Below are positions 1 through 64,000 of a stretch of 64,000 bases of DNA, piece by piece. The notes beneath the pieces were generated by a model that had not been told where the DNA came from, did no database searches, and saw nothing but the letters and a program-made list of their open reading frames with translations. The stretch spans positions 21,549 to 85,548 of the forward strand of contig CAZIUF010000001.1 in the NCBI GenBank assembly GCA_964542665.1. The letters are read 5' to 3'. Made by a program: the position numbers and the translations under genes. Numbering within the stretch: position 1 is the first letter of the stretch; the number at the start of each line of letters is the position of its first letter. The stretch comes from an uncultured Gammaproteobacteria bacterium. Its GTDB lineage: Bacteria; Patescibacteriota; Microgenomatia; UBA1406; GWC2-37-13.

Positions 1-655
1 ATTTCTCTACTGCACCTTTGCCTTTTGGCTTGGGTCCATCATAGACTTTCTGTCCACGATTGATGATGATGATCCGTGTTGCAATATCCTCTACTTCTGA
101 CAGGATATGTGTCGAAAATACGATGACTTTTTCTTTTGCGAGCTCGGTGATGAGAGCTCTGATCCGATCTTGCTCGATAGGATCAAGCCCTGAGGTAGGC
201 TCGTCTAGAATCAAAATATGTGGATTGCCAAGAAGCGCCGCAGCTAAACCTACTCGTTGGCGATATCCACGTGAAAGTGTCTCGATTTTTTTGTCCAACA
301 CTTCAATGAGTCCGATTTTCTCAGCTATCTCGAGATAGTTGCCATGCTTTTTGACTTCGCGGATAAACTGGAGATATTCCTCGACTTTCATGTCGGGATA
401 AAGAGGATTGTTTTCAGGTAAGTAACCAATCTTTTGTGTCGTTGCGATATGATGCTCAAGTGGATCCACACCATCAACAGATACGGTGCCTGAGGTAGGC
501 TTCAGGACTCCTGTGATCATACGCATCGTCGTAGTCTTTCCTGCTCCGTTGACTCCGAGAAAACCAATGACTTCGCCTGTTTTTATTTCAATACTCAAAG
601 CATCTACGGCCTTTTTTTCTCCAAACTTTTTCGTTACGTTAGTGAGTATGATCAT
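1..655 (-). CDS. ABC transporter ATP-binding protein (C-terminus runs off the window start)
   Basis: Own minus-strand translation from ATG at 655: MIILTNVTKKFGEKKAVDAL...GFLGVNGAGKTTT (Walker A), LSRGYRQRVGLAAALLGNPHILILDEPTSGLD (ABC signature + Walker B). No stop before position 1, so it is absent from the ORF track. Confidence 0.85.
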   Translation of the reverse strand, partial: MIILTNVTKKFGEKKAVDALSIEIKTGEVIGFLGVNGAGKTTTMRMITGVLKPTSGTVSVDGVDPLEHHIATTQKIGYLPENNPLYPDMKVEEYLQFIREVKKHGNYLEIAEKIGLIEVLDKKIETLSRGYRQRVGLAAALLGNPHILILDEPTSGLDPIEQDRIRALITELAKEKVIVFSTHILSEVEDIATRIIIINRGQKVYDGPKPKGKGAVEK

Positions 656-732
656 ATCCAGAGGGTACTTGTATCAAAATTGCCAGGCAAATGCAACGAG
701 TTCAAAGTGGATCATTGAAAACAGAGTGAAGA

Positions 733-1470
733 TTATCGCGATGTCAAAATCATTTTCTTCTTGAAACCGCCTCTTTCTTGCTTTTTCTTTTCTTTTACAT
801 CAAGAAGTTTCGATTCATCGACTTCGCATTCGTTCTTGATCGCATCCAACACTTCATAAATATCTGCAAGTTCTTCGATGAGATACTCTTCTTCTGCTCG
901 GGCTACCTCTTGTGCCTCTTCCACAAGCTTTTCCAGGAGCACTTTTCTAAACGTTGCTCCTTCGACTGGAGTAAATGTCCACTTTTTTCCTTTCGCAGCA
1001 GATAGCTCCGGGATGCGATCACGGACAAGTTTCTGTGATTTTTTATGAATATGCTGTACGAGTCGTGTCACGATATCACGGGTATACGATGGCAGTTCCA
1101 TAGACTCAAACTCTTCGAGTGTCTTCCATGCAACTTGCTCAAGGTCTTCGATGGCCTTTCCTTCTCCAGACTTCCACTCGCATACAAACAATAGGCTTAC
1201 TACATGATGACCGCTGGATCGAGTAAATCCTTGTGAGGAGATGAACTCAACTGTATCGCTGATCTCAATGCCCGTTTCCTCGTGTATCTCTCGACGGAGC
1301 GTATCCTCGACAATGCCAAATCCGTCTACTGTCTCTACTTTTCCTCCCACGAAAGCCCATTCTCCCGCAGCTTGGTCATCAGTGAGACTGCGCTGTCCTA
1401 TGAGAAATGTGTCGCCCTTTCTCACGATTCCATTTGCAATCACAACATGAGTAGGGATGGCAGTAGACAT
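733..1470 (-). CDS. Nudix hydrolase fused to a MazG-like all-alpha NTP pyrophosphohydrolase domain
   Basis: Nudix box GGKVETVDGFGIVEDTLRREIHEETGI in the N-terminal half. The C-terminal half (KLVRDRIPE...EELADIYEVL...ERGGFKKK) is typical of stand-alone MazG-superfamily house-cleaning enzymes. Confidence 0.8.
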   Translation of the reverse strand: MSTAIPTHVVIANGIVRKGDTFLIGQRSLTDDQAAGEWAFVGGKVETVDGFGIVEDTLRREIHEETGIEISDTVEFISSQGFTRSSGHHVVSLLFVCEWKSGEGKAIEDLEQVAWKTLEEFESMELPSYTRDIVTRLVQHIHKKSQKLVRDRIPELSAAKGKKWTFTPVEGATFRKVLLEKLVEEAQEVARAEEEYLIEELADIYEVLDAIKNECEVDESKLLDVKEKKKQERGGFKKKMILTSR

Positions 1471-1471
1471 A

Positions 1472-1621
1472 TCATCTGGTCATACCCATATATATGCCGA
1501 TATAGAAGGTCACTACAGGAATGATGATAAAAAGGACCGCAGTCAATATCTTTGAGAAAGGAGTGACCGTGTTAAAGTTTCTCTGAAAAGCTGAGGGTTT
1601 GGTGCTTGATGGGCGTTTCAT
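1472..1621 (-). CDS. small membrane protein, 49 aa (hypothetical)
   Basis: Own translation: MKRPSSTKPSAFQRNFNTVTPFSKILTAVLFIIIPVVTFYIGIYMGMTR. It has one hydrophobic helix, and its stop lies 1 nt before the ATG of the downstream Nudix gene. Too short for the ORF track. Confidence 0.35.
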   Translation of the reverse strand: MKRPSSTKPSAFQRNFNTVTPFSKILTAVLFIIIPVVTFYIGIYMGMTR

Positions 1622-1651
1622 ATATCTAACTATATCAGAAAACATCTATTT

Positions 1652-2257
1652 CTACTTCTTGATCGCGTCAAATGATTTTTCCACGACCGACCAGTCCATA
1701 TTTGCAAAAAATGCGTCGATATACCCTGCACGTGCTGCACCAAAGTCCATAAAGTATGCGTGCTCATAGGTATCAAGAGCGACGATGGGTGTGCATCCCC
1801 AGACCGGATAACTATTCTGCGCATCACCGATATAGTTGAATAGGCGCTTCTCAGCGACATTCCACGCTGTCCAGACCCAACCTCGGGCTGCGATACCTGT
1901 CGCTTTCATATCTTTTTTGTATGCGTCATACGAGCCAAAATCTTTCTCAATTTGCTTCAACAACCCACCAGTTGGTATGGCTCCAGCGGCGCCCAGGTGT
2001 CCAAAATAGATCTCGTGATTGACGATGCCTCCGTAGGCAAATGTCATCTCGACTTTGAGCTCACGGATGAGCGAATAGCTTTGGTTTGCCTTGGCATAGT
2101 CGTCATCACTGAGTTTTTCGAGGTTTGAGTTGATTTCGTTGTACTTGGTGATGTATCCTTGATACAGTTTCAGGTGTTCCTCTACCGCTTTTTTGGAGAT
2201 GCCAGTCATCTCGAAAATCTTAGGTGAGAAGGTTTGGGGTGTGCGAGGTGTAAACAT
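1652..2257 (-). CDS. Fe/Mn-family superoxide dismutase (divergent)
   Basis: 201 aa with NHEIYFGHL and LDTYEHAYF motifs, corresponding to the SOD metal-ligand regions (canonical D-x-W-E-H-A-Y-Y). Confidence 0.85.
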   Translation of the reverse strand: MFTPRTPQTFSPKIFEMTGISKKAVEEHLKLYQGYITKYNEINSNLEKLSDDDYAKANQSYSLIRELKVEMTFAYGGIVNHEIYFGHLGAAGAIPTGGLLKQIEKDFGSYDAYKKDMKATGIAARGWVWTAWNVAEKRLFNYIGDAQNSYPVWGCTPIVALDTYEHAYFMDFGAARAGYIDAFFANMDWSVVEKSFDAIKK

Positions 2258-2339
2258 GGTGAAAAATTGAATGGTTTAATAACTAAAGTAATCACATAAT
2301 ACAATATTATTTTTGATTAGTAGATACCGCAATATATTT

Positions 2340-3311
2340 ATGACAGAGAATCCAGAAGGTGTTGATACTGCAGTTGCACAAGGGCGAGCTTCGTCAAGTA
2401 CTCCTGAAGCTGTGACTCAACAGGTAGCTCCTGCCGCCCAGGAAATTGATCCACAAGCAAGAGCGAGAAAAGAACAAATCGACGCTGCAACTGAATCCCT
2501 TCGCAGGGAATATGATCGAATAGGTTTGTCAGTAGATGAAGCTACTCTTAATACACAAGTAGTTGCAATGGTTGAGTCAAAGCACCCAGTCAAGTTAGTG
2601 AAAACCACTGTGGGTGAGGTTGCGCCCGGGAGTCAACCGTATTGGTCAAGAGGAGAATACCTAGGTCAACCTCAGTTTCGCTTTGACGAGCTTAAGGGAT
2701 TGTCTGATCTTGATCCCTATTCATCTAGCAAAGATAGTGGGAATCTTATGCCAATTGCCCTTCGAAGGAAAGTGATCACTGCACTTTGGCGTGCAGCCCA
2801 TACACAATCAACAATATCACCTCCAAATTGCCGGGGTATTTCAGTTGGGTCAAACGGTAACTCGTATTATTGCGAGTATGATCGGGCTTCGCATGTTATT
2901 CGGATGACTATCAACGGCACATCAATTGATATATCGAGGGAAAGAAAAGTTGCTACAACTCAAATAGCTTGGGTTTATGATGCAGATATGTTTGATGGTG
3001 TCGAAAAAAAGGCTGAAAACTGGGCACATCAGCAGCAATTATGGGAAGATGCGTGTAAATATGTTGGCGTCTTTCCAGAGATGGCAGGTTATGTTGCTAA
3101 TCTTAATCCGGAATCAGAAGATTGGGAACTAATAGATACTTCTACAGGCCAGGGAGTAAGTGGTGCGGTCGAACTTAGAGATAAAGAGGGTGCATCAGGT
3201 AAGTATATATTTCTGCCCGTGTTTGAACAGCCATTGCTTATACCTACAAACAACGAAGCTAAACTTATTCAACTTGCTCAGGCAATCCGCGATCGTTCAA
3301 AGAATGCGTAG
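2340..3311 (+). CDS. hypothetical protein (soluble orphan, starts MTE)
   Basis: Long ORF. The first ATG is at 2340; the track start at 2313 is TTG. No recognisable motif, TM helix or signal peptide. Confidence 0.6.
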   Translation: MTENPEGVDTAVAQGRASSSTPEAVTQQVAPAAQEIDPQARARKEQIDAATESLRREYDRIGLSVDEATLNTQVVAMVESKHPVKLVKTTVGEVAPGSQPYWSRGEYLGQPQFRFDELKGLSDLDPYSSSKDSGNLMPIALRRKVITALWRAAHTQSTISPPNCRGISVGSNGNSYYCEYDRASHVIRMTINGTSIDISRERKVATTQIAWVYDADMFDGVEKKAENWAHQQQLWEDACKYVGVFPEMAGYVANLNPESEDWELIDTSTGQGVSGAVELRDKEGASGKYIFLPVFEQPLLIPTNNEAKLIQLAQAIRDRSKNA

Positions 3312-3365
3312 GCCCAATGAGTAACAGCAAAAACGGCAAAGTTATGAAGACTGCTTCTGATTTAC

Positions 3366-3458
3366 TTAACTACTTTTCCACTCCTCTATCTTTTTATGAT
3401 CGCCGCCCATGAGGACTTCGGGGACTGATTGATCATCGTACTCTGCCGGACGAGTGTA
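3366..3458 (-). pseudogene. orphan copy of the last 30 codons plus stop of trmD
   Basis: Minus-strand reading gives [30 protein letters not shown]. Positions 3375-3458 match 4546-4629 at 74/84 nt with no indels. There is no upstream trmD body. Confidence 0.85.
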
Positions 3459-3485
3459 TTAATGTTAATGCACAGATCTTTCTGT

Positions 3486-4520
3486 CTATTTCGATTCAGA
3501 CTGCTCTGAAGCGAACTGTGTCGGTATAGTCAAAACCTCTTTTTTTTCAGGACCGAGTGTCTTTACAGTCAGTTTTGCAAAGTGATCTTTCCATCGTCCT
3601 GCATATGTATGAACAATTGTGTTTGGATTACCAAACAACACCCTTCCCTCTTCGGTAGCAGTTAGGGCAGGATTGGTCATATCGACGAGCCAGACTCCCT
3701 GAGCAAAATCTGGAACCCTTAACTCTACGTTTCCAGAATCAACAGTGCGCATGTTTGGCGCTATCATCGAGAGTACATGCCCCTTACCATATGGCTTGTC
3801 ATAAGGAGCTACATCTTGTGATTTTATGCCAACATAAAGCACTGAGTATTGATCAGACATATGTTTACTTCGCAACCAATGACTAGCAAGAGAGGCGAAA
3901 ACGGCATTCATTTGAGCGCAGACACCCCCGTCTAATACTAGATTTTCGTGGAGTCCAATTGGCCCTTTTCTATTCAGGTCATCTGCCTTATCCATATCTT
4001 TGATGTAGGGGAAAAGTATGCCTTGGGCGACTCGGGCGATGGATGTAGGAAAGTCACGTGATCCTCCCGGTGTTTGTTCAATATCATGATCAACCATCGC
4101 CACCAAACCTCGAGTGATAGTTGACTCTATATGTCCTTCCCTCGCAATCTGTTCGGCATTTGCCGCATCAGCATGTGGACCCAGATACTCTGCCACTGAT
4201 TGAGGCACAACACTTGGGTCGGTAATTCTTACTTTCTTGAGTTCTTTTTTGGCGCTTTTGATATCACCAGGTACTACGTCATATCCTCGAGCAAATACAT
4301 GTGCAGCCTCACGGATAGCCTGTCCTGCCAATTCTATTTCCCCATTTTTCCATCGTCCTACTGCATTCTCTACTAGATCATGCACCTCATGTATTGTCTG
4401 ATGCCGATCATATAGAGTGGTATTTGGGAAAGATCCTTCTAGCCCATAGATGTCGTCATCTGTGTTTTCTATCTTAATTGGAATTTCTCCAGGCGGTATT
4501 AATCTAGTCTGTTCAACCAT
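3486..4520 (-). CDS. hypothetical protein (starts MVE); possible transglutaminase-like Cys-His-Asp fold
   Basis: ATG at 4520, 10 nt after the trmD stop. The longer track ORF to 4751 overlaps trmD. Motif order GGVCAQMNAVFASL ... GKGHVLSMI ... GVWLVDMTNP resembles the G-x-C / H / D core of transglutaminase-like peptidases. Confidence 0.6.
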   Translation of the reverse strand: MVEQTRLIPPGEIPIKIENTDDDIYGLEGSFPNTTLYDRHQTIHEVHDLVENAVGRWKNGEIELAGQAIREAAHVFARGYDVVPGDIKSAKKELKKVRITDPSVVPQSVAEYLGPHADAANAEQIAREGHIESTITRGLVAMVDHDIEQTPGGSRDFPTSIARVAQGILFPYIKDMDKADDLNRKGPIGLHENLVLDGGVCAQMNAVFASLASHWLRSKHMSDQYSVLYVGIKSQDVAPYDKPYGKGHVLSMIAPNMRTVDSGNVELRVPDFAQGVWLVDMTNPALTATEEGRVLFGNPNTIVHTYAGRWKDHFAKLTVKTLGPEKKEVLTIPTQFASEQSESK

Positions 4521-4530
4521 TAGTGTGTAT

Positions 4531-5160
4531 TTAGGAAAAAACTTCTTTCCACTCCTCAATCTTCTTATGATCCCCACCCATGAGGACTTCGGGGACTGAT
4601 TGACCATCGTACTCAGCGGGTCTGGTGTACTGAGGAGGTTCTTTTGTATATTTGGTATACGTCTCATTTTCTGCAACTCCATCTTTGGTGAACGTCCCGG
4701 GAAGAAGACGTACGACAGCATCAGTGATGACGGCAGCAGGCAACTCGCCACCAGTCAGGACGTACTCGCCGATTGAGATCTCTTCGTGAACATATTTCAG
4801 GATCCGCGCATCAACTCCCTCATAATGTCCACAGATGATCACGAGATGTTTTCGAGTGTCTGCATATTCACGAGCTTTTTTCTGAGTGAAAAGTGTTCCG
4901 CCAGCTGCGGTCAAGATGACATATGACTCATCAGTCACGACTGACTTGAGCGCTGCATGCAGCACATCGACTTTCATAATCATACCGGCTCCTCCGCCAT
5001 AGGGTCGATCATCGACAGAACCATATGAATCAGTTGCGAACTTCCGGATATCTACATAGTCCACCGTGACTGCGCCTTTTTTCTGGGCTTTGCCCACGAT
5101 CGAGGTCTCGAGGATACCTCGCATCATATCGGGGAAAAGGGTGAGTATGGTGATACGCAT
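4531..5160 (-). CDS. trmD: tRNA (guanine37-N1)-methyltransferase
   Basis: MRITILTLFPDMM...DDRPYGGGAGMIMK...ISIGEYVLTGGELPA. These are classic TrmD motifs. Confidence 0.95.
   Translation of the reverse strand: MRITILTLFPDMMRGILETSIVGKAQKKGAVTVDYVDIRKFATDSYGSVDDRPYGGGAGMIMKVDVLHAALKSVVTDESYVILTAAGGTLFTQKKAREYADTRKHLVIICGHYEGVDARILKYVHEEISIGEYVLTGGELPAAVITDAVVRLLPGTFTKDGVAENETYTKYTKEPPQYTRPAEYDGQSVPEVLMGGDHKKIEEWKEVFS
4546..4629 (-). repeat. proximal copy of the 84-nt direct repeat (functional trmD 3' end)
   Basis: Collinear with 3375-3458. There are 10 mismatches, 9 of them synonymous in the trmD frame. Confidence 0.9.
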
Positions 5161-5200
5161 AGAGAAATATGAGATAATAAGCTTGAGTTATTATAGCATC

Positions 5201-5407
5201 ATGACAGGACAAATAATCATATATCTCATCCGCATCTATCAAAAGACCGAGCCAGTACGGGATGGTATCATGCGTCAGCTCCACTTCCCTCGACACATAT
5301 GTAAATACAATCCTACGTGTAGTGAAAATATGATTATCCAGATCCGTAATCATGGGCCAATAAAAGGGGTAGCGCTTGGATTCAAACAGATACTTTCATG
5401 TCACTAG
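5201..5407 (+). CDS. yidD: membrane protein insertion efficiency factor YidD
   Basis: Internal ATG of track ORF 5066-5407: MTGQIIIYLIRIYQK...CKYNPTCSENMIIQIRNHGPIKGVALGFKQILSCH. This carries the YidD signature (IRxYQ, C-x-Y-x-PTCS, RIL-x-CH). Confidence 0.85.
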   Translation: MTGQIIIYLIRIYQKTEPVRDGIMRQLHFPRHICKYNPTCSENMIIQIRNHGPIKGVALGFKQILSCH

Positions 5408-6028
5408 ACGGGCTTTGTATCCTGGATGAGATTTTGTGTGGCTAAACACAGGATAAAAGTCACCAGTCGAAATAAAATCTTCGTATTCTCCGAATTCAGT
5501 GATCACATCAAAGACTTCGAAGATCTTTGGTTCGACGAGAACTTTTCCTTTTTTAAGATTTTTTATCCACCCAGCTACTCGCTTAGGCACTTCAGAATCA
5601 GTGTGCCCTCCACACTCGATAACTACACCCCTTCGTACATGGATTAAGCTTCCATTAATAATATTTCCTGAACGCGGAAAATATACGGCATGCTCTATGC
5701 CTGCAATAGCGGCAAGTGCTGACATAGATCTATCTGTCACCACACAAAAAGGGACAGTGACATGTGATGCGGTGTGCAAATCTATTACAAATGCGTGGGA
5801 AGAAATCGTTTCCAATAGATAGCGCGCTCTACCCGATTCGTAATCAGAGCCATCGGTATTTTCAAATGCTCTATTGAGATCTTGATCTATATATCTCACA
5901 CGTTTTTCTAATGCCTGGGGATTGCCCACGAGATGTGGGACTCCAGCAAGCTGGAGTCCCTCAAGAGGGAGGGGTTCACTGCCGTGAACCCCTCCCACAA
6001 ATATGATCGACTCAAATGGGATGTGCAT
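5396..6028 (-). CDS. succinylglutamate desuccinylase/aspartoacylase (AstE/AspA) family protein, short form
   Basis: GGVHGSEPLP, RYIDQDLNRAF and VIDLHTAS match the family zinc-site motifs (GG-x-HG-x-E, DLNR, DLH). Confidence 0.75.
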   Translation of the reverse strand: MHIPFESIIFVGGVHGSEPLPLEGLQLAGVPHLVGNPQALEKRVRYIDQDLNRAFENTDGSDYESGRARYLLETISSHAFVIDLHTASHVTVPFCVVTDRSMSALAAIAGIEHAVYFPRSGNIINGSLIHVRRGVVIECGGHTDSEVPKRVAGWIKNLKKGKVLVEPKIFEVFDVITEFGEYEDFISTGDFYPVFSHTKSHPGYKARLVT

Positions 6029-6034
6029 ATATAT

Positions 6035-7066
6035 TTATGAAAAAGTAATTAGACCCGTTATTGAGTCTGATGATCCATGAATTTTGAGATTTGGTCGGGT
6101 GACATATGGACTCGGAATAAGTTCGTATTTTCCCGCATCTGTCATGACCGCAAATAGACGCATTAGTTTATGATGGGTAATTCCACCCTGATCTATGGTC
6201 CCAGTTGGAATAAATGGCTGACAAATACAAGGGCCTGAGCCAATTGCACGGGCCACTTGACTTCGTGTTGCCGATCCTTTTAATCCATTTGATTTTGGTA
6301 CCCAGACCTGCACATCTTTTCCTTTTGATCCATGTAAAGGTTTTACACAGCATGGTTGATCAAAATTAATATCTGCAGCTGTATTTACCAGAGTCGCCAT
6401 TCCCAAGCCTACCATATATGATTTATCACCGTGATCGATGAGAGGTGCTACAGATTTCGAATTGATTATTGTTAAAAGATCTTGACCAATCAGATCTCCA
6501 TCTTCTTTACCACCACGAGCCCATAGGTGGCCGTGGAAATTCACCATATCAAACGGATCTGAAAGATATGGTATTCGCGCTGCTTGAGCGAGCATAAGTG
6601 TGTCGATACTGCGATCGTGACCACCAGAAACGCCACGGACACTTGGAAGTACCGCACACGCAACCGGTTGCCCAGTCAAACGCGAAACACGTTCAAATAC
6701 ATCCGCGATCGGTTGTGCACCGTTCAGGATGCCGGTTAGTAGACCTAGACCCGATGGCCTCGCCTCGACTTCATAGATGCTCTGTTCTGGATGATTAGTA
6801 TCGACAATCGATGAGGCATCGATGCGTACGATCGGAGATGGAAGCCCAGTGATTTCTTGGAAGCGTGTTTTGTGTGGTTGACTAGTTTCTCTGTGCGCAG
6901 CGATGAAATCACCATTCAAGAAACCTTCAAAGGCATGCTTAACATGGACTGGAAGTTCCATTTCAGGACCGATGGTGAGTGCAAACTCACCATATGATGG
7001 TCGACATATTTCGGGTTGTTTTGGTATAGCATGACGCGCAAGCACGTCACACTCAATAGGTGACAT
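6035..7066 (-). CDS. hypothetical protein, possibly an ATP-grasp-like ligase with permuted motif order
   Basis: YEVEARPSGLG (E-x-N-x-RP-x-G-like) lies near residue 95 and VKPLHGSKGKDVQVW (KP-x-x-GS-x-G-like) near residue 240. It sits 6 nt upstream of the AstE-like gene. Confidence 0.4.
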   Translation of the reverse strand: MSPIECDVLARHAIPKQPEICRPSYGEFALTIGPEMELPVHVKHAFEGFLNGDFIAAHRETSQPHKTRFQEITGLPSPIVRIDASSIVDTNHPEQSIYEVEARPSGLGLLTGILNGAQPIADVFERVSRLTGQPVACAVLPSVRGVSGGHDRSIDTLMLAQAARIPYLSDPFDMVNFHGHLWARGGKEDGDLIGQDLLTIINSKSVAPLIDHGDKSYMVGLGMATLVNTAADINFDQPCCVKPLHGSKGKDVQVWVPKSNGLKGSATRSQVARAIGSGPCICQPFIPTGTIDQGGITHHKLMRLFAVMTDAGKYELIPSPYVTRPNLKIHGSSDSITGLITFS

Positions 7067-7213
7067 AGTTGTCTTCTTAAATTTTTAAACTGACGGTTTG
7101 GAGAAAGAAAGGGGTGAGGTGTTGTTAGCACCAAAAATACCGGGCGTAGAAAGCGAACGATCGTAGAGTGACTTTTGTGTTCATCCTGTATATAGTATAT
7201 CAGTAATTCATAG

Positions 7214-7261
7214 GTTTTAAAGTTTATGTTTCACATTTCATGTTTTATGGTTTATGTTTCA
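7214..7261. repeat. two 20-nt direct repeats, GTTTTAnnGTTTATGTTTCA, with a 28-nt period
   Basis: 7214-7233 and 7242-7261 are 18/20 identical. They lie just past the yerC-like stop and about 150 nt upstream of the 6035-7066 gene. Confidence 0.7.
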
Positions 7262-7265
7262 TGAT

Positions 7266-7517
7266 TTACAATCTCCCCAATTTTATTTCTCGTGCTCCTC
7301 GTGTCACTGTACCGACTCCTACTCCCAACTGGAGAGCAACTTTATGTTGGGGTGTACCTTTTTTGAGAAGTCTCACGATCTCGAGTCGCTGAGCGATCTC
7401 GAGTATTTCACTTTCGGTGAAAAGCCCATGCACTAGTTTGCGCATCGATGCGATGCCCTTGGTACTGAGTAGTAACCGAGCGATGATATCTGTTTTTTCA
7501 CTGATTTCATGCGGCAT
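7266..7517 (-). CDS. TrpR-like YerC/YecD family DNA-binding protein
   Basis: 83 aa. FTESEILEIAQRLEIVRLLKKGTPQHKVALQLGVGVGTVTRGAR matches the YerC/YecD HTH pattern. Confidence 0.8.
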   Translation of the reverse strand: MPHEISEKTDIIARLLLSTKGIASMRKLVHGLFTESEILEIAQRLEIVRLLKKGTPQHKVALQLGVGVGTVTRGAREIKLGRL

Positions 7518-7561
7518 ATTTGCTATTATACTACCCTACTAGTACGATGTCAATACCCCAC

Positions 7562-7590
7562 TTGACATACTCACTAAATATCACTATGAT
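7562..7590 (+). promoter_or_regulatory. sigma70-type promoter TTGACA-N17-TATGAT
   Basis: TTGACA at 7562-7567, a 17-nt spacer, then TATGAT at 7585-7590. It lies about 40 nt upstream of the 7632 ATG. Confidence 0.6.
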
Positions 7591-7631
7591 GTTGATTGAG
7601 TATTACAAATTCACTCAAAGGTGTACACCCT

Positions 7632-7709
7632 ATGGCAACCAAAAAAGCCAAGAAAACAGTGAAGCGCGTCGGAAAGAAAAAGGCGTCTTCAAAGAAAAAA
7701 AAGAAATAA
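7632..7709 (+). CDS. 25-aa lysine-rich peptide MATKKAKKTVKRVGKKKASSKKKKK
   Basis: ATG preceded by AAAGGTG, with its own consensus promoter upstream and a UUCG-tetraloop terminator 20 nt downstream. Confidence 0.45.
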   Translation: MATKKAKKTVKRVGKKKASSKKKKK

Positions 7710-7729
7710 TGTTTCTTTTTGAAACTAAG

Positions 7730-7757
7730 CCCTCCGCTTCGGCGGAGGGATTTTTTT
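7730..7757 (+). terminator. rho-independent terminator
   Basis: CCCTCCGC-TTCG-GCGGAGGG, then A and a T7 run. Confidence 0.85.
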
Positions 7758-7810
7758 GTAATCCACTTCTCTTGCGTATATACTAGTCGGATCAGATTTA
7801 ATCAATACAT

Positions 7811-7838
7811 GTCATGGTGAGCTTGACGAATCCATGAC
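7811..7838 (+). repeat. hairpin mini-repeat, copy 1
   Basis: GTCATGG-TGAGCTTGACGAA-T-CCATGAC, a 7-bp perfect stem. Confidence 0.75.
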
Positions 7839-7854
7839 TCTATATAAATATTTT

Positions 7855-7882
7855 GCGCACCCTTCGTCAAGCTCAGGGTGAC
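7855..7882 (-). repeat. hairpin mini-repeat, copy 2 (inverted relative to copy 1)
   Basis: The reverse complement reads GTCACCC-TGAGCTTGACGAA-GGGTGCGC. The 13-nt loop is identical to copy 1, and the stem triplet covaries (CCC/GGG versus TGG/CCA). It ends about 10 nt before the tal ATG. Confidence 0.75.
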
Positions 7883-7892
7883 AAATTTACAT

Positions 7893-8780
7893 ATGAAATT
7901 TTTCCTCGACTCGTGTGATCCAGCTGCGACCCGTGAGATGAAGTCAACGGTCGGCAAAATCGATGGCCAGACGACCAATCCCACCCTGCTCGTGAAAAAC
8001 CCTGAGGTCCAAAAGCGGATCCAAGGAGGTAAGATCAAAGAAGTAGATTTACTCGCTTTGTACAAGCAAGCTATCCAAGAGGTCGACTCAGTGATTCCCG
8101 GTGGTGCGATCTCCATCGAGGTCTACTCTGATTGGAATACCCCAGCCAAAGAGATGCTTCGTCAAGCTGAGAGTATGTATGCATGGATCCCCAATGCGTA
8201 TATGAAGTTCCCTACTATCCCCGAAGGGTTGAAGGCAGCATATGAGTTCACCTCAAAAGGTGGCCGAGTGAATATGACTCTCGTATTTGATCAAGAACAG
8301 GCAGCCGCAGTCTATAGTGCGACAAGAAATACGAAGTCACCTGCATTTGTGTCACCTTTCTTGGGTCGCTGGGATGACCGTGGGTATCAGGGTGTCGATC
8401 TGGTAAAAAATATCGTACAGATGTATCGCGCATTTGATAGCGTTCGTCATCCTGAGCAACGCGAAGGATCTCACAAGAAATCTCATGTCGAAGTCCTCGC
8501 CGCCTCCATCCGCACCATGGATCACTTTTATGCATCTATCGCATATGGCGCCGATATCATCACCGCTCCACTCGCGACCTTTCAGAGGTGGGTCAGTGAG
8601 GGTCGTAAGGTACCTGAAACGTTTGAGGTGTCAACGAAAAATCTCCAGTCGATCCCATACAAAGATCTACAATACACTGATGATTTCGCATCCTATCAGA
8701 TCGACCGGAGCGAAAGTGGACTCCTCCATCAAGGCCTCACCAAGTTTGTGAGTGATTGGGATGGAGTCGTGGAAAGATAG
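7893..8780 (+). CDS. tal: transaldolase family protein
   Basis: MKFFLDSCDP...GQTTNPTLL...EVLAASIR...GADIITAP. Start placed at the internal ATG that gives the canonical MKFFLD N-terminus. Confidence 0.85.
   Translation: MKFFLDSCDPAATREMKSTVGKIDGQTTNPTLLVKNPEVQKRIQGGKIKEVDLLALYKQAIQEVDSVIPGGAISIEVYSDWNTPAKEMLRQAESMYAWIPNAYMKFPTIPEGLKAAYEFTSKGGRVNMTLVFDQEQAAAVYSATRNTKSPAFVSPFLGRWDDRGYQGVDLVKNIVQMYRAFDSVRHPEQREGSHKKSHVEVLAASIRTMDHFYASIAYGADIITAPLATFQRWVSEGRKVPETFEVSTKNLQSIPYKDLQYTDDFASYQIDRSESGLLHQGLTKFVSDWDGVVER
8446..8473 (+). repeat. hairpin mini-repeat, copy 3, in-frame inside tal
   Basis: GTCATCC-TGAGCAACGCGAA-GGATCTCA. It encodes the VRHPEQREGSH segment just before the conserved EVLAASIR block. 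Confidence 0.6.
8748..8779 (+). repeat. proximal copy of the 32-nt direct repeat (functional tal 3' end)
   Basis: GTGAGTGATTGGGATGGAGTCGTGGAAAGATA(G) encodes VSDWDGVVER*. Confidence 0.85.
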
Positions 8781-8783
8781 GGA

Positions 8784-9038
8784 CTATCGCGGATCTTCTG
8801 GGTCTTGATCAGTCAGAGGAGACGTAGTATTCACCTTTGCTCCATCTATACTAGTGGTACCACGAACACCGCCTCCAGTACCTTCTATGGGTATTCTCCG
8901 ATGTGCAGTGATTGGTAGAGGCACATCATTTCGTGCCAACTGTTCTTGTGCTATTTGTCGTATATCGGGGACTGGTTTTGGTTCACCAGGTGGCCTTGTC
9001 ATTGTAATCATTGGGTTTCCAATTGAGTTTTCCGTCAT
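8784..9038 (-). CDS. hypothetical 84-aa protein (starts MTE), cargo of the tal-uppS insertion
   Basis: The only sizeable ORF in the 340-bp insert. There is a TTGATT-N17-TAATCT promoter-like sequence upstream on the minus strand. The protein is Pro/Gly/Thr-rich with no known motif. Confidence 0.4.
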   Translation of the reverse strand: MTENSIGNPMITMTRPPGEPKPVPDIRQIAQEQLARNDVPLPITAHRRIPIEGTGGGVRGTTSIDGAKVNTTSPLTDQDPEDPR

Positions 9039-9119
9039 CTTTAGATGAATAAACTAACTTATATAACAATCTTCTTAGATTACTCTCTCACTTTATAAAA
9101 ATCAAGCATTACTTATCTA

Positions 9120-9151
9120 GTGAGTGATTGGGATGGGGTGGTGGAAAGATG
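9120..9151 (+). repeat. distal copy of the 32-nt direct repeat (remnant tal end overlapping the uppS start)
   Basis: GTGAGTGATTGGGATGGGGTGGTGGAAAGATG(A) encodes the same VSDWDGVVER*, with TGA overlapping the uppS ATG (ATGA). Confidence 0.85.
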
Positions 9152-9868
9152 AGCTATAATCTGCACATGTCAGATGACAAAGTATCGGTTCCAGCCCACA
9201 TCGCCATTATCATGGACGGCAATCGTCGCTGGGCTCGTGCCCAGGGTAAGGAGTCACTCGAGGGTCACAAGGCAGGAGCTGAAAATCTCGAGCGCATTGC
9301 AGAATATGCCGCGTCTATCGGGGTCAAAACACTGACTGTCTATGCACTCTCAACTGAAAATCTCACCAGTCGTATGGGACGAGAACTGCAAGGACTCTTT
9401 GACCTACTTGTCTGGGGATTCAAACATAAAATCAAAAAGCTGGTCGAAAAAGGTGTGCGGGTGAATGTACTTGGCGATGTGACTCAACTTCCTAAAACAC
9501 TCCAAAGACTCATCGCTTCGCTGAAGCAAACATATAAGGACAAAGAGTCATTTACACTCAACATCGCACTCAACTATGGGAGTAAACAAGAGATCCTACA
9601 CGCAGTCAAGGCACTGATTAAAGACGGTATCGATATCAACAAGATGACTGAGAGTGATATCACATCGCGACTCTATACCAAAGATCAACACGAGCCAGAT
9701 CTGGTGATTCGTACCGGTGGCCAAGTGCGACTTTCGAATTTCTTACTCTGGCAATCCAGCTATAGCGAGCTTTACTTTACCAAAACCTTCTGGCCTGACT
9801 TTGGCCCTGCCCAACTGGACGAAGCTGTCGCTTGGTACCAAGAACAAAAACGCAACTTTGGAAAATAA
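9149..9868 (+). CDS. uppS: undecaprenyl diphosphate synthase
   Basis: HIAIIMDGNRRWA, ALSTENL and RTGGQVRLSNFLLWQ motifs. The start is taken at the ATG that overlaps the remnant tal stop. Confidence 0.9.
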   Translation: MSYNLHMSDDKVSVPAHIAIIMDGNRRWARAQGKESLEGHKAGAENLERIAEYAASIGVKTLTVYALSTENLTSRMGRELQGLFDLLVWGFKHKIKKLVEKGVRVNVLGDVTQLPKTLQRLIASLKQTYKDKESFTLNIALNYGSKQEILHAVKALIKDGIDINKMTESDITSRLYTKDQHEPDLVIRTGGQVRLSNFLLWQSSYSELYFTKTFWPDFGPAQLDEAVAWYQEQKRNFGK

Positions 9869-9988
9869 TACATGCGGCTCGTAGCTAGCGGCTTAAAGCT
9901 TTTCGTATTTGACTTTCACTCCTGACCGTACTACTCTGTGGCTATCAGATTGTCATAAATCTAGTTATTATTTTCTCAAAATATACCT

Positions 9989-10891
9989 ATGAACCTCTCT
10001 ATCCCACTCGATGTTGCATCAAGTGCTCGTCTGACCTATGAGGCAAATATGGAGCGGATCACCTACGGTACCGGACGACTCTTCCTCTTTGCGGGAGATC
10101 AAAAACTAGAGCATATGAATGATGATTATTTTGGTGCAGATACTCATCCTGATGATGCCAATCCTGAGCATCTATTTCGGATCGCGAGCAAAGCCAAAGT
10201 GGGCGCATTCGCCTCACAGCTGGGACTCATTGCACGCTATGGTGCTGACTACAAAGACGTTCCCTATATCGTCAAGATGAATGCAAAAACAGATCGGGTA
10301 AAAACTGAACAAGCTGATCCGATATCTCGCCAGTGGCAGACCACAGAACAACTGATGAAATTCAAAAAGCAATCAGGGCTCAATATCGTTGGTATTGGCT
10401 ACACCATCTATCCTGGAAGTGAAAATGAGAGCGTCATGTATCGAGAAGCGGCCCAACTCATCTTTGAAGCACATCAACAAGGTCTGGTGACGGTCATTTG
10501 GGCGTATGCACGTGGCAAAGCAATCAAAAATGAAAAGGACCCACACATCTCTGCCGGATGTGCCGGTATTGGTGCGTGTCTGGGAACGGATTTCGTCAAA
10601 GTGAATCCACCAAAATCTGAAACGATGTCCCAAGGTGAAGCACTCAAGGAGTCAGTGCAAGCTGCGGGTCGCACCGGCGTCATCTGTGCAGGTGGATCGT
10701 CACAGCCAATCCCTGAGTTTTTGCAGACACTCCATGACCAGATACATATTGCTGGATGTCGTGGCAATGCGACTGGTCGCAATATCCATCAAAGGTCACT
10801 TGAAGATGCTGTAAAGCTGTGTGACGCAATTCATGCGATCACCAACGAAGATGTGAGTGTTGAAAAAGCACTATCAATCATCAACTCATGA
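9989..10891 (+). CDS. class I fructose-bisphosphate aldolase (DhnA/FbaB-like)
   Basis: 300 aa with LFLFAGDQKLEH, YIVKMNAKT and TDFVKVNPP (Schiff-base Lys context), typical of the archaeal-type class I aldolase family. Confidence 0.75.
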   Translation: MNLSIPLDVASSARLTYEANMERITYGTGRLFLFAGDQKLEHMNDDYFGADTHPDDANPEHLFRIASKAKVGAFASQLGLIARYGADYKDVPYIVKMNAKTDRVKTEQADPISRQWQTTEQLMKFKKQSGLNIVGIGYTIYPGSENESVMYREAAQLIFEAHQQGLVTVIWAYARGKAIKNEKDPHISAGCAGIGACLGTDFVKVNPPKSETMSQGEALKESVQAAGRTGVICAGGSSQPIPEFLQTLHDQIHIAGCRGNATGRNIHQRSLEDAVKLCDAIHAITNEDVSVEKALSIINS

Positions 10892-11820
10892 TCACACTCA
10901 ATCAGTTTATAATCCAAGCAAAACACCCAAAGTTAAATTCTGATGATGGCTTCATCATCCTGATGACTGTGTTGGAAAATGCAGTGAAAATGATCGAAAC
11001 TCATGTGAGTAAAATGGGATTAGCCGACCTCATGGAAAAAACCACAGACGTGAACTCATCTGGAGAAGAAATAAAAAAAATCGATCAAGTAGCTAACGAT
11101 ATCCTCATCAAAATGCTGTCCGAGTCTGGACAAATATCTCGACTAGCCTCAGAGGAAGTCGAGGAAATGATATATACTCCCTATCCAAAAGCTCCATACG
11201 AAATATATTTTGATCCGCTAGATGGTGCCAGTAATATCAATATCGGTGGCATGCTTGGAGTGATTTTTTCTATCTATCACAGTGGTCCAAAGGGCTCTCT
11301 CCCTCGTGGTGAAGAGCAAATAGCTGCTGGTTATGTCCTCTATGGCTCATCTACTATCTTGGTGTATGCCACACATGATGGAGTGAATGGGTTTACGCTT
11401 GACCCAGCGAGCGGATGCTTCCTTCTGTCGCATATCAATATGACTATGCCTCAAAAAGCCATCTACTACTCGATCAATGAAGGATATGCCAGTCACTTTA
11501 GCGATAAAACCAATAGATTTTTAAAAAACATCAAAAAAGCTGGAACGATAAAAGGTCGAAATCTTGGATGTATGTGCGCAGATTTTCATAATGCGCTTAT
11601 AAATGGTGGCGTCTATCTCTATCCAGCCAATAAAAAAGATCCACAGGGTAAGATCCGGCTCATGTATGAGATAAACCCCATGTCATTCATCGCTCAGATT
11701 GCTGGCGGGTCAGCATCCGTAGATGGGCAAGATCCTCTCAAGCTCTCCCCATCTTCTTTGCATCAAAAAATGGATTTTGTAGTTGGTAGTAAGGATATCG
11801 TATCTCAGTACAATGCATAA
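10888..11820 (+). CDS. fbp: fructose-1,6-bisphosphatase class 1
   Basis: LASEEVEEM...FDPLDGASNINIG...GKIRLMYE motifs. It overlaps fba by 4 nt. Confidence 0.85.
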   Translation: MITLNQFIIQAKHPKLNSDDGFIILMTVLENAVKMIETHVSKMGLADLMEKTTDVNSSGEEIKKIDQVANDILIKMLSESGQISRLASEEVEEMIYTPYPKAPYEIYFDPLDGASNINIGGMLGVIFSIYHSGPKGSLPRGEEQIAAGYVLYGSSTILVYATHDGVNGFTLDPASGCFLLSHINMTMPQKAIYYSINEGYASHFSDKTNRFLKNIKKAGTIKGRNLGCMCADFHNALINGGVYLYPANKKDPQGKIRLMYEINPMSFIAQIAGGSASVDGQDPLKLSPSSLHQKMDFVVGSKDIVSQYNA

Positions 11821-11909
11821 CCCTCTTCTTTGCGCTTCACGCTCATTTTTGGTATAGTGAGACCAGTTCAATGTATCAGTTGTATTAGTCATAAGTTATT
11901 TTAAGTCCT

Positions 11910-12920
11910 ATGTCAAAACTCAAAGTCGGTATCAATGGTTTTGGTCGGATTGGACGAGCAGTCACCCGCATCCTCATGGATCGAGATGACGTCGAGTTGA
12001 CAGTCATCAATACCCGAAAAGGTGCAAATGACCTTATGGCTTACCTCCTCCAAAATGACTCTGTATATCGTCGATATCACCGTAAAGTTGAATCAAATGA
12101 AAAGGGTCTTATGATCGATGGAGTCCAGGTCAACTGCACGCTCGCTGCGACACCAGAAGAAATACCTTGGGGTCAGTATGGTGTTCAGGTCGTCATCGAT
12201 GCGACGGGAGCGTTTACCAAGACTGAGGATCTACAAAAACATGTTCACGATACAGTGAAAAAGGTGATACTTACTGCACCAGCGAAAGACGAGACGGCGA
12301 CAGTGGTCATCGGCGTGAACGACACAGATGAGCTCTTGAAAAATAATGCAGTTATTTCAAATGCCTCGTGTACTACCAACTGCGCTGCTCCACTTTTCAA
12401 AGTACTCCATGATAACTTTGGTATCGTCAAAGGTCATATGACGACCATCCATGCATACACCATGACTCAAAGCATGATGGATGATGCCAACAAGGAGTTT
12501 GAGCGATCACGCGCTGCCGTACTCAATATCGTCCCCTCTACTTCAGGCGCTGCAAAAGCAGTGGTGAAAGTCATTCCCGATCTCAAAGGCAAAATCGAAG
12601 TATTTGCAGTACGAGTCCCGGTACCTGTTGGCTCAGCGTCAGATCTTTCTGTGGAGCTGAGCCGCGATGTCAATGCAGATGAGGTAAATGCAGCATTCCA
12701 ATCAGCAGCTACTGGATCGATGAAACATATGCTGGAATATACTCATGAGCTGGTGATGTCTTCAGATATCATCGGTAACTCACATTCAGTCGTCTTCGAC
12801 CCACACTACACCAAGGTTGTCGGAGGAAATATGGTGAAAATATTTGGCTGGTACGACAATGAGTGGGGCTATAGCAATCGAGTCGTAGATCTCGCTGCCA
12901 GACTTGCACCATTTGTATAA
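11910..12920 (+). CDS. gap: glyceraldehyde-3-phosphate dehydrogenase
   Basis: VGINGFGRIGR, SNASCTTNCAAP and WYDNEWGYS. Confidence 0.95.
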   Translation: MSKLKVGINGFGRIGRAVTRILMDRDDVELTVINTRKGANDLMAYLLQNDSVYRRYHRKVESNEKGLMIDGVQVNCTLAATPEEIPWGQYGVQVVIDATGAFTKTEDLQKHVHDTVKKVILTAPAKDETATVVIGVNDTDELLKNNAVISNASCTTNCAAPLFKVLHDNFGIVKGHMTTIHAYTMTQSMMDDANKEFERSRAAVLNIVPSTSGAAKAVVKVIPDLKGKIEVFAVRVPVPVGSASDLSVELSRDVNADEVNAAFQSAATGSMKHMLEYTHELVMSSDIIGNSHSVVFDPHYTKVVGGNMVKIFGWYDNEWGYSNRVVDLAARLAPFV

Positions 12921-12937
12921 ATTTTCATTTTTTATTT

Positions 12938-14002
12938 ATGAGCATACAATATATTGACGAAGTCCCATTGCAAAATAAGCGCATATTGATGCGGGTCGAC
13001 TTCAATGTATCGCTCAATGAGAATCACTCGATAGCCAACGATGAACGTATCCATCAGGCTATCCCCACCATCAAACACCTTCTTGCTGGCGGTAATAAGC
13101 TCATACTCTGCTCACATCTCGGACAGCCCAAAGGCTACGAGGTCACCACGAGCCTCATGAATATTGCAGTGCGTTTGCAAAAGTTCATCGATATGCCGGT
13201 GACATTTTATGGATTTGATCAGAGTAAATCGTCTGATGAAAATATTGATATATGGAGTAAAAATATTGCGACACTCGAGGGATCGATCGCACTCATAGAC
13301 AATCTCCGATTTTTCACTGGAGAAAAGGAAAATAGCGCAGACTTTGCCAAAAAACTTGCATCGATGGCTGATGTATATGTCGGCGACGCCTTCGGCGTCG
13401 CCCACCGCCCTGATGCCTCAGTAGTTGGGGTCCCCACTATCCTGCCTCACTATGGTGGATTGCTCATGAAAAAAGAAATTGAGATGATTGGTAAGCTCAT
13501 CAAGGATCCTGCTCATCCCTTCATCGCTATCATCGGAGGAGCAAAAGTAGATACGAAGCTTGGTCTCATCACAAAGCTGACTTCTATCGCAGATCTAGTG
13601 CTCGTCGGTGGAAAACTCGCACTTGAAAGTGGCCTGCCCGAGCTCCCCACCATCATGAAGCCCGTGGACTACATCTATGGCGATGACAATGTCGCCTATG
13701 ACATCGGTCCTGAAACGGTGAAAAAGTATGCGTCTATCATCTCAACCGCTCATACAATCATGTGGAATGGCCCAATGGGGAAAAATGAAGATCCCCGGTA
13801 TGCCAAAGGAACTGAAGGAGTCTACAATGCAATAGTTTCGAACTCACAAGCAGTATCGGTGATCGGAGGAGGAGACACCATCACCGCACTTGCTAACGAA
13901 CTGCATCTTGATAAAATCACTCACATCTCAACGGGTGGAGGTGCCATGCTGGAGTTCATTGAGAAAGGTACTTTGCCTGGTATTGAGGCATTATCAATCT
14001 AG
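12938..14002 (+). CDS. pgk: phosphoglycerate kinase (short form)
   Basis: RVDFNVSL, SHLGQPKG, IIGGAKVDTKL and STGGGAMLEF. Confidence 0.9.
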   Translation: MSIQYIDEVPLQNKRILMRVDFNVSLNENHSIANDERIHQAIPTIKHLLAGGNKLILCSHLGQPKGYEVTTSLMNIAVRLQKFIDMPVTFYGFDQSKSSDENIDIWSKNIATLEGSIALIDNLRFFTGEKENSADFAKKLASMADVYVGDAFGVAHRPDASVVGVPTILPHYGGLLMKKEIEMIGKLIKDPAHPFIAIIGGAKVDTKLGLITKLTSIADLVLVGGKLALESGLPELPTIMKPVDYIYGDDNVAYDIGPETVKKYASIISTAHTIMWNGPMGKNEDPRYAKGTEGVYNAIVSNSQAVSVIGGGDTITALANELHLDKITHISTGGGAMLEFIEKGTLPGIEALSI

Positions 14003-14015
14003 TCACAATAGAAAT

Positions 14016-14204
14016 ATGATTCCTATCTTTTGGAAACGTGGAAATAAAACATTTGGATATATCAATCTAGCGCTTGGTTTGATCTCGGGATATTTCGGGA
14101 TTACTCAAGGTATCGAGCAAGGTACCGCAACTGGACTCATCATCCCCGCAATTTTCTTATTTCTAGCCTGGTGGTGCTTTCAAAAACCAAAGATTACTTC
14201 TTGA
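14016..14204 (+). CDS. small two-helix membrane protein (62 aa)
   Basis: Internal ATG after the pgk stop: MIPIFWKRGNKTFGYINLALGLISGYFG...IIPAIFLFLAWWCF. Confidence 0.4.
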   Translation: MIPIFWKRGNKTFGYINLALGLISGYFGITQGIEQGTATGLIIPAIFLFLAWWCFQKPKITS

Positions 14205-14682
14205 GTATTTCAATCACCGTATCTACAGGAGCTTGAGAAGAGACGGTGCTCATCCCGTGATCAGTGATATTGGGGAGCGTAATGGTCGACTCATACTTCG
14301 TTTTTTCATTTCTCCAGGTGAGCTCAAGATCCACGAGTGTATTTTTATTCCAAAAAGTATAGATCTGGGGTGTGCGATAACGAAATATCATACCATCATG
14401 TCCGCAAATATCTTCTTTTGACGTGGTATTCATCAATCCATACTCTTGCTTCTCTGTAGTATCTGCAACCAGGAGGTTGTAGTTTTTTGTACGGAGCATA
14501 TAACTAATCACTTCATAGTTCGCATGATGGGTCGTGCATCGACCAACAACATCCTGTACGCGCTGATTGATTGATCTATCGTAGGCAGTCATACCAACTA
14601 GTATGATGCCAATACCCACAACGATTACCATGATTTTCTTTTGTTTTTCACTGGTGAACCAGTTTGGTTTGGATTTAGACAT
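14194..14682 (-). CDS. DUF192-like membrane-anchored protein
   Basis: N-terminal TM helix. GMIFRYRTPQIYTFWNKNTLVDLEL resembles the DUF192 core (M-x-F...FWMKNT-x-x-x-LD). Confidence 0.6.
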   Translation of the reverse strand: MSKSKPNWFTSEKQKKIMVIVVGIGIILVGMTAYDRSINQRVQDVVGRCTTHHANYEVISYMLRTKNYNLLVADTTEKQEYGLMNTTSKEDICGHDGMIFRYRTPQIYTFWNKNTLVDLELTWRNEKTKYESTITLPNITDHGMSTVSSQAPVDTVIEILKK

Positions 14683-15019
14683 AGTTTGCTAGGTAATACT
14701 CTTCATCTTTATCAACTTGCCTGACTAAATCGAGTATGTGATTGAGTTTTGGCTCAAGCTCATCGGCTTTTTGTGAATAGTTTGGGATATTGAAAAGGGC
14801 AGCGTACTGAGTCATCAGTTGGCCTTTGTGATACCGTAGTCCAGTGCGGATAAACTGCAGTTGGCCGTGTTTGGACAACAGACTCCAATCGCCATATTGG
14901 GATAATACTTCTGGTTTATATTCACCAAGCTCTACGGCTTTTTGCAAAGTCATCTGTCCCGTCGAAGGACTCCCTCCTCCGCTCGAGCCACGTTCTTTGG
15001 ATGCTTCAAACTCTGCCAT
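14675..15019 (-). CDS. hypothetical protein (soluble orphan, starts MAE)
   Basis: 114-aa ORF between typA and the DUF192 gene, with an 8-nt overlap. No motif recognised. Confidence 0.5.
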   Translation of the reverse strand: MAEFEASKERGSSGGGSPSTGQMTLQKAVELGEYKPEVLSQYGDWSLLSKHGQLQFIRTGLRYHKGQLMTQYAALFNIPNYSQKADELEPKLNHILDLVRQVDKDEEYYLANYV

Positions 15020-15088
15020 ATTTATATATCATACAACAGTTAGTGGGAGAGAAGAATCAGAAAAGAAGATTGGGGTGAGACTCACAGG

Positions 15089-16921
15089 TTATTTCTGTGC
15101 AGATCTCTTGGCCACGCGTCGGTCGGCTTCGGTCAAGAATCGTTTGCGGATACGCAAACTAACAGGAGTAACCTCAAGGAGCTCATCGTCCTCGATAAAG
15201 TCGAGTGATTGCTCAAGTGAAAGTTTTGATGCTGAGGTGAGCGATTCTTTGACTCCTTCTCCAGACGATCGATTGTTAGTGAGTTGTTTTTCCTTGATTG
15301 CATTGACCTCAATATCCATGGGCTTTGATGCGACACCAACTACCATACCCTCATAAACTGGGTCTCCAGGACTCAAGAAAAGTGATCCACGCTCTTGTGC
15401 TCCCACGAGTCCATAGCTTGCTGCAATTCCAGTTTGAGTGGCAACAAGTGCGCCATTGCGGAGTGACTCGAGTTTGCTTCCCTTTGGTTCATATCCAAGG
15501 AAATATGTTGAAATGACCGCAGTACCTCGAGTGTTAGTTAACATGATATTGCGCAATCCAAGAATATTGGCGCTTGAGACTTTGAACACCAGTCTTGCAC
15601 TTCCTGTCAAATCATTGTGCATCGATTGCATGATCGCTTTGCGCTTTCCCATCTCTTCGTTTACGGCTCCAACGTGACTTGGATGCACATCAATCGTCAC
15701 TTCTTCAAATGGTTCGCATGTCTTGCCATCAATCTCTTTATAAATCACTTGGGGTCGAGAGATCTGCATTTCAAAACCTTCACGTCGCATCGTCTCAATA
15801 AGCACAGCAAGATGCAGCTCGCCTCGACCTGACACTATGAAGTCTACTGATTCAGTACTTTCCTCGATCTTCAATCCAAGATTTGTTTCCTTTTCTTTGA
15901 GCAAGCGCTCTTTGATCTGACGAGAGGTCGTGTACTTTCCCTCTTTGCCGGCAAGTGGTGAGGTATTGGGTCCGATAGTGATCTTGATCGTTGGTTCCTC
16001 TACGGAAATTGAGGGCAAAGCGATGGGTTCTTTTGGGTCAGTGACAGTCTGACCGATGGTCAGCTCACTGATACCAGCGATAGAGATGATGTCTCCACTG
16101 GAAACGGTTGATACTTCTTCACGAGCAAGTCCGCGACTTGTATAGAGTTTCGTAACATTGAAGTTGCCCTTTATGCCTGTTTGATCAACGATTGTGACCT
16201 TGTCGCCTTTATTGAGACGACCTCTAGTGACTTTTCCAATACAAAGTTTGCCCACATAGTTATCTGAGTCCAGAGTAGAAATCAAAAGTTGAAATGGTTT
16301 ATCAAGATCTTTGATTGCCTCTGGAACTTCTTTGATAATCGTGTCAAAGAGCGGTGAAAGGTCCCCAGGATCTGACGATTTGTAGTTTTCAGGCAGCTCA
16401 AGAAATGCTTTACCATCACGTCCCACCGCAAAAAGAGTTTTGAAATTAAGCGCGCTCTCATCATGAGCCAGCTCAAGGAATAGATTCTCTACTTCTGCCA
16501 TGATGGCACGAGGGCGAGCATCACGCTTATCGATCTTGTTGATGATGAGGATGAGCTTGAGATGATTTTCGAGGGCTTTTTTGAGGACGAAACGAGTCTG
16601 GGGAAGTGGACCTTCGGCTGCGTCCACAAGCAGTATCGCGCCTGACGCCATGTTGAGCACGCGCTCAACTTCTCCACCAAAGTCAGCGTGACCTGGTGTG
16701 TCGATGATGTTAATTTTAGTATCGTGATATTGGACTGAAGTATTTTTAGCGAGGATAGTGATGCCCTTTTCTTTTTCAAGATCATTGGAGTCCATGATCA
16801 GTTCTTGTGACATCTCTTTTTGGTTATCACGGAAGGTATGGGTCTGTTTGAGCATGGCATCGACGAGGGTCGTTTTGCCGTGATCAACGTGTGCGATGAT
16901 GGCGATATTGCGGATAGACAT
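15089..16921 (-). CDS. typA: translational GTPase TypA/BipA
   Basis: [38 protein letters not shown] at 16921; the track start at 16933 is TTG. Confidence 0.95.
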
Positions 16922-17046
16922 AAGGCCCTGCAAGTATATCAGAAGATGTCAGAAAAAGTAGGAGCAATCAAACATCAATGCTGATAAGGGAATCGGTATG
17001 TACGTAGTACGTATATTTCAGTTAGTGTCTTTCTCAATAGACATAT

Positions 17047-20000
17047 TCACAGTCTGGTTATGACTATATTACGACATGTGTTAGATTGTGCATCTGCTGA
17101 ACATGTATAAACAAGACTACACGATGTTTTTGAATTGGGAGGAATAATATCGATAATATTATTGCTCAGATTGCCTCCAGGCGCTCCAACACAATTATCT
17201 GTTCCACCAACTAAGATCGGTTTTATTGCTGATTCGCTGCAATAGAGTCCATCATCAGTAACTATGGTTACGCGATTGCCAGGTATGGTTACTGGCAGAA
17301 CTACAGGCTGGGGACCATGAGAGCCACCTTGATAACGCAAAGATGTTAACGGATCTAATGGGCAGTTGACACCAATATCTGCTTGACTACGATCCACCAG
17401 TAGTTCAACTTGGTTGAAGCTATTAGTTTTATTTTCTTTCTTACAATATGAAGCATTGGTCAGATACCAAGTGCCTGTAGTCTTCGGTACAAAGGTAACT
17501 GCTCTCTCTCCGCTTACCTCATAGATAAAGTCATCATTTGCATCTTGTTGACTGATAGTGGCGCTTTGTGTTAGTACGTCATATCCGGGCAGTGTGATAA
17601 ATGCATGTGCATCGGCGTTTGAGTTTATCATTGTCAATCTCAAAGCAGTGTCTTTTGTGATCGAAATTTCTGCTGGACTCGCAACACCACAGTCAAATGA
17701 GACGGTTTTTTCCACTGGAACCACATCTGCTGCTACCATAGTCAAGCTTGAGTCAAGTCCTCCAGTTGCGCGCTTGAGTTGTGCGATTTGGACGGTATTG
17801 GCGACATTGAGGATGCTCACACCCACAAGCAGCGCGCTTGCAACAGCAACACCTCCTGCAATGGTCTGATGGACCAAGAGACGTGAGAGCAATGCTCTTG
17901 CAGCACTATCTGCGCCAGGGTTAGAAACTTTGATGATGAGAGCATGCTTTGATTGGAGTTTGAGAACGATAAAGAGCGCACCAAATCCAAGTACTCCAAA
18001 TACGAGCGGAGCAATCAAACTATTTCCTGTATCGGCAAGTGTACCCCCTTTGGTGGTGACACCAGCAACGACACCATCATAAGTGAGCGATACGTCTGCA
18101 CAGTCGTCTTCTTTGTTCTTGCCTCCATCACAGTTATTTGGTGTTGAGTCAGTATCCTGCTGTTCTGCATGATATACCTCGGCGAGATTGGTGAGTGCGT
18201 CTCTACTGACTACGAGAACTTTGATCTTCAGGGTTTGAGTCGAGAGCGCATTGAGATTGCCAATCGTCCAGATACCACCCGCCTGGTCGTATTGACCATA
18301 GCTCGTCTCATGAGAAAGGTATGCAAATGAGCTGGTGAGTAAATCTTTGACTTTGACATTGAGCGCTCCGACTGCTGACTCGTTGGCGATAGTGATAGTG
18401 AACTCGACTCTGTCGCCTATCTTCACCTTTGATTTATCAACAGACTTGATCAGCTTCAGATCGATCTTGGCCGGTGTTGGGGTAAGAGTTGGGGTGACGG
18501 GTGGAATAGTGACTGATGGAGTTATCCCGGTAGGATTAGGCGAAACTGATGGGGAAATAGATGGCGATACTGACGGAGAGACCGATGGGGAAATAGATGG
18601 TGAGACTGATGGCGAAGGTGAAGGGGATGGAGTTGCAGTGACATCAATACACTTGATATCGTTTGCTGTACTACCAAACCGACTAATTACATTGGTCCCA
18701 GTTACGACAGCTTTGTCACATATACTCGCTGAGGTTCTTGTGCCGAGTGGATACGTCACTGCATAGATGACGCTCGCATATGACTCACTTGATGGATATT
18801 TTTTAAGAGTCAGATTTGTTTTCCCTGCACTGACTGCAAGCATGGCTTTGTTCGAAACTCCGTTGAAAGCGGTATTGATCTGTGCGCTGCGTAGATTGAT
18901 GCCATAAACTGAACCGGCAATCAGCGAGACTGGTCCTGTTGCTGCACTATTTTCCATATCGTCAGTGATCTGTACATTTTCGACATCTTCTGTAATGCTG
19001 ATATTTTTCACCGTGATCATATATGAGATCGTTCTGCTTACATCGAGAGTATCTATAACAGAGACTATGCGCTTCTCTGTCACGAGTGCATTTGTAGGTG
19101 CCGTCTGACAGTCAGCGCTTGCAGGGTACGCTTCATTGACACATTTGTTTGTGGTGGGTGAGCAATAGTTCGTCGTGCACTGTGCATTTTGAGTACAAGC
19201 TTCCTGACAGGCCAGTTTCCGGGATTGATAATGAGCAGGATTTGTGACTGGTGTCAAAGCAATGTTGTTATATTTTGCATTCAAAGTTGCTGTGTTTTCA
19301 ATGTCACCATCAAGAGCTCCATTTGTGGCAGATGCTGTACAAATCATTTCACTATTGGGAGCAAGGGAGGGACCACCTGTACAGACAAAGGGTGATATTT
19401 GCGAGTGGCCATTTTGGGTATTGAGAAGATCTGTAATTGCTACTTCATTCAAAGTGACATTACCGGTATTTTTAGCAGTGAATCGATATTGCACTTGTAC
19501 ACTCGCATTGATGATTGGTTTTGGACCATTGGCGGTATCGGCTGGTAGATAGTCGGCTGCTGTGCCACCCTTCACATCTTTGAGGAGCGTCATTGCAGGA
19601 GATCCGGTCGGACAGTTAGTGACAACGTCAGCGCTCCAATCACCGTCGCATGACAAAGTATTGGTGGTTGTTTCGTTTGCATCGCCGTCAGTAAGGATCG
19701 CTGTGCACTGATGACAGGTGATATAACGAGACGCACTGCAGGATTGAGATGTTACACCCCCGTTGATACCTCCACAAGTCCAGCTAACCGTCTCTCCAGG
19801 TGCAGGAAACGGTACGGGACTCGGACTCGGTGTTCCAACACCACACAATGTGCTGTTTTGAGGATAGCTGCTCACCGTTGCTCCATATGGAGTGGGTGAG
19901 CTTGCGGTACCGCACGTGCCATTGATTTTTTCAGGAGCCTGACATGTAACTGATGATGATGGGAAAGTACCTGTGCATGTCCACGACCATCGGTGATTTA

Positions 20001-21042
20001 TAGTATCGTGGGTAACAGTAGATGCAGTCCCTGAGGTACACAGAGTGCCGGTTGGCTCAGTATATGTTGGGTTGGTAAGTGCGCTATTGCACACAGCTGG
20101 TATGGTCCTGTTTGCACTACACGAAGGAGTAGCGCCCCCGTTCAGCCCCCCACATGACCATGTCCACCCTGTAGCGGTGGTAATGAAATTGGCCACTGAG
20201 CCAGTACTACAGAGACTTGGTGTGTTTAGAAGGTCGTTCTGATTGCTTCCATTTATGCTGCTACTACATACACCGTCGATGGGAATCGGTTCTATATCAA
20301 TGATGATATTGGCTGGACTAGTACCAGGACCATTCAACGCATTGACGAGTACTGCGGGGCTACCTATTGGCTCAGTGCCATCGCGTGTTACAAGATAGTT
20401 TTGTCCCTTGACCCTATATCCATCAGGAGGAGTTGTGTTACGTACAAAAAGATATGTCTTATTGATTCTACCGTCGCAATTTCCTCCACACCAATTACCT
20501 ATGTTATTTCCACCGATAATATTTGGAGGGTTAGTACTGCGTATGTAGTTTGAACAAACATCGTTGAACCGAGTGTCGTTATTATTGAATCCAGCAACAA
20601 TAGGATTGTTATTTGCGGTGAATGTAAATAGCGGACACGAACTATTTATACAAGATATATACGATTGGTCTATAGATCTATCAGCACACCTAGTGGCACC
20701 AGTATCTGACCAGGAACACAAATAATACATATAGTTTTTGGCTGCAGTTGCTGCATCTGTTGATACAATTTTTTCCTCTGGATCATTTGAAAATATATAC
20801 CTACCCTCGCTATCTGTTCGTGAACTGACAGACCCCTCAAACTTGACATAGGTATTGCCCTCAAAGTGCCCTCCCTGCTTACTCACTATCTGACCAGTAG
20901 CATTCACAATAGCTCCAGTATCAACATAACGAAATTTAACATTGCCTTTGATAGTCCCAGGTATACCTGCCCATACAGGCATCACCGCACTAAAGTAAGT
21001 GATAATCAAGATGAGTATGGTGACGACGTATTTCAACTTCAT
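17047..21042 (-). CDS. giant surface protein (1331 aa): signal peptide, CarboxypepD_reg-like domain, 3 four-Cys modules, DUF11-like repeats, SP/TP linker, internal LADTG sorting signal, second TM helix, cupredoxin-like tail
   Basis: MKLKYVVTILILIITYFSAVMPVWAG signal. Repeated YRFTAKNTGNV / ITVKNIS / FTITIANES DUF11-like strands. TLADTGNSLIAPLVFGVLGFGALFIVLKLQSKH lies about 325 aa before the C-terminus. Confidence 0.85.
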   Translation of the reverse strand: MKLKYVVTILILIITYFSAVMPVWAGIPGTIKGNVKFRYVDTGAIVNATGQIVSKQGGHFEGNTYVKFEGSVSSRTDSEGRYIFSNDPEEKIVSTDAATAAKNYMYYLCSWSDTGATRCADRSIDQSYISCINSSCPLFTFTANNNPIVAGFNNNDTRFNDVCSNYIRSTNPPNIIGGNNIGNWCGGNCDGRINKTYLFVRNTTPPDGYRVKGQNYLVTRDGTEPIGSPAVLVNALNGPGTSPANIIIDIEPIPIDGVCSSSINGSNQNDLLNTPSLCSTGSVANFITTATGWTWSCGGLNGGATPSCSANRTIPAVCNSALTNPTYTEPTGTLCTSGTASTVTHDTINHRWSWTCTGTFPSSSVTCQAPEKINGTCGTASSPTPYGATVSSYPQNSTLCGVGTPSPSPVPFPAPGETVSWTCGGINGGVTSQSCSASRYITCHQCTAILTDGDANETTTNTLSCDGDWSADVVTNCPTGSPAMTLLKDVKGGTAADYLPADTANGPKPIINASVQVQYRFTAKNTGNVTLNEVAITDLLNTQNGHSQISPFVCTGGPSLAPNSEMICTASATNGALDGDIENTATLNAKYNNIALTPVTNPAHYQSRKLACQEACTQNAQCTTNYCSPTTNKCVNEAYPASADCQTAPTNALVTEKRIVSVIDTLDVSRTISYMITVKNISITEDVENVQITDDMENSAATGPVSLIAGSVYGINLRSAQINTAFNGVSNKAMLAVSAGKTNLTLKKYPSSESYASVIYAVTYPLGTRTSASICDKAVVTGTNVISRFGSTANDIKCIDVTATPSPSPSPSVSPSISPSVSPSVSPSISPSVSPNPTGITPSVTIPPVTPTLTPTPAKIDLKLIKSVDKSKVKIGDRVEFTITIANESAVGALNVKVKDLLTSSFAYLSHETSYGQYDQAGGIWTIGNLNALSTQTLKIKVLVVSRDALTNLAEVYHAEQQDTDSTPNNCDGGKNKEDDCADVSLTYDGVVAGVTTKGGTLADTGNSLIAPLVFGVLGFGALFIVLKLQSKHALIIKVSNPGADSAARALLSRLLVHQTIAGGVAVASALLVGVSILNVANTVQIAQLKRATGGLDSSLTMVAADVVPVEKTVSFDCGVASPAEISITKDTALRLTMINSNADAHAFITLPGYDVLTQSATISQQDANDDFIYEVSGERAVTFVPKTTGTWYLTNASYCKKENKTNSFNQVELLVDRSQADIGVNCPLDPLTSLRYQGGSHGPQPVVLPVTIPGNRVTIVTDDGLYCSESAIKPILVGGTDNCVGAPGGNLSNNIIDIIPPNSKTSCSLVYTCSADAQSNTCRNIVITRL
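18025..18039 (-). other. LADTG (LAXTG-type) sortase recognition motif, internal to the ORF
   Basis: Codons CTT GCC GAT ACA GGA on the minus strand, followed by a hydrophobic helix and a KLQSKH charged patch. Confidence 0.7.
18549..18620 (-). repeat. tandem 36-nt coding repeat (SPS[IV]SPSVSPSV linker)
   Basis: GATGGGGAAATAGATGG recurs with a 35-36-nt period on the plus strand and encodes the Ser-Pro linker. Confidence 0.7.
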
Positions 21043-21803
21043 TAGTCAGCTTTCATAAAATCGTAATAGCTATCAAACTCTTTTTGTTCTCGCTTATTGA
21101 CTTTGATGAGCATATAACCAACATCAATCTTTGCTGTTTCTGGATTTTGTGTGTTTTCATTTTGGAAAACTTGAGGCTGACTCAGGCCCCCAATTGATTG
21201 GGACCAAATCAATTCATTTATGTTTGCATCAACAGTTGTCCTCTCGTTCTTTTTGGCAAAGGGTATGCGCGTGTACACATTTCCTTCCCATGCAGTGTCG
21301 ATGTCATCAATATCCGAACGTGTTTTGAGTTTTGCAACTGCTTGTTCCATCGTGATCTCTCCTTTTGAGACAGCTTCTCTGACTTGGGTGATCGCCTCAA
21401 GCGCGCGATCCTTGCGCTCCTCGTATGAGTATCGGGCATTGGGGATATTGTCAAAAAATAGAGTTGCTATTTCAACATCCGCATAGGTCGTACCTTCAGT
21501 CCGCATAAAGTCGTCAAGTCTATTGAGTTCTGCGATGGTCTTTGAATCCAGAGTGGTCTGGTCAACAGCAGCAACTTGGGACAGTCCTCCATCTTGGGTG
21601 CGTTTCAGCTCCAGTAACTTGTCATACTTGCGCTTAATAGTTACCTCTGCAGACTCGGCAGGAGTCGGAGTTGTGGTGATTTTTTCCTGAGTATTGGGAC
21701 GCTGCGTTAGACCTATTTTCTGAATTTGCTGCTTATTTAGGGCTACCCAGCCAGCCACTGAAAGAATGAGGAGGACGATGAGGATAATGAGTATTTTTTT
21801 CAT
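21042..21803 (-). CDS. membrane-anchored protein with a degenerate parvulin (PrsA/PpiC-like) region
   Basis: N-terminal TM helix. The C-terminal ...IGGLSQPQVF...VGYMLIKVNKRE resembles the parvulin PPIase core. Its stop overlaps the adhesin ATG (TAATG). Confidence 0.4.
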   Translation of the reverse strand: MKKILIILIVLLILSVAGWVALNKQQIQKIGLTQRPNTQEKITTTPTPAESAEVTIKRKYDKLLELKRTQDGGLSQVAAVDQTTLDSKTIAELNRLDDFMRTEGTTYADVEIATLFFDNIPNARYSYEERKDRALEAITQVREAVSKGEITMEQAVAKLKTRSDIDDIDTAWEGNVYTRIPFAKKNERTTVDANINELIWSQSIGGLSQPQVFQNENTQNPETAKIDVGYMLIKVNKREQKEFDSYYDFMKAD

Positions 21804-21806
21804 ATT

Positions 21807-23006
21807 TTACTTAGGTGCAAACTTCACATTGATTGAATCAGAATATTTGCTGCATCCTACTGGTGGGGTGACTGCGCATGTGGCATTGATCCAGATGTCA
21901 TATCCCTCTGCCAGATTGAAGTCGTATTTGGATATCTCCTCAGCACCAACCTGGGTATAACACACATCCCAGCTGGTCTTTGCTGAAGAGCTCCACGCTT
22001 GGTTTTTGAAATCAGTACAGCCCCCGTTCATGCGATAGTCATAGCTATAATCGCTCTCAGATCGACTATCTATTCGTACAGCATACGTGACTGCTCCTCC
22101 ACTACATCCTCCTGCTCCCGTCCAACTCAACATTTTTTTATTTATGTCAAGTTGCAAATCGGTTGGTTTTGCAGGTGCACAACCAAGATCTTTTGGCTGT
22201 CGTTCGATGGTGTGTGTGACTGATGGGACAGGTGTCAATGTTGCTGTTGGAGTCAGAGTAGGCGCAGCAATTACATTGATTTTGACTCTAAATCCGTAGC
22301 CTGCACCATCCTGGCAAGAAGATGGATTGGACGAATTGGAGCAAAATCTGAGTGCTGCATAAAATCCGGCAAACCATGAACCAACTTGTTGGGGTGGGAC
22401 AACAGTTACGGCAGTATTAAATACCCCTTCACCAGGAGCACGTTCGAAACTGAATACGCTTTGGTTGCTCACCACTTGACCAGATTGATTGACATAAGTG
22501 ATCGTTGAGCCTGATCTATCAGTCCATATAGTGACGCCCTGCACAGTGGTATTTGTGTTGTTGGTTCCCATGACTATGGTATTGAAACGGCAATCCGAAT
22601 CCCCAAGTACACAGTTGATTTCAACAAAATTATTTTGTACTCGCGGATCACTGTAGCGCAATATGATTGCCTGAGTAGTGGTTGGTGTGACTGTGATTGT
22701 TGGTGTCGCAAGTGGTATATCTATGGATTGGGCAACACTTGGGACGATGGTATTTGATGGCTCGGGTGTGATGGTTGCTATTGGTATAGAGACTGATGGT
22801 ACGGGAGTCAACGAGATCTCAATCACGGTCTGAGTTGGTTCCTCTGCGATCAAGTCAGCCGAGTCGCTCGACTGTTTATCATCTGCTCCAACCATACGTA
22901 GTTCTGAAGATGGACGAATCTGATTGATGCTACGAGACCGCAGGCTCACACCAACAGCAAGCGCGCTGAGTAGGGTCAAAATCAGTATGAGTGGGATTGC
23001 GCGCAT
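21807..23006 (-). CDS. secreted/membrane-anchored hypothetical protein with TP linkers and Cys-rich beta domains
   Basis: MRAIPLILILTLLSALAVGVSL anchor and TLTPTATLTPVPS linkers. ATG at 23006; the track start is GTG at 23042. Confidence 0.6.
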   Translation of the reverse strand: MRAIPLILILTLLSALAVGVSLRSRSINQIRPSSELRMVGADDKQSSDSADLIAEEPTQTVIEISLTPVPSVSIPIATITPEPSNTIVPSVAQSIDIPLATPTITVTPTTTQAIILRYSDPRVQNNFVEINCVLGDSDCRFNTIVMGTNNTNTTVQGVTIWTDRSGSTITYVNQSGQVVSNQSVFSFERAPGEGVFNTAVTVVPPQQVGSWFAGFYAALRFCSNSSNPSSCQDGAGYGFRVKINVIAAPTLTPTATLTPVPSVTHTIERQPKDLGCAPAKPTDLQLDINKKMLSWTGAGGCSGGAVTYAVRIDSRSESDYSYDYRMNGGCTDFKNQAWSSSAKTSWDVCYTQVGAEEISKYDFNLAEGYDIWINATCAVTPPVGCSKYSDSINVKFAPK

Positions 23007-23075
23007 ATATCTAGATCGAGTGTCTGAGGATCGATTTCTCACTCAATATACATACATTTATATACACTTACAACT

Positions 23076-23744
23076 CTATAGCTCTACTGGTAGTGCTCTG
23101 ACGACCAGTCGCTGTTTTGAAGTCCAGAGTGGGGTGCATGTATAGAGCGTCAGGGCAGACTCTGTGCTTGGCTCCTCTATTTCTACGTCTTCGGGTTCAA
23201 CTACTTTCACCTCATCGACTCGATAGGAGTACTCTTTACCACCCCAATATACGATGATATCGTCCCCTTTTGATACTTTATTGAGATCATAAAAAGTATT
23301 TGGGCCAGATGTATAGAGGAAGCGGTGACCCGTGATCACTGTATTGCCGCCTTTGTCAGGCGTAGAGGTTTTTGGCCGACGCCAAAAACCTCGATTGAGT
23401 GTCTGAGCATCTGCACCATCCAGGATAGGAGCATCAACGTTGATCTTTGGGATCACCAGTGTATTAGCAGTGGGTATGGCTTTCAGATCGTTTGGTTTTG
23501 TTTTAATGAGTCCCTTTTTTATCATCTCTCGAGCAAAGCTCGATTGATATACATATCCACCTGTTTTATCGGTGGATTTGCGCCACAGTCCAACGATCTC
23601 TCCTGCAAAAGGCGTCCATAATATATAGGTGATGAGGATGAGGAAGATGATCGTGAGAAACCGGTTCACGAGGGCAAGGATCCGATCAACTGGGTCCTCA
23701 GCGAGAGTAAACATGGTGGCGTGCTTAGATGAGTCCTGGGGCAT
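23076..23744 (-). CDS. sortase (class E-like by its LAXTG substrate)
   Basis: N-terminal TM helix, ITGHR (catalytic His), TLYTCTP (TL-x-TC catalytic Cys) and a conserved Arg near the C-terminus. Confidence 0.85.
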   Translation of the reverse strand: MPQDSSKHATMFTLAEDPVDRILALVNRFLTIIFLILITYILWTPFAGEIVGLWRKSTDKTGGYVYQSSFAREMIKKGLIKTKPNDLKAIPTANTLVIPKINVDAPILDGADAQTLNRGFWRRPKTSTPDKGGNTVITGHRFLYTSGPNTFYDLNKVSKGDDIIVYWGGKEYSYRVDEVKVVEPEDVEIEEPSTESALTLYTCTPLWTSKQRLVVRALPVEL

Positions 23745-23775
23745 AGCTTCATCATAAAGGACAAGTGGTGCTCCA

Positions 23776-24192
23776 TCAACAGTTCACGCCATGTTTGTGT
23801 AGCCAATCTATAAATGTTTTAGGACAAGACATCGTCGATAATCTTCCTTGCTTCACCAAGGCAAAATCTGCAAATAAGCCAGAGGTTTTGATATCTTTCA
23901 GGGTGACTCGAGAATCAGGCGAAAACTTTTTGATAAATTTTAGTTTTGCTACCCAACTGATACCTCGAGCGTCATGAGGATCTTTATATGGTTCGCCAAT
24001 AACTTCTGAAATACCAGCAATGGTGGTCTCGCCCTGTGAGTGATAGATAAGTACTCGATCACCTATGTGCCATGCCTTGATAGCAAGCAATGCTGCGTAG
24101 TTGTGCACCCCATCCCAGATAGTAACTCCATCTTTTTCAAAATCATCGATTGAGTACGTATCTGGATCAGTTTTCGCAAGGTAATACTGCAT
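23776..24192 (-). CDS. EVE (PUA-like) domain protein
   Basis: MQYYLAKTDPDTYSIDDF...WDGVHNYAA...GDRVLIYHS is the typical EVE-domain N-terminus. Confidence 0.8.
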   Translation of the reverse strand: MQYYLAKTDPDTYSIDDFEKDGVTIWDGVHNYAALLAIKAWHIGDRVLIYHSQGETTIAGISEVIGEPYKDPHDARGISWVAKLKFIKKFSPDSRVTLKDIKTSGLFADFALVKQGRLSTMSCPKTFIDWLHKHGVNC

Positions 24193-24204
24193 AAAAATGT
24201 TTCA

Positions 24205-25905
24205 TTAATTAACTATTTTATTAATTTCGTTGAGTTGTCCGTCAATCAGCTCATATACTTTGTCGCAGTGAGCTAAAGCTTGAGGACGATGCGCGATGAT
24301 AATCATCGTGAGATCTGGATAGGCGCGCTCAAGATCGTCGACTAGCTTTGCCTCGGTTGCGAGATCTAGTGATGATGTTGCCTCATCAAGGATGAGGATC
24401 TCGGGTGACTTGCACAATGCACGCGCCAGCGCCACGCGCTGGCGCTCTCCTCCTGAGAGTCGATATCCCTTTTCGCCAATCATCGTATCGAGACCTTGAG
24501 GAAGTTTTTTTAATACTTTTTCTAGTTGAGCAGTCAAAATCGCACGGTTAAAAATCCCATCATCTACCTCTCTCAAGAGAGAAATATTATCACGAAGAGT
24601 CATGGCAAATAGTTCACACTCTTGTTGCACGATCGCAATCTTTTCGAGCAGAGCTGTTTGATCTATGTCATATAGATTGGTTGTGCCAATTGTGATCTTG
24701 CCCTTTGTTGTCCTAATTAAACCAATGAGAAGCTTGATCAATGTCGACTTTCCTCGTCCTGTCTCTCCACGGATGCCAATCTGTGAATGTCGAGGCACTT
24801 TCAAATTGAGTTGGTTGAATATTGATCTGTCACGACCATACCCAAAGGTGACCTGTTTATATTCTATCTTGTCCCATTTGATTGGAAATGGTTTTTTTCC
24901 AGTCCATCCACTGAGCACTGGACGGAATATCGGCATCATCCTCCCGATACCCTCACGTGCCTCAAGCAACTCATCGTATGACTCTACAAACTCGACAAAG
25001 TTGCCCGTGATCCGCATTACATACCCACTGACAATAGCTATCGCACCGAGTGTCATTGTCTGATTTTGAAATGACCACACCGCTAAAATCAACACAGTGG
25101 CATATGCCAAAGCGTCGATGATACGGAATATCTGCCACATGCGCGTAACGATTTTGCGCCCTTCCATCTCCAGTTCTTTTTGTTTATTTGCATCGACAGA
25201 AACACGTACACTAAAAGCTTGTGTGGCACCTTGTGCTTTGATGGTAGATGCATTGGAAATGCCTTCCACAAAGGCCGAAGATGAACCTTCACTTTTCACA
25301 TATGCCGCCTTAATTGTGATCAATCGCAATCTTGTAAAATGATCTGTCACTCCTATCACGATACTTATATATACGATGATGATGCAGAAAAAATACCACG
25401 GAGCAATCAGCGTAAACGTGATAAGTGTGGCCAATAGAGTGGCGGTGGTCGTCAGAAAAACTTGATCATAAATTTTCCATACCACCTTGAACTGTTCTAG
25501 TCCATTTTGGAGTCGTTGCACTTGTTCTCCTACAGTCATACTCGTGTCTTTTGTCACCATGCGTTCGATGAGATGATCAAAGCCAGTGGTTTTAAGTTTA
25601 TATATGATGTGAGAACGCATGTCCCCGAACCAACGCTTTAGCCCGAGCCTGCCAAAGGATACACACACCATGACGAGGGCCATCACAGCAGCAAGCTGGA
25701 AAACGGTTGGGTATGAAATAGATGGCTTACCAAGCTCATCGATGATCCGACCCGTGATAAATGTAGGAAATAAGAAGAAAAAATAGAGACAGAAAAGAGC
25801 TAAACTGACTGTAATATGGCGTCTTCTGTTATTTCCGATCAGGTTATAAAAGGATTTGATTAGATCAATCCAACTGAATTCTTTTGGTTGATATTTCTTT
25901 GACAT
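24205..25905 (-). CDS. ABC transporter, fused permease/ATPase (exporter type)
   Basis: Six-TM N-terminal half, GETGRGKST Walker A, LSGGERQRVALARAL, ILILDEATSSLD. ATG at 25905. Confidence 0.9.
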   Translation of the reverse strand: MSKKYQPKEFSWIDLIKSFYNLIGNNRRRHITVSLALFCLYFFFLFPTFITGRIIDELGKPSISYPTVFQLAAVMALVMVCVSFGRLGLKRWFGDMRSHIIYKLKTTGFDHLIERMVTKDTSMTVGEQVQRLQNGLEQFKVVWKIYDQVFLTTTATLLATLITFTLIAPWYFFCIIIVYISIVIGVTDHFTRLRLITIKAAYVKSEGSSSAFVEGISNASTIKAQGATQAFSVRVSVDANKQKELEMEGRKIVTRMWQIFRIIDALAYATVLILAVWSFQNQTMTLGAIAIVSGYVMRITGNFVEFVESYDELLEAREGIGRMMPIFRPVLSGWTGKKPFPIKWDKIEYKQVTFGYGRDRSIFNQLNLKVPRHSQIGIRGETGRGKSTLIKLLIGLIRTTKGKITIGTTNLYDIDQTALLEKIAIVQQECELFAMTLRDNISLLREVDDGIFNRAILTAQLEKVLKKLPQGLDTMIGEKGYRLSGGERQRVALARALCKSPEILILDEATSSLDLATEAKLVDDLERAYPDLTMIIIAHRPQALAHCDKVYELIDGQLNEINKIVN

Positions 25906-25981
25906 GGATGTATTTGAGCTCAAAATCAGAGCTACTTCTAGATAAGATCTTGAGCAAAACTCAACTTACATTGTACAATGT

Positions 25982-26410
25982 ATGCATATGAATATAGGCC
26001 TCATCCTCTATACCCTCTTTATGACTGGCGTGACTCTATTTGTCATCAAAGTCACACGTAAAGACAGTGTTAACATCACTCGTATCCTCAGTGATCGTGG
26101 CGAGACAGAATCTGTCGCCAAATCAAAAGGTGCCGAAAACACGACGGTTGACTTCCGTGATATGGGTCGCTCAAATGTCTACACCTACATGGTTGAGGGC
26201 AAGTCATATACCTATGAAACCAAACTCACTTTGCCTTTCACTTTTGGGAAAGAAAAAGTGAAGATCTTTTATGAAAAGTCACACCCAGAAAATGCTGTAG
26301 CTGATAGTTGGGTTGAGATGTGCGGCGTGTCAACTTTTGTAACCATTTGGACAATAGCTGCGATCATCTCAACTATCGCCATCTGGATATTCGTGTCACC
26401 AAAAGGTTAA
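25982..26410 (+). CDS. DUF3592-like membrane protein
   Basis: TM helix, then a beta-rich soluble segment, then a TM helix. TACAAT lies 3-9 nt upstream of the two candidate ATGs. Confidence 0.5.
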   Translation: MHMNIGLILYTLFMTGVTLFVIKVTRKDSVNITRILSDRGETESVAKSKGAENTTVDFRDMGRSNVYTYMVEGKSYTYETKLTLPFTFGKEKVKIFYEKSHPENAVADSWVEMCGVSTFVTIWTIAAIISTIAIWIFVSPKG

Positions 26411-26440
26411 TAAAAGATAAACAGTCACCGGTCAGATACT

Positions 26441-26917
26441 ATGCCTCATATCCATAAAGAGATTGACTACACCGTTGATGTGTATATCGTCTGCAAAAAG
26501 AAAGTTCTTCTTCGACTTCATGAGAAGTATCATCTTTGGCTTGTCCCCGGTGGTCATATTGAACTCAACGAAACTCCCGAGGAGGCTGCGTTGCGCGAAG
26601 CAAAAGAAGAGACTGGACTCGATATCAGTTTATATGTCCCATCCTCGTTTGTGAATATTCCAAATGATAATGGTCATGAGTTGATTCAACCACAGTTTTT
26701 GAACATTCACGATATCCCTGGACTTCCCCATCGTCACCAGCATATGAGCTTCGTGTATTTTGCAACAAGTACCAATGATGCTATCAAACCTACCTATGAG
26801 TATGATCGATCAGATGATTATCTTTGGCTGACTGCGGAAGAAGTAAAAAATAAAAAAGATATTAAAGAGCAAACGAGGCACTATGCTCTCTCTGCACTCG
26901 CAGCTTTGTCAAAATAA
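26441..26917 (+). CDS. Nudix hydrolase
   Basis: Nudix box GGHIELNETPEEAALREAKEETGLD. Confidence 0.85.
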   Translation: MPHIHKEIDYTVDVYIVCKKKVLLRLHEKYHLWLVPGGHIELNETPEEAALREAKEETGLDISLYVPSSFVNIPNDNGHELIQPQFLNIHDIPGLPHRHQHMSFVYFATSTNDAIKPTYEYDRSDDYLWLTAEEVKNKKDIKEQTRHYALSALAALSK

Positions 26918-29900
26918 TCCCTCTTCAAACTCTTTGTTTTGCAGTGACATCCAAAATGGATACCAGTCGCTATCTGGTGCACATGGTCGGTCCCAGAATG
27001 CCAGTGAGAGTATCTCTGCGGTGACTCTTGAAATGGTTTTTTCGAGTTCTTCTACTTCTTCATTTGGTATCTCGAAGATCTCTTGATGCAATTTACCTTT
27101 GTCATCAGCCTGGACAAAGTCAATCATCCCAGACTCCATCTTGAGATCGGGATGCTGCAGCTTAAGCAGTAGTTTATAAAAGACCAGCTGTCGATAATAT
27201 CCTCCGTCGCCATCTTTGGTATCTCCCACGATATCATTGCGTGATCGAGCCTTCCCCGTTTTCCAATCCCTCACTTGCAAACGTTTGCCGGTAACATCTA
27301 AGTATTCTATGAGGTCAAGCTCTCCGTTGAGTGGAATTTCTTTAAGCTCGGCGCTTGCAGCTTGCAGCTGGACTTTGATCCTTTGTTTTACTCTCACATT
27401 TCGTGGCATTGTGTCCTCATACGCGAGGTAATAGGTACGCAGATGTTCACGACCACGCTCGAGCGCTCGCACCAACTCTTCAGCCGAAAAATGTTCTTTT
27501 TTTGCTGACATTTCAAATGCATTCAGCAAATAGTCCAATGACTTTTCTCCACTCTCTTTGTAATGTGAGAAGAAATATGACAGTGCATTGTGGATCGCAT
27601 TTCCGTACATGAGCGTCTCACTTTTACCTTGTGGTATGCGCACAAGATTCACATAAAAATATTTCCATGGATCTTCCAGGTAGTTATTGAGTGCGCTAAC
27701 TGATAGCCCATATCGATAAAATGATCCGTGAACAAAGTCGAGAAAACGAGTACGAGAAGGAACCAACGAATAACTGCGAGCTTCAAGCTGCGAGCTATCT
27801 GCGCTAACAGCTGTAACAGCCTGTAGCTTTTTTAGCTTCTCATCAATATCAGCGATATATGCAGCCGGGAGGATCTTCTCTCCCGCACTGTCGTGTTGCG
27901 AATACAGTATGGTGAGATGTTTGCGGGCACGAGTAAGTGCGACAAAAAATAGTCTTCGAGATTCCGCATCATCTGCATCATCCTCTTCTTGCAACTTGTT
28001 GCTCGCATCTTGCTGCTGTATATAGATACTCTCTGGCAACTTAAAAAGCCCCGCTCTGCCCTTGCCACTCCATACTTTTTCCTGTGCATAAGGGATATAG
28101 ACATGATCAAACTCAAGTCCTTTTGATCCATGTGTGGTCATGACTTGCACCTTACCGGTGGGTATTGTGTACAACTCAACCGGAATACGTACCCCATGTT
28201 CCTCTACTTTGGAATAGTATGCAAAAAAGTCAGCAAGCTTCCATCGTCCATCACGATCAAGCGAGGTCAGAGTGTCGTAAAGTAGTCGAAGAGGCGCTAC
28301 TGACTCAATGGGGTTGTCTGATTTTGCTAGATATTTCAACAAACCCGACTCGTCAGTCACCGTATGTATGAGGGAGTGAACATCTGTATTATGCGCTTGC
28401 ATCGACCAAGTACCAAGTTTATGAAAGAAATCATATATTGCTATAGCTTTCTCCGCACCTATCTTTACTAGCTCAGATTTGTTTGACAGCAAATCAGCAA
28501 GTGATCCCCGTGATTGGCGAGCAGTCTGGGTGATCTGATATACCAAAAGTGGATCAAAACCCAAGAAATCGAGAGTGAGTACATGGAACAGTTTTACTTC
28601 ATCACCAAAGTCGTGAACACTACGAAGCAATCGGAGTAATCTATCAATTGTTGGTGTCTCAAAAATATTTTGTGATTTGCTCGCATAGGTCGCGATCCCT
28701 TGAGATTGGAGATAGTCACTGACGATCTTTACATGTTTATTTGTTCGCAACAATATCGCTATTTCATGTGCAGGTGTACCCTGACTGATATCTGTCTCGA
28801 TCGATTTCCAGAGCTGTACCAACATCGATTGTTCATCTACTGTTTCGATGATAGAGATTGGTTTATCAGTATGTCCGGCTTTGGCAGTGAGTTTCTGATC
28901 TTGAGCAGTTGGAATCATGGTAATCGCGCTATCAAGTATCGTCTGAGTCGAGCGATAGTTATCAGTCAAGGTGATGATGGTAGCGTTAGGATACAGTGTG
29001 GTGAATCCTCTAAAGTTGGCAATCGATGCGCCTTGGAATCTATAGATGGCTTGCTTTTCATCACCAACGACGAAGATATTAGGCGATTCATGAAAGCTCA
29101 TCAGCTTTTCTAGAATTTTGTTTTGGGCGTTGTTTGAGTCTTGGTGTTCATCAACGAGCACATACTGATAGCGCTCCATGAGGCGTAGGGCAAAGTCATC
29201 ATTAGTAGTTAATTTTTGTAACACTTGCATGATCAAGTCATCGTAATCATAAATATCATTCTTTTTCATATCTTCTTGATAGAGTGAATAGACTTGAGCA
29301 AGCTCTCGATTTTTCGCGATTTGCTTTTGCCAATCTTGAAAAACTCCTTTGAGACTTCCCTTTTTTCGCGGGCTTTCTTTATCAGGAGTAGCATCAAATC
29401 GCAATTGTTCATCATCAACGATCTTCGTAAACTCGTCTGGTCGCACGCCCTCGCGCTTGAGATCTGAAATCGCTCGGATCATCGCGCTGACATAAAAGTA
29501 CGGCTTGCCATAGGGGCGGATCAGTGCAAACTTTTCCCTATCGATGATTTTTTCAACGATCTCTATCTGCTCGACTTGATCAGCGAGTCGGGCGCCGAGG
29601 ATATCCCAAAAATCATCAGGGTGATCGTTGATCACGTGCTGACAAAATGCATGAAAGGTATAGATGCTCGTCCCGTATGCCTGGGGACCGATGATCGACG
29701 CGAGGCGTTCCTTCATGTTCGTTGCAGCAGCGTTGGTATAGGTGATAGCAAGTATATTGGCCGGAGTGATCTGAGTATGCTTGAGAATGTTTGCGATGCG
29801 CAAGGTGAGGATCTGAGTCTTACCCGTCCCTGGTCCTGCGATCACCATGACAGGCCCCTCAATCGCATCGACTGCTTGTTTTTGAGCTCGATTGAGCTTT

Positions 29901-29932
29901 TTATACTGGGCATCAAAGTCTAGGTGAGACAT
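26909..29932 (-). CDS. UvrD/PcrA-type helicase with a C-terminal PD-(D/E)XK nuclease domain
   Basis: AGPGTGKTQ Walker A, VDEHQDSN, and TTHGSKGLEFDHV. The C-terminal GELDLIEY...VRDWKTGK is a RecB-like nuclease motif. Confidence 0.85.
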   Translation of the reverse strand: MSHLDFDAQYKKLNRAQKQAVDAIEGPVMVIAGPGTGKTQILTLRIANILKHTQITPANILAITYTNAAATNMKERLASIIGPQAYGTSIYTFHAFCQHVINDHPDDFWDILGARLADQVEQIEIVEKIIDREKFALIRPYGKPYFYVSAMIRAISDLKREGVRPDEFTKIVDDEQLRFDATPDKESPRKKGSLKGVFQDWQKQIAKNRELAQVYSLYQEDMKKNDIYDYDDLIMQVLQKLTTNDDFALRLMERYQYVLVDEHQDSNNAQNKILEKLMSFHESPNIFVVGDEKQAIYRFQGASIANFRGFTTLYPNATIITLTDNYRSTQTILDSAITMIPTAQDQKLTAKAGHTDKPISIIETVDEQSMLVQLWKSIETDISQGTPAHEIAILLRTNKHVKIVSDYLQSQGIATYASKSQNIFETPTIDRLLRLLRSVHDFGDEVKLFHVLTLDFLGFDPLLVYQITQTARQSRGSLADLLSNKSELVKIGAEKAIAIYDFFHKLGTWSMQAHNTDVHSLIHTVTDESGLLKYLAKSDNPIESVAPLRLLYDTLTSLDRDGRWKLADFFAYYSKVEEHGVRIPVELYTIPTGKVQVMTTHGSKGLEFDHVYIPYAQEKVWSGKGRAGLFKLPESIYIQQQDASNKLQEEDDADDAESRRLFFVALTRARKHLTILYSQHDSAGEKILPAAYIADIDEKLKKLQAVTAVSADSSQLEARSYSLVPSRTRFLDFVHGSFYRYGLSVSALNNYLEDPWKYFYVNLVRIPQGKSETLMYGNAIHNALSYFFSHYKESGEKSLDYLLNAFEMSAKKEHFSAEELVRALERGREHLRTYYLAYEDTMPRNVRVKQRIKVQLQAASAELKEIPLNGELDLIEYLDVTGKRLQVRDWKTGKARSRNDIVGDTKDGDGGYYRQLVFYKLLLKLQHPDLKMESGMIDFVQADDKGKLHQEIFEIPNEEVEELEKTISRVTAEILSLAFWDRPCAPDSDWYPFWMSLQNKEFEEGLF

Positions 29933-29967
29933 GAAGCAGATTGTAGCAGGAATTCATCGTCTAGCTG

Positions 29968-30726
29968 CTATTCAAAGAAGTCATGTGACACCGGTTGTGA
30001 GTTTGGAGCACTTGAATACATTCGTGTTGCCCGACTCGATCGGAGAGCCTCAATTACATCGCCTGCTCCGTTTATTGCGCTTATAGCATCTCTAAATATC
30101 ATTTTTTCGTCATTAGGAATATCTTTACCTGTCAATGAATCTACTACGCTATTCCAAGAAACGCCGTCACTAAATATTTTTCTTGCTGCATAATCAACTC
30201 CATCAACATCTCCAGCTTGTTCAAGTGTTACTTTTCTCCCTTTACCCAACACATCTTGATTACGAGGCTCCCCCAAATATGAGCTTTTCCATCCTTCTCC
30301 GTTCTCGCCGATCTCGACCACCACACTGTTAATCTTGCTTGGGTCTGGAACATCAAAAACGTACACATCTGGCCGAGGAGGCGGTTGATTTAGCTGCTCA
30401 TATGCATTGACCCGCTGTGCGGTTGGAATGCTTGCTACATATACTCTTCGTTTCTCAACTGGTGGTTTCCCCATATTATCACCCCCAACTGGGATATAAT
30501 CTGGTTCACCGGTGAGCACTCGAACCATGTATGAGCCTTGATAAATCTGTGCTATTTGCGCTGTTATAACTCGATTTACCCCCCATCGCGCTTCAGATTT
30601 ATCTTCGGCTTTTTCAACACCAACTCCTTTGGGAATTGCCCAAACCACCGGAGCTCTGTCTTTAACTTTTTCTTTCTTCGCCAATTGGTTTTTATTTGGG
30701 AGAGTAGCACCTGGGATTTCACTCAT
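29968..30726 (-). CDS. hypothetical protein (soluble orphan, starts MSE)
   Basis: ATG at 30726 preceded by GGAGAAAT; the track start at 30762 is TTG. No motif recognised. Confidence 0.55.
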   Translation of the reverse strand: MSEIPGATLPNKNQLAKKEKVKDRAPVVWAIPKGVGVEKAEDKSEARWGVNRVITAQIAQIYQGSYMVRVLTGEPDYIPVGGDNMGKPPVEKRRVYVASIPTAQRVNAYEQLNQPPPRPDVYVFDVPDPSKINSVVVEIGENGEGWKSSYLGEPRNQDVLGKGRKVTLEQAGDVDGVDYAARKIFSDGVSWNSVVDSLTGKDIPNDEKMIFRDAISAINGAGDVIEALRSSRATRMYSSAPNSQPVSHDFFE

Positions 30727-30786
30727 ATTTCTCCATAGTACTCTCTCTCTGACTAAAGTCAATAGTTGCTATACTACCTCTCACGT

Positions 30787-31389
30787 ATGTCCTCTCACTA
30801 CACCCGCCAGATCATGATTGCACAAGTCGACAAGGATGACCAGATCATCGGTCCTGTCGAACGATGGAAAGCACACACAGAGAATATCCTCCATCGAGCT
30901 ATATCTGTCGTGATCTACTACAAAGATCATGTCTATGTCCAACATCGCAAACATCCTCTTTTTGATGGCTGGTTTGACGTCACAATCGCCTCACACCAGG
31001 TATGGGATCCCGTGACTGGTCTCCAGGATGATATATCTGCAGTGTATGACAATCTAAAACGTGAGTGGGGTGTCGCTCCCAGTGATCTACTCAAAAAGCC
31101 AAAGTACATGGGAAAGATTTACTATCATGCGGAAGATTTAGAGAACAATTCGCGCGGCTATCTCAATCCTCAGACAGCACAGAAACTATTTGCCGAGGGC
31201 AAACACTTTCATGAACAAGAATTTGACTATTTTTATCGGGTGGATCTCAAAAAACCCATGCCACCGGCATTTGACTACTGCTACGGTTACTCTCTTGTGC
31301 CACTTGTAGATATCAAGTCCGGAAGAAATGGCGTTGCGCGGCACCTGACACCATGGATAGCCCAAGCAATCAAAGATCAGGTCCTATGA
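30787..31389 (+). CDS. isopentenyl-diphosphate isomerase-like protein with a degenerate Nudix fold
   Basis: ILHRAISVVIYYKDHVYVQHRKHPLFDGWFDVTIASH parallels the Idi type 1 block (LHRAFS...QRR..K...PG.W.N.CCSH). The Nudix box is poorly conserved. Confidence 0.45.
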   Translation: MSSHYTRQIMIAQVDKDDQIIGPVERWKAHTENILHRAISVVIYYKDHVYVQHRKHPLFDGWFDVTIASHQVWDPVTGLQDDISAVYDNLKREWGVAPSDLLKKPKYMGKIYYHAEDLENNSRGYLNPQTAQKLFAEGKHFHEQEFDYFYRVDLKKPMPPAFDYCYGYSLVPLVDIKSGRNGVARHLTPWIAQAIKDQVL

Positions 31390-31837
31390 TGCCACCCGCA
31401 TATTGGAAGTGATAGACCTGTTTTCCTGCTTTTTTTACGATTTCGACTCCACTCATCTTTTCGATTGAGCCTGTTCCCTCACAGATATACTCGTAGTCCT
31501 CAATTTTATGTTCCACACGTAGCCAAAGACGAGCGGTATCTTTTTTCTCGATCAAAGCAACTCGAAGGATGCGATCTATCTCTTCCTCGGTCATTTGAGT
31601 AAAATCACCAAAGTAGGACATTGACCATACTGGTTTACCTGCTGTGTAAATAGCTTCCAGTCCAGTGAATAGTCCCTTTCCGACATAGTACACATCGCGA
31701 TAGAGCCAGTCTCCTTCGGCATACTCCAGTTGCTTCGAACCTGCCAAGGCTGCAGTCACCATACCTCCGCTCCCGGCATAGGTCTTGGTCCGGGCTGCGA
31801 GGAGAAAATCTGTGAGCGACTTATTGTCTAGCAACAT
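31370..31837 (-). CDS. DUF5680-like protein
   Basis: FLLAARTKTYAGSGG...YRDVYYVGKGLFTGLEAIY..GKPVWSMSYFG matches my recollection of the DUF5680 pattern. Confidence 0.5.
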   Translation of the reverse strand: MLLDNKSLTDFLLAARTKTYAGSGGMVTAALAGSKQLEYAEGDWLYRDVYYVGKGLFTGLEAIYTAGKPVWSMSYFGDFTQMTEEEIDRILRVALIEKKDTARLWLRVEHKIEDYEYICEGTGSIEKMSGVEIVKKAGKQVYHFQYAGGIIGPDL

Positions 31838-31887
31838 ACCCTATCGTACCACAACCCAAATCGCGAGAATATTGATATATTGAGTGA

Positions 31888-33120
31888 ATGGTTCTCAAAA
31901 AGTTGTCCAAGCCCATACTCATCAAGATTGCTTTACTCACCACCATCGGATCGCTCGTTGTTGCTGGGGGCTACTTTGCATGGACGAAACATGCTTCACA
32001 AGTCGATACACTTACATCACAACTCGACCGAGTCAGTAAAGAGAAGAAAAGTAAGGAAATATTCCTGATGAGTGCGATCGCCTCCACAGAGGCACAACTT
32101 TCAAGTGTGTCTGCAGCATTTGAAGATCTGCGCAATGATGATCAGGTACTGATCAATACATCACTAACAGAAGAGATCGCAAATATTCGCAGTACATATA
32201 CAGAAACTGTAAAAGAATATGAGTTGCTACTCGATGTGAAGTCAGTTTCAAAAAATACTGGCGAGCTCGATAAACTCTTTGCTCAGACATTGAGCCTGCT
32301 TGCCAATCGTGAGTACACGACTGCTTCTGCAGTGCTCAAGGACCTACGAGGTAAAATAGCGACTGAGAAACAAAAGTATATAGCGGTGCAAGTAGTCCCT
32401 GAGTCCCTCCCAGTATCAACGAGTGCGCCGGCAAATGGATATCAACGCGTCCGCGTAGCAGCAAATGGAACTTTCTATCAAGTTGATATCGTGGCTGGCG
32501 ATATGGGAAGCACCAAAGTCATCGTCGATACGGGCAATGATGGCGATTGCGGTGATAACTGCACTGTCCTCTCGCTTGGAGATTACGTCGGGAGAAACGG
32601 AGCATATGCGGGGATTAACGGTGGATACTTTTGTCCTGCGAGTTATCCAAGTTGTGCAGGTAAGACGAATACCTTTGATACTCTCGTGATGAATAAAAAC
32701 AAGACTCTAATCAATGTGGCAAACAATGTGTACAGCACAGTCCCGGGTGTTGCGTTTTATTCTGGATCAATGTCATTTTATGGTCAGACCCTGCAATGGG
32801 GCAAAGATCAGGGAGCTGATAGCTATATCGCAAATCGTCCACTTCTCCTCTCGGGTGGAACCATACTTGGCAATGCTGATGATGCTAAACAAACGAGTAT
32901 CGGCCCACGAAGCTTCATAGGAAACAAGGGAAGCACCGCATATATAGGTATCGTTTACAACGCCAATGTCTATCAAGCCGCGCAAGTGTTGAGCGCGCTT
33001 GGACTCGATAATGCACTCAACCTAGATAGTGGTGGAAGTACTGCACTTTGGGCTGCAGGAGGCTACAAAGCAGGCCCAGGTCGCGCGATACCAAATGCGG
33101 TCTTATTTGTGAATAAATAA
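31888..33120 (+). CDS. phosphodiester glycosidase (NAGPA/DUF2233) family protein with an N-terminal anchor and coiled coil
   Basis: INGGYFCP, RSFIGNKG and ALNLDSGGSTALW motifs. Confidence 0.7.
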   Translation: MVLKKLSKPILIKIALLTTIGSLVVAGGYFAWTKHASQVDTLTSQLDRVSKEKKSKEIFLMSAIASTEAQLSSVSAAFEDLRNDDQVLINTSLTEEIANIRSTYTETVKEYELLLDVKSVSKNTGELDKLFAQTLSLLANREYTTASAVLKDLRGKIATEKQKYIAVQVVPESLPVSTSAPANGYQRVRVAANGTFYQVDIVAGDMGSTKVIVDTGNDGDCGDNCTVLSLGDYVGRNGAYAGINGGYFCPASYPSCAGKTNTFDTLVMNKNKTLINVANNVYSTVPGVAFYSGSMSFYGQTLQWGKDQGADSYIANRPLLLSGGTILGNADDAKQTSIGPRSFIGNKGSTAYIGIVYNANVYQAAQVLSALGLDNALNLDSGGSTALWAAGGYKAGPGRAIPNAVLFVNK

Positions 33121-33131
33121 GTCTATACCGT

Positions 33132-34976
33132 TTAGTTTTCAAGTGTTGAAACATCCCCTACTGGTTGCCCGAGTGACTGCGCTTTGAGGATACGACGCAT
33201 GATTTTTCCCGATCTTGTCTTTGGAAGTTGGGAAACAAACGATATCTCGTGGGGAGTCGCAAATGTCCCTATGTGTATACGGATATGTTGGATGATGTCG
33301 TCTCGGAGTTGATCTGATGGCGTGTGGGTATTTTTTAGGATGATATAGAGCTTGATCGCCTCACCCGTCAGGTCATGAGGGATACCTATAGCTGCTGCTT
33401 CAGCAACTGAGGCGTGCGCAACACATGCACTTTCAAGTTCAGCAGATCCAAAGCGGTGGCCAGACACATTCATCACATCATCGTTTCGCCCAATGATCCA
33501 AAAGTATCCATCTTTGTCTTTGATCGCTGAATCACCAGTGACATATACCCCAGGTATTTTGCTCCAATAGGCTTTTCTATAACGATCTGAGTTTTGGTAA
33601 ATATCGAGCAGCATCGCTGGCCATGGAGTCTGGATTACCAGATTGCCTTGTGTGTCAACGGGCACAGACACTCCCTCATCATCTACTATTTCAGCAGAGA
33701 TACCAGGAATTGGTTTGCCTGCACTGCCAGGTTTTTGCAGATCTGATGCAAGCGAACTGATCATATGCATACCTGTCTCTGTCTGCCACCACGTATCTAC
33801 AATCGGGCAGCCCTTCCCTACATTTTGGTGGTACCACTCCCACGCGGCGGGATTGAGGGGCTCGCCGACGCTACCCAAAAGTCGTAGAGATGAGAGATCA
33901 TATTTCTGTGGCCACGAATCACCATGTTTCATCAGTGCGCGGATAGCAGTTGGTGCTGTATACAAAATAGTGACTTTATGCTTTTCGATGAGTGACCACC
34001 ATTTCCCAGGGTCAGGGTAATCGGGTGGTCCTTCATATACAAATACCGTAGTGCCATTTATCAAAGGCCCATACACGATATAGCTATGGCCTGTGATCCA
34101 TCCTGCATCTGCAGTACAGAAATAGATGTCATCAGGTTTAAAACTAAATACCATCTTGCTTGTGTAATACACCCCCACCATATATCCACCATGTCCATGT
34201 ACTACTCCTTTTGGCGTGCCAGTACTACCTGATGTGTACAGGATAAAAAGAGGGTCATTTGCGTCCATGATCTCAGTCTTACACTCACTGCTTTGCTTAT
34301 CGACGATTTCATCCCACCATATATCCCTGTCTTTTTGCATAGATATATCCTCACGACCATGTCGCACCACCAAACACTTTTTCACTGTGGGTGTATTGGT
34401 CATCGCTTGATCAGCATGATGTTTAGCAGGAATATATTTATCTCGATACAAGTATCCATCACAGGTGATGAGAACAGATGCCTGTGCATCCTGGACTCTA
34501 TCGCGGAGCGCCCCAGCAGAAAATCCCGAGAATACGACCGAGTGCACCAGGCCAATCTTCGCACACGCAAGCATAGCGATATATTGCTCAGGTATCCGAG
34601 GTAGATAAATGCTGACAGTGTCACCTTTTTTCAAACCCAGACTTTTGAGGGCATTTGCACAACGACATACCACATCAGACAATTGTTGGTACGAGTAACG
34701 CCTCACTGTCCCATATTGACCTTCCCAGATGAGCGCAATGGAGTTGGCTTTTTCGGTCAGAAGATGACGATCGAGAGCATTGGCGACGATATTGCACTGG
34801 CCTCCAACAAACCATCGCGCATATGGATAGTGCCAATCGACTACCTTGTGCCATGGTGTGTGCCAATCCAGCTCTTTGGCAACATTCTCCCACAATTTCT
34901 CAGTCTGACTGCTGATATCACTCGATTTGGTGAGGTCCGCGTCATTAGTCTCAAGGTTGTTTTTAACACTCGGCAT
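33132..34976 (-). CDS. acs: acetyl-CoA synthetase
   Basis: ILYTSGSTGTPKGV, WWQTETG, YVTGDSA and PKTRSGKIMRR. ATG at 34976. Confidence 0.9.
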   Translation of the reverse strand: MPSVKNNLETNDADLTKSSDISSQTEKLWENVAKELDWHTPWHKVVDWHYPYARWFVGGQCNIVANALDRHLLTEKANSIALIWEGQYGTVRRYSYQQLSDVVCRCANALKSLGLKKGDTVSIYLPRIPEQYIAMLACAKIGLVHSVVFSGFSAGALRDRVQDAQASVLITCDGYLYRDKYIPAKHHADQAMTNTPTVKKCLVVRHGREDISMQKDRDIWWDEIVDKQSSECKTEIMDANDPLFILYTSGSTGTPKGVVHGHGGYMVGVYYTSKMVFSFKPDDIYFCTADAGWITGHSYIVYGPLINGTTVFVYEGPPDYPDPGKWWSLIEKHKVTILYTAPTAIRALMKHGDSWPQKYDLSSLRLLGSVGEPLNPAAWEWYHQNVGKGCPIVDTWWQTETGMHMISSLASDLQKPGSAGKPIPGISAEIVDDEGVSVPVDTQGNLVIQTPWPAMLLDIYQNSDRYRKAYWSKIPGVYVTGDSAIKDKDGYFWIIGRNDDVMNVSGHRFGSAELESACVAHASVAEAAAIGIPHDLTGEAIKLYIILKNTHTPSDQLRDDIIQHIRIHIGTFATPHEISFVSQLPKTRSGKIMRRILKAQSLGQPVGDVSTLEN

Positions 34977-35076
34977 GGATCTATTATCTGAGATAGAAGC
35001 TAAATGTGCAACAAAATGATAATTTTTAAAGTGATTTGCATTTTTCTTTGTACTTCTGGTACAATCCAATCACCTC

Positions 35077-36060
35077 ATGTTAATCGGACTACTCGTTGGC
35101 TTCGCGATTTGGTTTACTCTACGTTGTGTGATTGGCGGACTCTTTGTAGTCGAACAAAATGAGCGCGCAGTGAAGACTAGTTTCGGCAGAGCAATGCGCA
35201 TGGGCGATCTAACAACCCATGATGATCTGATACTCCACGAAACACTCCGTGAAACTGAAAAGGAGAGATATAGATATCCACAGCTACAAGTGATCAGGCC
35301 AGGTGGTCCATATTTTAAGTGGCCATGGGAGACTGTACATAAGGTCCCGGTTGCGACTCAGCTGGTCAATATCGCATTTGACCCAAACAACTCCTCAGTC
35401 AACAGTGGTAATACTATCCTCGAAGCAGTGACCAAAGATCAGCTCAATATCAATCTCAAGGGTGAGCTTCGATTCACCGTATCGGATCGCAATCTCTATG
35501 CATTCCTCTTTGGAGTTGAAAACCCTGTCGCTCACATCATGGGTTACTTTGTCTCAATACTCCGCGAACGTATCGCAAACTTTGAAGCCCCCCTCAAGGC
35601 GGGAGCACTAAAAGAAGATCCAGCGCTTGTAGATACATTTGGCATATCGATCAACGACTTGCGTAAAAACCTTGGTGATTTGAACCATCATATGGAAATC
35701 GAGTGCGCATCATCTCCTGCTCGCTATGGCATCAGTCTCGATGCAGCACTGCTCACAGCTATTGAACCTCCAACCGAGGTTGAGTCAGCTCTGGCAGCCA
35801 TCAATACCGCTCACAATCATGTATCCTCAGAAGTCAGTCTTGCCCAAGCAGCAGCCGATCAGAAGATAGTTCAGTCAAAGCGTGCAGTCGAGATTGAAAC
35901 ACTTAAAGCTCAAGCAGAAGTCCAACTCTTGGGAGACCTCGCAACCCAACTCAAAGAAACAAAAAAACAAGGCGGAAGCATTTTGGCAGCATATTTGCGT
36001 AATGTCAGACTGTCCCTATTGCCCAAAGCGAAACGTATCATTTTAGAATCATCCGTATGA
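35077..36060 (+). CDS. SPFH/band-7 domain membrane protein
   Basis: N-terminal TM helix, then VVEQNERAVKTSFGR..., the typical prohibitin-homology start, and a C-terminal coiled coil. Confidence 0.75.
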   Translation: MLIGLLVGFAIWFTLRCVIGGLFVVEQNERAVKTSFGRAMRMGDLTTHDDLILHETLRETEKERYRYPQLQVIRPGGPYFKWPWETVHKVPVATQLVNIAFDPNNSSVNSGNTILEAVTKDQLNINLKGELRFTVSDRNLYAFLFGVENPVAHIMGYFVSILRERIANFEAPLKAGALKEDPALVDTFGISINDLRKNLGDLNHHMEIECASSPARYGISLDAALLTAIEPPTEVESALAAINTAHNHVSSEVSLAQAAADQKIVQSKRAVEIETLKAQAEVQLLGDLATQLKETKKQGGSILAAYLRNVRLSLLPKAKRIILESSV

Positions 36061-36959
36061 TGGACTTGACCACAGGTATATACACTATCGTCATCACCGT
36101 AGTCGCACTCTTTCTCATTGAGAAGGTTGTGAATTTCTTGGGTCAATTCTTTGGACTCTATACGATCGTTCAAGAAAAAGAATCTAAAGTATTTGTACTT
36201 TTTGGCGAGGTGCTTGGTGTCATCGACGAGCCTGGCTTTCATTTCCTCCTGCCAAAACTCGGACCAAAGGCCTTGCTTGTGAACTGGTTTGGCACCACCT
36301 ACTCACGAAGTCTGAAGCTCAATCAAGAATACCTCCGCAGCATCCCCGTCAACTCTGAGGAAGGTGCGCCAATGGGTATCGGTGTCTGGTATGAGATGTA
36401 TATATCAGATCCAGTGGCACATATTTTCAAAAACGTTGATCCTCAAGGGAGTCTCAGCGTCAATGTGAAAAATGACACGATCAAAAATCTGAGCAATCTT
36501 CCACTCTCGGAGATGTTGGTCAATCGTCATGGCATGAGTAAGGCTGTGCGTGAAGAAGTATCATCAGAATCTGTCGAGTGGGGATACCAGCTCGGCTCAG
36601 TCTATATCCGCAAAGTCCACTTCCGAGATGAGAACATGATCAAGCAAGTCGAGGAAAAAGTAGTCAATCGTCTCCGCCAGGTCACCTCAGCTATCCAGCA
36701 AGACGGAGTAAATCAGGTGAATATCATCAAAAGTAAAGCCGACCGAGAAGCATCGATCGAGTTTGCTAAAGCCTCAGCTGTCCGACCACAGATCGTGGGC
36801 AAGACTTTGCACGATATTTCCACAGATCAGGATGTACTTGCTGCACTCTTTGATATCCTTGAGACTCAAAATATCACCGGATCTGCCACGACCGATCTGA
36901 CCCTGATCCCCCCAGGATCTGGCAAAACCGCTCTCTCCGCCCTTCTAGCAAGTAAGTGA
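36057..36959 (+). CDS. SPFH/band-7 domain membrane protein (second paralog)
   Basis: TM helix, then IVQEKESKVFVLFGEV.... It overlaps the upstream paralog by 4 nt. Confidence 0.75.
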   Translation: MMDLTTGIYTIVITVVALFLIEKVVNFLGQFFGLYTIVQEKESKVFVLFGEVLGVIDEPGFHFLLPKLGPKALLVNWFGTTYSRSLKLNQEYLRSIPVNSEEGAPMGIGVWYEMYISDPVAHIFKNVDPQGSLSVNVKNDTIKNLSNLPLSEMLVNRHGMSKAVREEVSSESVEWGYQLGSVYIRKVHFRDENMIKQVEEKVVNRLRQVTSAIQQDGVNQVNIIKSKADREASIEFAKASAVRPQIVGKTLHDISTDQDVLAALFDILETQNITGSATTDLTLIPPGSGKTALSALLASK

Positions 36960-36965
36960 GTCTAT

Positions 36966-38066
36966 TTAAAGGCTGAGTACTATTCCACCAATATGACTTA
37001 TATCTCTGCTAGATAGATGTGGACCTAAAGGTAAATAAATAACTTTCTTATTCTTTGTCCACGGGCTGCCTTCCAGTTCACTTCGAATAAGTATACCGTG
37101 CTCTCGCAATTTACCGATCAAGTAGTCTGCGCTAGCAAGCGTCATGCAAATAGGATACCCGCGTAGTTCACCAAAGTCATCGGCTGCGATCTGGATCCGA
37201 ATAAATCTTTTATCAGTCCATAATAGTTCTAGTAAGTTTTCATATTGAATAACCTGTCGACGCCTTATGTCTTTGATATATGAAGTGTTGATATGTTTGC
37301 GAAGGAAAACGAATGGCCACAGCGTTGCACAAGCAGTTGCCGAATCTCCCATCAACTCATACGCATCTATCATATCTTTCTCGGCCCTTTTTGCAGTAGT
37401 ACTTTTAAACTTCATTGCGCGTGAGACGTAATCAGGAAACCTGAGTGATGAAAGTACCAGCCACCATTGCATGGTTACCCAGAGCCAAATAATCCTGAAC
37501 GAATACATAGAAAGCGACTTGCGTGTGTGTGAGAACTTTGATACTTCAGATTTTCTGCCATATATTGTCGCACCCTGCAGTGGCATAACTTTGCGCCAAC
37601 TGTCGATCACAAAGTGTCTATCTCGTTTGATAATTATTTCTCGTGGATCGATGATGCTATGCACACTATCCTCTATGACAAACTGGTGATCTGTTAGTTT
37701 AGACATCCAACCATTGTTTGCAGTCATCAATGTATTGTGAATACCCACTGAATGGAAGATCACAACGATCGTTGGTCGGTGTGTTTGTATTGCTCGTGTT
37801 AGCTCGTCTTCGCTCGTCTGAAAGTTTGCGTCCATTGGATAGTACTCGCATCTGAGTCCATGCTCTCCAATATTTTTGACTACATCCATGCACCAGAATG
37901 TGGGAATAAGGACAACGGAACCTTTCTTTATTTTATAGACATCGATGATATCCCACAATGCATCTTCCCAAGAAAGATAGTTATTTTCAGCAAGCTCATC
38001 GGGTAAAGTGTAATCGGAACGAAACGAGAAATAGCTGGGTAAAAATGGTGGTTGGATTGCGGTCAT
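36966..38066 (-). CDS. hypothetical protein, DegT/DnrJ-like aminotransferase-fold resemblance
   Basis: ALWDIIDVYKIKKGSVVLIPTFWCMDVVKNIGEHGLRCEYYPMD...RPTIVVIFHSVG parallels the N-terminal half of fold-type I sugar aminotransferases. Confidence 0.35.
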   Translation of the reverse strand: MTAIQPPFLPSYFSFRSDYTLPDELAENNYLSWEDALWDIIDVYKIKKGSVVLIPTFWCMDVVKNIGEHGLRCEYYPMDANFQTSEDELTRAIQTHRPTIVVIFHSVGIHNTLMTANNGWMSKLTDHQFVIEDSVHSIIDPREIIIKRDRHFVIDSWRKVMPLQGATIYGRKSEVSKFSHTRKSLSMYSFRIIWLWVTMQWWLVLSSLRFPDYVSRAMKFKSTTAKRAEKDMIDAYELMGDSATACATLWPFVFLRKHINTSYIKDIRRRQVIQYENLLELLWTDKRFIRIQIAADDFGELRGYPICMTLASADYLIGKLREHGILIRSELEGSPWTKNKKVIYLPLGPHLSSRDISHIGGIVLSL

Positions 38067-38209
38067 ATACTATCCCCCAAATGTGAATGCATGGAGTAAA
38101 ATGCCAGTAGGTACACGTAGCTCGAGCAACTGATCTGTCGCATAGTAATATCACTGGCATAAAATATATTTGTGTGCCGGTGTAGGAGCTGATTGGTCTG
38201 AATACAGTG

Positions 38210-38283
38210 TCGGGAAGAGGGGACTTGAACCCCTGGCCTCACGCTCCCAAAGCGTGCGCTCTAGCCATCTGAGCTACATCCCG
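38210..38283 (-). tRNA. tRNA-Pro (anticodon UGG)
   Basis: The reverse complement folds by hand into a cloverleaf: CGGGATG-TA-GCTC-AGATGGCTA-GAGC-G-CACGC-TTTGGGA-GCGTG-AGGCC-AGGGG-TTCAAGT-CCCCT-CTTCCCG-A. There is one U6-U67 mismatch. Confidence 0.85.
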
Positions 38284-38411
38284 TCTATGCTACAGCTTCC
38301 AGCTCTTCCACTTGAGGTAGATTTACTGGACAAGTCGGGCTGGCTGGCCCACTTTGGCTATCGCTTAGTGAGGTCATTTTATCACTAAGACCGTCTATAA
38401 TCTACCTGACT

Positions 38412-38996
38412 ATGAAGAGTCTACTCCGTCCTCTGCTTGTCATGATCATCTTGTGCGGGATAGTATTTCTCACCAAGGCCCCTCTCAAGACGTATTTTGA
38501 AGACCCACTCGCGTCGATATCGCCTGATTATATGTATGATCTACCCAAAGGTTTACGCTCAGAGAAAACTCATGTTGTCAGTGTTGCCGACGGTGATACC
38601 ATCACCATCACTGGGGGTGAACGGGTCAGGTTTTTGAATATGGATACGCCTGAGCTATCACATCCTGAGCAATACATCAGGGAAGAGTGTTTTGGCAAGG
38701 CGGCTACCTTGCGTTTGACTCAGCTGATAGACAACAGGGATATAGTTATGATCGCAGATGTAAAGGATAAGGATAAATACAAACGTCTCCTCCGCTATGT
38801 TTTCCTCCCTCTCTCAGGTCAACCAGAGAAATATCTCAATGTGAATGCCTATATGGTCGGCGAAGGGTTTGCGCGGGTCTTTATCGTCGAAGAAGGTACG
38901 AAATACAAAGATGACTTCTTCGCCTTTGAAAAACTGGCCAAAGATGCTAAAAAGGGGCTCTGGGGATCGTGCGATCGGAGCAAGTTCAGATGGTAG
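38412..38996 (+). CDS. secreted thermonuclease (SNase-like)
   Basis: Signal/anchor helix. VVSVADGDTITI...RVRFLNMDTPE is the staphylococcal nuclease motif. Confidence 0.85.
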   Translation: MKSLLRPLLVMIILCGIVFLTKAPLKTYFEDPLASISPDYMYDLPKGLRSEKTHVVSVADGDTITITGGERVRFLNMDTPELSHPEQYIREECFGKAATLRLTQLIDNRDIVMIADVKDKDKYKRLLRYVFLPLSGQPEKYLNVNAYMVGEGFARVFIVEEGTKYKDDFFAFEKLAKDAKKGLWGSCDRSKFRW

Positions 38997-39038
38997 CAGT
39001 GCGTATTGCAAATATATATTTTCAGCTATAATCCGCTT

Positions 39039-39773
39039 ATGATCATTTTCTCGTTCGTCGCAGCTATCCTAGTGAGCTTGGTATCGCTCGTGGGGGTGGC
39101 ATTGCTTTCATTTGGGACCAAGCGGATTGAGAAATATCTCTCACTTCTCGTAGCCTTTTCAGCAGGGACACTGCTTGGTGATGCGTTTCTTCATATGATT
39201 GGGGAGTCGCTCGAAGGGATCACGTATGAGTCCTCTACCGCCCTGTACATCCTCGGAGGATTTATTTTTTCTTTTATCATCGAGCGCTTTGTCCATTGGC
39301 ATCATTGTCATACGGGGCAGGAACACCATCATAGACTCGCAACGATGAATCTCGTCGGTGATAGTGTGCACAACCTCTTGGATGGGTTTGCTATCGCAGC
39401 ATCATTTGCCGTGAGCTTGCCGGTCGGTATCGCTACTACACTAGCTATCATCCTGCATGAGATACCTCAAGAGATGGGAGACTTTGCAGTACTCATGTAT
39501 AGTGGATTTACAAAGAAAAAAGCCATTCTCTTCAATCTTACAACCGCTTTCACGGCTGTAATTGGTGTTGGGATTGGGCTGATCGCAATCAATACCTTTC
39601 AGTCCATCGAGAAACAGCTACTGCTGTTTGCAGCAGGCAACTTTATCTACATCGCTGCGACTGATATCATGCCCGAGCTGAATAGGCATGAAGGTATTCG
39701 TCGTGGTATCGCTCACCTCATCGCTATATTAGCCGGAATTGGCGTTATGTATCTTCTTCTGGGGCTGGGGTAA
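39039..39773 (+). CDS. ZIP family metal transporter
   Basis: HNLLDGFAIA and ILHEIPQEMGDFAVL. ATG at 39039; the track start is TTG. Confidence 0.85.
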   Translation: MIIFSFVAAILVSLVSLVGVALLSFGTKRIEKYLSLLVAFSAGTLLGDAFLHMIGESLEGITYESSTALYILGGFIFSFIIERFVHWHHCHTGQEHHHRLATMNLVGDSVHNLLDGFAIAASFAVSLPVGIATTLAIILHEIPQEMGDFAVLMYSGFTKKKAILFNLTTAFTAVIGVGIGLIAINTFQSIEKQLLLFAAGNFIYIAATDIMPELNRHEGIRRGIAHLIAILAGIGVMYLLLGLG

Positions 39774-39797
39774 AGCGTCCTTTGCTATACTGCTCCG

Positions 39798-40568
39798 ATG
39801 CATATCTACTCCCATACTCGCACGCTCCGCAAGATACCATATCTCCTCTCCTCTTTTTGGTCACTCTTCAAATACTTTGAAAATAAATCGTTTATTTTCA
39901 CTATTTTGTCAGGCGCCCCAACAGAGTTAAAAACGCAATTGGGCACCATCACTATACAAACGCCTTTGGATGCGCTCATTTTCAAAGAGACAGTCATTGA
40001 CGACTGTTATCTACTCTTATCTCTGAAAGATCCGCAAGTAATCGTCGATATTGGTGCGGCATATGGAGATTTTAGTTGGTATGCAAAAAAGTTATATCCC
40101 GCCGCTCAAGTAGTCGCCTATGAGCCAGATCCTTTTCATACAGATTTGCTCGAAAAGAATATTTTGCCCTTAGGGTGCATCACAAAGCAGGAAGCAGTTG
40201 GTGCCACCGGACAGGTAGAGATGATACTCCACTCCGATCATACCCAATCCAGCGCACATACAGTAAAAGGTATTCAGCCAATTTCAACCCACCAAGTCAC
40301 TTCTGTCACTCTACATGATGCACTCAAAGAATATAACTCTGTTGATCTGGTGAAGATTGATTGTGAAGGAGCGGAAAAAGAAATATTCGAGCATACTGAT
40401 CCAAAAGTATTCTCAAAAATTAAGCGCTTTTCTATTGAGTATCACGAGTTTGTGGTGCCAGGTATCAGAAATCAGATCGTGAATCTCCTCAAGAAGCATG
40501 GGTATGAAGTAGAAGCCAAAGAAGATGTATACACAAAAGACTTCGGGTTTATCTATGCTCAAAAATAA
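39798..40568 (+). CDS. FkbM family methyltransferase
   Basis: VIVDIGAAYGDFS and VDLVKIDCEGAEKEIF. Confidence 0.8.
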   Translation: MHIYSHTRTLRKIPYLLSSFWSLFKYFENKSFIFTILSGAPTELKTQLGTITIQTPLDALIFKETVIDDCYLLLSLKDPQVIVDIGAAYGDFSWYAKKLYPAAQVVAYEPDPFHTDLLEKNILPLGCITKQEAVGATGQVEMILHSDHTQSSAHTVKGIQPISTHQVTSVTLHDALKEYNSVDLVKIDCEGAEKEIFEHTDPKVFSKIKRFSIEYHEFVVPGIRNQIVNLLKKHGYEVEAKEDVYTKDFGFIYAQK

Positions 40569-40571
40569 TAC

Positions 40572-41645
40572 TCAAAAAAGCTTCTCTTTCTGCAGGTGTC
40601 CGATGCGTCGTTTACCCCACTTGACCGCGATCATAGTCGCGATAGGGACTGCCGCAATGATGCCGATGCTTGAGACGAAAGTCCTCGTGATTTCTTCAGC
40701 GATCGATTCGCGTTGGATTACCACCCACAAAGGTGTCTCAGACTTGTATACGAGCAAAAATAGTGGGAGTGCGGCACCTGCATATACTAAAATCAGCGTG
40801 TTCACGAGTGACGCGATATGATCTCTCCCCTGCGCCATCGCCTCAGCAAAAAGATGGTGATTTTTCATGTCAGGACGTACTTTGTTGAGCGCTTGGACGA
40901 TACCTATTTGCGATATGGTCACATCATCGAGCACACCCATTGCTGAGATGATCATACCTGCGATGAGTAGATCTGCAAGTCTGATATTTGAACCAAGTTT
41001 GAATATGACTGCATCTGCTTCATCTGAGCTCAAGCCTGTGAGGTGTCCAAATCGTGTAAATGCTACCGAGAGCACGGCCGTGAGGAGAAGGGCAATCATA
41101 GTCGACATCACTGCGAGTGAGGTTTTTTTATTGAACCCGTGCGAGAGGTAAAAGGTGAGTGGAATGATGACGAGTGCAGTGATCATCGATACGACAATTG
41201 GATCGACACCTTCAACTATCTGGGGGATAGTAAACTGAGTGATGAGACTAAATGAGACGATCATCGCACCAATCGATATGAATCCTTGTGCTCTCCCAAT
41301 GATCACTACGAGTGCAATAAAGAGCGCGATTAAACCAATATATGGGATAGTTCTGTCGCGATCAGAAACTGCATAAAATGCCTTGTCGTTGATGGTTTGC
41401 GAGCTGATGATGAGCTTATCACCGACGGAGTATTTAGAACTAGATAGTGACTTGTCCGCAAAAGTTGGAATGGTGATGATTTGTTCTACTCCATCTTTAT
41501 CATCGATGATCACTGCCATCGATGCGCTATCTGAACTGAGAGAATCAACGGTGCCTCTAAAAAAAGTCGTCTCTACTGCGTGGACCTTGTTTGGTATCGA
41601 GATTGCAAGTGAGACCAACAAACAAATAGTATAGATATATTTCAT
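40572..41645 (-). CDS. YibE/F-like multi-pass membrane protein
   Basis: Signal peptide MKYIYTICLLVSLAISIPNKVHA, an extracytoplasmic beta domain, then about 7 TM helices with an AMGVLDDVTISQ motif. Confidence 0.6.
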   Translation of the reverse strand: MKYIYTICLLVSLAISIPNKVHAVETTFFRGTVDSLSSDSASMAVIIDDKDGVEQIITIPTFADKSLSSSKYSVGDKLIISSQTINDKAFYAVSDRDRTIPYIGLIALFIALVVIIGRAQGFISIGAMIVSFSLITQFTIPQIVEGVDPIVVSMITALVIIPLTFYLSHGFNKKTSLAVMSTMIALLLTAVLSVAFTRFGHLTGLSSDEADAVIFKLGSNIRLADLLIAGMIISAMGVLDDVTISQIGIVQALNKVRPDMKNHHLFAEAMAQGRDHIASLVNTLILVYAGAALPLFLLVYKSETPLWVVIQRESIAEEITRTFVSSIGIIAAVPIATMIAVKWGKRRIGHLQKEKLF

Positions 41646-41749
41646 AGATTCAATTTCGAACACTTATACTCGAATCGCTACTGAAAAGTAAGGGTATCAT
41701 GAAATACGTGAAACTCAAGCTACACAGTTTTGCGAACCCAAGACATGAA

Positions 41750-41776
41750 ATAGCACTTGACACACTTGTCTGCTAA
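41750..41776 (+). promoter_or_regulatory. degenerate CIRCE-like inverted repeat overlapping the clpB promoter
   Basis: ATAGCACTT-N9-GTCTGCTAA versus the consensus TTAGCACTC-N9-GAGTGCTAA (7/9 + 7/9). Only the TAGCA/TGCTA core is self-complementary. Confidence 0.3.
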
Positions 41777-41785
41777 ATGTAAACT
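41757..41785 (+). promoter_or_regulatory. sigma70-type promoter TTGACA-N17-TAAACT for clpB
   Basis: The -10 box ends 6 nt before the ATG at 41792. No Shine-Dalgarno sequence is present, so a leaderless transcript is predicted. Confidence 0.55.
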
Positions 41786-41791
41786 TTGGAC

Positions 41792-43930
41792 ATGGAAAAC
41801 CCATTTGACCAACCAATCACCAACCCACTTGAGAAGTTTACCTTGAATCTGACCGAAAAAGCGCGTTCAGGCAAGCTTGACCCTGTCATCGGACGGGACG
41901 ATGAAGTGCGCCGTATCATCCAAATATTGTCACGTAGGACGAAAAATAACCCAGTTCTCTTGGGTGATCCTGGAGTTGGGAAGACCGCAATCATCGAAGG
42001 ACTAGCGCTTAGAGTGATCTCAGGAGACGTCCCCAATACGCTGAAAAATAAACAAATACTCATGCTCGACATGGCGACACTGCTCGCCGGCGCCTCATTC
42101 AGAGGTGAGTTTGAAAAGAGACTCAAAGCAGTGATTGAAACGATTGAGAAATCAGAAGGACAATACATCATCTTTATCGATGAGCTGCATACGATCGTCG
42201 GTGCTGGAGGTGCTGAGGGTGCTGTCGATGCCGGCAATATGCTTAAGCCAGCCCTCGCTCGTGGACTCCTCCACGCGGTCGGCGCAACCACAGTTCGCGA
42301 ATACCGCAAATATATCGAGAAAGATCCTGCACTCGAGCGCCGTTTTCAACCTATCTATGTCGATGAACCAAGCATCGAAGACTCAGTCGCAATCCTACGT
42401 GGAGTCAAGGAAAAATATGAAGTCCATCACGGTATCAAGATAGCTGATGATGCACTCATTGCAGCGGTCAATTTATCCGTGCGTTACCTCACTGATAGGT
42501 ATCTCCCTGATAAGGCGATCGACCTCATCGATGAGGCAGCTTCTGCTGCCAAGATTGAGGTGGATAGTATGCCCGCAGCGCTTGATCAACTGAAGCGCAA
42601 TATCATCCGTACAGATATCGAGCTTGCAGCACTCAAAAAAGAGCTTACTGAAAAGACGAAGTTAGAGAAACTTCAGACAGACAGAGCAAGAATGCAGGCT
42701 GAATTTGAAGTGATCGAGAGGAAATGGATCGAACAAAAAAAGATTATCTCTCGTCTCCAAGAGGCGCGGATCAAACTCGAAAAGGCGCGGATAGAGCTCG
42801 AGAGAACTGAGCGCGAAGCCAAGCTTGAGGAAGCTGCTCAAATCAAATATGGAACTATTCCACAAATCGAAAAAGAAATCAAAGAGGTGCGTGCTGAGTG
42901 GGAAGCTATACCTGAAGCAGATCGTGTTCTTCGTGAACAGGTCACTGAAGCAGATATCGCATCGATTGTTGCTCGCTGGACAGGTATCCCACAATCTCGC
43001 CTACTCGCAAGCGAAACAGGAAAGGTTGCCCATCTTGAGGCCGAAATGAGTGCTCGAGTCATCGGCCAACAAGAAGTAGTAAAGAAAATCTCAGGAGCTA
43101 TCCGTCGCTCACGTGCTGGGCTTGCTGATGAGGGACGACCTATCGGGTCATTTCTTTTCTTGGGTCCCACAGGTGTGGGTAAAACTGAGACTGCTCGTGC
43201 GCTCGCTCAGTCACTTTTCAATGATGAGAAAAATATGATCAGAATCGACATGAGCGAGTACTCAGAAAGTCACTCGATTGCACGTCTCATCGGCTCACCT
43301 CCAGGGTATGTTGGATATGAAGAAGGTGGACAACTCACCGAGGCAGTCCGTCGCAAGCCATACAGCGTGATCTTGCTCGATGAAGTCGAAAAAGCACACC
43401 CACAGATCTTTAATATGCTGCTGCAAGTCTTGGATGACGGACGACTCACTGATGGCAAGGGAAAAACGGTGAACTTTAAAAATACCATCATCATCCTCAC
43501 TTCAAATCTGGGAAGCGATGCCTTCCAAGTCGAGAAATATTCACGAGAGATGGTAGAGCTCAAAGTCACGGATATAGTCAGAGGATTCTTTAAACCTGAG
43601 TTCTTGAATCGTCTTGATAGCATCGTGATCTTTAATCCGCTCAATATGTCGATGATGAAATCCATCATCAAGCTCCAACTTGCTGAGGTAAGTACGCGAC
43701 TTGAGAAGCAGGGATATCACTTCAAATGGGATGATTCAGTAGAAAAATATTTACTGGAGCACGGCTTTGACAAAACCTATGGAGCTCGTCCGCTCAAGCG
43801 CGTCATCAATGAACATATCCTCGATGAAGTGGCACTACAGATCGTGGAGGGAAAGATCAAGCCGGGCGACAAAATCGAGTGCGATTATGTGGGAAAAAAG
43901 ATAATGTGTGGGGTGAAGAAAGTGAATTAG
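41792..43930 (+). CDS. clpB: ClpB-type AAA+ disaggregase lacking the N-terminal domain
   Basis: It starts directly at ...LTEKARSGKLDPVIGRDDEVRRIIQILSRRTKNNPVLLGDPGVGKTAI, has a long middle coiled coil, and a second Walker A GPTGVGKTE. Confidence 0.9.
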   Translation: MENPFDQPITNPLEKFTLNLTEKARSGKLDPVIGRDDEVRRIIQILSRRTKNNPVLLGDPGVGKTAIIEGLALRVISGDVPNTLKNKQILMLDMATLLAGASFRGEFEKRLKAVIETIEKSEGQYIIFIDELHTIVGAGGAEGAVDAGNMLKPALARGLLHAVGATTVREYRKYIEKDPALERRFQPIYVDEPSIEDSVAILRGVKEKYEVHHGIKIADDALIAAVNLSVRYLTDRYLPDKAIDLIDEAASAAKIEVDSMPAALDQLKRNIIRTDIELAALKKELTEKTKLEKLQTDRARMQAEFEVIERKWIEQKKIISRLQEARIKLEKARIELERTEREAKLEEAAQIKYGTIPQIEKEIKEVRAEWEAIPEADRVLREQVTEADIASIVARWTGIPQSRLLASETGKVAHLEAEMSARVIGQQEVVKKISGAIRRSRAGLADEGRPIGSFLFLGPTGVGKTETARALAQSLFNDEKNMIRIDMSEYSESHSIARLIGSPPGYVGYEEGGQLTEAVRRKPYSVILLDEVEKAHPQIFNMLLQVLDDGRLTDGKGKTVNFKNTIIILTSNLGSDAFQVEKYSREMVELKVTDIVRGFFKPEFLNRLDSIVIFNPLNMSMMKSIIKLQLAEVSTRLEKQGYHFKWDDSVEKYLLEHGFDKTYGARPLKRVINEHILDEVALQIVEGKIKPGDKIECDYVGKKIMCGVKKVN

Positions 43931-43956
43931 CGAAAAACTCATATATAATCAGTGTC

Positions 43957-44754
43957 ATGCTCAAGATCTACTCATGGAATGTGAATGGCATCCGGAGTGT
44001 GTGGAATAAAGGGCTTTTCCAAACATTTCTCAAAGATCATGATCCGGATATCCTCTGTCTTCAGGAGACCAAGGCCATGGAACATGAGTCACCTATTGAC
44101 CCATTTGAATACACCGAGTACTGGCACTCAGCAAAGCGTAAAGGCTACTCAGGGACTGCAATATTTACCAAAACTACACCCCTATCTGTCATCAATGGAT
44201 TTGTGCCTGAAGTACAATCGAAATATACTTTCACCGATCAATACGGCGATCCTACGACTGAGGGACGAGTCGTCAGTGCCGAATACGATACGTTTTATGT
44301 GGTCACTGTCTACACACCCAATAGTAAGGGTGATCTCACTCGTATCTCACTCAGAGAAAAGGTGTGGGATCCCGCATTTCTTGCTCACTGCAAACACCTC
44401 GAAAAGAACAAGCCGGTGATCTTTTGTGGCGACCTCAATGTGGCTCATACAGAAGATGATCTTGCACGACCAAAGGAAAATGATGGCACACACGGATTCA
44501 CCAAAGAAGAGCGGGCAGGGTTTCAATCATTTCTCGATGCTGGATTTGTCGATACCTTTCGCATTTCACACAAAGGAAATGGTTTCTATACCTGGTGGAC
44601 CAACTGGGGCGGGGCACGAGCGAGAAATGTGGGATGGCGTATCGATTACTTTCTAGCCAGTGAAAAGTTAAAAAAGCATATCGTAGCTGCTGACATCCAT
44701 CCCGATGTCATGGGCTCAGATCACTGCCCTGTCTCAATCACATTGGACATATGA
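43957..44754 (+). CDS. xth: exodeoxyribonuclease III
   Basis: MLKIYSWNVNGIRS, LCLQETK, GDLNVAH, SDHCPV. Confidence 0.9.
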   Translation: MLKIYSWNVNGIRSVWNKGLFQTFLKDHDPDILCLQETKAMEHESPIDPFEYTEYWHSAKRKGYSGTAIFTKTTPLSVINGFVPEVQSKYTFTDQYGDPTTEGRVVSAEYDTFYVVTVYTPNSKGDLTRISLREKVWDPAFLAHCKHLEKNKPVIFCGDLNVAHTEDDLARPKENDGTHGFTKEERAGFQSFLDAGFVDTFRISHKGNGFYTWWTNWGGARARNVGWRIDYFLASEKLKKHIVAADIHPDVMGSDHCPVSITLDI

Positions 44755-44769
44755 TCGTTTATAGCCAAT

Positions 44770-45981
44770 ATGAATGAAATACAACAACCAGATGTAGTAA
44801 CACCGAATGGAGATGGTTCTTCAGTATCAATAACGTTCGAAAAGGGTAGTGCCATACCGCATGGCAATGCAACAGCTTTACCTGATCGGCTTACACATCC
44901 AGACGGCGAGCTTGAACCATTTTCACCATACAATTGTTCAAGTATTGGACCTGCCGAAAGCAAAGTTATTCCTGATGGAGTATATAAAGATAGTGACAAA
45001 GTGACGAAAAACTTTTGCACAGAAGTAAAAACGTCCGTTGATGCTGTTGTCGATGTGTTTAAACAGGTCGAGTCGTACACATTAGCTGAAGGAGCTCGAC
45101 TCAATATCCGGTTCATCACTACGCTGGATCATCTCACTCAAGCTATCAAAAGGAAAGACTGGGGCAACTATATTGAGGGTGTCACCCCACTTACAGGATG
45201 TGGTGTCGCTGATCTAGAGGGTATGTGCATAATCAATCTAGGCAAAATCCATCCAGCTAGAAGATTTGATGAAGATGAGTACAAGATGCTATTATCTGAA
45301 GCTAAAGATATTTATGATAAACGCGAGAATAAACCTCAAAAAAAACATGACATTCTAGGATATCGGTATGCGGCATTTGACAGAGATAATGAAGTTATCC
45401 GAGATCAAGTAATCAAACTGTTGATCGAATTTGCATGGTCCGAGGCAGAGGCAAAAACAATCGCAAATAGCGCTGAGGTGATGTTTGGCTTGATGATCTG
45501 CGATGCCCATCAAGACGAACAGGGTCATCAAGTACCAGAAAAAGTGGTGAGTCTGATCGGTATTGAGAGAAGAGAGATGATGCTTACTGTAGATGGAATA
45601 CAAGTGCCATTTACCATCGCCGAAGTAGCCGAAGCTATAACTGCAGAGGGTTACACTGGCAATGGACTATATGGCTGCGCAAATACACTCATGATGAGGG
45701 GTCTTGTGCAGGATGAAAAAGCTCCTCATATCTTGATTGGCGAGGCCAATCTGCATAATGTTGGCGTGGTAAAAAATGCATTTAATCAGGGAAGGGATTG
45801 TGGTCTCATGCGTGATGATATACGAAAGAAACTAGGGATCGCTCTTGCGGCGCTCCGTGCTGATTTTACAATCAGAGATAAAACTGATCCATTGCCAAAT
45901 GATAGGCCAAACTGTTTACTACCTACTTTTCAAACATTGCAAATGATCAAAGAAAAATACGCTTCTCCTATGAGGAATTAA
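44770..45981 (+). CDS. hypothetical protein (soluble orphan, starts MNE)
   Basis: 403-aa ORF wedged between xth and the M20 peptidase, with 15-nt gaps on both sides. No motif recognised. Confidence 0.6.
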   Translation: MNEIQQPDVVTPNGDGSSVSITFEKGSAIPHGNATALPDRLTHPDGELEPFSPYNCSSIGPAESKVIPDGVYKDSDKVTKNFCTEVKTSVDAVVDVFKQVESYTLAEGARLNIRFITTLDHLTQAIKRKDWGNYIEGVTPLTGCGVADLEGMCIINLGKIHPARRFDEDEYKMLLSEAKDIYDKRENKPQKKHDILGYRYAAFDRDNEVIRDQVIKLLIEFAWSEAEAKTIANSAEVMFGLMICDAHQDEQGHQVPEKVVSLIGIERREMMLTVDGIQVPFTIAEVAEAITAEGYTGNGLYGCANTLMMRGLVQDEKAPHILIGEANLHNVGVVKNAFNQGRDCGLMRDDIRKKLGIALAALRADFTIRDKTDPLPNDRPNCLLPTFQTLQMIKEKYASPMRN

Positions 45982-45996
45982 ATAATTCATATACTT

Positions 45997-47139
45997 ATGT
46001 CAGAAGCATCACCCACTATCGAACTATTAAAAGACTTGATTGAGATACCTTCGCCCTATCCAGACGAGTCACGCATTGGTGAGTTTATGTATGGTTATCT
46101 CAAAGACCGTGAGGGTGTACGGGTGATCATGAGTGAGGTTGAACCACGAAGATATAACATCATTGCCACCAAGGGATCTGGCGATACACTCTATGGATTT
46201 TGTGGACACCTTGATACAGTGAAGCTTGTCTCTGGGTGGACAGTAGACCCACATGCCGCGGTCATCAAAGATGACCGTTTATATGGTCTCGGCGCATATG
46301 ATATGAAGGGCGGGATAGCTGCCATGGTCAGAGCATTTGTTGATGCAAAACCCACCAACTCTCAAATTGTACTCATCCTGACTATTGATGAAGAAAATGT
46401 TGGAGCAGGTTGCGAACACTTTTTACGAACAGAACTCTCAAAAAAGATTTCTCATCTTGTCGTTTGTGAACCTGCATTTACCAATGGACAGCAAGGTATC
46501 GTCACAGGTAGGTCTGGGTGGGGATGGATCAATATCACACTTTCACAACCGCCAAAACATTTTAATGAATACATGCCTTCTCGCGATCTTCAATTGCTCT
46601 GGGCAAAGACTCTTGAATATATTCATACTCTCAATCGAGAGGAAAAATCGTATGGTGGCAAACAATTTATCTATGCACGAGAAACACACGCACAAGGAAG
46701 CGGACTGTCTCTTTGCACGAGTATCACCGCGCAATGTGACTGTAGTATCCTCCTCCCTGATAGTGGCGTTGGACTCGCTGAAAAAATAAAGGGTTTTATC
46801 TCAAAACAAATAGGCGGGGTCTTTGACTCAATGATCCAATTCACCGTGTCTTTTGACCCTGGGGCACGCACATATTATGCACCTTACACCACACCTCAGG
46901 ACTCTTCTCACCTAGACGCTCTAAAGTCAGCAGTGCACAAGATCACGAGTAAAGCGGCAGTCCCCTATTTTCGTTCATCTGTGTCAGATGAAAATATTCT
47001 TGCAGCTGCAGGGATCAGTGTGCTTGGTATCGGAGCCGAAGGATATGGAGCACATGCTCCAGATGAGTGGGTCAGCATCACATCAGTTCAGAAGTTGAAG
47101 GATATACTTTCTGAATATTTGAATCTGCTTGATAAGTAG
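45997..47139 (+). CDS. M20 family metallopeptidase (ArgE/DapE-like)
   Basis: GHLDTV, DMKGG and TIDEEN motifs. Confidence 0.8.
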   Translation: MSEASPTIELLKDLIEIPSPYPDESRIGEFMYGYLKDREGVRVIMSEVEPRRYNIIATKGSGDTLYGFCGHLDTVKLVSGWTVDPHAAVIKDDRLYGLGAYDMKGGIAAMVRAFVDAKPTNSQIVLILTIDEENVGAGCEHFLRTELSKKISHLVVCEPAFTNGQQGIVTGRSGWGWINITLSQPPKHFNEYMPSRDLQLLWAKTLEYIHTLNREEKSYGGKQFIYARETHAQGSGLSLCTSITAQCDCSILLPDSGVGLAEKIKGFISKQIGGVFDSMIQFTVSFDPGARTYYAPYTTPQDSSHLDALKSAVHKITSKAAVPYFRSSVSDENILAAAGISVLGIGAEGYGAHAPDEWVSITSVQKLKDILSEYLNLLDK

Positions 47140-47142
47140 ATA

Positions 47143-47955
47143 TTACTGTTGCAGCTCTTTTACGATCTCCAGCACCCGCTTGGCAGGAAGTGCCAAACTC
47201 AAACCCTCGATAGGCGTCCTTGTGTCAAACCACGAAAACTTTGCGGTGTTCATCCCCACGATTCCACACTCATTGAAAAGCGGTCCACCTGAGTTGCCTG
47301 GGTTGATCGCTGCGTCTGTCTGTACATATTTTTGGCCATCTTTCTGGGTATTGAAGCGAGAGAAGATCCCTCTCGTGATTGCGGGCTCTATCTGATCTCG
47401 TTCTTTGGGCCACCCAACAGCGAGCAACTCCTCGCCTTGGGCAAGCTGGTCACTATCAAAAAATGGACAACTGGGCAGCTTGTCATTTGTCTTGAGTAGC
47501 GACACATCATTTTCTGAGGAAGATTGGACCAACTCAAGTGGTCGCTCAACACCATTGACTCGCGTCTTGAAGATAAATGATCCCTGAGTGACGTGTTTAT
47601 TTGTTACCAGGAGTCCATTGCCCAAACTGATACCCGATCCATGCTGTTTGATCGTCCCGTTTTCGTCATACGACAAGATGATATATGCACAACGCACCGC
47701 TTTATATCTCGTTTCCCCCATGTTGCATCCTGCGCGTGGATTGCCAAGTGATGCACCCGCGATCTCTGCAGCTTTTTGGTTTTTAAGATGTACTCGCCAG
47801 AGACTGACGATTGTCAATAAAACCGCCCCACCAACGACGATACCAATCACAAATGTTGCGATGATGATCTTGATAGTATTGTCCTCATGTACCTGACCTA
47901 CCTGCAACCCAGAAGGTAGCGGAACAGCATGAGCCATTGAGTCGGGGGTAGCCAT
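47143..47955 (-). CDS. membrane-anchored trypsin-like serine protease (S1C, no PDZ domain)
   Basis: TNKHV (His), ENDVSLLK (Asp), TDAAINPGNSGGPLF (Ser). Confidence 0.85.
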   Translation of the reverse strand: MATPDSMAHAVPLPSGLQVGQVHEDNTIKIIIATFVIGIVVGGAVLLTIVSLWRVHLKNQKAAEIAGASLGNPRAGCNMGETRYKAVRCAYIILSYDENGTIKQHGSGISLGNGLLVTNKHVTQGSFIFKTRVNGVERPLELVQSSSENDVSLLKTNDKLPSCPFFDSDQLAQGEELLAVGWPKERDQIEPAITRGIFSRFNTQKDGQKYVQTDAAINPGNSGGPLFNECGIVGMNTAKFSWFDTRTPIEGLSLALPAKRVLEIVKELQQ

Positions 47956-48053
47956 AGCATCTATGGTAGCATATCTGAGTTCACAGCAGCAACATATTTA
48001 GCATGGTGTGTTTTGTCTATAGGATTGTCACCGTGCTATACTGAGGTTTGAAT

Positions 48054-48383
48054 ATGCATACGAGGCACATCATCATTTCATTATCATCGATCGTCATTGG
48101 CTTTCTTGTCATCGTCTACGTCATAGTCCGCACAACAGGTACAGCGCTACCAAGTAATACCAAGTCAATTACACCTATCACCCCAATTCCGGTTGATTCA
48201 GCCAAATTACCTGAGGCACTACAAAAAATACAGAATAAAGCACGTCAATCAAATACAAATGACTTGCAGCTTGTAGGAGCACCTATTGGAACAAATCCAG
48301 GGAGTGTAATTCAGCCCGCTCCAACAACTACTAAGGGGTCTCCGTCTCCCGTAAGCAGTCCAACACTCAGACCTGTCCAGTAA
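48054..48383 (+). CDS. membrane-anchored hypothetical protein
   Basis: TTGTCT-N18-TATACT promoter-like sequence and a GAGG RBS upstream. One TM helix and a Pro/Thr-rich tail. Confidence 0.5.
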   Translation: MHTRHIIISLSSIVIGFLVIVYVIVRTTGTALPSNTKSITPITPIPVDSAKLPEALQKIQNKARQSNTNDLQLVGAPIGTNPGSVIQPAPTTTKGSPSPVSSPTLRPVQ

Positions 48384-48396
48384 CGGTCTAAGGCCA

Positions 48397-50163
48397 CTAA
48401 TAGATCTCATAGTTCGCAAGAAGCTTCTTGTTCCCCTCTATTTGGAATCGCAAGAGATCACTGTATATACCTGGTCTATTTGCCAGTTCTCCTGGCGTGC
48501 CTTGATCAACAATCTTTCCCTCGTCCAGCACGATGATGCGATCGGCATCACGTAATGTTGAGAATCTATGGGCGATGATGAGAGTAAGGCGATCACGCAT
48601 CAGGTTTTCCATAGCAGACTGGACAGCAAGCTCGCTTTGTGCATCGAGACTACTTGTCGCCTCATCAAGAATCAGTATCGGCGCATCCTTGAGTATTGCT
48701 CGGGCTATTTGGATACGTTGCTTTTGTCCTCCTGAGAGTCTGACACCACGCTCCCCAACCTCACTATGCATGCCTTTTGGCAGCTTTTTGACGAACTCCC
48801 ATGCCTGAGCCATCTCAAGTGCTTTCTGCACCTCATCATCTGTGTGGTGGGATCCATAGGTGACATTTTCTCTGATTGATGTTGAGAAAAGTTCATTTTC
48901 TTGGAAAACAAGCGCGATATTGTGACGAACATCGACATGATTCAGCTCTTTGTAACTATGGCCGGACATCGAGATTTTGCCACGAGTTGCATCGTAAAAC
49001 TTCATGATAAGGCTGACGAGAGTGGTCTTGCCAGCTCCACTACGACCTACAAGCGCTACTGTTTCGCGCTGATTGATATCAAACGTGATATTACTCAAGA
49101 CCTCACGTACATCCTCATAACTAAAGAATACTTTCTCAAAATGGATCGAGGGATCGCGAAGTATCTTTGGAGAGTAGCCTGACATGACCGGCTCACGAGA
49201 GGGAAGCTCAAGAAGATTGAAAAATTCCTTGGACCCCGTCTCAGCCTCTTGGATACGAGTTAGTATGAAGGACATTGCAAAAAGTGGCCGACGTACTTGA
49301 TTGATCAGTTGGATGATAAGGACAGCTTCACCGAGGGTGATAGCTCCCTTGTATGCATCCGTAAATGTGATGAAGTAGATCGTAAGCAAAATGAGATGAA
49401 GACTCATATTGCGCAAAAAGTCATAGGTATGAAAAATCTTACTTTGTCTCGTGACGATTTCGTTAATCAAAACAAATGTTTTGGATATCAGAGATAGTTC
49501 TTCGTGTTGATTATTAAATCCTTTGACTAGTTTGATATTAACGATACTCTCAGAGAGTCGTCCGCGGGTAACATCCTCATATTTATTCCGCTTTTCTTGC
49601 TCTTTGCCCCATCGCTTCGTCGAAAGTGATGTTAGATACACATATATTGGAAATAAAAGTGTTACTAAAAAGGCTGTCCAGATGCTATATCGAGCAAGTA
49701 TAAAGATGGTAAATACCGCCTGCAAAAATGCAGTCATGATAAAGTTCGTGGCAGTGTTGTAAAAGTCAGAGATGACTTGAACTCCTCTATTAAGCTGATT
49801 GATGATCTTTCCAGACAACTCACCATCATAATACGATTGACTGAGCGTGAGCGCTTTCTCAAAAAATACTTCGGTGAGATATTTTTTGAGCTTCGCAGCA
49901 AATCGATCGCCGAGATGACTAGAGATATTGCTGATGAGTTGACCAACCATGCTAACGCCGAACCCAATACCCAAGATCAAGATGAGCGTATCGATCGGAT
50001 GATTTGGATTTTTTATCTTTGTCGTGACTTCATCGATAGCAAACTTGAATACAATTGGGTTGATGAGTTCAACCAGCGCACTCAGCACTACAAGGGCTGA
50101 AATAAATAGAAATAGTCCTCGGATTGGACGAGCAATACGGATGATCTTGACGATATTTATCAT
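48397..50163 (-). CDS. ABC transporter, fused permease/ATPase (exporter type)
   Basis: GRSGAGKTT, LSGGQKQRIQIARAIL, ILILDEATSSLD. Confidence 0.9.
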   Translation of the reverse strand: MINIVKIIRIARPIRGLFLFISALVVLSALVELINPIVFKFAIDEVTTKIKNPNHPIDTLILILGIGFGVSMVGQLISNISSHLGDRFAAKLKKYLTEVFFEKALTLSQSYYDGELSGKIINQLNRGVQVISDFYNTATNFIMTAFLQAVFTIFILARYSIWTAFLVTLLFPIYVYLTSLSTKRWGKEQEKRNKYEDVTRGRLSESIVNIKLVKGFNNQHEELSLISKTFVLINEIVTRQSKIFHTYDFLRNMSLHLILLTIYFITFTDAYKGAITLGEAVLIIQLINQVRRPLFAMSFILTRIQEAETGSKEFFNLLELPSREPVMSGYSPKILRDPSIHFEKVFFSYEDVREVLSNITFDINQRETVALVGRSGAGKTTLVSLIMKFYDATRGKISMSGHSYKELNHVDVRHNIALVFQENELFSTSIRENVTYGSHHTDDEVQKALEMAQAWEFVKKLPKGMHSEVGERGVRLSGGQKQRIQIARAILKDAPILILDEATSSLDAQSELAVQSAMENLMRDRLTLIIAHRFSTLRDADRIIVLDEGKIVDQGTPGELANRPGIYSDLLRFQIEGNKKLLANYEIY

Positions 50164-50187
50164 AAAAAATGGAAAAAATGATTGAAA

Positions 50188-51087
50188 TCACGCCGATTTT
50201 ACTTCTGATGATGGGGTCACGTGCACTGCAGCAGATGCAGGGATAAATACAGCAATACCAATCATGTATAAAATGATCGTTATCCACCCACCCAATCCGA
50301 CAAATCCCACAAGTCCACTGACTAGATCAAGTAATATGAACGGCGTAACTAGATACATACTCATCTTATAAATATATCCGTATGACTGAGTGCGCTTGAT
50401 GATGCGTGCTGCAAGTAAACCAAAAAGTGACCAGAAAAGGAGCGTAAGGAGCCAGCCAAGCACGACTGAGATCGGGCTAAAGACAACGATAGATAGAACC
50501 AGTGCGATGACTATGGTTCGGATATTGTTCACAGAAATATACTGTCGGAATGATGATACAAACTTGTCGTAGTCTTTTTTGGTTACAGATACGGGCTTAT
50601 CTGAATCTTTTGAGAATTCGCTAAATGGTCGATACTCTACTTTATTATCACTCCTTACGTGTACACCTTTTGAGGTTATGAGGATCATACAAGAGCAAGT
50701 ATCAATATCTTCTCCTTGGGCCTTGGTATCAAGAACCAGTATCTGTTGAGGACTATTTTTCTGGCTTTTGAGTTCTGAAGCAAATGCACGAGGTGTATAT
50801 ATGAGCGGTTGGCTCTGATTGGTCGTCAAGATACCATTATCGAGGGTCATCTCGAGATCATCTGGATAGAGACGATCGATTTCATATTGCACCTCACTCA
50901 CTATTTTTGGTGCATCTTGAGCTACCCATTGCCATGCATCAATTGCTATTTTGGTTGATCCAAGCAAAGTGGTCAGCACAATCAATAAAACAAGATATTT
51001 AAATCGCTTACCAAACGAATCTCCAGCTGACTGGATATAAAATGTCTTGTCAGTAAATGATTTGAGAATGGTTTGAAAAAACGACAT
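50188..51087 (-). CDS. DUF1189-like multi-pass membrane protein
   Basis: The N-terminus FFQTILKSFTDKTFY...KYLVLLIVL and its topology resemble DUF1189. Recollection only. Confidence 0.4.
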   Translation of the reverse strand: MSFFQTILKSFTDKTFYIQSAGDSFGKRFKYLVLLIVLTTLLGSTKIAIDAWQWVAQDAPKIVSEVQYEIDRLYPDDLEMTLDNGILTTNQSQPLIYTPRAFASELKSQKNSPQQILVLDTKAQGEDIDTCSCMILITSKGVHVRSDNKVEYRPFSEFSKDSDKPVSVTKKDYDKFVSSFRQYISVNNIRTIVIALVLSIVVFSPISVVLGWLLTLLFWSLFGLLAARIIKRTQSYGYIYKMSMYLVTPFILLDLVSGLVGFVGLGGWITIILYMIGIAVFIPASAAVHVTPSSEVKSA

Positions 51088-51155
51088 ATATCTGAATAAA
51101 TTGGTAACCTACAGGCAGGTGCAAAGTAAATCATGACTGGACCTTTTCACAAGCC

Positions 51156-52229
51156 CTATTGTACCCTCTCCATCATATATTGTACCGCATCATGCATGAT
51201 CAACTGAATATGAGTATCGGTAGTCAGTTGAGTGACCAGCTTTTCTGCTTTGTGCACATACTCCCAACCAAGATCTATGGAGCTTTGTAATGCTCCTGTA
51301 TCTCGCATCGCCTGCAAAAGTTGATGAATGTCACTATCAGATGCTTGTGGATTGCCTACTACTCTACCTGCTAGATGCCTTTGAGCAGCATCTGCTCTCT
51401 GCAAGAACTCCAGGAGCAGCACTGTACGTTTACCCTCGATGATATCTGAAACATCAGATTTACCTGTTGTCTTTGCGTCTCCGAACGTGCCTAAGATATC
51501 GTCTTGTATCTGAAATGCCCAGCCAAATGATTCCCCATATGATTTAAGTGTCTCAATGATTTTTTGATCAGTCTGACCAGCAAGGACAGCTCCAATTTGG
51601 AGGGGCATCACTCCGGTATAGTAGGCAGTTTTATATTTGTACACTTTAAGAACCATGTCGATCGTCCCCTCAGCATCATACATATGAAACATATCGAGGG
51701 CCTGCCCATAGCCTGTCATAGCTCCATAGCTGCCCATGATCTGTACTGCTCTTTGAACATATTGCGGTTCAAGATGCGATTCTGATAAAGCTAAAAAGGC
51801 AAGAAATATGCCTATATCTCCACCTGATATTGCCGTTGCCACCCCCACATGAGGTGCATCGTCAGTCCTATTTGTGTACATATCGCGGTAGTATTCATGC
51901 ATCGTAACAATCCCTCGGCGTCGAATATCTCGATCCATGATGTCGTCATGGATCAGTAGCGAGGTATGGAGTATTTCTGTAGCGATGGATGCTTTGAGTA
52001 TTTTCTCTGTATCTTTACCTCCCATCATCTCGTAGCCTAGTTTCATCAGGGCACCTCGCAGTCGCTTACCCCCTTTGGATAAGGTGATGAAGTGGTCCAT
52101 GATTTCACCACTTCGTGGGTCAGCATCTCGGGCAGTCTGTGCATGTGCAGCCAGAAATGCTTCGAGATGTGGCTGGCTTTCTGTCGCATAGGACTCCAAA
52201 TATTGGAGGAAAGGGCGAGGAGTACTCAT
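51156..52229 (-). CDS. polyprenyl diphosphate synthase (GGPP/FPP synthase type)
   Basis: LIHDDIMD (FARM) and QIQDDILG (SARM). ATG at 52229. Confidence 0.85.
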   Translation of the reverse strand: MSTPRPFLQYLESYATESQPHLEAFLAAHAQTARDADPRSGEIMDHFITLSKGGKRLRGALMKLGYEMMGGKDTEKILKASIATEILHTSLLIHDDIMDRDIRRRGIVTMHEYYRDMYTNRTDDAPHVGVATAISGGDIGIFLAFLALSESHLEPQYVQRAVQIMGSYGAMTGYGQALDMFHMYDAEGTIDMVLKVYKYKTAYYTGVMPLQIGAVLAGQTDQKIIETLKSYGESFGWAFQIQDDILGTFGDAKTTGKSDVSDIIEGKRTVLLLEFLQRADAAQRHLAGRVVGNPQASDSDIHQLLQAMRDTGALQSSIDLGWEYVHKAEKLVTQLTTDTHIQLIMHDAVQYMMERVQ

Positions 52230-52309
52230 TAATCTATTATAACCGCAAAAAGCACATATCGTCTTCGGTGATATAATCACCTGGCATTTAAATCATCTTT
52301 AACTCACCT

Positions 52310-53509
52310 ATGTTTACTCCCTCCGAAACAATACTTAAAAAGTATGCTGATGTCCTCATTAAGTTTGCTCTGTGGTCTGGTGAGGGTATAGACAAAGGTG
52401 ATGTGGTGGCTGTCACGATCAGTGAGTCAGCCAAGCCGCTCTTGAAACATCTACAGCGATCGATCATGGAAGCTGGAGGTCATATGCTCTTGAACTACGC
52501 GCCTGATGGGCTCACTAGAGACTACTTTGAGCTGGCAAATGAGGATCAGCTAAACTTCATCCCGAAGCAATATCTGTTTGAACGCGTCAAGTTGGCTGAT
52601 CACTTCGTTGGTATCATTTCTGAAGTTGATAAGCACGAGTTAGAAGGCATTGATGGCAAAAAAATCATGCATAGAGGCAAACTTATGAAGCCCTATATGG
52701 ATGCCCGTCGTGATAAAGAAGATGCGGGTGAACTGACCTGGACCCTGGGTCTCTATGGCACTCCAGCCATGGCCAAGGAGGTTGGGATGACTGAAGAAGA
52801 ATACTGGGATGAGATCGTAAAGGCGTGTTATCTCGACGAGGCCGATCCAATAGCGAAATGGAAAGAGCTTTTTGTTCAGATTGAGGGCACAAAAGATAAG
52901 CTCAACGCACTTTCCATCGAATCGGTCGATGTGAAAGGCAAGGATGCTAATCTCCATGTCAAACTTGGGCCAGATCGTAAATGGCTTGGCGGAAGTGGAC
53001 GCAATATCCCTAGCTTTGAACTCTTTATATCTCCTGACTGTCGCGAGACAGAAGGGTGGATCCAGTTCAACCAACCACTTTATCGCTATGGCAACCTGAT
53101 CAAAGATGTGAGGCTTGAATTTAAAGATGGTAAAGTGGTGAAGGCGACAGCTTCACAAAATGAACAAGTGCTCAAGGATATGATTGCGGTCGAAAATGCA
53201 GACAAGATTGGCGAGTTCTCGCTCACTGATTCACGTTTCTCGCGGATCACCAAGTTTATGGGCGAGACACTCTATGATGAAAATGTTGGAGGTAGATATG
53301 GCAATACGCATATCGCTGTCGGGATGGCATATCGTGATAGTTATGTCGGCAATCCCAAAGATATCGCCGAACATCAGTGGAAGGATATGGGCTTTAACGA
53401 CTCATCAGTACATACAGATATCGTCTCCACGACTGATCGGACAGTGACTGCAACTTTGAAAGACGGGACGAAGAAAGTGATTTATAAGGATGGGAAGTTT
53501 GTATTATGA
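52310..53509 (+). CDS. M29 family aminopeptidase (AmpS/PepS-like)
   Basis: N-terminal LKKYADVLIKFALWSGEGIDKGDVV and C-terminal NTHIAVG...HTDIV match the M29 pattern. Confidence 0.8.
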   Translation: MFTPSETILKKYADVLIKFALWSGEGIDKGDVVAVTISESAKPLLKHLQRSIMEAGGHMLLNYAPDGLTRDYFELANEDQLNFIPKQYLFERVKLADHFVGIISEVDKHELEGIDGKKIMHRGKLMKPYMDARRDKEDAGELTWTLGLYGTPAMAKEVGMTEEEYWDEIVKACYLDEADPIAKWKELFVQIEGTKDKLNALSIESVDVKGKDANLHVKLGPDRKWLGGSGRNIPSFELFISPDCRETEGWIQFNQPLYRYGNLIKDVRLEFKDGKVVKATASQNEQVLKDMIAVENADKIGEFSLTDSRFSRITKFMGETLYDENVGGRYGNTHIAVGMAYRDSYVGNPKDIAEHQWKDMGFNDSSVHTDIVSTTDRTVTATLKDGTKKVIYKDGKFVL

Positions 53510-53595
53510 AAAAGATCTATTACCTCCCTATTGGGCTGGGTATCGTCATCGTTATTCTCATAATCATTCTCATTTTCGCTCCTGTACCGCGATGA
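53506..53595 (+). CDS. 29-aa hydrophobic peptide
   Basis: Its ATG overlaps the aminopeptidase TGA (ATGA). Sequence MKKIYYLPIGLGIVIVILIIILIFAPVPR. Confidence 0.3.
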   Translation: MKKIYYLPIGLGIVIVILIIILIFAPVPR

Positions 53596-53636
53596 TTGCG
53601 TGTCTCTAGGCCAGTATGGCTTGATATAATAGCTCC

Positions 53637-54059
53637 ATGCGTATCGGGAAAACATATGTCACTATCAGGTGTATCGTCCAAAATGTTAAAGACGAGGTTC
53701 TTCTTTTGAGACGCTCTGATCAAGAGATAGGCAACATAGGCATGTGGGAGTTGCCTGGCGGTCATATTGACTTTGGTGAGCACCCAAATACCTCTGTGGT
53801 GCGTGAAACTTTTGAAGAAACAGGCATATCAGTACGGTCTCCCAGCATCATCAATATCTCGTCACGTCTCAATAGGCGCAATGAGCATTCAATCTGTATG
53901 ACATACCTTGCACAAGTCCAGATGCCACCAATTTTACTGAGCGAGGAACATGATGCGTACATGTGGGCGCCAGTCTACAAGGCGCTCTCAAGCCCTATCA
54001 CCGCACGTACTCGAGTGATCCTGAGAGAATATCAGCGAGATCTACTCGCAAGCGAATAA
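53637..54059 (+). CDS. Nudix hydrolase
   Basis: Nudix box GGHIDFGEHPNTSVVRETFEETGI. Confidence 0.85.
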   Translation: MRIGKTYVTIRCIVQNVKDEVLLLRRSDQEIGNIGMWELPGGHIDFGEHPNTSVVRETFEETGISVRSPSIINISSRLNRRNEHSICMTYLAQVQMPPILLSEEHDAYMWAPVYKALSSPITARTRVILREYQRDLLASE

Positions 54060-54210
54060 GCGATCTTTGTCAAATGTACTTTTTGAGCTACTTCGACCTA
54101 GTTGACAGGTATTAAAAAAAAGCATACCATTGACCTACGTTCATGGTAATTTCTTAACTATATAGTTTAGAAAAACTCCTGAGCCCTATTATCATTTTCA
54201 TATACTACCT

Positions 54211-54480
54211 ATGAAAATCATCCGAAAGATGACGGTCCCACCTGCGGTGCTTGCTGTTAAAAAATCCATGGGTACTCTTGACAAGGTCATATCCATGATC
54301 GAAAGCAAAAAGAACTATGCTGCCACGATTCAACAGATCGATGCTGCAATGGGTCTCGCCACTGCTGCCAAGAGATCACTCATGGCAACTCTATTGGAAG
54401 ACACGGTCAAGGCTGGGGCAAAGAATCCAAAAAAACTGGTAACAGATTTGCAGAAACTCTACACAAGTGGAGTGAAGTAA
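54211..54480 (+). CDS. CsoR/RcnR/FrmR-fold regulator lacking all Cys and His
   Basis: LDKVISMIESKKNYAATIQQIDAAMGLATAAKRSLMATLLEDTV has the heptad pattern of DUF156 repressors (MIE..rYC.DvL.Q..A). The 89-aa sequence contains no C or H. Confidence 0.6.
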   Translation: MKIIRKMTVPPAVLAVKKSMGTLDKVISMIESKKNYAATIQQIDAAMGLATAAKRSLMATLLEDTVKAGAKNPKKLVTDLQKLYTSGVK

Positions 54481-54499
54481 ATCTATTTCATCATATGCA

Positions 54500-54528
54500 T
54501 CACCCCGATCTATCGGGGTGATTTTTTT
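54500..54528 (+). terminator. rho-independent terminator (possibly also an operator)
   Basis: TCACCCCGAT-CT-ATCGGGGTGA followed by a T7 run. Confidence 0.8.
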
Positions 54529-54600
54529 ACCATATACCAGACACATCTCATTCAATTTCTACACCCTCATGCCGATTGTCTGCTGATACAATAGTCTCCT

Positions 54601-54798
54601 ATGTCAGTCCAAAAAACCACCATCCACATCTCAGGGATGCATTGCGCGAGCTGTGATCTCCTGGTCAAAATGAAACTCAAAGAGATGAAAAATATCATCG
54701 ATGTAGTCCCTGATTTTGAAAAAAAACAGGCCATCATCACTCACAAAGATAATCTATCACTTGCTGAGGTCAACTCTGTCCTCTGCGAATCTGGCTAA
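54601..54798 (+). CDS. heavy-metal-associated (HMA, CopZ-like) domain protein
   Basis: GMHCASCDLLV (M-x-C-x-x-C). Confidence 0.85.
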   Translation: MSVQKTTIHISGMHCASCDLLVKMKLKEMKNIIDVVPDFEKKQAIITHKDNLSLAEVNSVLCESG

Positions 54799-54801
54799 AC
54801 A

Positions 54802-55950
54802 GTGAGCACTATTGCTGATGCAGTCAAAAATGATCGGAAAGTCGATGAGTTAGACGTCCACACGAACAAAGCTCACAATCTACAGGAAACACTGGGAATA
54901 GCTGCCATCCTTGCGATCCTCTATTTCTTTGCAAATCAATTTGGCATCCTGCCCGATAATTTGACTGGTGCAGGAACGTCGATCAGTGGAGCATTTATCT
55001 TGGGTCTGATTGCTTCCGTCTCCACGTGTATGGCCACAACAGGCGCACTTTTCACGAGCTTTGTGAATAAACAGACGAAAACCAGCACTCTGCAAGTTGC
55101 GCTCTTGTTTATGATTGGAAGAGTCGTGAGTTATGGAATATTTGGGTATATATTGGGATTGTTTGGGTCATTGTTCCTGGGTATCGTTCATCTTGGGTCA
55201 ACATTTAGTTTTGTGATGGCTGCTGTTCTCATCCTCGTGGGACTAGATATGCTTCAGATCATCTCGCTTCATGCGGTACTCTCTCGGATCCCAGGTGGCA
55301 ACCTGATATTTAATCTCCAAGAAAAGAAGTATGCAGCAAATCGCGTGGGGCTCATCGCAGCTGTCTTGGGAGCGCTCACCTACCTATTGCCCTGCGGCTT
55401 CACCCTCTCAACCCAAGCATATGCATTGTCACTCGGTAATCCTATCCAAAGCTCACTCCTTATGATGGCATTTGCTCTCGGAACACTTCCGGCGCTTGGC
55501 TTTATCACTGTCCTCTCTCACCTGAGAACACAGTCTATATATCAGTACTTTCTCAAGGTCGTTGCGATCTTGATCATTGCTGTTGGCCTGAGTTATATGG
55601 TAAATACTGCTCAACTCTATGGATTCAGTTTTGGCCAATCAACAACGCAAGATTCTGCAGAATCCCTTGCGCCGATTGAAAATGGTAAACAAATAGTCAG
55701 GATGACAGCCCAATCAAGTGGATACTCACCAAGTCAGTTCACTGTCAAAGTTGGCATCCCCGTCCGATGGGAGATCGAGGGTAAGGAAATATTTAGTTGT
55801 GCGGGCACTATCCAAGCGCCTGGAGCTGGAGTACCTCTCACCAATCTCAAAGAGGGTAAAAACGTACTTGAGTTCACCCCTACAAAAACGGGAGATATAA
55901 ACTTCTCCTGTAGTATGGGGATGTTTAGTGGGAGATTTAAAGTAATCTAA
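54802..55950 (+). CDS. DsbD_2/TauE-like membrane protein with a C-terminal cupredoxin-like domain
   Basis: GTG start one codon after the HMA stop, in the same frame. SVSTCMATTG and LLPCGFTL membrane Cys motifs. C-terminal YSPSQFTVKVGIPVRWEI...FSCSMGMFSGRFKV. Confidence 0.75.
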   Translation: MSTIADAVKNDRKVDELDVHTNKAHNLQETLGIAAILAILYFFANQFGILPDNLTGAGTSISGAFILGLIASVSTCMATTGALFTSFVNKQTKTSTLQVALLFMIGRVVSYGIFGYILGLFGSLFLGIVHLGSTFSFVMAAVLILVGLDMLQIISLHAVLSRIPGGNLIFNLQEKKYAANRVGLIAAVLGALTYLLPCGFTLSTQAYALSLGNPIQSSLLMMAFALGTLPALGFITVLSHLRTQSIYQYFLKVVAILIIAVGLSYMVNTAQLYGFSFGQSTTQDSAESLAPIENGKQIVRMTAQSSGYSPSQFTVKVGIPVRWEIEGKEIFSCAGTIQAPGAGVPLTNLKEGKNVLEFTPTKTGDINFSCSMGMFSGRFKVI

Positions 55951-55996
55951 GAGCTACATTGCGAGAATAAAACGGCCGTGCAATCTCACTTACAGC

Positions 55997-56266
55997 CTAG
56001 TTTGTCTGCAAGTCACTCATCGTGTCATTGAGATCAGTCATATCAATTGAATTGATTGTTGCATCGAGATCGTCAATGTTTACTTCTACGATTGCAACGG
56101 TTGGGGTAATTGACGCTTCGGTTGGTGCACCACTAGTGGATGATGATGCTGACTCTTTATATTTCAGTGGGTTTCCACCAGGTGTTTTTTGATTAATCAC
56201 ATAATATCCGAGTCCAAGCGCAAAGACGAGCGTGATCAAGATGATGGGCACAAGTAGTTGTTTCAT
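55997..56266 (-). CDS. membrane-anchored hypothetical protein (89 aa)
   Basis: MKQLLVPIILITLVFALGLGYYVI anchor and an acidic tail. Confidence 0.5.
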   Translation of the reverse strand: MKQLLVPIILITLVFALGLGYYVINQKTPGGNPLKYKESASSSTSGAPTEASITPTVAIVEVNIDDLDATINSIDMTDLNDTMSDLQTN

Positions 56267-56312
56267 AGTGACGTGGATAAATTGATTATAGGTGCATCAT
56301 AACACAAACATC

Positions 56313-56353
56313 AGGTGGCCCTCACCTGCCACATGACATCGTGAGGGCCACCT
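56313..56353. terminator. 13-bp perfect hairpin between two minus-strand genes (no clear U-tract)
   Basis: AGGTGGCCCTCAC-N15-GTGAGGGCCACCT. Confidence 0.5.
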
Positions 56354-56365
56354 TGGTACTAAATA

Positions 56366-57085
56366 CTATTCTATTGGTTCTGCTGTTGGCGTGACCTTAG
56401 CAGGTGGCGTGATCAACGCCTTCAAGGCATCCAGATTTGGCTTAAGCGTATCCTTGATAAATGAGATAATATCTTTGGCATCTGCAAAGACTACCTTTTG
56501 GGCATCTCGTGCTGCTTCTAGGGCTGCTTTAAACTCACCTTGTGATTCACCACATACAAATGATTTGGTAGCTTTGAGTTTTTCCATATAGGCAGCGTGA
56601 TCGGCGGCAAGCTTATCTATCTTTGTCTGGAGAGTCACCAGATTTGCTTCAAGAGTTGCGACATCGACACCTCGAGCCTTGAGCTTCGTGATGCGCTCTT
56701 GCACTCGCTCTTTGATCGTCATGAAAACTTTTATGCGACCATTGTGATCACTTTCAAATTTTTCAATGCGTTTATCAATATTTTCAGTGACCTTGCTGCA
56801 GCGTTCAGTGACATTTTCTTTTCTTTGCTCTTTTGCTTCCTCACGCACATTTTCTCGTTTTTCTTTTGCTTCCTCGCGGATATCTTCTCGCTTTTCTTTT
56901 GCAGCTTCACGTTGAGCAGCTAAAGTCTCTCGGACTTTCTCCTGCTCCTCTTTGATCCGTTCACGTGCTTCTTCTTGTGCTTTTCGAAGCGTCTCGCTAG
57001 ACGAGGTAACTGCTTGTACAGAAGAGAACATTCCACACAACACTAACAAGGAAAGTGCAGAAAGGACAATGTGCTTCATTTTCAT
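56366..57085 (-). CDS. secreted coiled-coil protein with an 11-aa tandem repeat
   Basis: Signal peptide MKMKHIVLSALSLLVLCGMFSSVQA, a highly charged helical sequence, and AKEKRE(D/N)(I/V)REE repeats. Confidence 0.6.
   Translation of the reverse strand: MKMKHIVLSALSLLVLCGMFSSVQAVTSSSETLRKAQEEARERIKEEQEKVRETLAAQREAAKEKREDIREEAKEKRENVREEAKEQRKENVTERCSKVTENIDKRIEKFESDHNGRIKVFMTIKERVQERITKLKARGVDVATLEANLVTLQTKIDKLAADHAAYMEKLKATKSFVCGESQGEFKAALEAARDAQKVVFADAKDIISFIKDTLKPNLDALKALITPPAKVTPTAEPIE
56804..56902 (-). repeat. 3 x 33-nt in-frame tandem repeat
   Basis: Encodes AKEKREDIREE / AKEKRENVREE / AKEQRKENVTE. Unit boundaries were checked codon by codon. Confidence 0.85.
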
Positions 57086-57139
57086 AAGATGAAATAATTA
57101 GTATCTAAAGAGTAATATGCAGCAGATGTCCAAATAGTT

Positions 57140-57634
57140 TCATTTAGCCGAAATCAGTGCTTGATCAAGCCATGTATGAAGTGATTCTTGTGCTGTGGGC
57201 GTGTGAAAATAGTATCCATCTATCCGTAGGAGTTCCGACACTATGTGTGCATGTGAAACTGTGAGAAAATCAGCAAGGATATCTACTGCTCCACAAAATA
57301 CTGGATACTTTTTATCACCAAGCCCAAACACAGCGCACGGTTTATTTTGCAAATCTAGAGTGCTTGTTCTTTGTTTCGCATCAACATCATATCCGTATTG
57401 CTTAAACAAAGAGAAGAAGTCATAGTGGGGTTGGCCATTGTGCTTAAAGTTGTCCCGTTCCCAACTTGGAGAACCCATGATCAGCAAATCGGGTCCTTTT
57501 AAATCTTTTTCTTGCACATCTTTGACTAAAATGATCTTGCATGTGTGCCCCAAACCCGTGCAGAGTTCTTGAATATATTCAGCAGCGGACAATGTACCTG
57601 AGGAAAATGTGGCGTATACGAGATGTATGAGCAT
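57140..57634 (-). CDS. flavodoxin-like protein
   Basis: IHLVYATFSSGTLSAAEYI is the typical flavodoxin N-terminal FMN-loop position, plus FGLGDKKY. Confidence 0.55.
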   Translation of the reverse strand: MLIHLVYATFSSGTLSAAEYIQELCTGLGHTCKIILVKDVQEKDLKGPDLLIMGSPSWERDNFKHNGQPHYDFFSLFKQYGYDVDAKQRTSTLDLQNKPCAVFGLGDKKYPVFCGAVDILADFLTVSHAHIVSELLRIDGYYFHTPTAQESLHTWLDQALISAK

Positions 57635-57679
57635 TACTTCATTATACAGAGAAATTGATGCAGTCGACGTATCCTCACA

Positions 57680-58009
57680 TCACTTTTCACTTTTCTCTTT
57701 TGGTTCTTTCATGATGAGCGAAACTGCTTTGTTGATGATAAAGTAAACAATAGTTAGAAGAATGAGAAAGTATATAAGGCTATTCAAAAATAATCCGACT
57801 TTGATCGTGTCAAAGATCGTAAACTCTGAAAAGGCTCCTCTACTGCCCAGTATCATACCGATGATGGGGTTGATGATGTTATCTACCAAACTACCCACAA
57901 GTCTTGTTGCAGCACCACCAACGATGACACCAACTGCGAGACCAACGATATTTTGAGTACGAACAAAGTTCTTAAACCCATCGAGTTCAGCCCGTGCTTT
58001 GCTATACAT
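57680..58009 (-). CDS. mscL: large-conductance mechanosensitive channel
   Basis: GFKNFVRTQNIVGLAVGVIVGGA...LVDNIINPIIG. Confidence 0.9.
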   Translation of the reverse strand: MYSKARAELDGFKNFVRTQNIVGLAVGVIVGGAATRLVGSLVDNIINPIIGMILGSRGAFSEFTIFDTIKVGLFLNSLIYFLILLTIVYFIINKAVSLIMKEPKEKSEK

Positions 58010-58058
58010 ACATATTTAGAAATACTAATAGGGAAAGTATATCGTAAAACTATTGTGC

Positions 58059-58943
58059 TTAAATCTGTAGTAATGTCTCGATCACTTTTTGGGCCAGTGC
58101 AATAGTCCTGCCTGCACCTGGTTTGTGTGGGTTCACCTCGACGAGGTCCATCGAGAGATGTTTGGCTTTTGCAAACTCTTCAAGCAGTGGAAATACTTGG
58201 GCTGGATCAAGTCCGTCAGGAGCAGGTGTGCCTGTGGCAGGAGCAAGGGCAACATCAAATACATCTATGTCAAAACTCACGTGGATATGGTCGTACTGAC
58301 TCACGAGAGAGCGCACATGGGTACGAGCACTATCAAAATCAGAGAGAAGATCTTGTTTGCCCCAAACTGAGATGTGATTGTCTCTGATATACCTCTGCTC
58401 TTCTTCCTCTATATCTAGATTGCCATAAAAAGTGATGCTATGTGGATCAAGACGACGACCAACCAGGGCATCGATCGATGGTTCACCAATACCTGTGGTC
58501 AATGCTCGAGCCCACATCCCATGGAAGTTGCCTGTTGGTGAGGTGTTGAGCAGATGTAGATCTCCGTGTGAGTCAAAGTGCACACTTGCAAAGGTATGAT
58601 CTGAAGGAAGGCGACGTAAGAGTGCGAGAGTTGAACAAAAAGCCACACTATGATCGCCGCCGAGAACAACTTGTACTTGATCTGGACGAAGCTGGTCGTT
58701 GATTTGTTGGGTAAAAAGATCACTTTCTCTGGCTAAAACCTCCATGTACACCTTTTTATCAATCGACTCAGGCGATGAAAACTGAAAGTGGGACATCGAG
58801 TAATTCGATTGGAGTTGGGTCAAAAATGCTGGGCTTAGAACTGCATCGGGCCCATCCTCTACACCGATATTCACCTCATTTGACTTACTAGGTATATGTG
58901 CGAGTCCGAGACGAGATGAGGCTTTGAAAAAATGGATGTGCAT
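58059..58943 (-). CDS. arginase/agmatinase/formiminoglutamase family hydrolase
   Basis: GGDHSV, HFDSHGDL and SFDIDVFD metal-binding motifs. ATG at 58943. Confidence 0.85.
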   Translation of the reverse strand: MHIHFFKASSRLGLAHIPSKSNEVNIGVEDGPDAVLSPAFLTQLQSNYSMSHFQFSSPESIDKKVYMEVLARESDLFTQQINDQLRPDQVQVVLGGDHSVAFCSTLALLRRLPSDHTFASVHFDSHGDLHLLNTSPTGNFHGMWARALTTGIGEPSIDALVGRRLDPHSITFYGNLDIEEEEQRYIRDNHISVWGKQDLLSDFDSARTHVRSLVSQYDHIHVSFDIDVFDVALAPATGTPAPDGLDPAQVFPLLEEFAKAKHLSMDLVEVNPHKPGAGRTIALAQKVIETLLQI

Positions 58944-58954
58944 AGGATATATGA

Positions 58955-59380
58955 TCAAGGAGTAAATGTAGGATCCAAGGCCTTGAGCTTACGCGTGAGT
59001 GAGTCTACCGAAGTCTTGTCTTGCATCTGATCCGCAATCATAAGAAGTTGATAGTTGAGTTCTCGACTATCTGGTTGACGAACGAGTAATGATTGGATTC
59101 TGTCTCGATGAGCAAGTCTTAGGGTATAGGGGCTCGTTAGATCGTCACTATTTGTGCTATATGTGTCTGCATACAAACGTGCAAGAGTAGACCAGTCTCG
59201 ATCAACGATGAGTGTGGCTGCGACCAATTTGGGTTGTAGAAGCAATTGAGCAAAACGATTGAGGACACGGCGTCCTGTCGAAGCTGTGAGCCACACACTA
59301 TACCCTCCCCACGCAAGAAGTAGCAGAAAAATGAAAAACCAACGATATGCACGGATCTGTGTAATCAACATCGTGCGCAT
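58955..59380 (-). CDS. membrane-anchored hypothetical protein (141 aa)
   Basis: One N-terminal TM helix (WFFIFLLLLAWGGYSVWL). Its stop abuts the arginase-family gene. Confidence 0.5.
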   Translation of the reverse strand: MRTMLITQIRAYRWFFIFLLLLAWGGYSVWLTASTGRRVLNRFAQLLLQPKLVAATLIVDRDWSTLARLYADTYSTNSDDLTSPYTLRLAHRDRIQSLLVRQPDSRELNYQLLMIADQMQDKTSVDSLTRKLKALDPTFTP

Positions 59381-59461
59381 AGTATCATATAAAGAGTATT
59401 TGTCGCAATAAGTTAGAAATATGTTGAGCTTGCAGAGTGGCCTATCGACGAACTACAATGG

Positions 59462-61825
59462 ATGTCTATGGATTCCTTTAAGCCGATCATAGATGCAACG
59501 ATCAATGTGCTCATTGTGGGGGCGTTTTTGATGACGTCCGGAGCGGTTGCAGGAGTCGTAGCCTATCTTTTCATCTTTTACGCACGACTTCGTAAGCGCA
59601 TGCAGATCTCGCTTGAGATGACCACGCTTGAAATACAGCTCACTCGCGATAACGAGATCAAGATAGATGCTGCCGAACAAATGTTTTCGTCATTGGGCGG
59701 GATTAAGAAAACTGGGTTTTTTAAGTTCCTCGAGGTTGAAGATGTGATCGCATTTGAAATCGTGGGGCGCAAAGGTGAGATCCGTTTTTATGTATCTGCG
59801 CCAAATAAGCTGATTGATTTGGTTGAGAAAACGATTTACTCGTACTATCCGTCTTCCAATATTCATAAGGTGGATGAGCCAAACATATTTACGCAAGAAG
59901 GAAAGGTTTCCTATGGCTGCCTTGTCCAAAAGAGTAAATCCTACATGCCTATCAAGACCTATCGAGAGATCCCTACAGATACGCTTTCCTCTATCCTCTC
60001 AGCGGTTTCCAAGATGGGAGATGGCGAGGGGGCGATGATTCAGTTGCTTATCCGACCTTCAGATGGCAAATGGAAATCCAAGGGCAAAGAATATATAGCC
60101 GATTCGAAGAGGAAAGAATCCACTCCCGACAAGGCAACGTATAAAACTGATCCGAAGATGCTCGAGAAAATCGATGAGAAAGTCACGCGGATGGGATTTG
60201 AGACGATCATCAGATATGTTGTCTGCTCGCCTACCAAAGAGATGGCCGAGGTGCATGTGCGCAATCTGAAATCGGCCTATTCTCAGTTCAATTCGGATTT
60301 GAACTCGCTGACCAAACCAAAAATCACTTTCAAGGGTCCATTCATGACCAACTTCATCTATCGGTTCTTCCCGATGGTTGAACTGATCCCTTATGGCAAG
60401 CTCGTGTCTATCTTTTCAACTGATGAGCTCGCGAGCTTTTTCCATTTCCCCAACAAGTCAGTCGAGGCACCCAACGTCATGTGGCTCAAAGCAAAAACTT
60501 CAGCTGTCTCTGCGGAAGTTCCAAGTGAGGGAGGTACGATGGTCGGTGTGGCTCAGTATCGAGGGGTCCGGCGACCAGTGCATATCCTCATGAAAGATCG
60601 TATGCGTCACTGCTATATCATCGGTCGTACGGGTACCGGTAAATCAGAGCTATTGATTGAGATGATCCGACAAGATATCCGTGCAGGATTTGGCGTATGC
60701 GTGATCGATCCACATGGAGATCTCATCGATGATGTACTCCGCTTTATCCCGCCTCAACGTGCAGAAGATGTGATTTTATTTGATCCATCTGACACTGATC
60801 GTCCTATCGGTCTCAACTTACTTGAGTCGGCAACAGAGGAAGAAAAGCACTTCATCACCGGAGCAATCATCAACCTCATGTATAAACTGTACGATCCTCA
60901 GCGCACGGGTATCATCGGTCCACGATTTGAACACGCGGTCCGCAATGCTATGTTAACGATCATGTGTGAGCCAGGCGCGACCTTCGTCGAGATCGTTCGT
61001 ATCATGACTGATCCAAAGTATGTGCAAGAACTATTGCCGAAAGTCAAAGATCCCATCATCCGTCGCTATTGGACTGATCAGATAGCCCAGACTTCAGACT
61101 TTCATAAGTCCGAGGTGCTTGACTATATCGTCTCAAAGTTCGGAAAATTCATCACCAACACCATGATGCGTAACATCATCGGTCAATCAAAGTCATCTTT
61201 TGATTTCCGCAAAGTCATGGATGAAGGAAAAATATTGCTCGTCAATCTGTCAAAGGGAAAAATGGGTGAAGAGAACTCGACTTTCTTAGGTCTCCTAGTT
61301 GTGCCAAAGATCCTTGCGGCAGCCATGAGTCGCGTTGATATGCCACAAGACAAGCGTCGTGAGTTCTTCCTCTATGTCGACGAGTTCCAAAACTTTGCAA
61401 CTCCTGATTTCGCCACCATTCTCTCTGAAGCGAGAAAGTATAAACTCGCGCTCACCGTCGCGAATCAGTTCATCGGTCAGATGGATGAAGAAGTGAAAAA
61501 TGCCGTATTTGGAAACGTCGGTACTCAAATGGTGTTGCGAACTGGCGTCACTGATGCAAGCTTTCTGCAGCGTGAGTTCCAGCCGTACTTCAATGAGACA
61601 GACATCGTTAATCAAGAAAGATTCCATGCCTATATGAAAACGATCGTAAACAACGAACCTGTGCCTCCTTTCTCCATCGACATGACCAAAGACTACGCCA
61701 AACATATGGCAGATCGCGAAGCAGGTGAGAAGATCGCTCAAGCCATCATGCAACTTTCACGACTCAAGTATGGTCGTCCAAAGGAGATCGTCGAGGCAGA
61801 GATAGTGCAACGCGCGAGGTTGTAA
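59462..61825 (+). CDS. VirD4/TraD-like type IV coupling-protein family ATPase with an N-terminal membrane anchor
   Basis: HCYIIGRTGTGKSEL (Walker A), VCVIDPHGDL, FFLYVDEFQNF (Walker B) and TVANQFIGQM. Confidence 0.75.
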   Translation: MSMDSFKPIIDATINVLIVGAFLMTSGAVAGVVAYLFIFYARLRKRMQISLEMTTLEIQLTRDNEIKIDAAEQMFSSLGGIKKTGFFKFLEVEDVIAFEIVGRKGEIRFYVSAPNKLIDLVEKTIYSYYPSSNIHKVDEPNIFTQEGKVSYGCLVQKSKSYMPIKTYREIPTDTLSSILSAVSKMGDGEGAMIQLLIRPSDGKWKSKGKEYIADSKRKESTPDKATYKTDPKMLEKIDEKVTRMGFETIIRYVVCSPTKEMAEVHVRNLKSAYSQFNSDLNSLTKPKITFKGPFMTNFIYRFFPMVELIPYGKLVSIFSTDELASFFHFPNKSVEAPNVMWLKAKTSAVSAEVPSEGGTMVGVAQYRGVRRPVHILMKDRMRHCYIIGRTGTGKSELLIEMIRQDIRAGFGVCVIDPHGDLIDDVLRFIPPQRAEDVILFDPSDTDRPIGLNLLESATEEEKHFITGAIINLMYKLYDPQRTGIIGPRFEHAVRNAMLTIMCEPGATFVEIVRIMTDPKYVQELLPKVKDPIIRRYWTDQIAQTSDFHKSEVLDYIVSKFGKFITNTMMRNIIGQSKSSFDFRKVMDEGKILLVNLSKGKMGEENSTFLGLLVVPKILAAAMSRVDMPQDKRREFFLYVDEFQNFATPDFATILSEARKYKLALTVANQFIGQMDEEVKNAVFGNVGTQMVLRTGVTDASFLQREFQPYFNETDIVNQERFHAYMKTIVNNEPVPPFSIDMTKDYAKHMADREAGEKIAQAIMQLSRLKYGRPKEIVEAEIVQRARL

Positions 61826-61895
61826 TATTGACCAGCCTCAGGCTCTATCTCACATAACTGCGTTTTGCCAAGTTGTAAACTCAACCAAAGATATA

Positions 61896-62339
61896 CTACG
61901 TAGGACTTGGTGTGGGAGGAACAGGCGTTTCAGTTGGAGTCAGTGTTACCGTTGGCGTCAAAGATGGAGTGGGTGTCTGCGTAAGTGTTGGGGTCAGTGT
62001 CAGAGTTGGCGTAGTGGTCACTGTTGCGGTTGGTACTGTTGATGGGCTTGGGGTGAGGGTTGATGTGGGTACTTTAGTTGGTGTCACAGTCATCTTCTTT
62101 TTCGGAGTTGCAGTGATTTCTTCTGTTGGGGTAACTGCAATGGTTGTAGTCGGAGTTATGTCTTCCGCAGATGTGTTTGTTGGGCTAGTCCCTCGTCCAT
62201 ATATGAAAAATAATACTGAGAGGATGATGACCGTAACTGTGCCCAAAGCTCCAAGGATGATCACTGCCATCTTGGTGTGATTTGGTGGGATTATTTCAGG
62301 AGCAAGTGAGGCTGGAAGTGGAGAAAAGTTTTGTTCCAT
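61896..62339 (-). CDS. Thr/Pro-rich membrane-anchored protein
   Basis: One TM helix, then TPT/LTPT low-complexity sequence through to the C-terminus. Confidence 0.5.
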   Translation of the reverse strand: MEQNFSPLPASLAPEIIPPNHTKMAVIILGALGTVTVIILSVLFFIYGRGTSPTNTSAEDITPTTTIAVTPTEEITATPKKKMTVTPTKVPTSTLTPSPSTVPTATVTTTPTLTLTPTLTQTPTPSLTPTVTLTPTETPVPPTPSPT

Positions 62340-62390
62340 AGAAAAGTACTAGAACTCAATGGTACACAAAACATATCAAAATACAACACC

Positions 62391-62726
62391 TTATACTCCA
62401 AATATCTGTTTTATATCCATCCAGACTCGCTTCCAGAAACCTGCATTTTTATAAATGAGGTATCGCTGTTGCCGCGCATGATCTCTCGTGCCTTCATATG
62501 GTGGATCGATCCAACATGATAAAACAAGTGGCTCTCCGGTCCTCGCTGAGCCAACTATTGCCGTCACTCTTTTGGGACCAAATTTCTTGACATATTCCAT
62601 GGTGCCATTTTGTTTTCCTGGCGCTACTTTGTCTGGTGAAGAGATCGTAAACTCCACCATCGTTTTTTTAAAGTATCGCTCTTCAAGTCTTTTGAGTGCG
62701 TGATCGGTAAAGATGATTTGGGACAT
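62391..62726 (-). CDS. DUF4258-like protein (toxin-like fold)
   Basis: The N-terminal IIFTDHALKRLEER resembles the DUF4258 signature. Confidence 0.5.
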   Translation of the reverse strand: MSQIIFTDHALKRLEERYFKKTMVEFTISSPDKVAPGKQNGTMEYVKKFGPKRVTAIVGSARTGEPLVLSCWIDPPYEGTRDHARQQRYLIYKNAGFWKRVWMDIKQIFGV

Positions 62727-62740
62727 ATGTTGGGATCGTT

Positions 62741-63286
62741 TCAGCTAAATAGTTTTTTAAGTTGATCTAGAGCTCTGTTGCGATGCGATGTAAAAGGAAC
62801 TTTATTGTCTCTGAGATAACCCATGGTCTGATTATATCCTTCAGGGATGAAGATTGGGTCAAACCCCCATCCGCCAGGTTGTATCTCGATGCTTAGTCTC
62901 CCCTCAAGTCGTCCCTCGGCTACATGTACAGTCTGCCCATCGTGGTAAGCCATCGCGCAGATAAAGTAGGCTCGTCGATCAGTCAGTGATCGAGTCATAT
63001 CCAACATCAGCTGTGGCCCACCACATGACTCAATGTATTTGACAAAGGGCCCCGGAAAACCTTGCCATTCGTATATGAATAGACCGGCGTCATCAGTGAG
63101 CAGTGGCTTTCGGAGTATCTCGAAGGCGTCTTCGGCTTTGCGCTTTACGATATGTGATAGATCGAGCGACTGAACCTCATCCAAATGCAACTCAACCTGG
63201 GCGACTGGTTTGCCCAATCCGCGTGACACCTCTACCGCCTTACCCTTATTGCCCGTCACCATGATCAAATCACTCGTGTTTTTCAT
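62741..63286 (-). CDS. rdgB: non-canonical purine NTP pyrophosphatase (RdgB/HAM1)
   Basis: LIMVTGNKGKAVEV, DDAGL, FGWDPIF-like GWGFDPIFIP. ATG at 63286 or 63292, overlapping the aquaporin 3' end. Confidence 0.85.
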   Translation of the reverse strand: MKNTSDLIMVTGNKGKAVEVSRGLGKPVAQVELHLDEVQSLDLSHIVKRKAEDAFEILRKPLLTDDAGLFIYEWQGFPGPFVKYIESCGGPQLMLDMTRSLTDRRAYFICAMAYHDGQTVHVAEGRLEGRLSIEIQPGGWGFDPIFIPEGYNQTMGYLRDNKVPFTSHRNRALDQLKKLFS

Positions 63287-63899
63287 GGGCATGCGTGAGT
63301 TGGTAAAACTGAGCAGCAAGCACAGCGCCCATAAGTGGTCCAACTATATACGTGATCAGATGTTCAAGCACGAATACCTTACTCGTTACCAAGCTGTACA
63401 TAAGTGGAGCGATGCCTACTGCAGGATTAAACGCCCCACCAGACAGTGTGCCAACACTATATGCACCGATGAGGACAGCGAGTCCGATCGTCATCCCAAA
63501 ATATGAGTTACCTGCGGCCTTGTGACTGATAGCAGTATGAAGTACTGCTGATACAAGCACAAAAGTAAACAGCCCTTCAGCAAGGATCCCTTGATAGAGC
63601 AGCGTCTCAGGTGCTGGTGCCACTATCAATATCTTGCCTGAGAGGATATGAGCTACTAAGACTCCGAGGAGTCCTCCACTGAGTTGCGCAAATATATACC
63701 CAATCGTCTTTGACCAAGCTTGTTTCCCAACGATTGACACGGCAATACTCACTGCTGGATTGTAGTGCCCACCAGATACGTGAGCACCAATATAAATCAT
63801 CGCTGCAAGTGTTGCAGCTATCGCGACTGGATTACCGGTGAGTGCAATGACGAGAACGAGAAACAATGTGCCAATCGCTTCCATGAGGTAGCTTTTCAT
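63270..63899 (-). CDS. MIP family channel (aquaporin/glycerol facilitator)
   Basis: Two NPA boxes: SGGHYNPAVS and SGGAFNPAVG. Confidence 0.9.
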   Translation of the reverse strand: MKSYLMEAIGTLFLVLVIALTGNPVAIAATLAAMIYIGAHVSGGHYNPAVSIAVSIVGKQAWSKTIGYIFAQLSGGLLGVLVAHILSGKILIVAPAPETLLYQGILAEGLFTFVLVSAVLHTAISHKAAGNSYFGMTIGLAVLIGAYSVGTLSGGAFNPAVGIAPLMYSLVTSKVFVLEHLITYIVGPLMGAVLAAQFYQLTHAHEKHE

Positions 63900-63926
63900 A
63901 CGAATTAGCGATAATAATTAATTTGA

Positions 63927-64000
63927 TTAGACCAAAAAGGTTTCAAACAACCATTTATCTTCATCGAGCGGTCGTGGCTTACCAAACTTTGCAAATGGCT
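63927..64000 (-). CDS. 3' end of an unidentified gene that runs off the window
   Basis: Open minus-strand frame ...PFAKFGKPRPLDEDKWLFETFLV* ending at TAA (63927-63929). Confidence 0.3.
   Translation of the reverse strand, partial: PFAKFGKPRPLDEDKWLFETFLV

Follow-up and report, generated by a model that had tools for sequence, protein, structure and literature searches.

How uncultivated CPR bacteria come by their many lineage-specific ORFans is poorly known; the surveys in print deduce transfer from compositional or phylogenetic signals. There are integrative elements that target the 3' ends of tRNA or protein-coding genes and bring a substitute end with them. In Allomyces mitochondria, Paquin et al. 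are said to have described in 1994 a hybrid atp6 gene in which a foreign C-terminus is accompanied by a mobile endonuclease ORF, the original C-terminus being left downstream. C-terminal displacement at rhs loci has an anatomy identical to the one that is the subject here, and circular intermediates have been proposed for it (PMC2935791). Displacement of T6SS effectors in Vibrio cholerae leaves behind orphan immunity genes and effector 3' ends, and has been attributed to homology-facilitated illegitimate recombination, HFIR (Kirchberger et al. 2017, PMC5361080). At E. coli lacZ, a single crossover with circular DNA generates an insert flanked by a homologous duplication of 109-950 bp, and HFIR in the same experiments generates an insertion together with a deletion (PMC3240628).

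The window (the whole stretch of DNA analysed, 64,000 nucleotides from an uncultivated CPR genome of the Roizmanbacteria) holds a footprint of this kind at the 3' ends of two housekeeping genes, trmD and, 4 kb from it, the transaldolase gene upstream of uppS. We read it as a 3'-end displacement scar of additive integration, most likely by a Campbell-type crossover with circular DNA, a mechanism to which we would give about an even chance. The features of the trmD spot are:

Positions 1652-2257, minus strand: Fe/Mn superoxide dismutase (SOD; Pfam PF02777, PF00081), the conserved right flank of the variable spot.
Positions 2340-3311, plus strand: convergent accessory gene ORF323 (332 aa if started at the TTG at 2313), no Pfam match.
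Positions 3355-3374, minus strand: the distal copy's own tail (SS, TAA at 3366-3368) and residual homology to the native trmD tail and terminus in relatives.
Positions 3375-3458, minus strand: orphaned 84-nt trmD end (distal copy), preceded by in-frame stops (H-stop-H-stop), no gene body.
Positions 3459-3485, minus strand: 27-nt spacer from the ORF344 stop to the orphan, no similarity to trmD upstream of Y178.
Positions 3486-4520, minus strand: cargo gene ORF344 (344 aa, an ORFan), its ATG 10 nt after the trmD stop.
Positions 4531-4545, minus strand: new 4-codon tail (EVFS) and TAA, no homology to any relative's tail.
Positions 4546-4629, minus strand: proximal 84-nt repeat copy, trmD codons Y178-K205, 74/84 identical to 3375-3458.
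Positions 4531-5160, minus strand: intact trmD (209 aa, ending EEWK-EVFS and stop; Pfam PF01746, E = 1.1e-46).

A repeat search of the window finds the two copies collinear (offset 1171), free of indels and identical at 74 of 84 nt, just as the earlier note had described them, and their 69-nt core matches in self-BLAST at E = 1.4e-22. The edges are as abrupt as had been claimed, identity in the 60-nt flanks being at the chance level (12/60 and 18/60). Translation of either copy in the minus-strand trmD frame gives YTRPAEYD(G/D) and onward; 8 codons differ silently (9 nt, with AGA/CGT counted twice) and one by replacement (GGT/GAT), so that a recount agrees with the 9 synonymous differences out of 10 reported before. 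These ten differences comprise 4 transitions and 6 transversions and involve all base types, and the longest run of identity between the copies is 27 nt. The distal copy ends EEWKSS with a TAA of its own and has stops rather than a gene body ahead of it, and a single ORF occupies the interval between the copies; both points stand as first noted. Homology of the orphan to L082 reaches 3355 (104 nt, 87.5%), 20 nt past the internal repeat, and the alignments of five relatives (L082, L087, L091, L092, L094) to the intact gene stop within 1-3 nt of 4546. Its sequence marks the distal copy as a trmD end that has been displaced.

The excess of silent differences withstands a codon-aware null (P <= 1e-5). 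Ten random substitutions, introduced at a kappa of 1 or 3 and starting from either copy, leave at most one amino acid change and no stop in 0-1 of 100,000 trials; the 84-nt repeat contains 16.5 silent and 67.5 replacement sites, which gives a binomial P = 3.6e-6. Under a stricter null (intact copy constrained, orphan drifting; a hand calculation), silent and replacement changes are expected at 1:2 and P is ~3e-4.

The variants that distinguish the copies are found in other trmD genes. (The relatives compared, L- and P-numbered, came from a protein collection and not from GTDB species representatives, among which the best trmD match is only 55% identical; the window trmD has 97-98% amino acid identity to the Roizmanbacteria-clade proteins P0002-P0004.) Full-length trmD proteins that end EEWKSS exist (P0247, on 11 contigs, and P0256), as do full-length alleles with YDDQSV, the orphan's only replacement (P0250, P0252, P0253). 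The orphan's ACT CGT also occurs in L091 and L092, and every silent variant of the intact copy is present in the natural alleles of L082, L092 or L094. Since the orphan's variants are those of natural working alleles, nothing in it needs decay for its explanation. The central earlier proposal, that both copies evolved as working trmD ends, is thus upheld on stronger grounds than the window alone could give: both derive from working trmD alleles, and their divergence is that of alleles from different lineages.

In L087-L089 a single trmD end is followed directly by SOD, and this one end is the match of the orphan as well as of the intact copy; the site must therefore once have been empty, which supports the earlier reading of a one-gene insertion. 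The empty site had been expected to join trmD to a convergent homologue of ORF323. The single end without an insert is there, but its neighbour is SOD, and L087 has no ORF323 homologue. A comparison of four strains shows trmD to be so pervasive and fine a mosaic that the copies cannot be assigned, one to the resident and the other to the donor. If the copies are swapped at their 27-nt identical core, the resulting haplotypes give the best fit to natural alleles, 82/84 to L082 and 80/84 to L092 (a post hoc comparison within a mosaic population); only 16 of 1024 possible assortments reach this summed score, the actual copies lie at the median, and the result could reflect background assortment.

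The search of the 64-kb window for further displaced gene ends, which the earlier note had suggested on a genome-wide scale, turned up the transaldolase/uppS case:

Positions 7878-8780, plus strand: transaldolase (Pfam PF00923), ending VSDWDGVVER and a new TAG.
Positions 8748-8780, plus strand: proximal copy of the transaldolase end (31 nt and stop), 29/31 identical to 9120-9150.
Positions 8781-9119, no strand assigned: 339-nt cassette with an 84-aa ORF (8784-9038, minus strand), absent from L087-L089 and L094-L098.
Positions 9120-9152, plus strand: orphaned transaldolase end, maybe extending back to 9101, 32/33 identical to the empty-site end of L094.
Positions 9149-9868, plus strand: uppS, undecaprenyl diphosphate synthase, its ATG (9149-9151) lying inside ...AGATGAGC and overlapping the orphan's stop.

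Between the two transaldolase copies identity is unbroken over 17 and over 10 nt; both of their differences are silent, and the stop is TAG in the proximal copy and TGA in the orphan. BLAST against L094 extends the orphan's match back to 9101. The site is empty in eight relatives (L087-L089 and L094-L098), where the transaldolase TGA overlaps the ATG of uppS (Pfam assigns the uppS orthologue of relatives to PF01255, Prenyltransf). The orphan retains ...GAAAGATGAgctataatct, the same in all empty sites, and the ancestral ATGA overlap fuses it to uppS. A related strain, L082, has at this site an orphan of its own, of 51 nt, around a different gene of 353 aa. Both orphans keep the overlap with uppS; the window's working copy does not. 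The two cassettes show no homology beyond shuffle level (score 31, shuffle maximum 28). The 84-aa ORF is unique to this genome (a cluster of one; GC3 0.28). The L082 cassette gene is found in seven members from JGI assemblies; the longest contig of one of them measures 8635 nt, as does that of a matching transaldolase, P0130, which suggests that these two share a contig. The displaced-end footprint is thus real and recurrent. A third candidate orphan in the window (33059-33136, against the C-terminus of the ORF at 36966-38066) has E = 0.002 and was judged spurious, and none came to light in about 880 kb from 80 other bacteria.

Displaced ends here work like those of rhs/CDI displacement but fall outside toxin systems. 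The likeness to rhs extends to an intact gene followed by start-less fragments that repeat its conserved part with a different tail, to a repeated segment of varying length (here 84, 31 and 51 nt), to the arrival of a new tail with downstream DNA of lower GC, and to orthologous displaced ends across strains (PMC2935791). On the other hand, the genes concerned are the housekeeping genes trmD and transaldolase instead of polymorphic toxins; the exchanged part is only 0-4 residues, with no functional diversification; the repeats are of 31-84 nt as against hundreds, and an ORFan takes the place of the immunity gene. With V. cholerae T6SS effector displacement (PMC5361080) the window shares a conserved upstream gene that anchors homology, a module that is added while the old one is shifted downstream, the lack of an integrase, and mosaic strains; the logic of immunity keeping does not apply here, where the scar is a duplication of the homology segment. 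Campbell integration at lacZ likewise flanks its insert with a direct duplication of the shared segment, but the experimental duplications are identical and of 109-950 bp (PMC3240628), whereas the natural ones here are of 31-84 nt and 6-12% diverged, and the circle is presumed. Integrative elements likewise leave a working gene and an insert between gene-end direct repeats, but here there is no integrase and no conserved att core, the repeats vary in length, and the cargo is one ORFan of 0.3-1.1 kb. The Allomyces atp6 gene resembles trmD in combining a working gene with a foreign end, an inserted ORF and an orphaned original end; it differs in that ORF344 has no detectable endonuclease domain and lies in a bacterial chromosome.

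According to the preferred mechanism, the resident order was probably trmD (ending EEWKSS and stop), convergent ORF323, then SOD. The incoming DNA, which would have come from a diverged relative, carried an allelic version of the final 84 nt of trmD's conserved part, that relative's own short tail (EVFS and stop), and ORF344, most likely as a circle closed earlier by an illegitimate joint, now 3458/3459. One homologous crossover with the chromosomal trmD end, probably within the 27 nt of perfect identity, would generate the order trmD body, hybrid end, new tail, ORF344, hybrid end (the orphan), old tail, old neighbours. (What this means for trmD is that the gene would remain intact while its old end is moved 1171 nt downstream, presumably with no dedicated recombinase involved.) The same process would have acted at the transaldolase/uppS boundary, where the duplicated end also preserves the start of uppS. 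The cargo, then, would have arrived linked to a working core-gene allele and integrated through that homology. The duplication, the working-type alleles in both copies, the empty sites, the recurrence and the lack of any identifiable mobile-element gene are observed; which side was resident and which incoming, the place of the crossover within the repeat, the circular intermediate and the route of DNA entry we infer. The incoming piece could instead have been the orphan with ORF323. The direct duplication that flanks the trmD insert is what is expected of a segment shared with a circular molecule. On the other side of the ledger, natural transformation brings in linear single strands and not circles, and neither trmD with the EVFS tail and ORF344 but no orphan, nor a circular form, occurs among the sampled relatives. 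Moreover, 31 nt of homology is very short for a RecA-type crossover, so that the transaldolase case needs either a longer original repeat (perhaps 51 nt) or short-homology recombination.

The main rival, which we consider unlikely, is HFIR on linear DNA from a relative, with the left crossover in the trmD body and the right, illegitimate joint at 3458/3459, 84 nt upstream of the end of donor-recipient homology, so that the resident end is duplicated and not deleted. Natural competence is on record for CPR bacteria, namely Saccharibacteria (PMC10633639); an HFIR origin has been put forward for the comparable T6SS displacement that leaves orphan 3' regions (PMC5361080); the variable junctions (84, 31 and 51 nt) suit illegitimate joints; and an anchor of hundreds of nucleotides sidesteps the difficulty posed by 31 nt of homology. 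Differences between the window trmD and L082, 55 in the first 486 nt and 5 in the last 129 nt, hint at a foreign tract reaching ~45 nt upstream of the repeat, but the breakpoint signal is weak (maximum chi-square only 5.8) and the population is mosaic anyway. The joint at 3458/3459 shows no extended homology (the donor being unsampled, microhomology of 3-10 bp is not scorable there). HFIR anchored in trmD was one of two mechanisms named in the earlier note and can be entertained as such; what fits less well is that in experiments HFIR yielded an insertion accompanied by the loss of a stretch of about the same length, with 3-10 bp of microhomology (PMC3240628), not a duplicated end. At transaldolase it also demands a donor without uppS after the gene, and 8/8 sampled empty-site relatives have the overlap. 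Very unlikely, in our estimation, is duplication in situ, in which the capture of foreign DNA at a staggered break or by replication template switching produces a long duplication resembling a target-site one, its copies identical at first, and the working copy is overwritten later by other alleles through homologous recombination. It would account for left junctions at or near the stop (0, 1 or 4 added codons) with the gene reading into the insert, it can draw on fine-scale recombination in the population, and at transaldolase/uppS it would be the sole way to insert DNA without destroying the overlapping uppS start. Identical copies that drift should, however, accumulate mostly replacement changes, and 9 of 10 are silent (P ~3e-4 under the stricter null); the orphan's variants being natural, either both copies must have been overwritten, or the orphan was spared and the working copy replaced up to the boundary of the insert. 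We know of no bacterial mechanism for target duplications of 31-84 nt, which also counts against it.

Site-specific integration at a gene-end att, by an element that supplies a replacement end and relies on an integrase encoded elsewhere, was the other mechanism of the earlier note; it fits poorly and we regard it as highly improbable. Direct repeats of a gene 3' end next to a restored gene do have the classic look of an integrative element, and the 64 kb surveyed are only part of the genome. In agreement with the earlier note, a Pfam survey of the element, of window ORFs of at least 170 aa and of the genes around the locus detects neither integrase nor recombinase nor transposase, and the cargo is a single ORFan without phage, plasmid or viral relatives (those collections match neither its protein nor either gene-end sequence). 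The trmD and transaldolase repeats are unrelated in sequence, sharing only an unenriched heptamer; the unequal lengths, including 31 and 51 nt in two strains at the same transaldolase/uppS site, and the lack of relationship argue against a fixed att core, and the trmD repeats differ at 12% of positions along their whole length instead of having an identical core bounded by arms. An equally improbable reading makes the locus an assembly artefact, two strain haplotypes (trmD with the EVFS tail and ORF344; trmD with the SS tail, ORF323 and SOD) having been concatenated in a MAG contig. The MAG does come from a strain-rich population with many alternative contigs branching at the locus, strains with a full trmD ending in SS exist, and the independent contigs L001 (4266-5913) and L093 (2295-3390) do not cross 3458/3459. 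Against this, L001 independently confirms the proximal junction, the distal junction contains no Ns, and insert-specific sequence meets orphan-specific SNPs within 5-14 nt, for which a de Bruijn or overlap assembler would presumably need reads containing the junction. The longest identity between the copies, 27 nt, is under common k-mer sizes. The same anatomy recurs with different cargo at transaldolase/uppS, here and in the independent JGI assembly L082, and the L082 cassette gene is recorded from further JGI contigs as well.

No identifiable mobile-element machinery accompanied the cargo. The cassette ends have no terminal inverted repeats of a transposon and no hairpin, terminator hairpins included. 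An integron cassette was discarded (no attC-like inverted repeat at the cassette ends, no integrase), as were a diversity-generating retroelement (no reverse transcriptase in the window survey, and differences that are not adenine-specific) and a free-standing homing endonuclease (no Pfam or PHROGs match to ORF344). The heptamer GTGGAAA, which ends both repeat families, is not enriched in the window (13 against 8.7 +/- 2.8 expected) and is for that reason taken as a coincidence. The transaldolase orphan contains GGTGGTGG, and ATTACT-like motifs are apparent near the orphans at transaldolase/uppS.

The anatomy of C-terminal displacement, known from toxin loci, is here extended to housekeeping genes, a gain that is incremental rather than conceptual. 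With two occurrences in the 64 kb and a further one at one of these sites in a related strain, orphaned ends offer a simple, searchable marker of recent additive integration, one that could help to locate hotspots, put dates on events and tell true insertions from the noise of MAG assembly. A bolder and distinctly doubtful extension is that Roizmanbacteria, and perhaps other CPR bacteria, trade single lineage-specific genes as small, integrase-free gene-end cassettes (circles in which a few dozen 3'-terminal nucleotides of a conserved housekeeping gene are joined to one cargo gene) that move between lineages, docking by homology and excising through the flanking repeats. If true, it would account for the tail and the gene after trmD K205 being different in every sampled lineage, and accessory-gene flux in these streamlined genomes would be organised around such gene ends.

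As to the genes at the trmD spot, ORF344 matches only itself among 5.8 billion clusters, and 1.84 billion representatives yield a single weak relative, P0122 (E = 1.8e-4), with which it shares LDGxxC, KGH and DxTNP; it is possible, judging from these motifs, that it is a Cys-His-Asp enzyme. It has no match in Pfam, PHROGs or PADLOC, and a single-sequence AlphaFold model is unusable (pLDDT 35). Its GC1 (0.59) exceeds its GC2 (0.39), which is coding-like, and its GC3 (0.35) is lower than that of core genes. ORF323, between the orphan and SOD, is lineage-specific, with 7 cluster members at 90% identity or more; L082 has a PP2C-like gene in its place and L087 nothing. The ORF323 homologue P0258 and the EEWKSS-ending trmD P0247 both have a longest contig of 7674 nt. 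On the SOD side, the window is collinear with L082 and L087 from 2311/2257 onward.

The last conserved 84 nt of trmD are present twice in the window, in a duplication that is real and statistically solid. The window comes from a contig of 139,770 nt in the MAG of an uncultivated bacterium, and the proteins closest to its trmD and transaldolase carry the name Candidatus Roizmanbacteria (CPR/Patescibacteria). The parts are these:

4531-5160, minus strand: trmD (Pfam PF01746)
4546-4629: intact repeat copy, the last conserved 84 nt of trmD (codons Y178-K205)
3486-4520: 344-aa ORF (ORF344) between the copies
3375-3458: distal repeat copy (the orphan), 74/84 identical to 4546-4629, no indel

Read from the intact copy to the orphan, the insert consists of an EVFS tail (4 codons) with the trmD stop, a 10-nt spacer, ORF344 and a 27-nt spacer. 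In-frame stops precede the orphan; its translation ends ...EEWKSS, closed by a separate TAA (3366-3368). Outside the repeat, likeness ends: the 60-nt flanks of the two copies are identical at only 12/60 and 18/60 positions. All of the facts that an earlier note had given about the duplication (the 74/84 match, absence of indels, unrelated flanks and a separate stop for the orphan) are correct.

The main technical caveat is that the duplication could be an artefact of assembly, which we consider very improbable. Among the independent contigs found, none crosses 3458/3459, and the sole contig reaching in from the other side (L093, 99.8%) ends at 3390, 16 nt into the orphan. On the other hand, Logan contig L001 matches 4266-5913 at 100%, confirming the trmD-to-ORF344 junction; the junction at 3458/3459 has no Ns, and bases specific to the insert and to the orphan stand within 5-14 nt of each other there; the longest identical run shared by the copies is 27 nt; and the anatomy recurs both at another locus of the window and in another assembly, made from other samples.

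The copies differ silently at 8 codons (9 nt) and by replacement at 1. This silent excess, to which the earlier note had drawn attention, survives a codon-aware null: binomial P = 3.6e-6 (16.5 silent, 67.5 replacement sites), and at most 1/100,000 simulated runs of 10 random substitutions gave no more than one amino-acid change and no stop. A more stringent null, with selection on the working copy and drift of the orphan, predicts a silent:replacement ratio of ~1:2, and 9:1 is observed (P roughly 3e-4, calculated by hand from the same site counts).

Each copy resembles trmD ends that are in use elsewhere. Full-length trmD proteins ending exactly in ...EEWKSS* are found in protein-cluster look-ups (P0247, 207 aa, on 11 contigs, and P0256), and YDDQSV, the orphan's sole replacement, is present in full-length P0250, P0252 and P0253 (contigs up to 73.6 kb; 48 kb for P0253). 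At the nucleotide level, the ACT CGT codons of the orphan are those of related-strain contigs L091 and L092; the intact copy has ACC AGA in common with L082 and L094, and GGT GGG...ATT with L092. Both copies can thus be taken as alleles of working type, which the look-ups settle, and nothing in the orphan has to be read as decay. The central proposition of the earlier note, that two working alleles are present and one came with the inserted gene, was right. Compared with the divergence of the alleles, ~7-11% across trmD among these strains, the event is recent.

Comparison with relatives bears on which copy moved. In the closest relative with context, L082 (trmD 98% identical in amino acids, 90% in nucleotides), alignment with the intact trmD stops at 4546, while alignment with the orphan runs through 3355, 20 nt past the internal repeat, into the relatives' native tail SNQASQK*. 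An empty site exists in the more distant L087-L089 (89% in trmD): there a single trmD end, to which both window copies align, is directly followed by the SOD gene. On these grounds the orphan would hold the ancestral position of the trmD end, and the EVFS* tail and ORF344 would be added material. The mirror image, in which the orphan came in together with the convergent ORF323 (2340-3311), anchored on the SOD side, is less economical: ORF344 is unique to the window genome, whereas the ORF323 family is widespread (P0258 on 17 contigs), and the longest contigs of P0258 and of the EEWKSS* trmD P0247 are both 7674 nt.

The duplication sits at a spot of pronounced variability. All sampled lineages (L082, L087, L091, L092, L094, P0244-P0256) are conserved to ...EEWK and then diverge at once. 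On its left side the variable spot is bounded within the reading frame of trmD, at codon K205 (4546-4548). At least 11 short tails are found (EVFS, SS, SNQASQK, GSQ, ETNETTK, KTTSTN, SKKF/SKKY, DSQTSQ, GSHIKLEV, EKCSS, NQIQKT). The gene that follows is a PP2C-like phosphatase in L082, a 354-aa ORF with an HGDVKPEH motif in L091 and small ORFs in L083; in L087 nothing follows. By its sequence pattern the end of trmD qualifies as a hotspot. The lineage-specific accessory genes of the window (2340-3311, 3486-4520, 5396-7066 and 8784-9038) have a GC3 of 0.28-0.36, against 0.42-0.55 in neighbouring core genes, and keep a coding-like GC1 > GC2.

Some short JGI contigs also diverge in or near trmD. 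L090 (1.2 kb; 893-1196) is 99.6% identical to L082 in trmD as far as ...CTCATGGGC, midway through the 84-nt segment; what follows is unrelated and has a NifU-like gene on the opposite strand. It is either another breakpoint within the segment or a chimeric contig. L083 (from 1250) and L085 (before 462 and after 1316) match L082 at 100% over trmD and then diverge abruptly, either exactly where trmD starts or within the PP2C-like gene. Behind this is either additional structural variation in this population or branching of its assembly graph.

A scan for further gene-end fragments, as the earlier note had urged, yields one other local direct repeat within the 64 kb (repeat search and self-BLAST), at the end of the transaldolase gene, next to uppS:

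8748-8778, then TAG (8748-8780 with stop): working transaldolase end
8781-9119: 339-nt cassette, with an 84-aa ORF (8784-9038) on the opposite strand
9120-9150, then TGA (9120-9152 with stop): orphaned transaldolase end, adjoining uppS
L082, 3441-3494: orphaned transaldolase end
L082, 4640-4693: working transaldolase end

The window copies are identical at 29 of 31 positions, and both differences are silent. The orphan's TGA overlaps the uppS ATG, as in 8/8 empty-site relatives (L087-L089, L094-L098: ...GAAAGATGAgctataatct...); the working copy has a new TAG and then unrelated sequence. Given this ATGA overlap, both genes and the uppS translation signals would survive an insertion only if it duplicated the end of transaldolase. 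Non-duplicating insertions would be scarless and pass unnoticed, so turnover at these hotspots may be broader than the gene-end orphans reveal. Another strain, represented by the independent JGI assembly L082, carries in the same place an orphaned transaldolase end of its own, 51 nt long; two replacement-type changes in its 5' part suggest an older relic. The L082 cassette gene (353 aa) is unrelated to the window cassette and has six further members from JGI assemblies; the longest contig of one of these and that of the matching transaldolase P0130 are both 8635 nt. Applied to ~880 kb of DNA from 80 other bacteria, the same protein-level scan for orphaned C-termini gave no hits beyond paralogues and repeat elements.

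Apart from its end, the transaldolase has an internal loop that is hypervariable among close relatives (8427-8504, residues 184-209, RAFDSVRHPEQREGSHKKSHVEV in the window): 8 residues shorter in P0125, P0126 and P0128, and ~27 residues longer and Gly/Arg/Ser-rich in P0127 and P0129.

Homology-driven additive integration with 3'-end displacement is the description that suits the mechanism best: incoming DNA would recombine using the gene end as homology, adding its cargo and displacing the old end downstream. This is what is left when duplication in situ with subsequent drift is rejected, on account of the silent excess and of the orphan's status as a working allele, and site-specific integration is disfavoured. 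The latter would call for a recombinase, and none is found in window ORFs of at least 170 aa; the trmD and transaldolase repeats are unrelated in sequence, two strains have repeats of unequal length at one site, and differences are spread over the whole repeat instead of bounding an identical core. Of the two mechanisms that the earlier note had put forward, site-specific integration thus recedes and homology-facilitated illegitimate recombination (HFIR) is kept in second place, as an unlikely one. In experiments HFIR produces an insertion with a deletion of similar size, and a single crossover with a circular molecule duplicates part of the homologous segment around the insert (PMC3240628); the scar here is a duplication. 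For this reason, and on the outcome of a swap test, the circular single-crossover version is favoured, at about even chances. A crossover inside the repeat would make both copies reciprocal hybrids. Exchanging the copies at the 27-nt identical core gives 82/84 matches to L082 and 80/84 to L092, a summed score reached by 16/1024 assortments of the ten sites, with the actual copies at the median; the test is post hoc and the population finely mosaic, which weakens it. The 31 nt of the transaldolase repeat are also a very short stretch for crossing over by homology.

Homology-driven integration with 3'-end displacement is a known kind of event, not a new system. The rhs and T6SS toxin loci have the same anatomy; homologous recombination with circular intermediates has been proposed for rhs 'C-terminal displacement' (PMC2935791), and HFIR for displacement of Vibrio cholerae T6SS effectors (PMC5361080). 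In the window, by contrast, the genes affected are housekeeping genes, the host is a CPR bacterium and the cargo is ORFan. The scars form a clean footprint in natural DNA and can serve as a marker in searches. As to DNA entry, natural competence has been documented in Saccharibacteria alone (PMC10633639). Possible players in DNA entry and recombination are encoded in the window:

26909-29932: AddA-like helicase-nuclease (UvrD + PD-(D/E)XK)
38412-38996: staphylococcal-nuclease homologue
43879-44754: Exo_endo_phos-family (endonuclease/exonuclease/phosphatase) protein
59462-61825: VirD4/TraG-like coupling protein

ORF344 finds only itself among 5.8 billion protein clusters, no match in Pfam, PHROGs or PADLOC, and none in phage, plasmid or viral collections. 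Its one weak relative among 1.84 billion representatives (P0122, E = 1.8e-4) shares LDGxxC, KGH and DxTNP, which would be in keeping with a papain- or transglutaminase-like enzyme (Cys-His-Asp). The gene is too rare to be the transposase or integrase of a self-mobilising element. No integrase or transposase, in line with the earlier note, and no reverse transcriptase was found in any window ORF of at least 170 aa, and no inverted repeats were found at the cassette ends.

A third candidate orphan, 33059-33136, weakly resembles the C-terminus of the ORF at 36966-38066 (43% across 30 aa, gapped; the search was small and gave E = 0.002) and lies 3.8 kb downstream of it on the same strand; the similarity is probably due to chance. 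The gene of a 1331-aa DUF11/DUF7507 surface protein (17047-21042), adjoining a sortase gene (23076-23744), contains a 12-nt tandem repeat (18539-18634) encoding Gly-Glu/Asp-Thr/Ile-Asp units. A probable frameshifted pseudogene lies at 1118-2162 of L092, where the accessory gene that encodes 343 aa in the window (6035-7066) has a homologue broken into two overlapping ORFs of 171 and 181 aa.

Follow-up and report, generated by a model that had tools for sequence, protein, structure and literature searches.

How does the 3′ end of a gene come to stand twice in a chromosome, on either side of DNA that all sampled relatives lack? Genomes of CPR/Patescibacteria are tiny and tightly packed, and to our knowledge little is known about how these bacteria acquire genes. 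In a Roizmanbacteria-like (CPR) bacterium we found the transaldolase gene tal followed by a second copy of its own end and then by uppS, the gene for undecaprenyl-diphosphate synthase. We analyzed this locus in a window of 64 kb (the whole stretch of DNA studied) and compared it with the corresponding loci of relatives (L001–L021), whose tal orthologues are 80–95% identical. The features are collected in Table 1.

Table 1. Positions of the features at the tal-uppS and trmD loci, numbered along the window.
Feature	Position	Strand	Remarks
tal (transaldolase) CDS	7893–8780	+	Pfam TAL_FSA, E=5.7e-42; last 33 nt are the proximal copy
Proximal copy, working tal terminus	8748–8780	+	VSDWDGVVER, stop TAG
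Inserted DNA, 341 nt	8779–9119	.	missing from all relatives sampled
ORF84, 84 aa	8784–9038	-	convergent with tal; stop 3 nt past tal stop; GC3 0.28
ORF84 upstream region, AT-rich (28–32% GC)	9039–9119	.	uppS-proximal cassette end
Distal copy, displaced ancestral tal terminus	9120–9152	+	stop TGA; continuous with ancestral junction sequence
TATAAT	9155–9160	+	invariant in 11 loci; 6–7 nt before conserved uppS ATG
uppS (undecaprenyl-diphosphate synthase)	9167–9868	+	Pfam Prenyltransf, E=3.6e-76
Displaced trmD terminus, ending SS-stop	3375–3458	-	10 bases off live copy, 1 amino-acid change
ORF344, trmD-end cargo	3486–4520	-	same direction as trmD; orphan; GC3 0.35
trmD	4531–5160	-	Pfam tRNA_m1G_MT
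Live trmD 3′ end	4546–4629	-	repeat copy within trmD

A displaced tal terminus and the intact junction in relatives

The last 33 nt of tal, GTGAGTGATTGGGATGGAGTCGTGGAAAGATAG, return 372 nt downstream as GTGAGTGATTGGGATGGGGTGGTGGAAAGATGA, with 29 of 33 positions identical (31 nt at 94% in the repeat search). Both copies encode VSDWDGVVER followed by a stop; they differ by GGA/GGG, by GTC/GTG and in the stop codon. A repeat of about 32 nt at 8748 and 9120, with this spacing, these translations and these codon differences, had been described in the first-pass annotation, and repeat search and translation agree with it. Outside the repeat, similarity breaks off abruptly at either side, and the distal copy terminates in ...GAAAGATGAGC, with an ATG at 9149. 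For a window of 64 kb, chance would give only 2.6e-6 pairs of 31 nt with at most two mismatches, which rules out a chance repeat. The only other long dispersed repeat of the window is the trmD pair; a protein-level scan of 61 gene-like ORFs likewise returned a displaced C-terminus for trmD and tal only. Exact-sequence look-ups gave no record for the sequences of tal and ORF84.

In eight independent relatives, with Tal 80–95% identical, a single copy of the tal end runs into uppS (loci L001, L002/L009, L008, L012, L013/L014, L018 and L019; L013/L014 from SRR29061995 and SRR29061993, L018 from SRR13287428). At these loci the lone copy is continuous with ...GAAAGATGAGCTATAATCT...uppS, and the flank of the distal window copy matches this intact junction. 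Because the relatives hold one copy and the distal flank matches their junction, we conclude that 8779–9119 is a lineage-specific insertion. Indeed, an ancestral, uninterrupted tal-uppS junction, split by an insertion that duplicated the tal end, had been postulated in the first-pass annotation together with a search for relatives lacking the insert, and the empty junctions show it directly. The same annotation had also proposed that tal and uppS were translationally coupled via ATGA. This is unsupported, because in L001 and L018 the ATG of the 9149 type is not in the uppS reading frame and the start at 9167 is conserved in 11 of 11 loci by frame analysis; only in this genome can the ATG at 9149 serve as an alternative uppS start. 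Its conservation makes the TATAAT a candidate -10 element, from which uppS would be transcribed without a leader.

Within the window and the fetched loci, the insert itself has no second copy and gave no blastn or tblastx match. It is unlike either flanking gene, ruling out a tandem duplication of tal or uppS. A structured RNA or known RNA family is ruled out as well by fold z-scores of -1.1 and -0.3, which show no excess of structure, and by the lack of any Rfam match in 8600–9300 at E<=1. The minus-strand frame of 84 codons noted at the outset is present, and it ranks first of the six frames with an intermediate coding score and an ambiguous signal. The promoter TTGATT-N17-TAATCT assigned to it in the same remark did not hold up: it is sub-threshold, and the promoter scan found 0 sigma-70-like sites above threshold in 8600–9300. 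ORF84 matched only itself among 5.8 billion proteins. An exhaustive phmmer search added one match, P0123, a tandem repeat in translation; its score is the total of many weak matches of 20 aa each, and the match is therefore spurious. The 84 codons may constitute a small orphan gene, or ORF84 may be just the longest ORF of captured DNA.

The tal end as a recurrent insertion site

Other relatives carry other genes at the very same place. L020/L021 (GCA_020051655.1, SRR11088420) hold a radical-SAM gene together with a foreign tal terminus, LIDR-stop, which is a natural variant of the family (compare …LLDK, …LIEK) and not a local duplicate. In L015 (JGI 3300045319) this radical-SAM cassette is accompanied by a second cassette (ORF350), giving three nested tal ends in the order tal, copy 1, ORF350, copy 2 (LIDR-stop), radical-SAM gene, copy 3, uppS; the middle end is identical to the working LIDR-stop end of L020. 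Finally, L016/L017 (SRR7054521, SRR12350683) contain a different cargo, X. Since relatives are either empty at the tal end or hold other single-gene inserts with their own ends, we conclude that it is a recurrent insertion site. Recurrent cassette gain at gene 3′ ends, which the first-pass annotation had suspected, thus gains three further unrelated cargoes.

All four tal-site cargoes lie within a stretch of ~50 nt, are convergent with tal and show no similarity among themselves. Each cassette is a single-gene unit of 0.34–1.1 kb that consists of exactly one ORF and 55–85 nt of upstream DNA, and cargo GC3 is 0.28–0.39 versus 0.43–0.52 in core genes. No Pfam, PHROG or NCBIfam match was obtained for ORF84, ORF344, ORF332, ORF343, ORF350 or X. 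Among the genomes the tal site is found empty, with one cassette or with two stacked, in flanks that are 100% identical over ~130–180 nt. The DNA at 8779–9119 is a recent lineage-specific insertion of a single cassette, and the last 30–50 nt of tal are a population-level hot spot. Every tal-site cassette brings a replacement tal terminus with its own stop codon. The earlier terminus is pushed downstream, and successive insertions therefore leave nested remnants, as in L015.

Could metagenome assembly have produced this architecture by joining sequences chimerically across a short repeat? The genome was evidently assembled from a metagenome, and only one assembly contains the ORF84 insert. However, the occupied-site architecture recurs in independent JGI, NCBI and Logan assemblies (L015, L020, L021, L016, L017), and the junction is tightly packed, with ORF84 ending 3 nt past the tal stop. 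The two tal-end copies would also not collapse in an assembly graph, because they differ at 4 of 33 positions. We therefore regard an artefact as extremely unlikely.

The trmD pair, 84 nt at 88% identity, provides a companion case. Its copies differ by nine synonymous and one non-synonymous change (p=3e-4), so that local duplication followed by neutral decay is rejected for this pair. For trmD and tal combined the synonymous excess reaches p=4e-5; in the tal pair alone, two of two differences are synonymous, which is not significant (p about 0.11). The polarity of the trmD pair is ambiguous with L011 and L009 as outgroups: identity to L011 is 94% and 90% for the two copies and about 92% for the gene body. 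ORF344 matched only itself among 5.8 billion proteins, and with a pLDDT of 35 its AlphaFold2 model is of no use. No flanking duplications accompany the other indels that separate the window from L009 (2257–3374, 5405–7270 and 10843–11826), and the difference at 10843–11826 is a deletion in L009.

Junctions, mosaicism and the search for machinery

The edges of the duplicated segments vary from event to event. The left edge of the remnant lies at 0, -8 or -24 and the right-hand limit of identity at +18, +23, +27 or +31, with segment lengths of about 26, 31, about 42 and 84 nt; a core of 17 nt is common to all tal-end copies. The surrounding DNA is mosaic. Compared with L018, the window is 100% identical from -150 to the core, after which 3 of 12 bases differ. 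This holds for the proximal copy beyond the core GTGAGTGATTGGGATGG, which is otherwise identical to the L018 allele, and both window copies depart from L018 immediately past the core. L015 and L016 are 99% identical to the window as far as the core and divergent beyond, and L020 changes its closest partner near -150. Further downstream, uppS of the window matches both L015 (columns 60–240) and L018 (columns 120–240) at 100%, whereas the junction itself is only 88–90% identical to each of them. Mosaic donor tracts that stop at heterology and variable junctions without a consensus, as seen here, are features of homology-facilitated illegitimate recombination (HFIR) during DNA uptake and of homologous recombination.

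These tracts bear on the idea that the duplication arose in place: tal would have been cut within its 3′ end with a wide stagger, stray DNA would have been captured, and fill-in would have given the 31-nt duplication, with the exchanged stop and the two synonymous changes following later through change in the live copy or allelic recombination. Long and variable duplications are made by transposases of the IS1634 family. GTGAGT is common to the two window copies and the closest relatives, the two third-position differences between the copies are polymorphic in the population (GGA/GGG, GTN), and the synonymous excess of this pair by itself does not speak against such an event. However, there are no terminal inverted repeats and no transposase, and the sister cases cannot be local, given the LIDR-stop end of L020 and the 9:1 ratio at trmD. 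Both window copies are moreover unlike L018 past the core in a background that is otherwise 100% identical, which favours import of a whole module over formation in place. Altogether we hold a local duplicative insertion to be quite improbable. A fixed-length target-site duplication, identical at birth, is rejected: the lengths vary, the copies differ mainly synonymously and one terminus is foreign.

By domain searches, neither the 64 kb of the window nor any of the cassettes encodes an integrase, a transposase or a homing endonuclease, and no recombinase was seen among the 48 window ORFs scanned. The contig is at least 140 kb long and the search covered 64 kb of it, so that a recombinase may be encoded elsewhere in the genome. 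The cassette termini have no terminal inverted repeats, and no k-mer shared by the cassette ends rose above shuffled controls (p at least 0.12; 4–5 events); GCATTA, CATT and GTGGAAAG looked suggestive by eye and stayed below these controls. We could thus dismiss a transposon, IS or MITE (no inverted repeats, no transposase domain, no second copy of the insert) and an integron cassette (no Rfam match in 8600–9300, no inverted repeat at the ends, no integrase in the window). Against a diversity-generating retroelement, the copies differ by A/G and C/G in tal and by mixed changes in trmD, without adenine specificity, and the window contains no RT domain; we reject this reading.

Site-specific integration fits several of these observations. 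The inserts would be CIME-like mini or decayed elements with the tal-end copies as attL and attR, moved by a tyrosine or serine recombinase encoded elsewhere that recognizes the attB core GTRAGYGATTGGGATGG, and repeated integration would stack them. In agreement with this, the repeat holds the 3′ end of the target gene and the element supplies the terminus (window, L015, L020), the empty-site relatives offer an unoccupied single-copy attB, L015 shows tandem stacking, the 17-nt core is present in all copies and the cargo orientation is constant in four of four cases. On the other hand, none of five cassettes encodes a recombinase, nor does the window, no arm or end sequence rises above chance in the 4–5 events sampled, among which the duplicated segment varies at either edge, the cassettes are far below known CIME size, and tal core and trmD repeat have no convincing site in common. 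We consider such integration possible, if unlikely.

Homing-type spread, in which an endonuclease cuts cassette-free tal ends and repair copies in the cassette with a cleavage-resistant terminus, would account for the order of the parts, which matches fungal mitochondrial mobile ORFs with their mostly synonymously diverged termini (PMC3630166), and for a hot spot in a highly conserved coding block. Against it, no cargo contains a LAGLIDADG, GIY-YIG, HNH or other nuclease domain, the cargoes are mutually unrelated, one of them being a radical-SAM enzyme, and the structure model of ORF344 is uninformative. We judge this route to be very improbable.

Terminus-replacing cassettes and their known counterparts

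The explanation that we prefer, and to which as a whole we give about an even chance, is that terminus-replacing cassettes without an encoded recombinase have an HFIR-like origin and spread by homologous recombination. Only insertions that duplicate a stretch of the tal end would leave tal and the essential uppS both working. The displaced terminus would then be retained as DNA directly upstream of the expression signals of uppS, presumably because the TATAAT and the conserved start codon (9167) lie just beyond it. Ready-made modules of new end, cargo and remnant could pass between closely related genomes, anchored on the left in the nearly invariant block ...CAAGGCCTCACCAAGTTTGTGAGTGATTGGGATGG and on the right in the remnant or in uppS, and an incoming remnant that recombines with a resident tal end would produce stacking. 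For the first origin of each cassette type we envisage a one-ended event: donor DNA that already had a tal end next to the cargo would have paired homologously with tal on one side and been joined illegitimately on the other. We found no donor with ORF84 adjoining a tal end, as the cargoes are orphans. As described, HFIR tends to remove or replace DNA of the recipient, not to duplicate it. Additionally, site use and cargo layout (four cargoes, ~50 nt, one orientation) are tidier than random illegitimate joins predict, and this orderliness suggests a dedicated trans-acting mechanism. For the cassette of the window, the pair statistics (p about 0.11) also leave room for a 31-nt local target duplication. 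On the best reading, the cassettes originate by an HFIR-like event or through a trans-recombinase.

One may speculate further about a cassette system of CPR bacteria without a cassette-encoded recombinase, in which the portable terminus of a housekeeping gene serves both as homing arm and as repair patch; we put this forward tentatively and think it unlikely. If true, cassettes would insert, stack and swap at conserved gene ends (tal, trmD) and form arrays like those of integrons but separated by pieces of coding sequence, driven by RecA on short homologies or by an unrecognised trans-acting enzyme. Should a dedicated mechanism stand behind the tal-site cassettes, it would define a new class of cassette platform. 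The tal site captures gene gain in progress, and it illustrates how DNA can be inserted between tightly abutting essential genes without harm: a new end is imported and the old end becomes the upstream region of the neighbour. The signature is searchable, since a gene's own C-terminus displaced within a few kb downstream can be scanned for across all genomes to find hot spots and orphan genes.

Several known systems resemble the tal site in part. In CIMEs, attL and attR are kept, the genes for integration and transfer are lost, and accretion is known (PMC5704250). The ssrA islands of Dehalococcoides stand in tandem, separated by 20-bp repeats of the gene 3′ end; the authors suggest that some may be cis-mobilizable elements with genes for neither integration nor transfer (PMC3146451). 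Like the tal site, the ICE, IME and CIME of Streptococcus and these ssrA islands show a direct repeat of a gene 3′ end that flanks the insert, a restored gene end, empty sites in relatives and stacking (PMC5704250, PMC3146451). Unlike them, the tal cassettes have no integrase inside or nearby, are single genes of 0.34–1.1 kb compared with kb to tens of kb, show no arm sequences conserved above chance in the 4–5 events sampled, have variable duplicated edges and reside in a CPR/Patescibacteria host.

The mORFs of fungal mitochondria (Allomyces atp6; Glomus atp6, atp9, cox2 and nad3) have the same order as here, namely gene core, foreign C-terminus, ORF and native, displaced C-terminus, and in them, too, the divergence of the termini is largely synonymous and the remnant is nearest to close relatives (PMC3630166). 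They encode LAGLIDADG or GIY-YIG endonucleases that drive their mobility, whereas the tal cargoes are nuclease-free and mutually unrelated. HFIR combines a one-sided homologous anchor with a non-homologous join and yields variable junctions and mosaic tracts that end at heterology (PMC3240628), as at tal. Repeated use of a ~50-nt site and constant orientation do not belong to HFIR itself; selection that keeps tal and uppS intact would explain them. Finally, integron cassettes are, as here, small and mostly single-ORF units that stack at one site in constant orientation with unrelated, often orphan cargoes. The tal site differs from integrons in having no IntI, no attI and no attC-like palindrome, and its separator is housekeeping coding sequence.

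The duplicated tal end and its insert

The 3' end of tal, the transaldolase gene, occurs twice in the window (see table). Its proximal copy, GTGAGTGATTGGGATGGAGTCGTGGAAAGATAG, and its distal copy, GTGAGTGATTGGGATGGGGTGGTGGAAAGATGA, lie 372 nt apart, agree at 29 of 33 positions (31 nt at 94% in a repeat search of the window) and both translate to VSDWDGVVER and a stop. Identity is lost sharply at either side, and the chance expectation for such pairs in 64 kb is ~2.6e-6. The 32-nt direct repeat that the first-pass annotation had described at 8748 and 9120, with this peptide and a stop in both copies, is indeed found at the same positions. Among the window's other repeats only the trmD pair is comparable; when 61 gene-like ORFs were scanned at the protein level, a displaced own C-terminus was found for trmD and tal only.

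Features of the window, with positions on its forward strand
Feature	Positions	Strand	Remarks
ORF332	2313-3311	plus	between SOD-like gene and trmD remnant; GC3 0.31
trmD, displaced end	3375-3458		companion case; repeat partner of 4546-4629 (84 nt, 88%)
ORF344	3486-4520		cargo of the trmD case, orphan
trmD	4531-5160		includes repeat copy 4546-4629
AstE/AspA-like gene and ORF343	5396-7066		two-gene block between trmD and trpR-like gene; both low GC3
20-nt direct repeats	7214-7261		two, near-identical, 28 nt apart: GTTTTAAAGTTTATGTTTCA, GTTTTATGGTTTATGTTTCA
tal, proximal copy	8748-8780		working gene end; Pfam TAL_FSA
Insert (ORF84 cassette)	8779-9119
ORF84	8784-9038	opposite to tal	84 codons; stop 3 nt from tal's stop
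tal, distal copy (remnant)	9120-9152		displaced end
TATAAT	9155-9160
uppS			downstream of second copy; Pfam Prenyltransf
FBPase gene	10888-11820
DUF11/DUF7507 protein	17047-21042		1331 aa; 12-nt (4-aa, G-E/D-T/I-D) tandem repeat array at 18539-18634
Sortase gene	23076-23744		near the DUF11/DUF7507 protein gene
VirD4/TraG-like type IV coupling protein	59462-61825		TrwB_AAD_bind, T4SS-DNA_transf; sole window gene linked to DNA transfer

Relatives' loci were retrieved via the Tal protein, the closest named relative being the syntenic Candidatus Roizmanbacteria locus L002 (Tal 80% identical). In L001, L002/L009, L008, L012, L013/L014, L018 and L019, whose Tal is 80-95% identical to the window's, a single 31-nt copy runs directly into ...GAAAGATGAGCTATAATCT...uppS, the undecaprenyl-diphosphate synthase gene. 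The lone copy of L008 and of L012 matches both window copies by BLAST, and this ancestral junction is the flank of the window's distal copy. By this comparison of loci, the insert is therefore specific to the window's lineage. The proposed insertion into an uninterrupted tal-uppS junction is thereby upheld; the opposite case, a spacer in all relatives and an uninterrupted junction in none, does not hold.

ORF84 matches only itself among 5.8 billion proteins. An exhaustive phmmer search of 1.84 billion cluster representatives added one match, a translated tandem repeat whose score sums many weak ~20-aa matches and which is therefore spurious. The codon score of ORF84 (0.13) is the top of the six frames but lies intermediate between the scores of in-frame and out-of-frame sequence, at the 11th percentile of real genes, with 6% of wrong frames scoring equal or higher. 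Its stop-free run of 89 codons is equalled in 7% of insert shuffles, and its GC1 > GC2 > GC3 pattern (0.60, 0.52, 0.28) is that of the other cargoes. The insert matches no Rfam family and shows no more RNA structure than expected, and no further copy of it was found anywhere searched. ORF84 could be an orphan gene of small size, or no more than captured DNA.

ORF332 has no family match, and L009/L002 have only 110 nt at its position. The AstE/AspA-like gene and ORF343 also occur in L015 and, with ORF343 broken into two ORFs, in L011; L009/L002 and L013/L014 lack them. No duplication flanks either. The 20-nt repeats lie in the spacer by the 3' end of the trpR-like gene, at the right edge of a block (5405-7270) missing in L009. 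L009/L002 have lost the FBPase gene except for a recognisable 3' remnant (L009 12536-12826); in L001 the gene's divergence is far above its neighbours', and it may have been replaced. L001 (CAZJWN010000049.1, deposited as uncultured Gammaproteobacteria bacterium) is syntenic with the window locus and 79-96% identical; given this likeness to a Roizmanbacteria-like locus, mis-binning of the contig is probable. P0007 and the Tal of L001 both have an internal insertion of ~30 aa. The DUF11/DUF7507 protein is probably a surface protein, because a sortase gene lies nearby.

Other occupants of the junction

The recurrent cassette gain at gene 3' ends that had been suggested is borne out by unrelated cargoes at the tal end of other relatives. 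In L020/L021 (Tal 91% identical) tal ends in VSDWDGLIDR and a stop, followed by a reverse-strand radical-SAM gene and a displaced tal end, CCAAGTTTGTGAGTGATTGGGATGGGG. L015 (Tal 89%) reads tal, copy 1, ORF350, copy 2, radical-SAM gene, copy 3, uppS, with both cargoes on the reverse strand. Copy 1 ends in VVEG and TAG, copy 2 encodes ...QGLTKFVSDWDGLIDR and a stop, as does the working end of L020, and copy 3 is the ancestral GAAAGATGAGC junction; from this order of ends we read L015 as the L020 state plus a second insertion. In L016/L017 (Tal 92%) tal ends in VVA and TAG, and another unrelated reverse-strand gene, X, follows 8 nt on. In all, no fewer than four cargoes, namely ORF84, the radical-SAM gene, ORF350 and X, entered one ~50-nt stretch, always convergent with tal. 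We found no mutual likeness among them, and their GC3 is 0.28-0.39 against 0.43-0.52 for flanking core genes. Because the assemblies with occupied sites stem from independent projects (JGI, NCBI, Logan), a single assembler cannot account for the architecture, and an assembly artefact of any kind is extremely unlikely.

At the companion trmD locus the tail past ...EEWK differs in each relative (EVFS, SS, ETNETTK, KTTSTN or NQIQKT, then a stop) and runs into different downstream DNA.

The uppS start and the remnant

The overlap of the distal TGA with an ATG at 9149 had been taken for translational coupling. This is not supported, as L001 and L018 have that ATG in a different frame from uppS; the next ATG, at 9167 (MSDDK...), is in frame in 11/11 loci. 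Between the two lies the invariant GAGYTATAATCT. The invariant TATAAT sits 6-7 nt upstream of the conserved uppS ATG, with a 1-nt indel in this spacer, and may be a candidate -10 element of a leaderless or near-leaderless transcript, which fits better than coding sequence. A generic promoter scan, which demands a -35 element, returned no site.

UppS is essential. If the -10 reading holds, the upstream control region of uppS would lie within the last few dozen bases of tal, and a viable insertion would have to restore the tal end and also leave the old end before uppS; the remnant would hence be kept, with a minimum length. The argument does not extend to trmD: L009 has 110 nt of spacer downstream of trmD and yet the trmD case shows an 84-nt duplication, so selection alone is not the whole story.

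Origin of the cassettes and known systems

The LIDR end is no local duplicate of VVER: it has equal length, a conservative replacement at every position and its own stop, and is within the variation that Tal C-termini naturally show (...LLDK, ...LIEK, ...VIEK). The trmD copies differ at 10 nucleotides and one amino acid (9 synonymous, 1 non-synonymous). Under a null model of selection on one copy and neutral decay in the other, ~33% of differences should be synonymous; at least 9/10 gives p=3e-4, and the trmD and tal pairs combined p=4e-5. This synonymous excess indicates that each copy belonged to a functional gene while the two diverged. Taken by itself, the window's tal pair (2/2 synonymous, p ~0.11) is not decisive.

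From -150 through the core GTGAGTGATTGGGATGG, L018, whose site is empty, matches the window at 100% of positions; 3 of the 12 bases that follow differ. Towards uppS, identity to the window is 100% for L015 across columns 60-240 and for L018 across 120-240, but only 88-90% for either in remnant and spacer. This concentration of excess divergence at the junction of otherwise identical backgrounds suggests that the whole ORF84 module (new end, cargo, remnant) was imported, not formed in place; a local staggered-cut duplication, conceivable for the window's cassette alone, is improbable. Similarly, L015 and L016 are 99% identical as far as the core and have different tails and cargoes beyond it, and the nearest relative of L020 changes ~150 nt upstream of the stop.

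Over 8500-9400, both flanks contain stretches in which the window, L018 and L015 are 100% identical, and yet the three differ in junction state (ORF84; empty; ORF350 plus radical-SAM gene, respectively). Such a pattern implies that cassette turnover is fast relative to point substitution and recombination frequent in this population.

No integrase, transposase, homing endonuclease or reverse transcriptase was found among the cargoes and the 48 window ORFs scanned, nor terminal inverted repeats at the cassettes; homing by an endonuclease is very unlikely. Both edges of the duplicated segment vary from event to event: the left edge of the remnant lies at 0, -8 or -24 relative to GTGAGT, and identity with the ancestral end runs to +18, about +23, about +27 or +31. 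Common to all copies is only a 17-nt core, the terminal part of the most strongly conserved block in tal's 3' region. GCATTA, CATT and GTGGAAAG, considered as shared cassette-end strings, do not exceed shuffled controls. The best fit, to which we give an even chance, is a two-stage model: each cassette type would arise by a one-ended event resembling homology-facilitated illegitimate recombination, and ready-made modules would spread and stack through homologous recombination, anchored in the conserved tal 3' block on one side and in the remnant or uppS on the other. Its main rival is site-specific integration of CIME-like mini-elements (CIMEs lack integration and transfer genes of their own) by a recombinase encoded elsewhere; it would better account for the repeated use of a single site, the constant cargo orientation and the single-gene unit size, and we consider it possible, if rather doubtful.

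In summary, the cassette phenomenon is real, it recurs, and a single population shows it in progress; this does not amount to proof of a new mechanism. The phenomenon lends itself to searches across genomes, and in a limited literature search we found no account of arrays of this kind at the ends of protein genes in CPR bacteria. The same geometry is known from integrative elements that accrete at gene 3' ends (PMC5704250; PMC3146451) and from fungal mitochondrial mobile ORFs (mORFs) with a foreign C-terminus (PMC3630166). For the tal and trmD cassettes, the class-defining enzyme, a recombinase in the former and an endonuclease in the latter, was not found, and they differ from both in unit size and apparently also in conserved ends.

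Follow-up and report, generated by a model that had tools for sequence, protein, structure and literature searches.

A single gene in the window, the 64,000-nucleotide stretch of DNA analysed here, probably encodes two surface proteins. The gene (P0001) belongs to a tiny uncultured CPR bacterium, Roizmanbacteria, whose 1.04-Mb genome is a draft MAG of 55 contigs. It occupies 17047..21042 on the reverse strand as a single open reading frame of 1331 residues, and both the locus and the frame are shared by the near-identical strain contig L041. We favour, with some reserve, the reading that its product is a two-in-one surface-protein precursor that would be cut by sortase at a sorting signal lying within the chain.

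Organization of the precursor

All features of the gene lie on the reverse strand. The chain opens with a signal peptide (residues 1–25, MKLKYVVTILILIITYFSAVMPVWA|G; 20968..21042) that has a hydropathy of 2.0–2.3 across residues 3–27, and its putative cut was placed by eye at VWA|G. The body of part A (residues 26–996; 18055..20967) is composed of Cys-rich modules, a DUF7507 domain (residues 513–593), a Ser/Pro/Thr linker and a DUF11 domain (residues 861–970). The domain scores are 3.3e-28 for Pfam DUF11, 5.5e-15 for DUF7507 and 4.3e-18 for TIGR01451.

Part A ends at the sorting motif block TKGGTLADTG (residues 997–1006; 18025..18054), in which the LADTG pentapeptide spans residues 1002–1006 (18025–18039). 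The 21 residues directly after LADTG form helix 1 of the sorting signal (residues 1007–1027, NSLIAPLVFGVLGFGALFIVL; 17962..18024), with a mean Kyte-Doolittle hydropathy of up to 2.6 over a 19-residue span and with P1012, L1013 and G1016 invariant. A basic loop (residues 1028–1054; 17881..17961) contains 3 K, 2 R and 1 D for a net charge of +4. The loop opens with KLQSKH (residues 1028–1033; 17944–17961) and carries more K/R further on (KLQSKH..K..R..R). It is present in all lineages of the alignment at 25–60 aa and, by the positive-inside rule, is proposed to be cytoplasmic. Helix 2 (residues about 1055–1080; 17803..17880) reaches a hydropathy of 2.15, includes IAGGVAV at residues 1061–1067 and is a candidate re-export helix, either a signal-anchor or an internal signal.

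The remainder of the chain consists of a conserved beta domain of ~110 aa (residues about 1105–1215; 17398..17730) and a variable tail cassette of 116 aa with 6 Cys (residues 1216–1331; 17050..17397). In alignments the beta domain is marked by two invariant Cys and by the motifs PGY[DS][VI] and GxW..N..YC; landmarks in P0001 are PAEISIT at residue 1123 and TNASYC at residues 1195–1200. The preliminary description had reported a complete sorting signal in mid-protein, a second transmembrane helix and about 325 further codons. The signal and the second hydrophobic stretch are both present as given above, and 326 residues lie beyond the T|G bond.

An internal sorting signal

A canonical sortase sorting signal consists of an LPXTG or LAXTG motif, a hydrophobic helix and a basic tail, at the C-terminus of the protein. 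P0001 resembles such signals in its L[PA]xTG-type pentapeptide, the adjoining hydrophobic helix and the basic residues that follow, as well as in its signal peptide and its neighbouring sortase. It differs in placement: the basic patch is followed by 298 residues comprising the second helix, the conserved beta domain and the variable tail, and the signal is internal in all ~7 lineages. LADTG is the sole L[PA]xTG in P0001. A six-frame scan of the genome (2793 frames of at least 80 aa) returned only two cases of a strong helix directly after L[PA]xTG in a secreted-looking protein, the LADTG of P0001 and an LPGTG on contig C14, which argues against a chance match. No other convincing canonical C-terminal anchor was found in the 1.04-Mb genome.

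Conservation in relatives settles this point. The preliminary description had allowed that LADTG might prove unconserved in orthologues, but K-G-G-x-L-A-D-T-G is invariant in homologues from seven lineages at 24–81% identity, and no other invariant block of the module in the seven-lineage alignment is as long. The LADTG family is small, with 5 matches among 1.84 billion representative proteins, so its conservation is seen across few lineages, mostly of one genus. Same-genus DUF11 paralogues end in QKG[MA]LA[DE]TG, a helix and a tail, 37–40 aa from the stop, and this canonical C-terminal use indicates that LA[DE]TG is a working sorting motif in the genus.

The neighbouring sortase

The same operon encodes a sortase of 222 aa (23076..23744, reverse strand; PF04203, 1.4e-30) with an N-terminal membrane helix and the active-site region TLYTCTPLW. 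Two further reverse-strand genes lie between it and the precursor gene, neither with a sorting signal in its product. One encodes a membrane-anchored or secreted protein of 411 aa without a Pfam family (21807..23042), and the other an N-terminally anchored protein of 253 aa (21042..21803), whose stop overlaps the precursor start at 21042. The gene for the 253-aa protein is also found upstream of P0003, on contig L041. A sortase orthologue (47–67% identical, TLYTCTPLW) adjoins the precursor gene at every locus with enough flank; the contig of P0023 is too short for the adjoining gene to be identified. Fused proteins of the LP[AGT]TG type adjoin a different sortase paralogue, with TLMTCWPPG. In total, the genome contains genes for 6 sortases, 2 signal peptidases I and 4 PBP-type transpeptidases.

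Class E sortases are LAXTG-specific, and the preliminary description had connected the motif with that class. The neighbouring sortase does not bear this out: it scores 77 bits against the class E model NF033747 and a higher 92 bits against class C, where the cut-off is 160 for each, and it passes no class model, with only the general sortase model TIGR01076 (93 bits) above its cut-off. The pairing of this enzyme with LADTG is therefore drawn from synteny. One paper describes sortase as near-ubiquitous in Microgenomates.

The region beyond helix 2

Features of an exported protein follow helix 2, namely the two invariant Cys of the beta domain and the 6 Cys of the P0001 tail. In relatives the domains found after helix 2 are LamG+RCC1, Gly-rich or DUF11-like, likewise of exported type. 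Between the window and L041, homology stops at 17413 and restarts at 16969, so that the tail cassette lies at a break where ~440 bp here stand against ~1.7 kb there; the ~1.7-kb stretch encodes LamG+RCC1. Judged from these alignments, near-identical strains have exchanged what lies beyond helix 2. The signal-plus-hairpin module stays conserved as a joint, and on either side of it cassettes are traded between strains. Such strain-level swapping past the hairpin suggests that an exposed tip is under diversifying selection.

The preliminary description saw a cupredoxin-like fold in the beta domain, an identification that we reject. The domain has no Pfam match at E <= 10, and its best E-value against PDB sequences is 0.18. 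AlphaFold2 predicts eight strands for the domain alone at low confidence (pLDDT 57), and the whole module reaches a pLDDT of 45; with alignments only 5–7 sequences deep, neither model is good enough to assign a fold. A Foldseek search with the pLDDT 57 model returned generic beta sandwiches (best E 3e-3, TM <= 0.45) and no cupredoxin; a match to the copper-binding protein CorA (4bz4; E 1.5e-2, TM 0.45) was not significant. The copper ligands (His, Cys, His, Met) are not conserved, including the His of AHAF, and just two Cys are invariant.

A sister family with the same design

The LPGTG protein on contig C14 belongs to a sister family, commoner than the LADTG family and found in the same genome and the same order, in which an LP[AGT]TG motif, a helix and a basic patch are followed by a signal peptide with an AxA site. 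The signal is internal and the frame fused in 10 genomes spread over three families, whereas one further genome, G043, has two separate genes. The split falls exactly at the junction, with gene 1 ending ...LPATG-helix-RLKKKKS and gene 2 starting MKKLL...AHA|AG, which indicates that the two halves work as separate proteins.

In the C14 type as in P0001, a complete internal sorting signal leads through a basic patch into a second export helix, exported protein continues beyond that helix, and a sortase gene lies alongside. Only this design is common to them, since protein family, motif (LADTG versus LP[AGT]TG), part B and sortase paralogue all differ. The loop of the LADTG family is longer (27 aa in P0001 and as many as ~60 in one of the relatives), the P0001 clade lacks a conserved AxA site, and the P0001 sortase sits upstream. 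Part B of P0001 has no C-terminal anchor and carries the conserved beta domain and strain-variable cassettes instead. The LADTG family is also the rarer of the two.

Proposed processing

In the processing scheme that we propose, the signal peptide would start Sec export of part A, a ~975-aa adhesin body with its Cys-rich, DUF7507 and DUF11 modules. Helix 1 of the LADTG signal would halt transfer, leaving the basic loop in the cytoplasm, and helix 2 would restart export so that part B, the beta domain with its Cys-rich tail, also comes to lie outside. The operon sortase would then cut T1005|G1006 and couple part A to the cell wall (lipid II/peptidoglycan), and part B (G1006–L1331) would stay as a separate membrane protein on its two-helix hairpin, unless signal peptidase acts after helix 2 and frees it. 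The preliminary description had suggested that a single precursor yields a wall-anchored adhesin and a two-helix membrane protein whose further domain lies outside the cell. The layout fits this suggestion; the topology, both cleavages and the attachment to the wall are what we infer. The two-product reading is backed by the invariance of KGGxLADTG, the conserved neighbouring sortase and the C-terminal LA[DE]TG of the paralogues.

A third cut is conceivable, in which signal peptidase I also cleaves after helix 2, so that part B would be freed, either secreted or non-covalently held, and only a small hairpin peptide left in the membrane. The sister family has clear AxA sites at this position (VSA|, VHA|, VNA|, ALA|...), and in divergent members of the LADTG family helix 2 reads as a Met-led signal peptide with a plausible ISA|S or TQA|V site. 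The two signal peptidase I genes of the genome and the second site proposed for Zmp proteases are also consistent with such a cut. Helix 2 of the P0001 clade argues otherwise: it is ~24 residues long, SILNVANTV is invariant, Asn occupies position -3 or -1 of the candidate sites, and NVA|N, the closest site with small residues, suits signal peptidase poorly. The helix thus looks more like a signal anchor, and we regard a third cut in P0001 as rather unlikely.

It is slightly less probable that the chain remains uncleaved, a polytopic protein held by its hairpin with an ectodomain on each side, LADTG being a conserved relic or serving some other role. An NCBIfam scan of P0001 (E <= 1) found two families, TIGR01451 and TIGR04226, and no LPXTG sorting-signal model; curated sorting-signal models are short and weak at internal sites. 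The placement of the operon sortase outside every class would also suit an uncleaved chain. A relic would be expected to decay, however, and in the comparison with P0007 the KGGxLADTG block is 90% identical while its flanks have drifted to 23–52%. The dedicated sortase orthologue kept beside the gene and the use of the same motif as a canonical C-terminal signal in paralogues likewise argue for cleavage.

Internal translation initiation could in principle make part B separately, the fused frame being incidental, and a Met does head helix 2 in several sister-family members and in two divergent members of the LADTG family. P0001 itself, however, lacks an in-frame ATG in the stretch from helix 1 to helix 2, and the first later Met, M1104, lies past helix 2 and would give a product without an export signal. 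With no stop codon, the ribosome would in any case still make the fused chain, and this explanation is very improbable.

Conservation and origin of the fused frame

The same single frame with the same order of parts recurs in ~7 lineages from independent assemblies at 24–94% identity, and five of ten same-genus genomes have the fused layout. The assemblies come from JGI, ENA, NCBI and GTDB genomes, and their frames contain no internal stops. At the strain level, L041 is 93–100% identical in DNA across the junction. An artefact or very recent accident, with two ordinary genes run together through loss of a stop codon or an indel in the assembly, is thus effectively refuted by these independent, stop-free frames, even though the MAG is a draft. 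The same evidence disposes of the 'recent fusion' that the preliminary description had considered, the fused frame being kept down to 24% identity.

A search for a two-gene form of the LADTG family among relatives found none. P0006 (230 aa) was considered as such a split-form gene and set aside; its sequence matches the end of P0002 exactly and begins at a Met beyond helix 2, and it looks like a truncated gene call. The relic Met-led signal peptides of divergent members, together with the split and fused pair in the sister family, make an ancient fusion of two genes the likely origin.

Implications and comparison with known systems

Annotation pipelines and sortase-substrate predictors depend on the assumption that sorting signals sit at the C-terminus. 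With a conserved internal signal followed by a re-export helix, sortase substrates can be missed and one gene can yield two stoichiometrically coupled surface proteins. Whether sortase serves here as the processing protease of a natural polyprotein seems to us an evenly balanced question. On that interpretation it would divide the chain into an adhesin linked to the wall and a membrane protein anchored by the hairpin. The beta domain of the membrane protein would bear strain-specific binding cassettes, with the hairpin as a fixed joint and both halves shuffled by recombination. P0001 would then be a simple, testable natural example of sortase as a polyprotein-processing enzyme. If true, the LADTG and LP[AGT]TG families together would point to internal sorting signals as a general route to cell-surface construction in Microgenomates/Patescibacteria, one undescribed in the literature searched. 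Ultra-small CPR bacteria depend on attachment to other cells and may assemble their surface architecture out of precursors of this kind.

The P0001 layout was not described in the literature that we searched on internal sorting signals, on sortase polyproteins and on the sortase substrates of CPR bacteria. The closest known layout is that of the streptococcal IgA1-protease/Zmp family. According to PMC3518915, citing Bender and Weiser 2006, IgA1 protease (ZmpA), ZmpB, ZmpC and ZmpD carry an atypical LPXTG domain. Their signal peptide is followed by the LPXTG-type motif, two hydrophobic segments and then a large exported domain, and signal peptidase may have a second site in them. Loss of sortase A by knockout depletes both ZmpB and IgA1 protease (PMC13604702). 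P0001 shows a signal peptide, LPXTG-type motif, two hydrophobic segments and exported domain in the same order. The Zmp motif comes early in the chain, close to the N-terminus, which leaves a small wall-linked piece, whereas the P0001 motif lies at residue 1002 of 1331 with ~975 aa of adhesin before it. P0001 also has no M26 protease domain or homology (DUF11-type domains only in Pfam), its motif is LADTG, and its sortase is dedicated, operon-encoded and of a divergent CPR type.

Organization of P0001 and its genome

The giant surface protein P0001 (1331 aa; minus strand, 17047–21042) is encoded by the last gene of a tight minus-strand operon that also specifies a sortase (23076–23744), a 411-aa protein and a 253-aa protein; typA lies downstream. 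The preliminary description of P0001 is accurate. An LADTG motif (residues 1002–1006; 18025–18039) is followed by the hydrophobic stretch NSLIAPLVFGVLGFGALFIVL (helix 1, residues 1007–1027; 17962–18024), the basic patch KLQSKH (residues 1028–1033; 17944–17961) and a second hydrophobic helix (helix 2, residues ~1055–1080; 17803–17880), and the frame stays open to residue 1331 (down to 17050), all on the minus strand. A motif search of the whole protein finds no L[PA]xTG sequence other than LADTG. Pfam and NCBIfam models place DUF7507 (residues 513–593) and DUF11/TIGR01451 (residues 861–970) ahead of the signal and match nothing past it. The loop spanning residues 1028–1054 contains three Lys, two Arg and one Asp, a composition consistent, under the positive-inside rule, with a cytoplasmic location.

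The genome (~1.04 Mb, 55 contigs, 96% complete) has relatives named Candidatus Roizmanbacteria, in the CPR/Microgenomates lineage, and one paper describes sortase as near-ubiquitous among Microgenomates. It encodes six sortases, two signal peptidase I enzymes and four PBP-type transpeptidase matches. Despite the six sortase genes, just two L[PA]xTG-plus-helix signals are convincing, and both are internal. At 96% completeness, the genome yielded no canonical C-terminal LPXTG/LAXTG protein; same-genus relatives do have such proteins.

Conservation of the fused layout

The post-signal region of P0001, used as a query against 60 related genomes, matches three of the same genus: G004 (66% identity), G010 (55%) and G007 (25%). 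All three encode DUF11, [TS]KGGxLADTG, helix 1, a basic loop, helix 2 and a β-domain in a single open frame. With DUF11 plus the signal as the query, the fused form is also found in G002 and G008, giving five of ten same-genus genomes. Among 5.8 billion proteins, a word-indexed search returned four further full-coverage relatives (94, 81, 69 and 60% identity); among 1.84 billion representatives, a profile search found five matches, of which two, P0007 and P0008, are distant. Six loci came from scanning GTDB genomes and JGI metagenomes.

The layout is thus common to about seven lineages at 24–94% identity in independent assemblies, and every LADTG family member found lacks a stop codon after the basic patch. 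An artefact or recent accident, raised earlier as a sequencing error or recent gene fusion, is therefore rejected. The family is real but rare; it is small and mostly limited to one genus.

The scan patterns represented two module blocks, [TS]KGGxLADTG and the β-domain GxW..N..Y(C). GTDB genomes gave 35 matching stretches and JGI metagenomes 58; of these, only 5 and 2, respectively, carry the full module, and canonical KGGxLADTG C-terminal signals may account for part of the remainder.

LADTG as a sortase signal

Four lines of evidence (invariance, canonical use, synteny and pairing) argue that the internal signal of P0001 is a genuine sortase signal. K-G-G-x-L-A-D-T-G is the longest invariant block in the seven-lineage alignment. 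Between P0001 and P0007, which are 24–30% identical, this block is 90% identical, as against 23–33% for helix 1, the loop and the β-domain. Same-genus DUF11 paralogues in G001, G003, G005, G006 and G007, as well as P0023, have an ordinary C-terminal signal ending, QKG[MA]LA[DE]TG-VASILTFGIGS.LLIAAIAIEEMRGR...DDEDD, with 37–40 residues from motif to stop; LA[DE]TG is therefore a working C-terminal motif in the genus.

A sortase 47–67% identical to that of the window adjoins the LADTG gene wherever the locus has enough flank, lying upstream in L011, L012, L013, L015 and L016 and directly downstream in G007. The pairing of motif type with sortase paralogue is strict (10 loci; window 23076–23744, L011–L016, L028–L033): LADTG loci are always beside the TLYTCTPLW type of sortase, and LP[AGT]TG loci always beside the TLMTCWPPG type. 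The window sortase passes the general model TIGR01076 and no class model, with bit scores of 92 (class C), 77 (class E) and 75 (class D) where the cut-offs are 160–165, so its proposed assignment to class E is not supported.

The post-signal region and a proposed mechanism

Helix 2 is followed by a conserved domain of ~110 aa with two Cys, PG, GxW, N and YC as its invariant features. This β-domain had been described as cupredoxin-like. The AlphaFold2 model is an eight-strand sandwich of poor confidence (pLDDT 57) for which Foldseek returns only generic β-sandwiches (best E-value 3e-3, TM ≤ 0.45), PDB and Pfam sequence searches give no match, and the His of AHAF in P0001 is not conserved among relatives; the cupredoxin fold was consequently dropped. 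The tail beyond the β-domain varies by lineage. It is absent in P0004 and G007, comprises 116 aa with six Cys in P0001 and P0002, about 560 aa with LamG and RCC1 repeats in P0003 and about 300 aa rich in Gly in P0005, is a DUF11-like repeat in L012, and is Cys-rich in P0007 and P0008. Because these tail domains are of typical exported types, helix 2 most likely re-starts export.

We infer all biochemical steps of the following mechanism. The N-terminal signal peptide would begin Sec export, helix 1 would stop transfer, the loop between the helices would be kept inside, and helix 2 would re-start export. The operon sortase would then cut T1005|G1006 and link the adhesin body to the wall. The remainder would become a hairpin-anchored membrane protein, or would be released if signal peptidase cuts past helix 2. 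The P0001 clade has a long helix 2, and its invariant SILNVANTV gives only poor signal-peptidase sites. Helix 2 of G007 (ISA|S) and P0007 (MSFPKLRF...TQA|V) resembles a true signal peptide and retains a relic start Met. Export of the second part of P0001 cannot be accounted for by internal initiation: the stretch separating the two helices has no in-frame ATG, and the next Met, at residue 1104, lies past helix 2.

A sister family of fused precursors

The second internal signal of this genome lies outside the window, on contig C14 (13220–18330; L017), and reads ...STTRLPGTG-helix-SIRYGVFKK-LALFFSIFILTLVLVGAPNMVSA|EGANN..., with the frame still open. Its signal-peptide-like helix (VSA|EG) is followed by a 10-N scaffold gap (C14:14684–14693), a 297-aa frame and a sortase. 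Upstream of the signal, frames of 759 and 477 aa share a repeated segment (KVTICHSTSSESNPYNQIEVS...; C14:16054–16111 region) and resemble a single gene interrupted by a frameshift, which may be an assembly slip in the repeat or a real disruption.

The C14 query matches in 11 of 61 genomes, from three families of the order. In ten of the eleven the layout is internal, in frames of 888–2811 aa with a sortase gene next, and the order is motif, helix, basic patch, signal-peptide-like helix with an AxA site, and a protein of ~300 aa with a membrane anchor of its own at the end. G043 carries the two parts as separate genes: the first ends ...LPATG-helix-RLKKKKS, and the second starts a few bases on in another frame (MKKLLILALMMFGLFAQTAHA|AG...). 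The split and fused states thus encode the same protein pair, which implies cleavage of the fused chain, on one side by sortase and on the other probably by signal peptidase. The LADTG family, which is rarer, represents a separate case of this design.

Knockout of sortase A leads to loss of ZmpB and IgA1 protease (PMC13604702). Members of the streptococcal IgA1-protease/Zmp family are M26 proteases with a small wall-linked piece, whereas P0001 carries a 975-aa adhesin ahead of the motif and has no homology to them. The literature searched gave no account of CPR bacteria with internal sorting signals.

Cassette exchange around the signal

The contig encoding P0003 (L041, ENA) is syntenic with the window locus, with the 253-aa gene, the giant gene and typA. 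Up to helix 2, DNA identity is mostly 98–100%, with some 200-nt bins at 86–93%; in the β-domain (17400–17800) it falls to 71–76%. Homology is lost at 17413 and returns at 16969. Here, ~440 bp of the window (16969–17413), encoding the Cys-rich tail, is replaced by ~1.7 kb encoding LamG and RCC1 (L041:5475–7177), with flanks 90–100% identical between these near-identical strains. P0002 is 93–100% identical to P0001 past the signal, against only about 33% over the Cys-rich modules of the N-terminal third; by this comparison the third (residues 26–593; 19264–20967) is also cassette-like. Together, the P0003 tail swap and the P0002 N-terminal divergence indicate that the cassettes flanking the signal-hairpin module on either side are exchangeable and that the module itself is a fixed joint.
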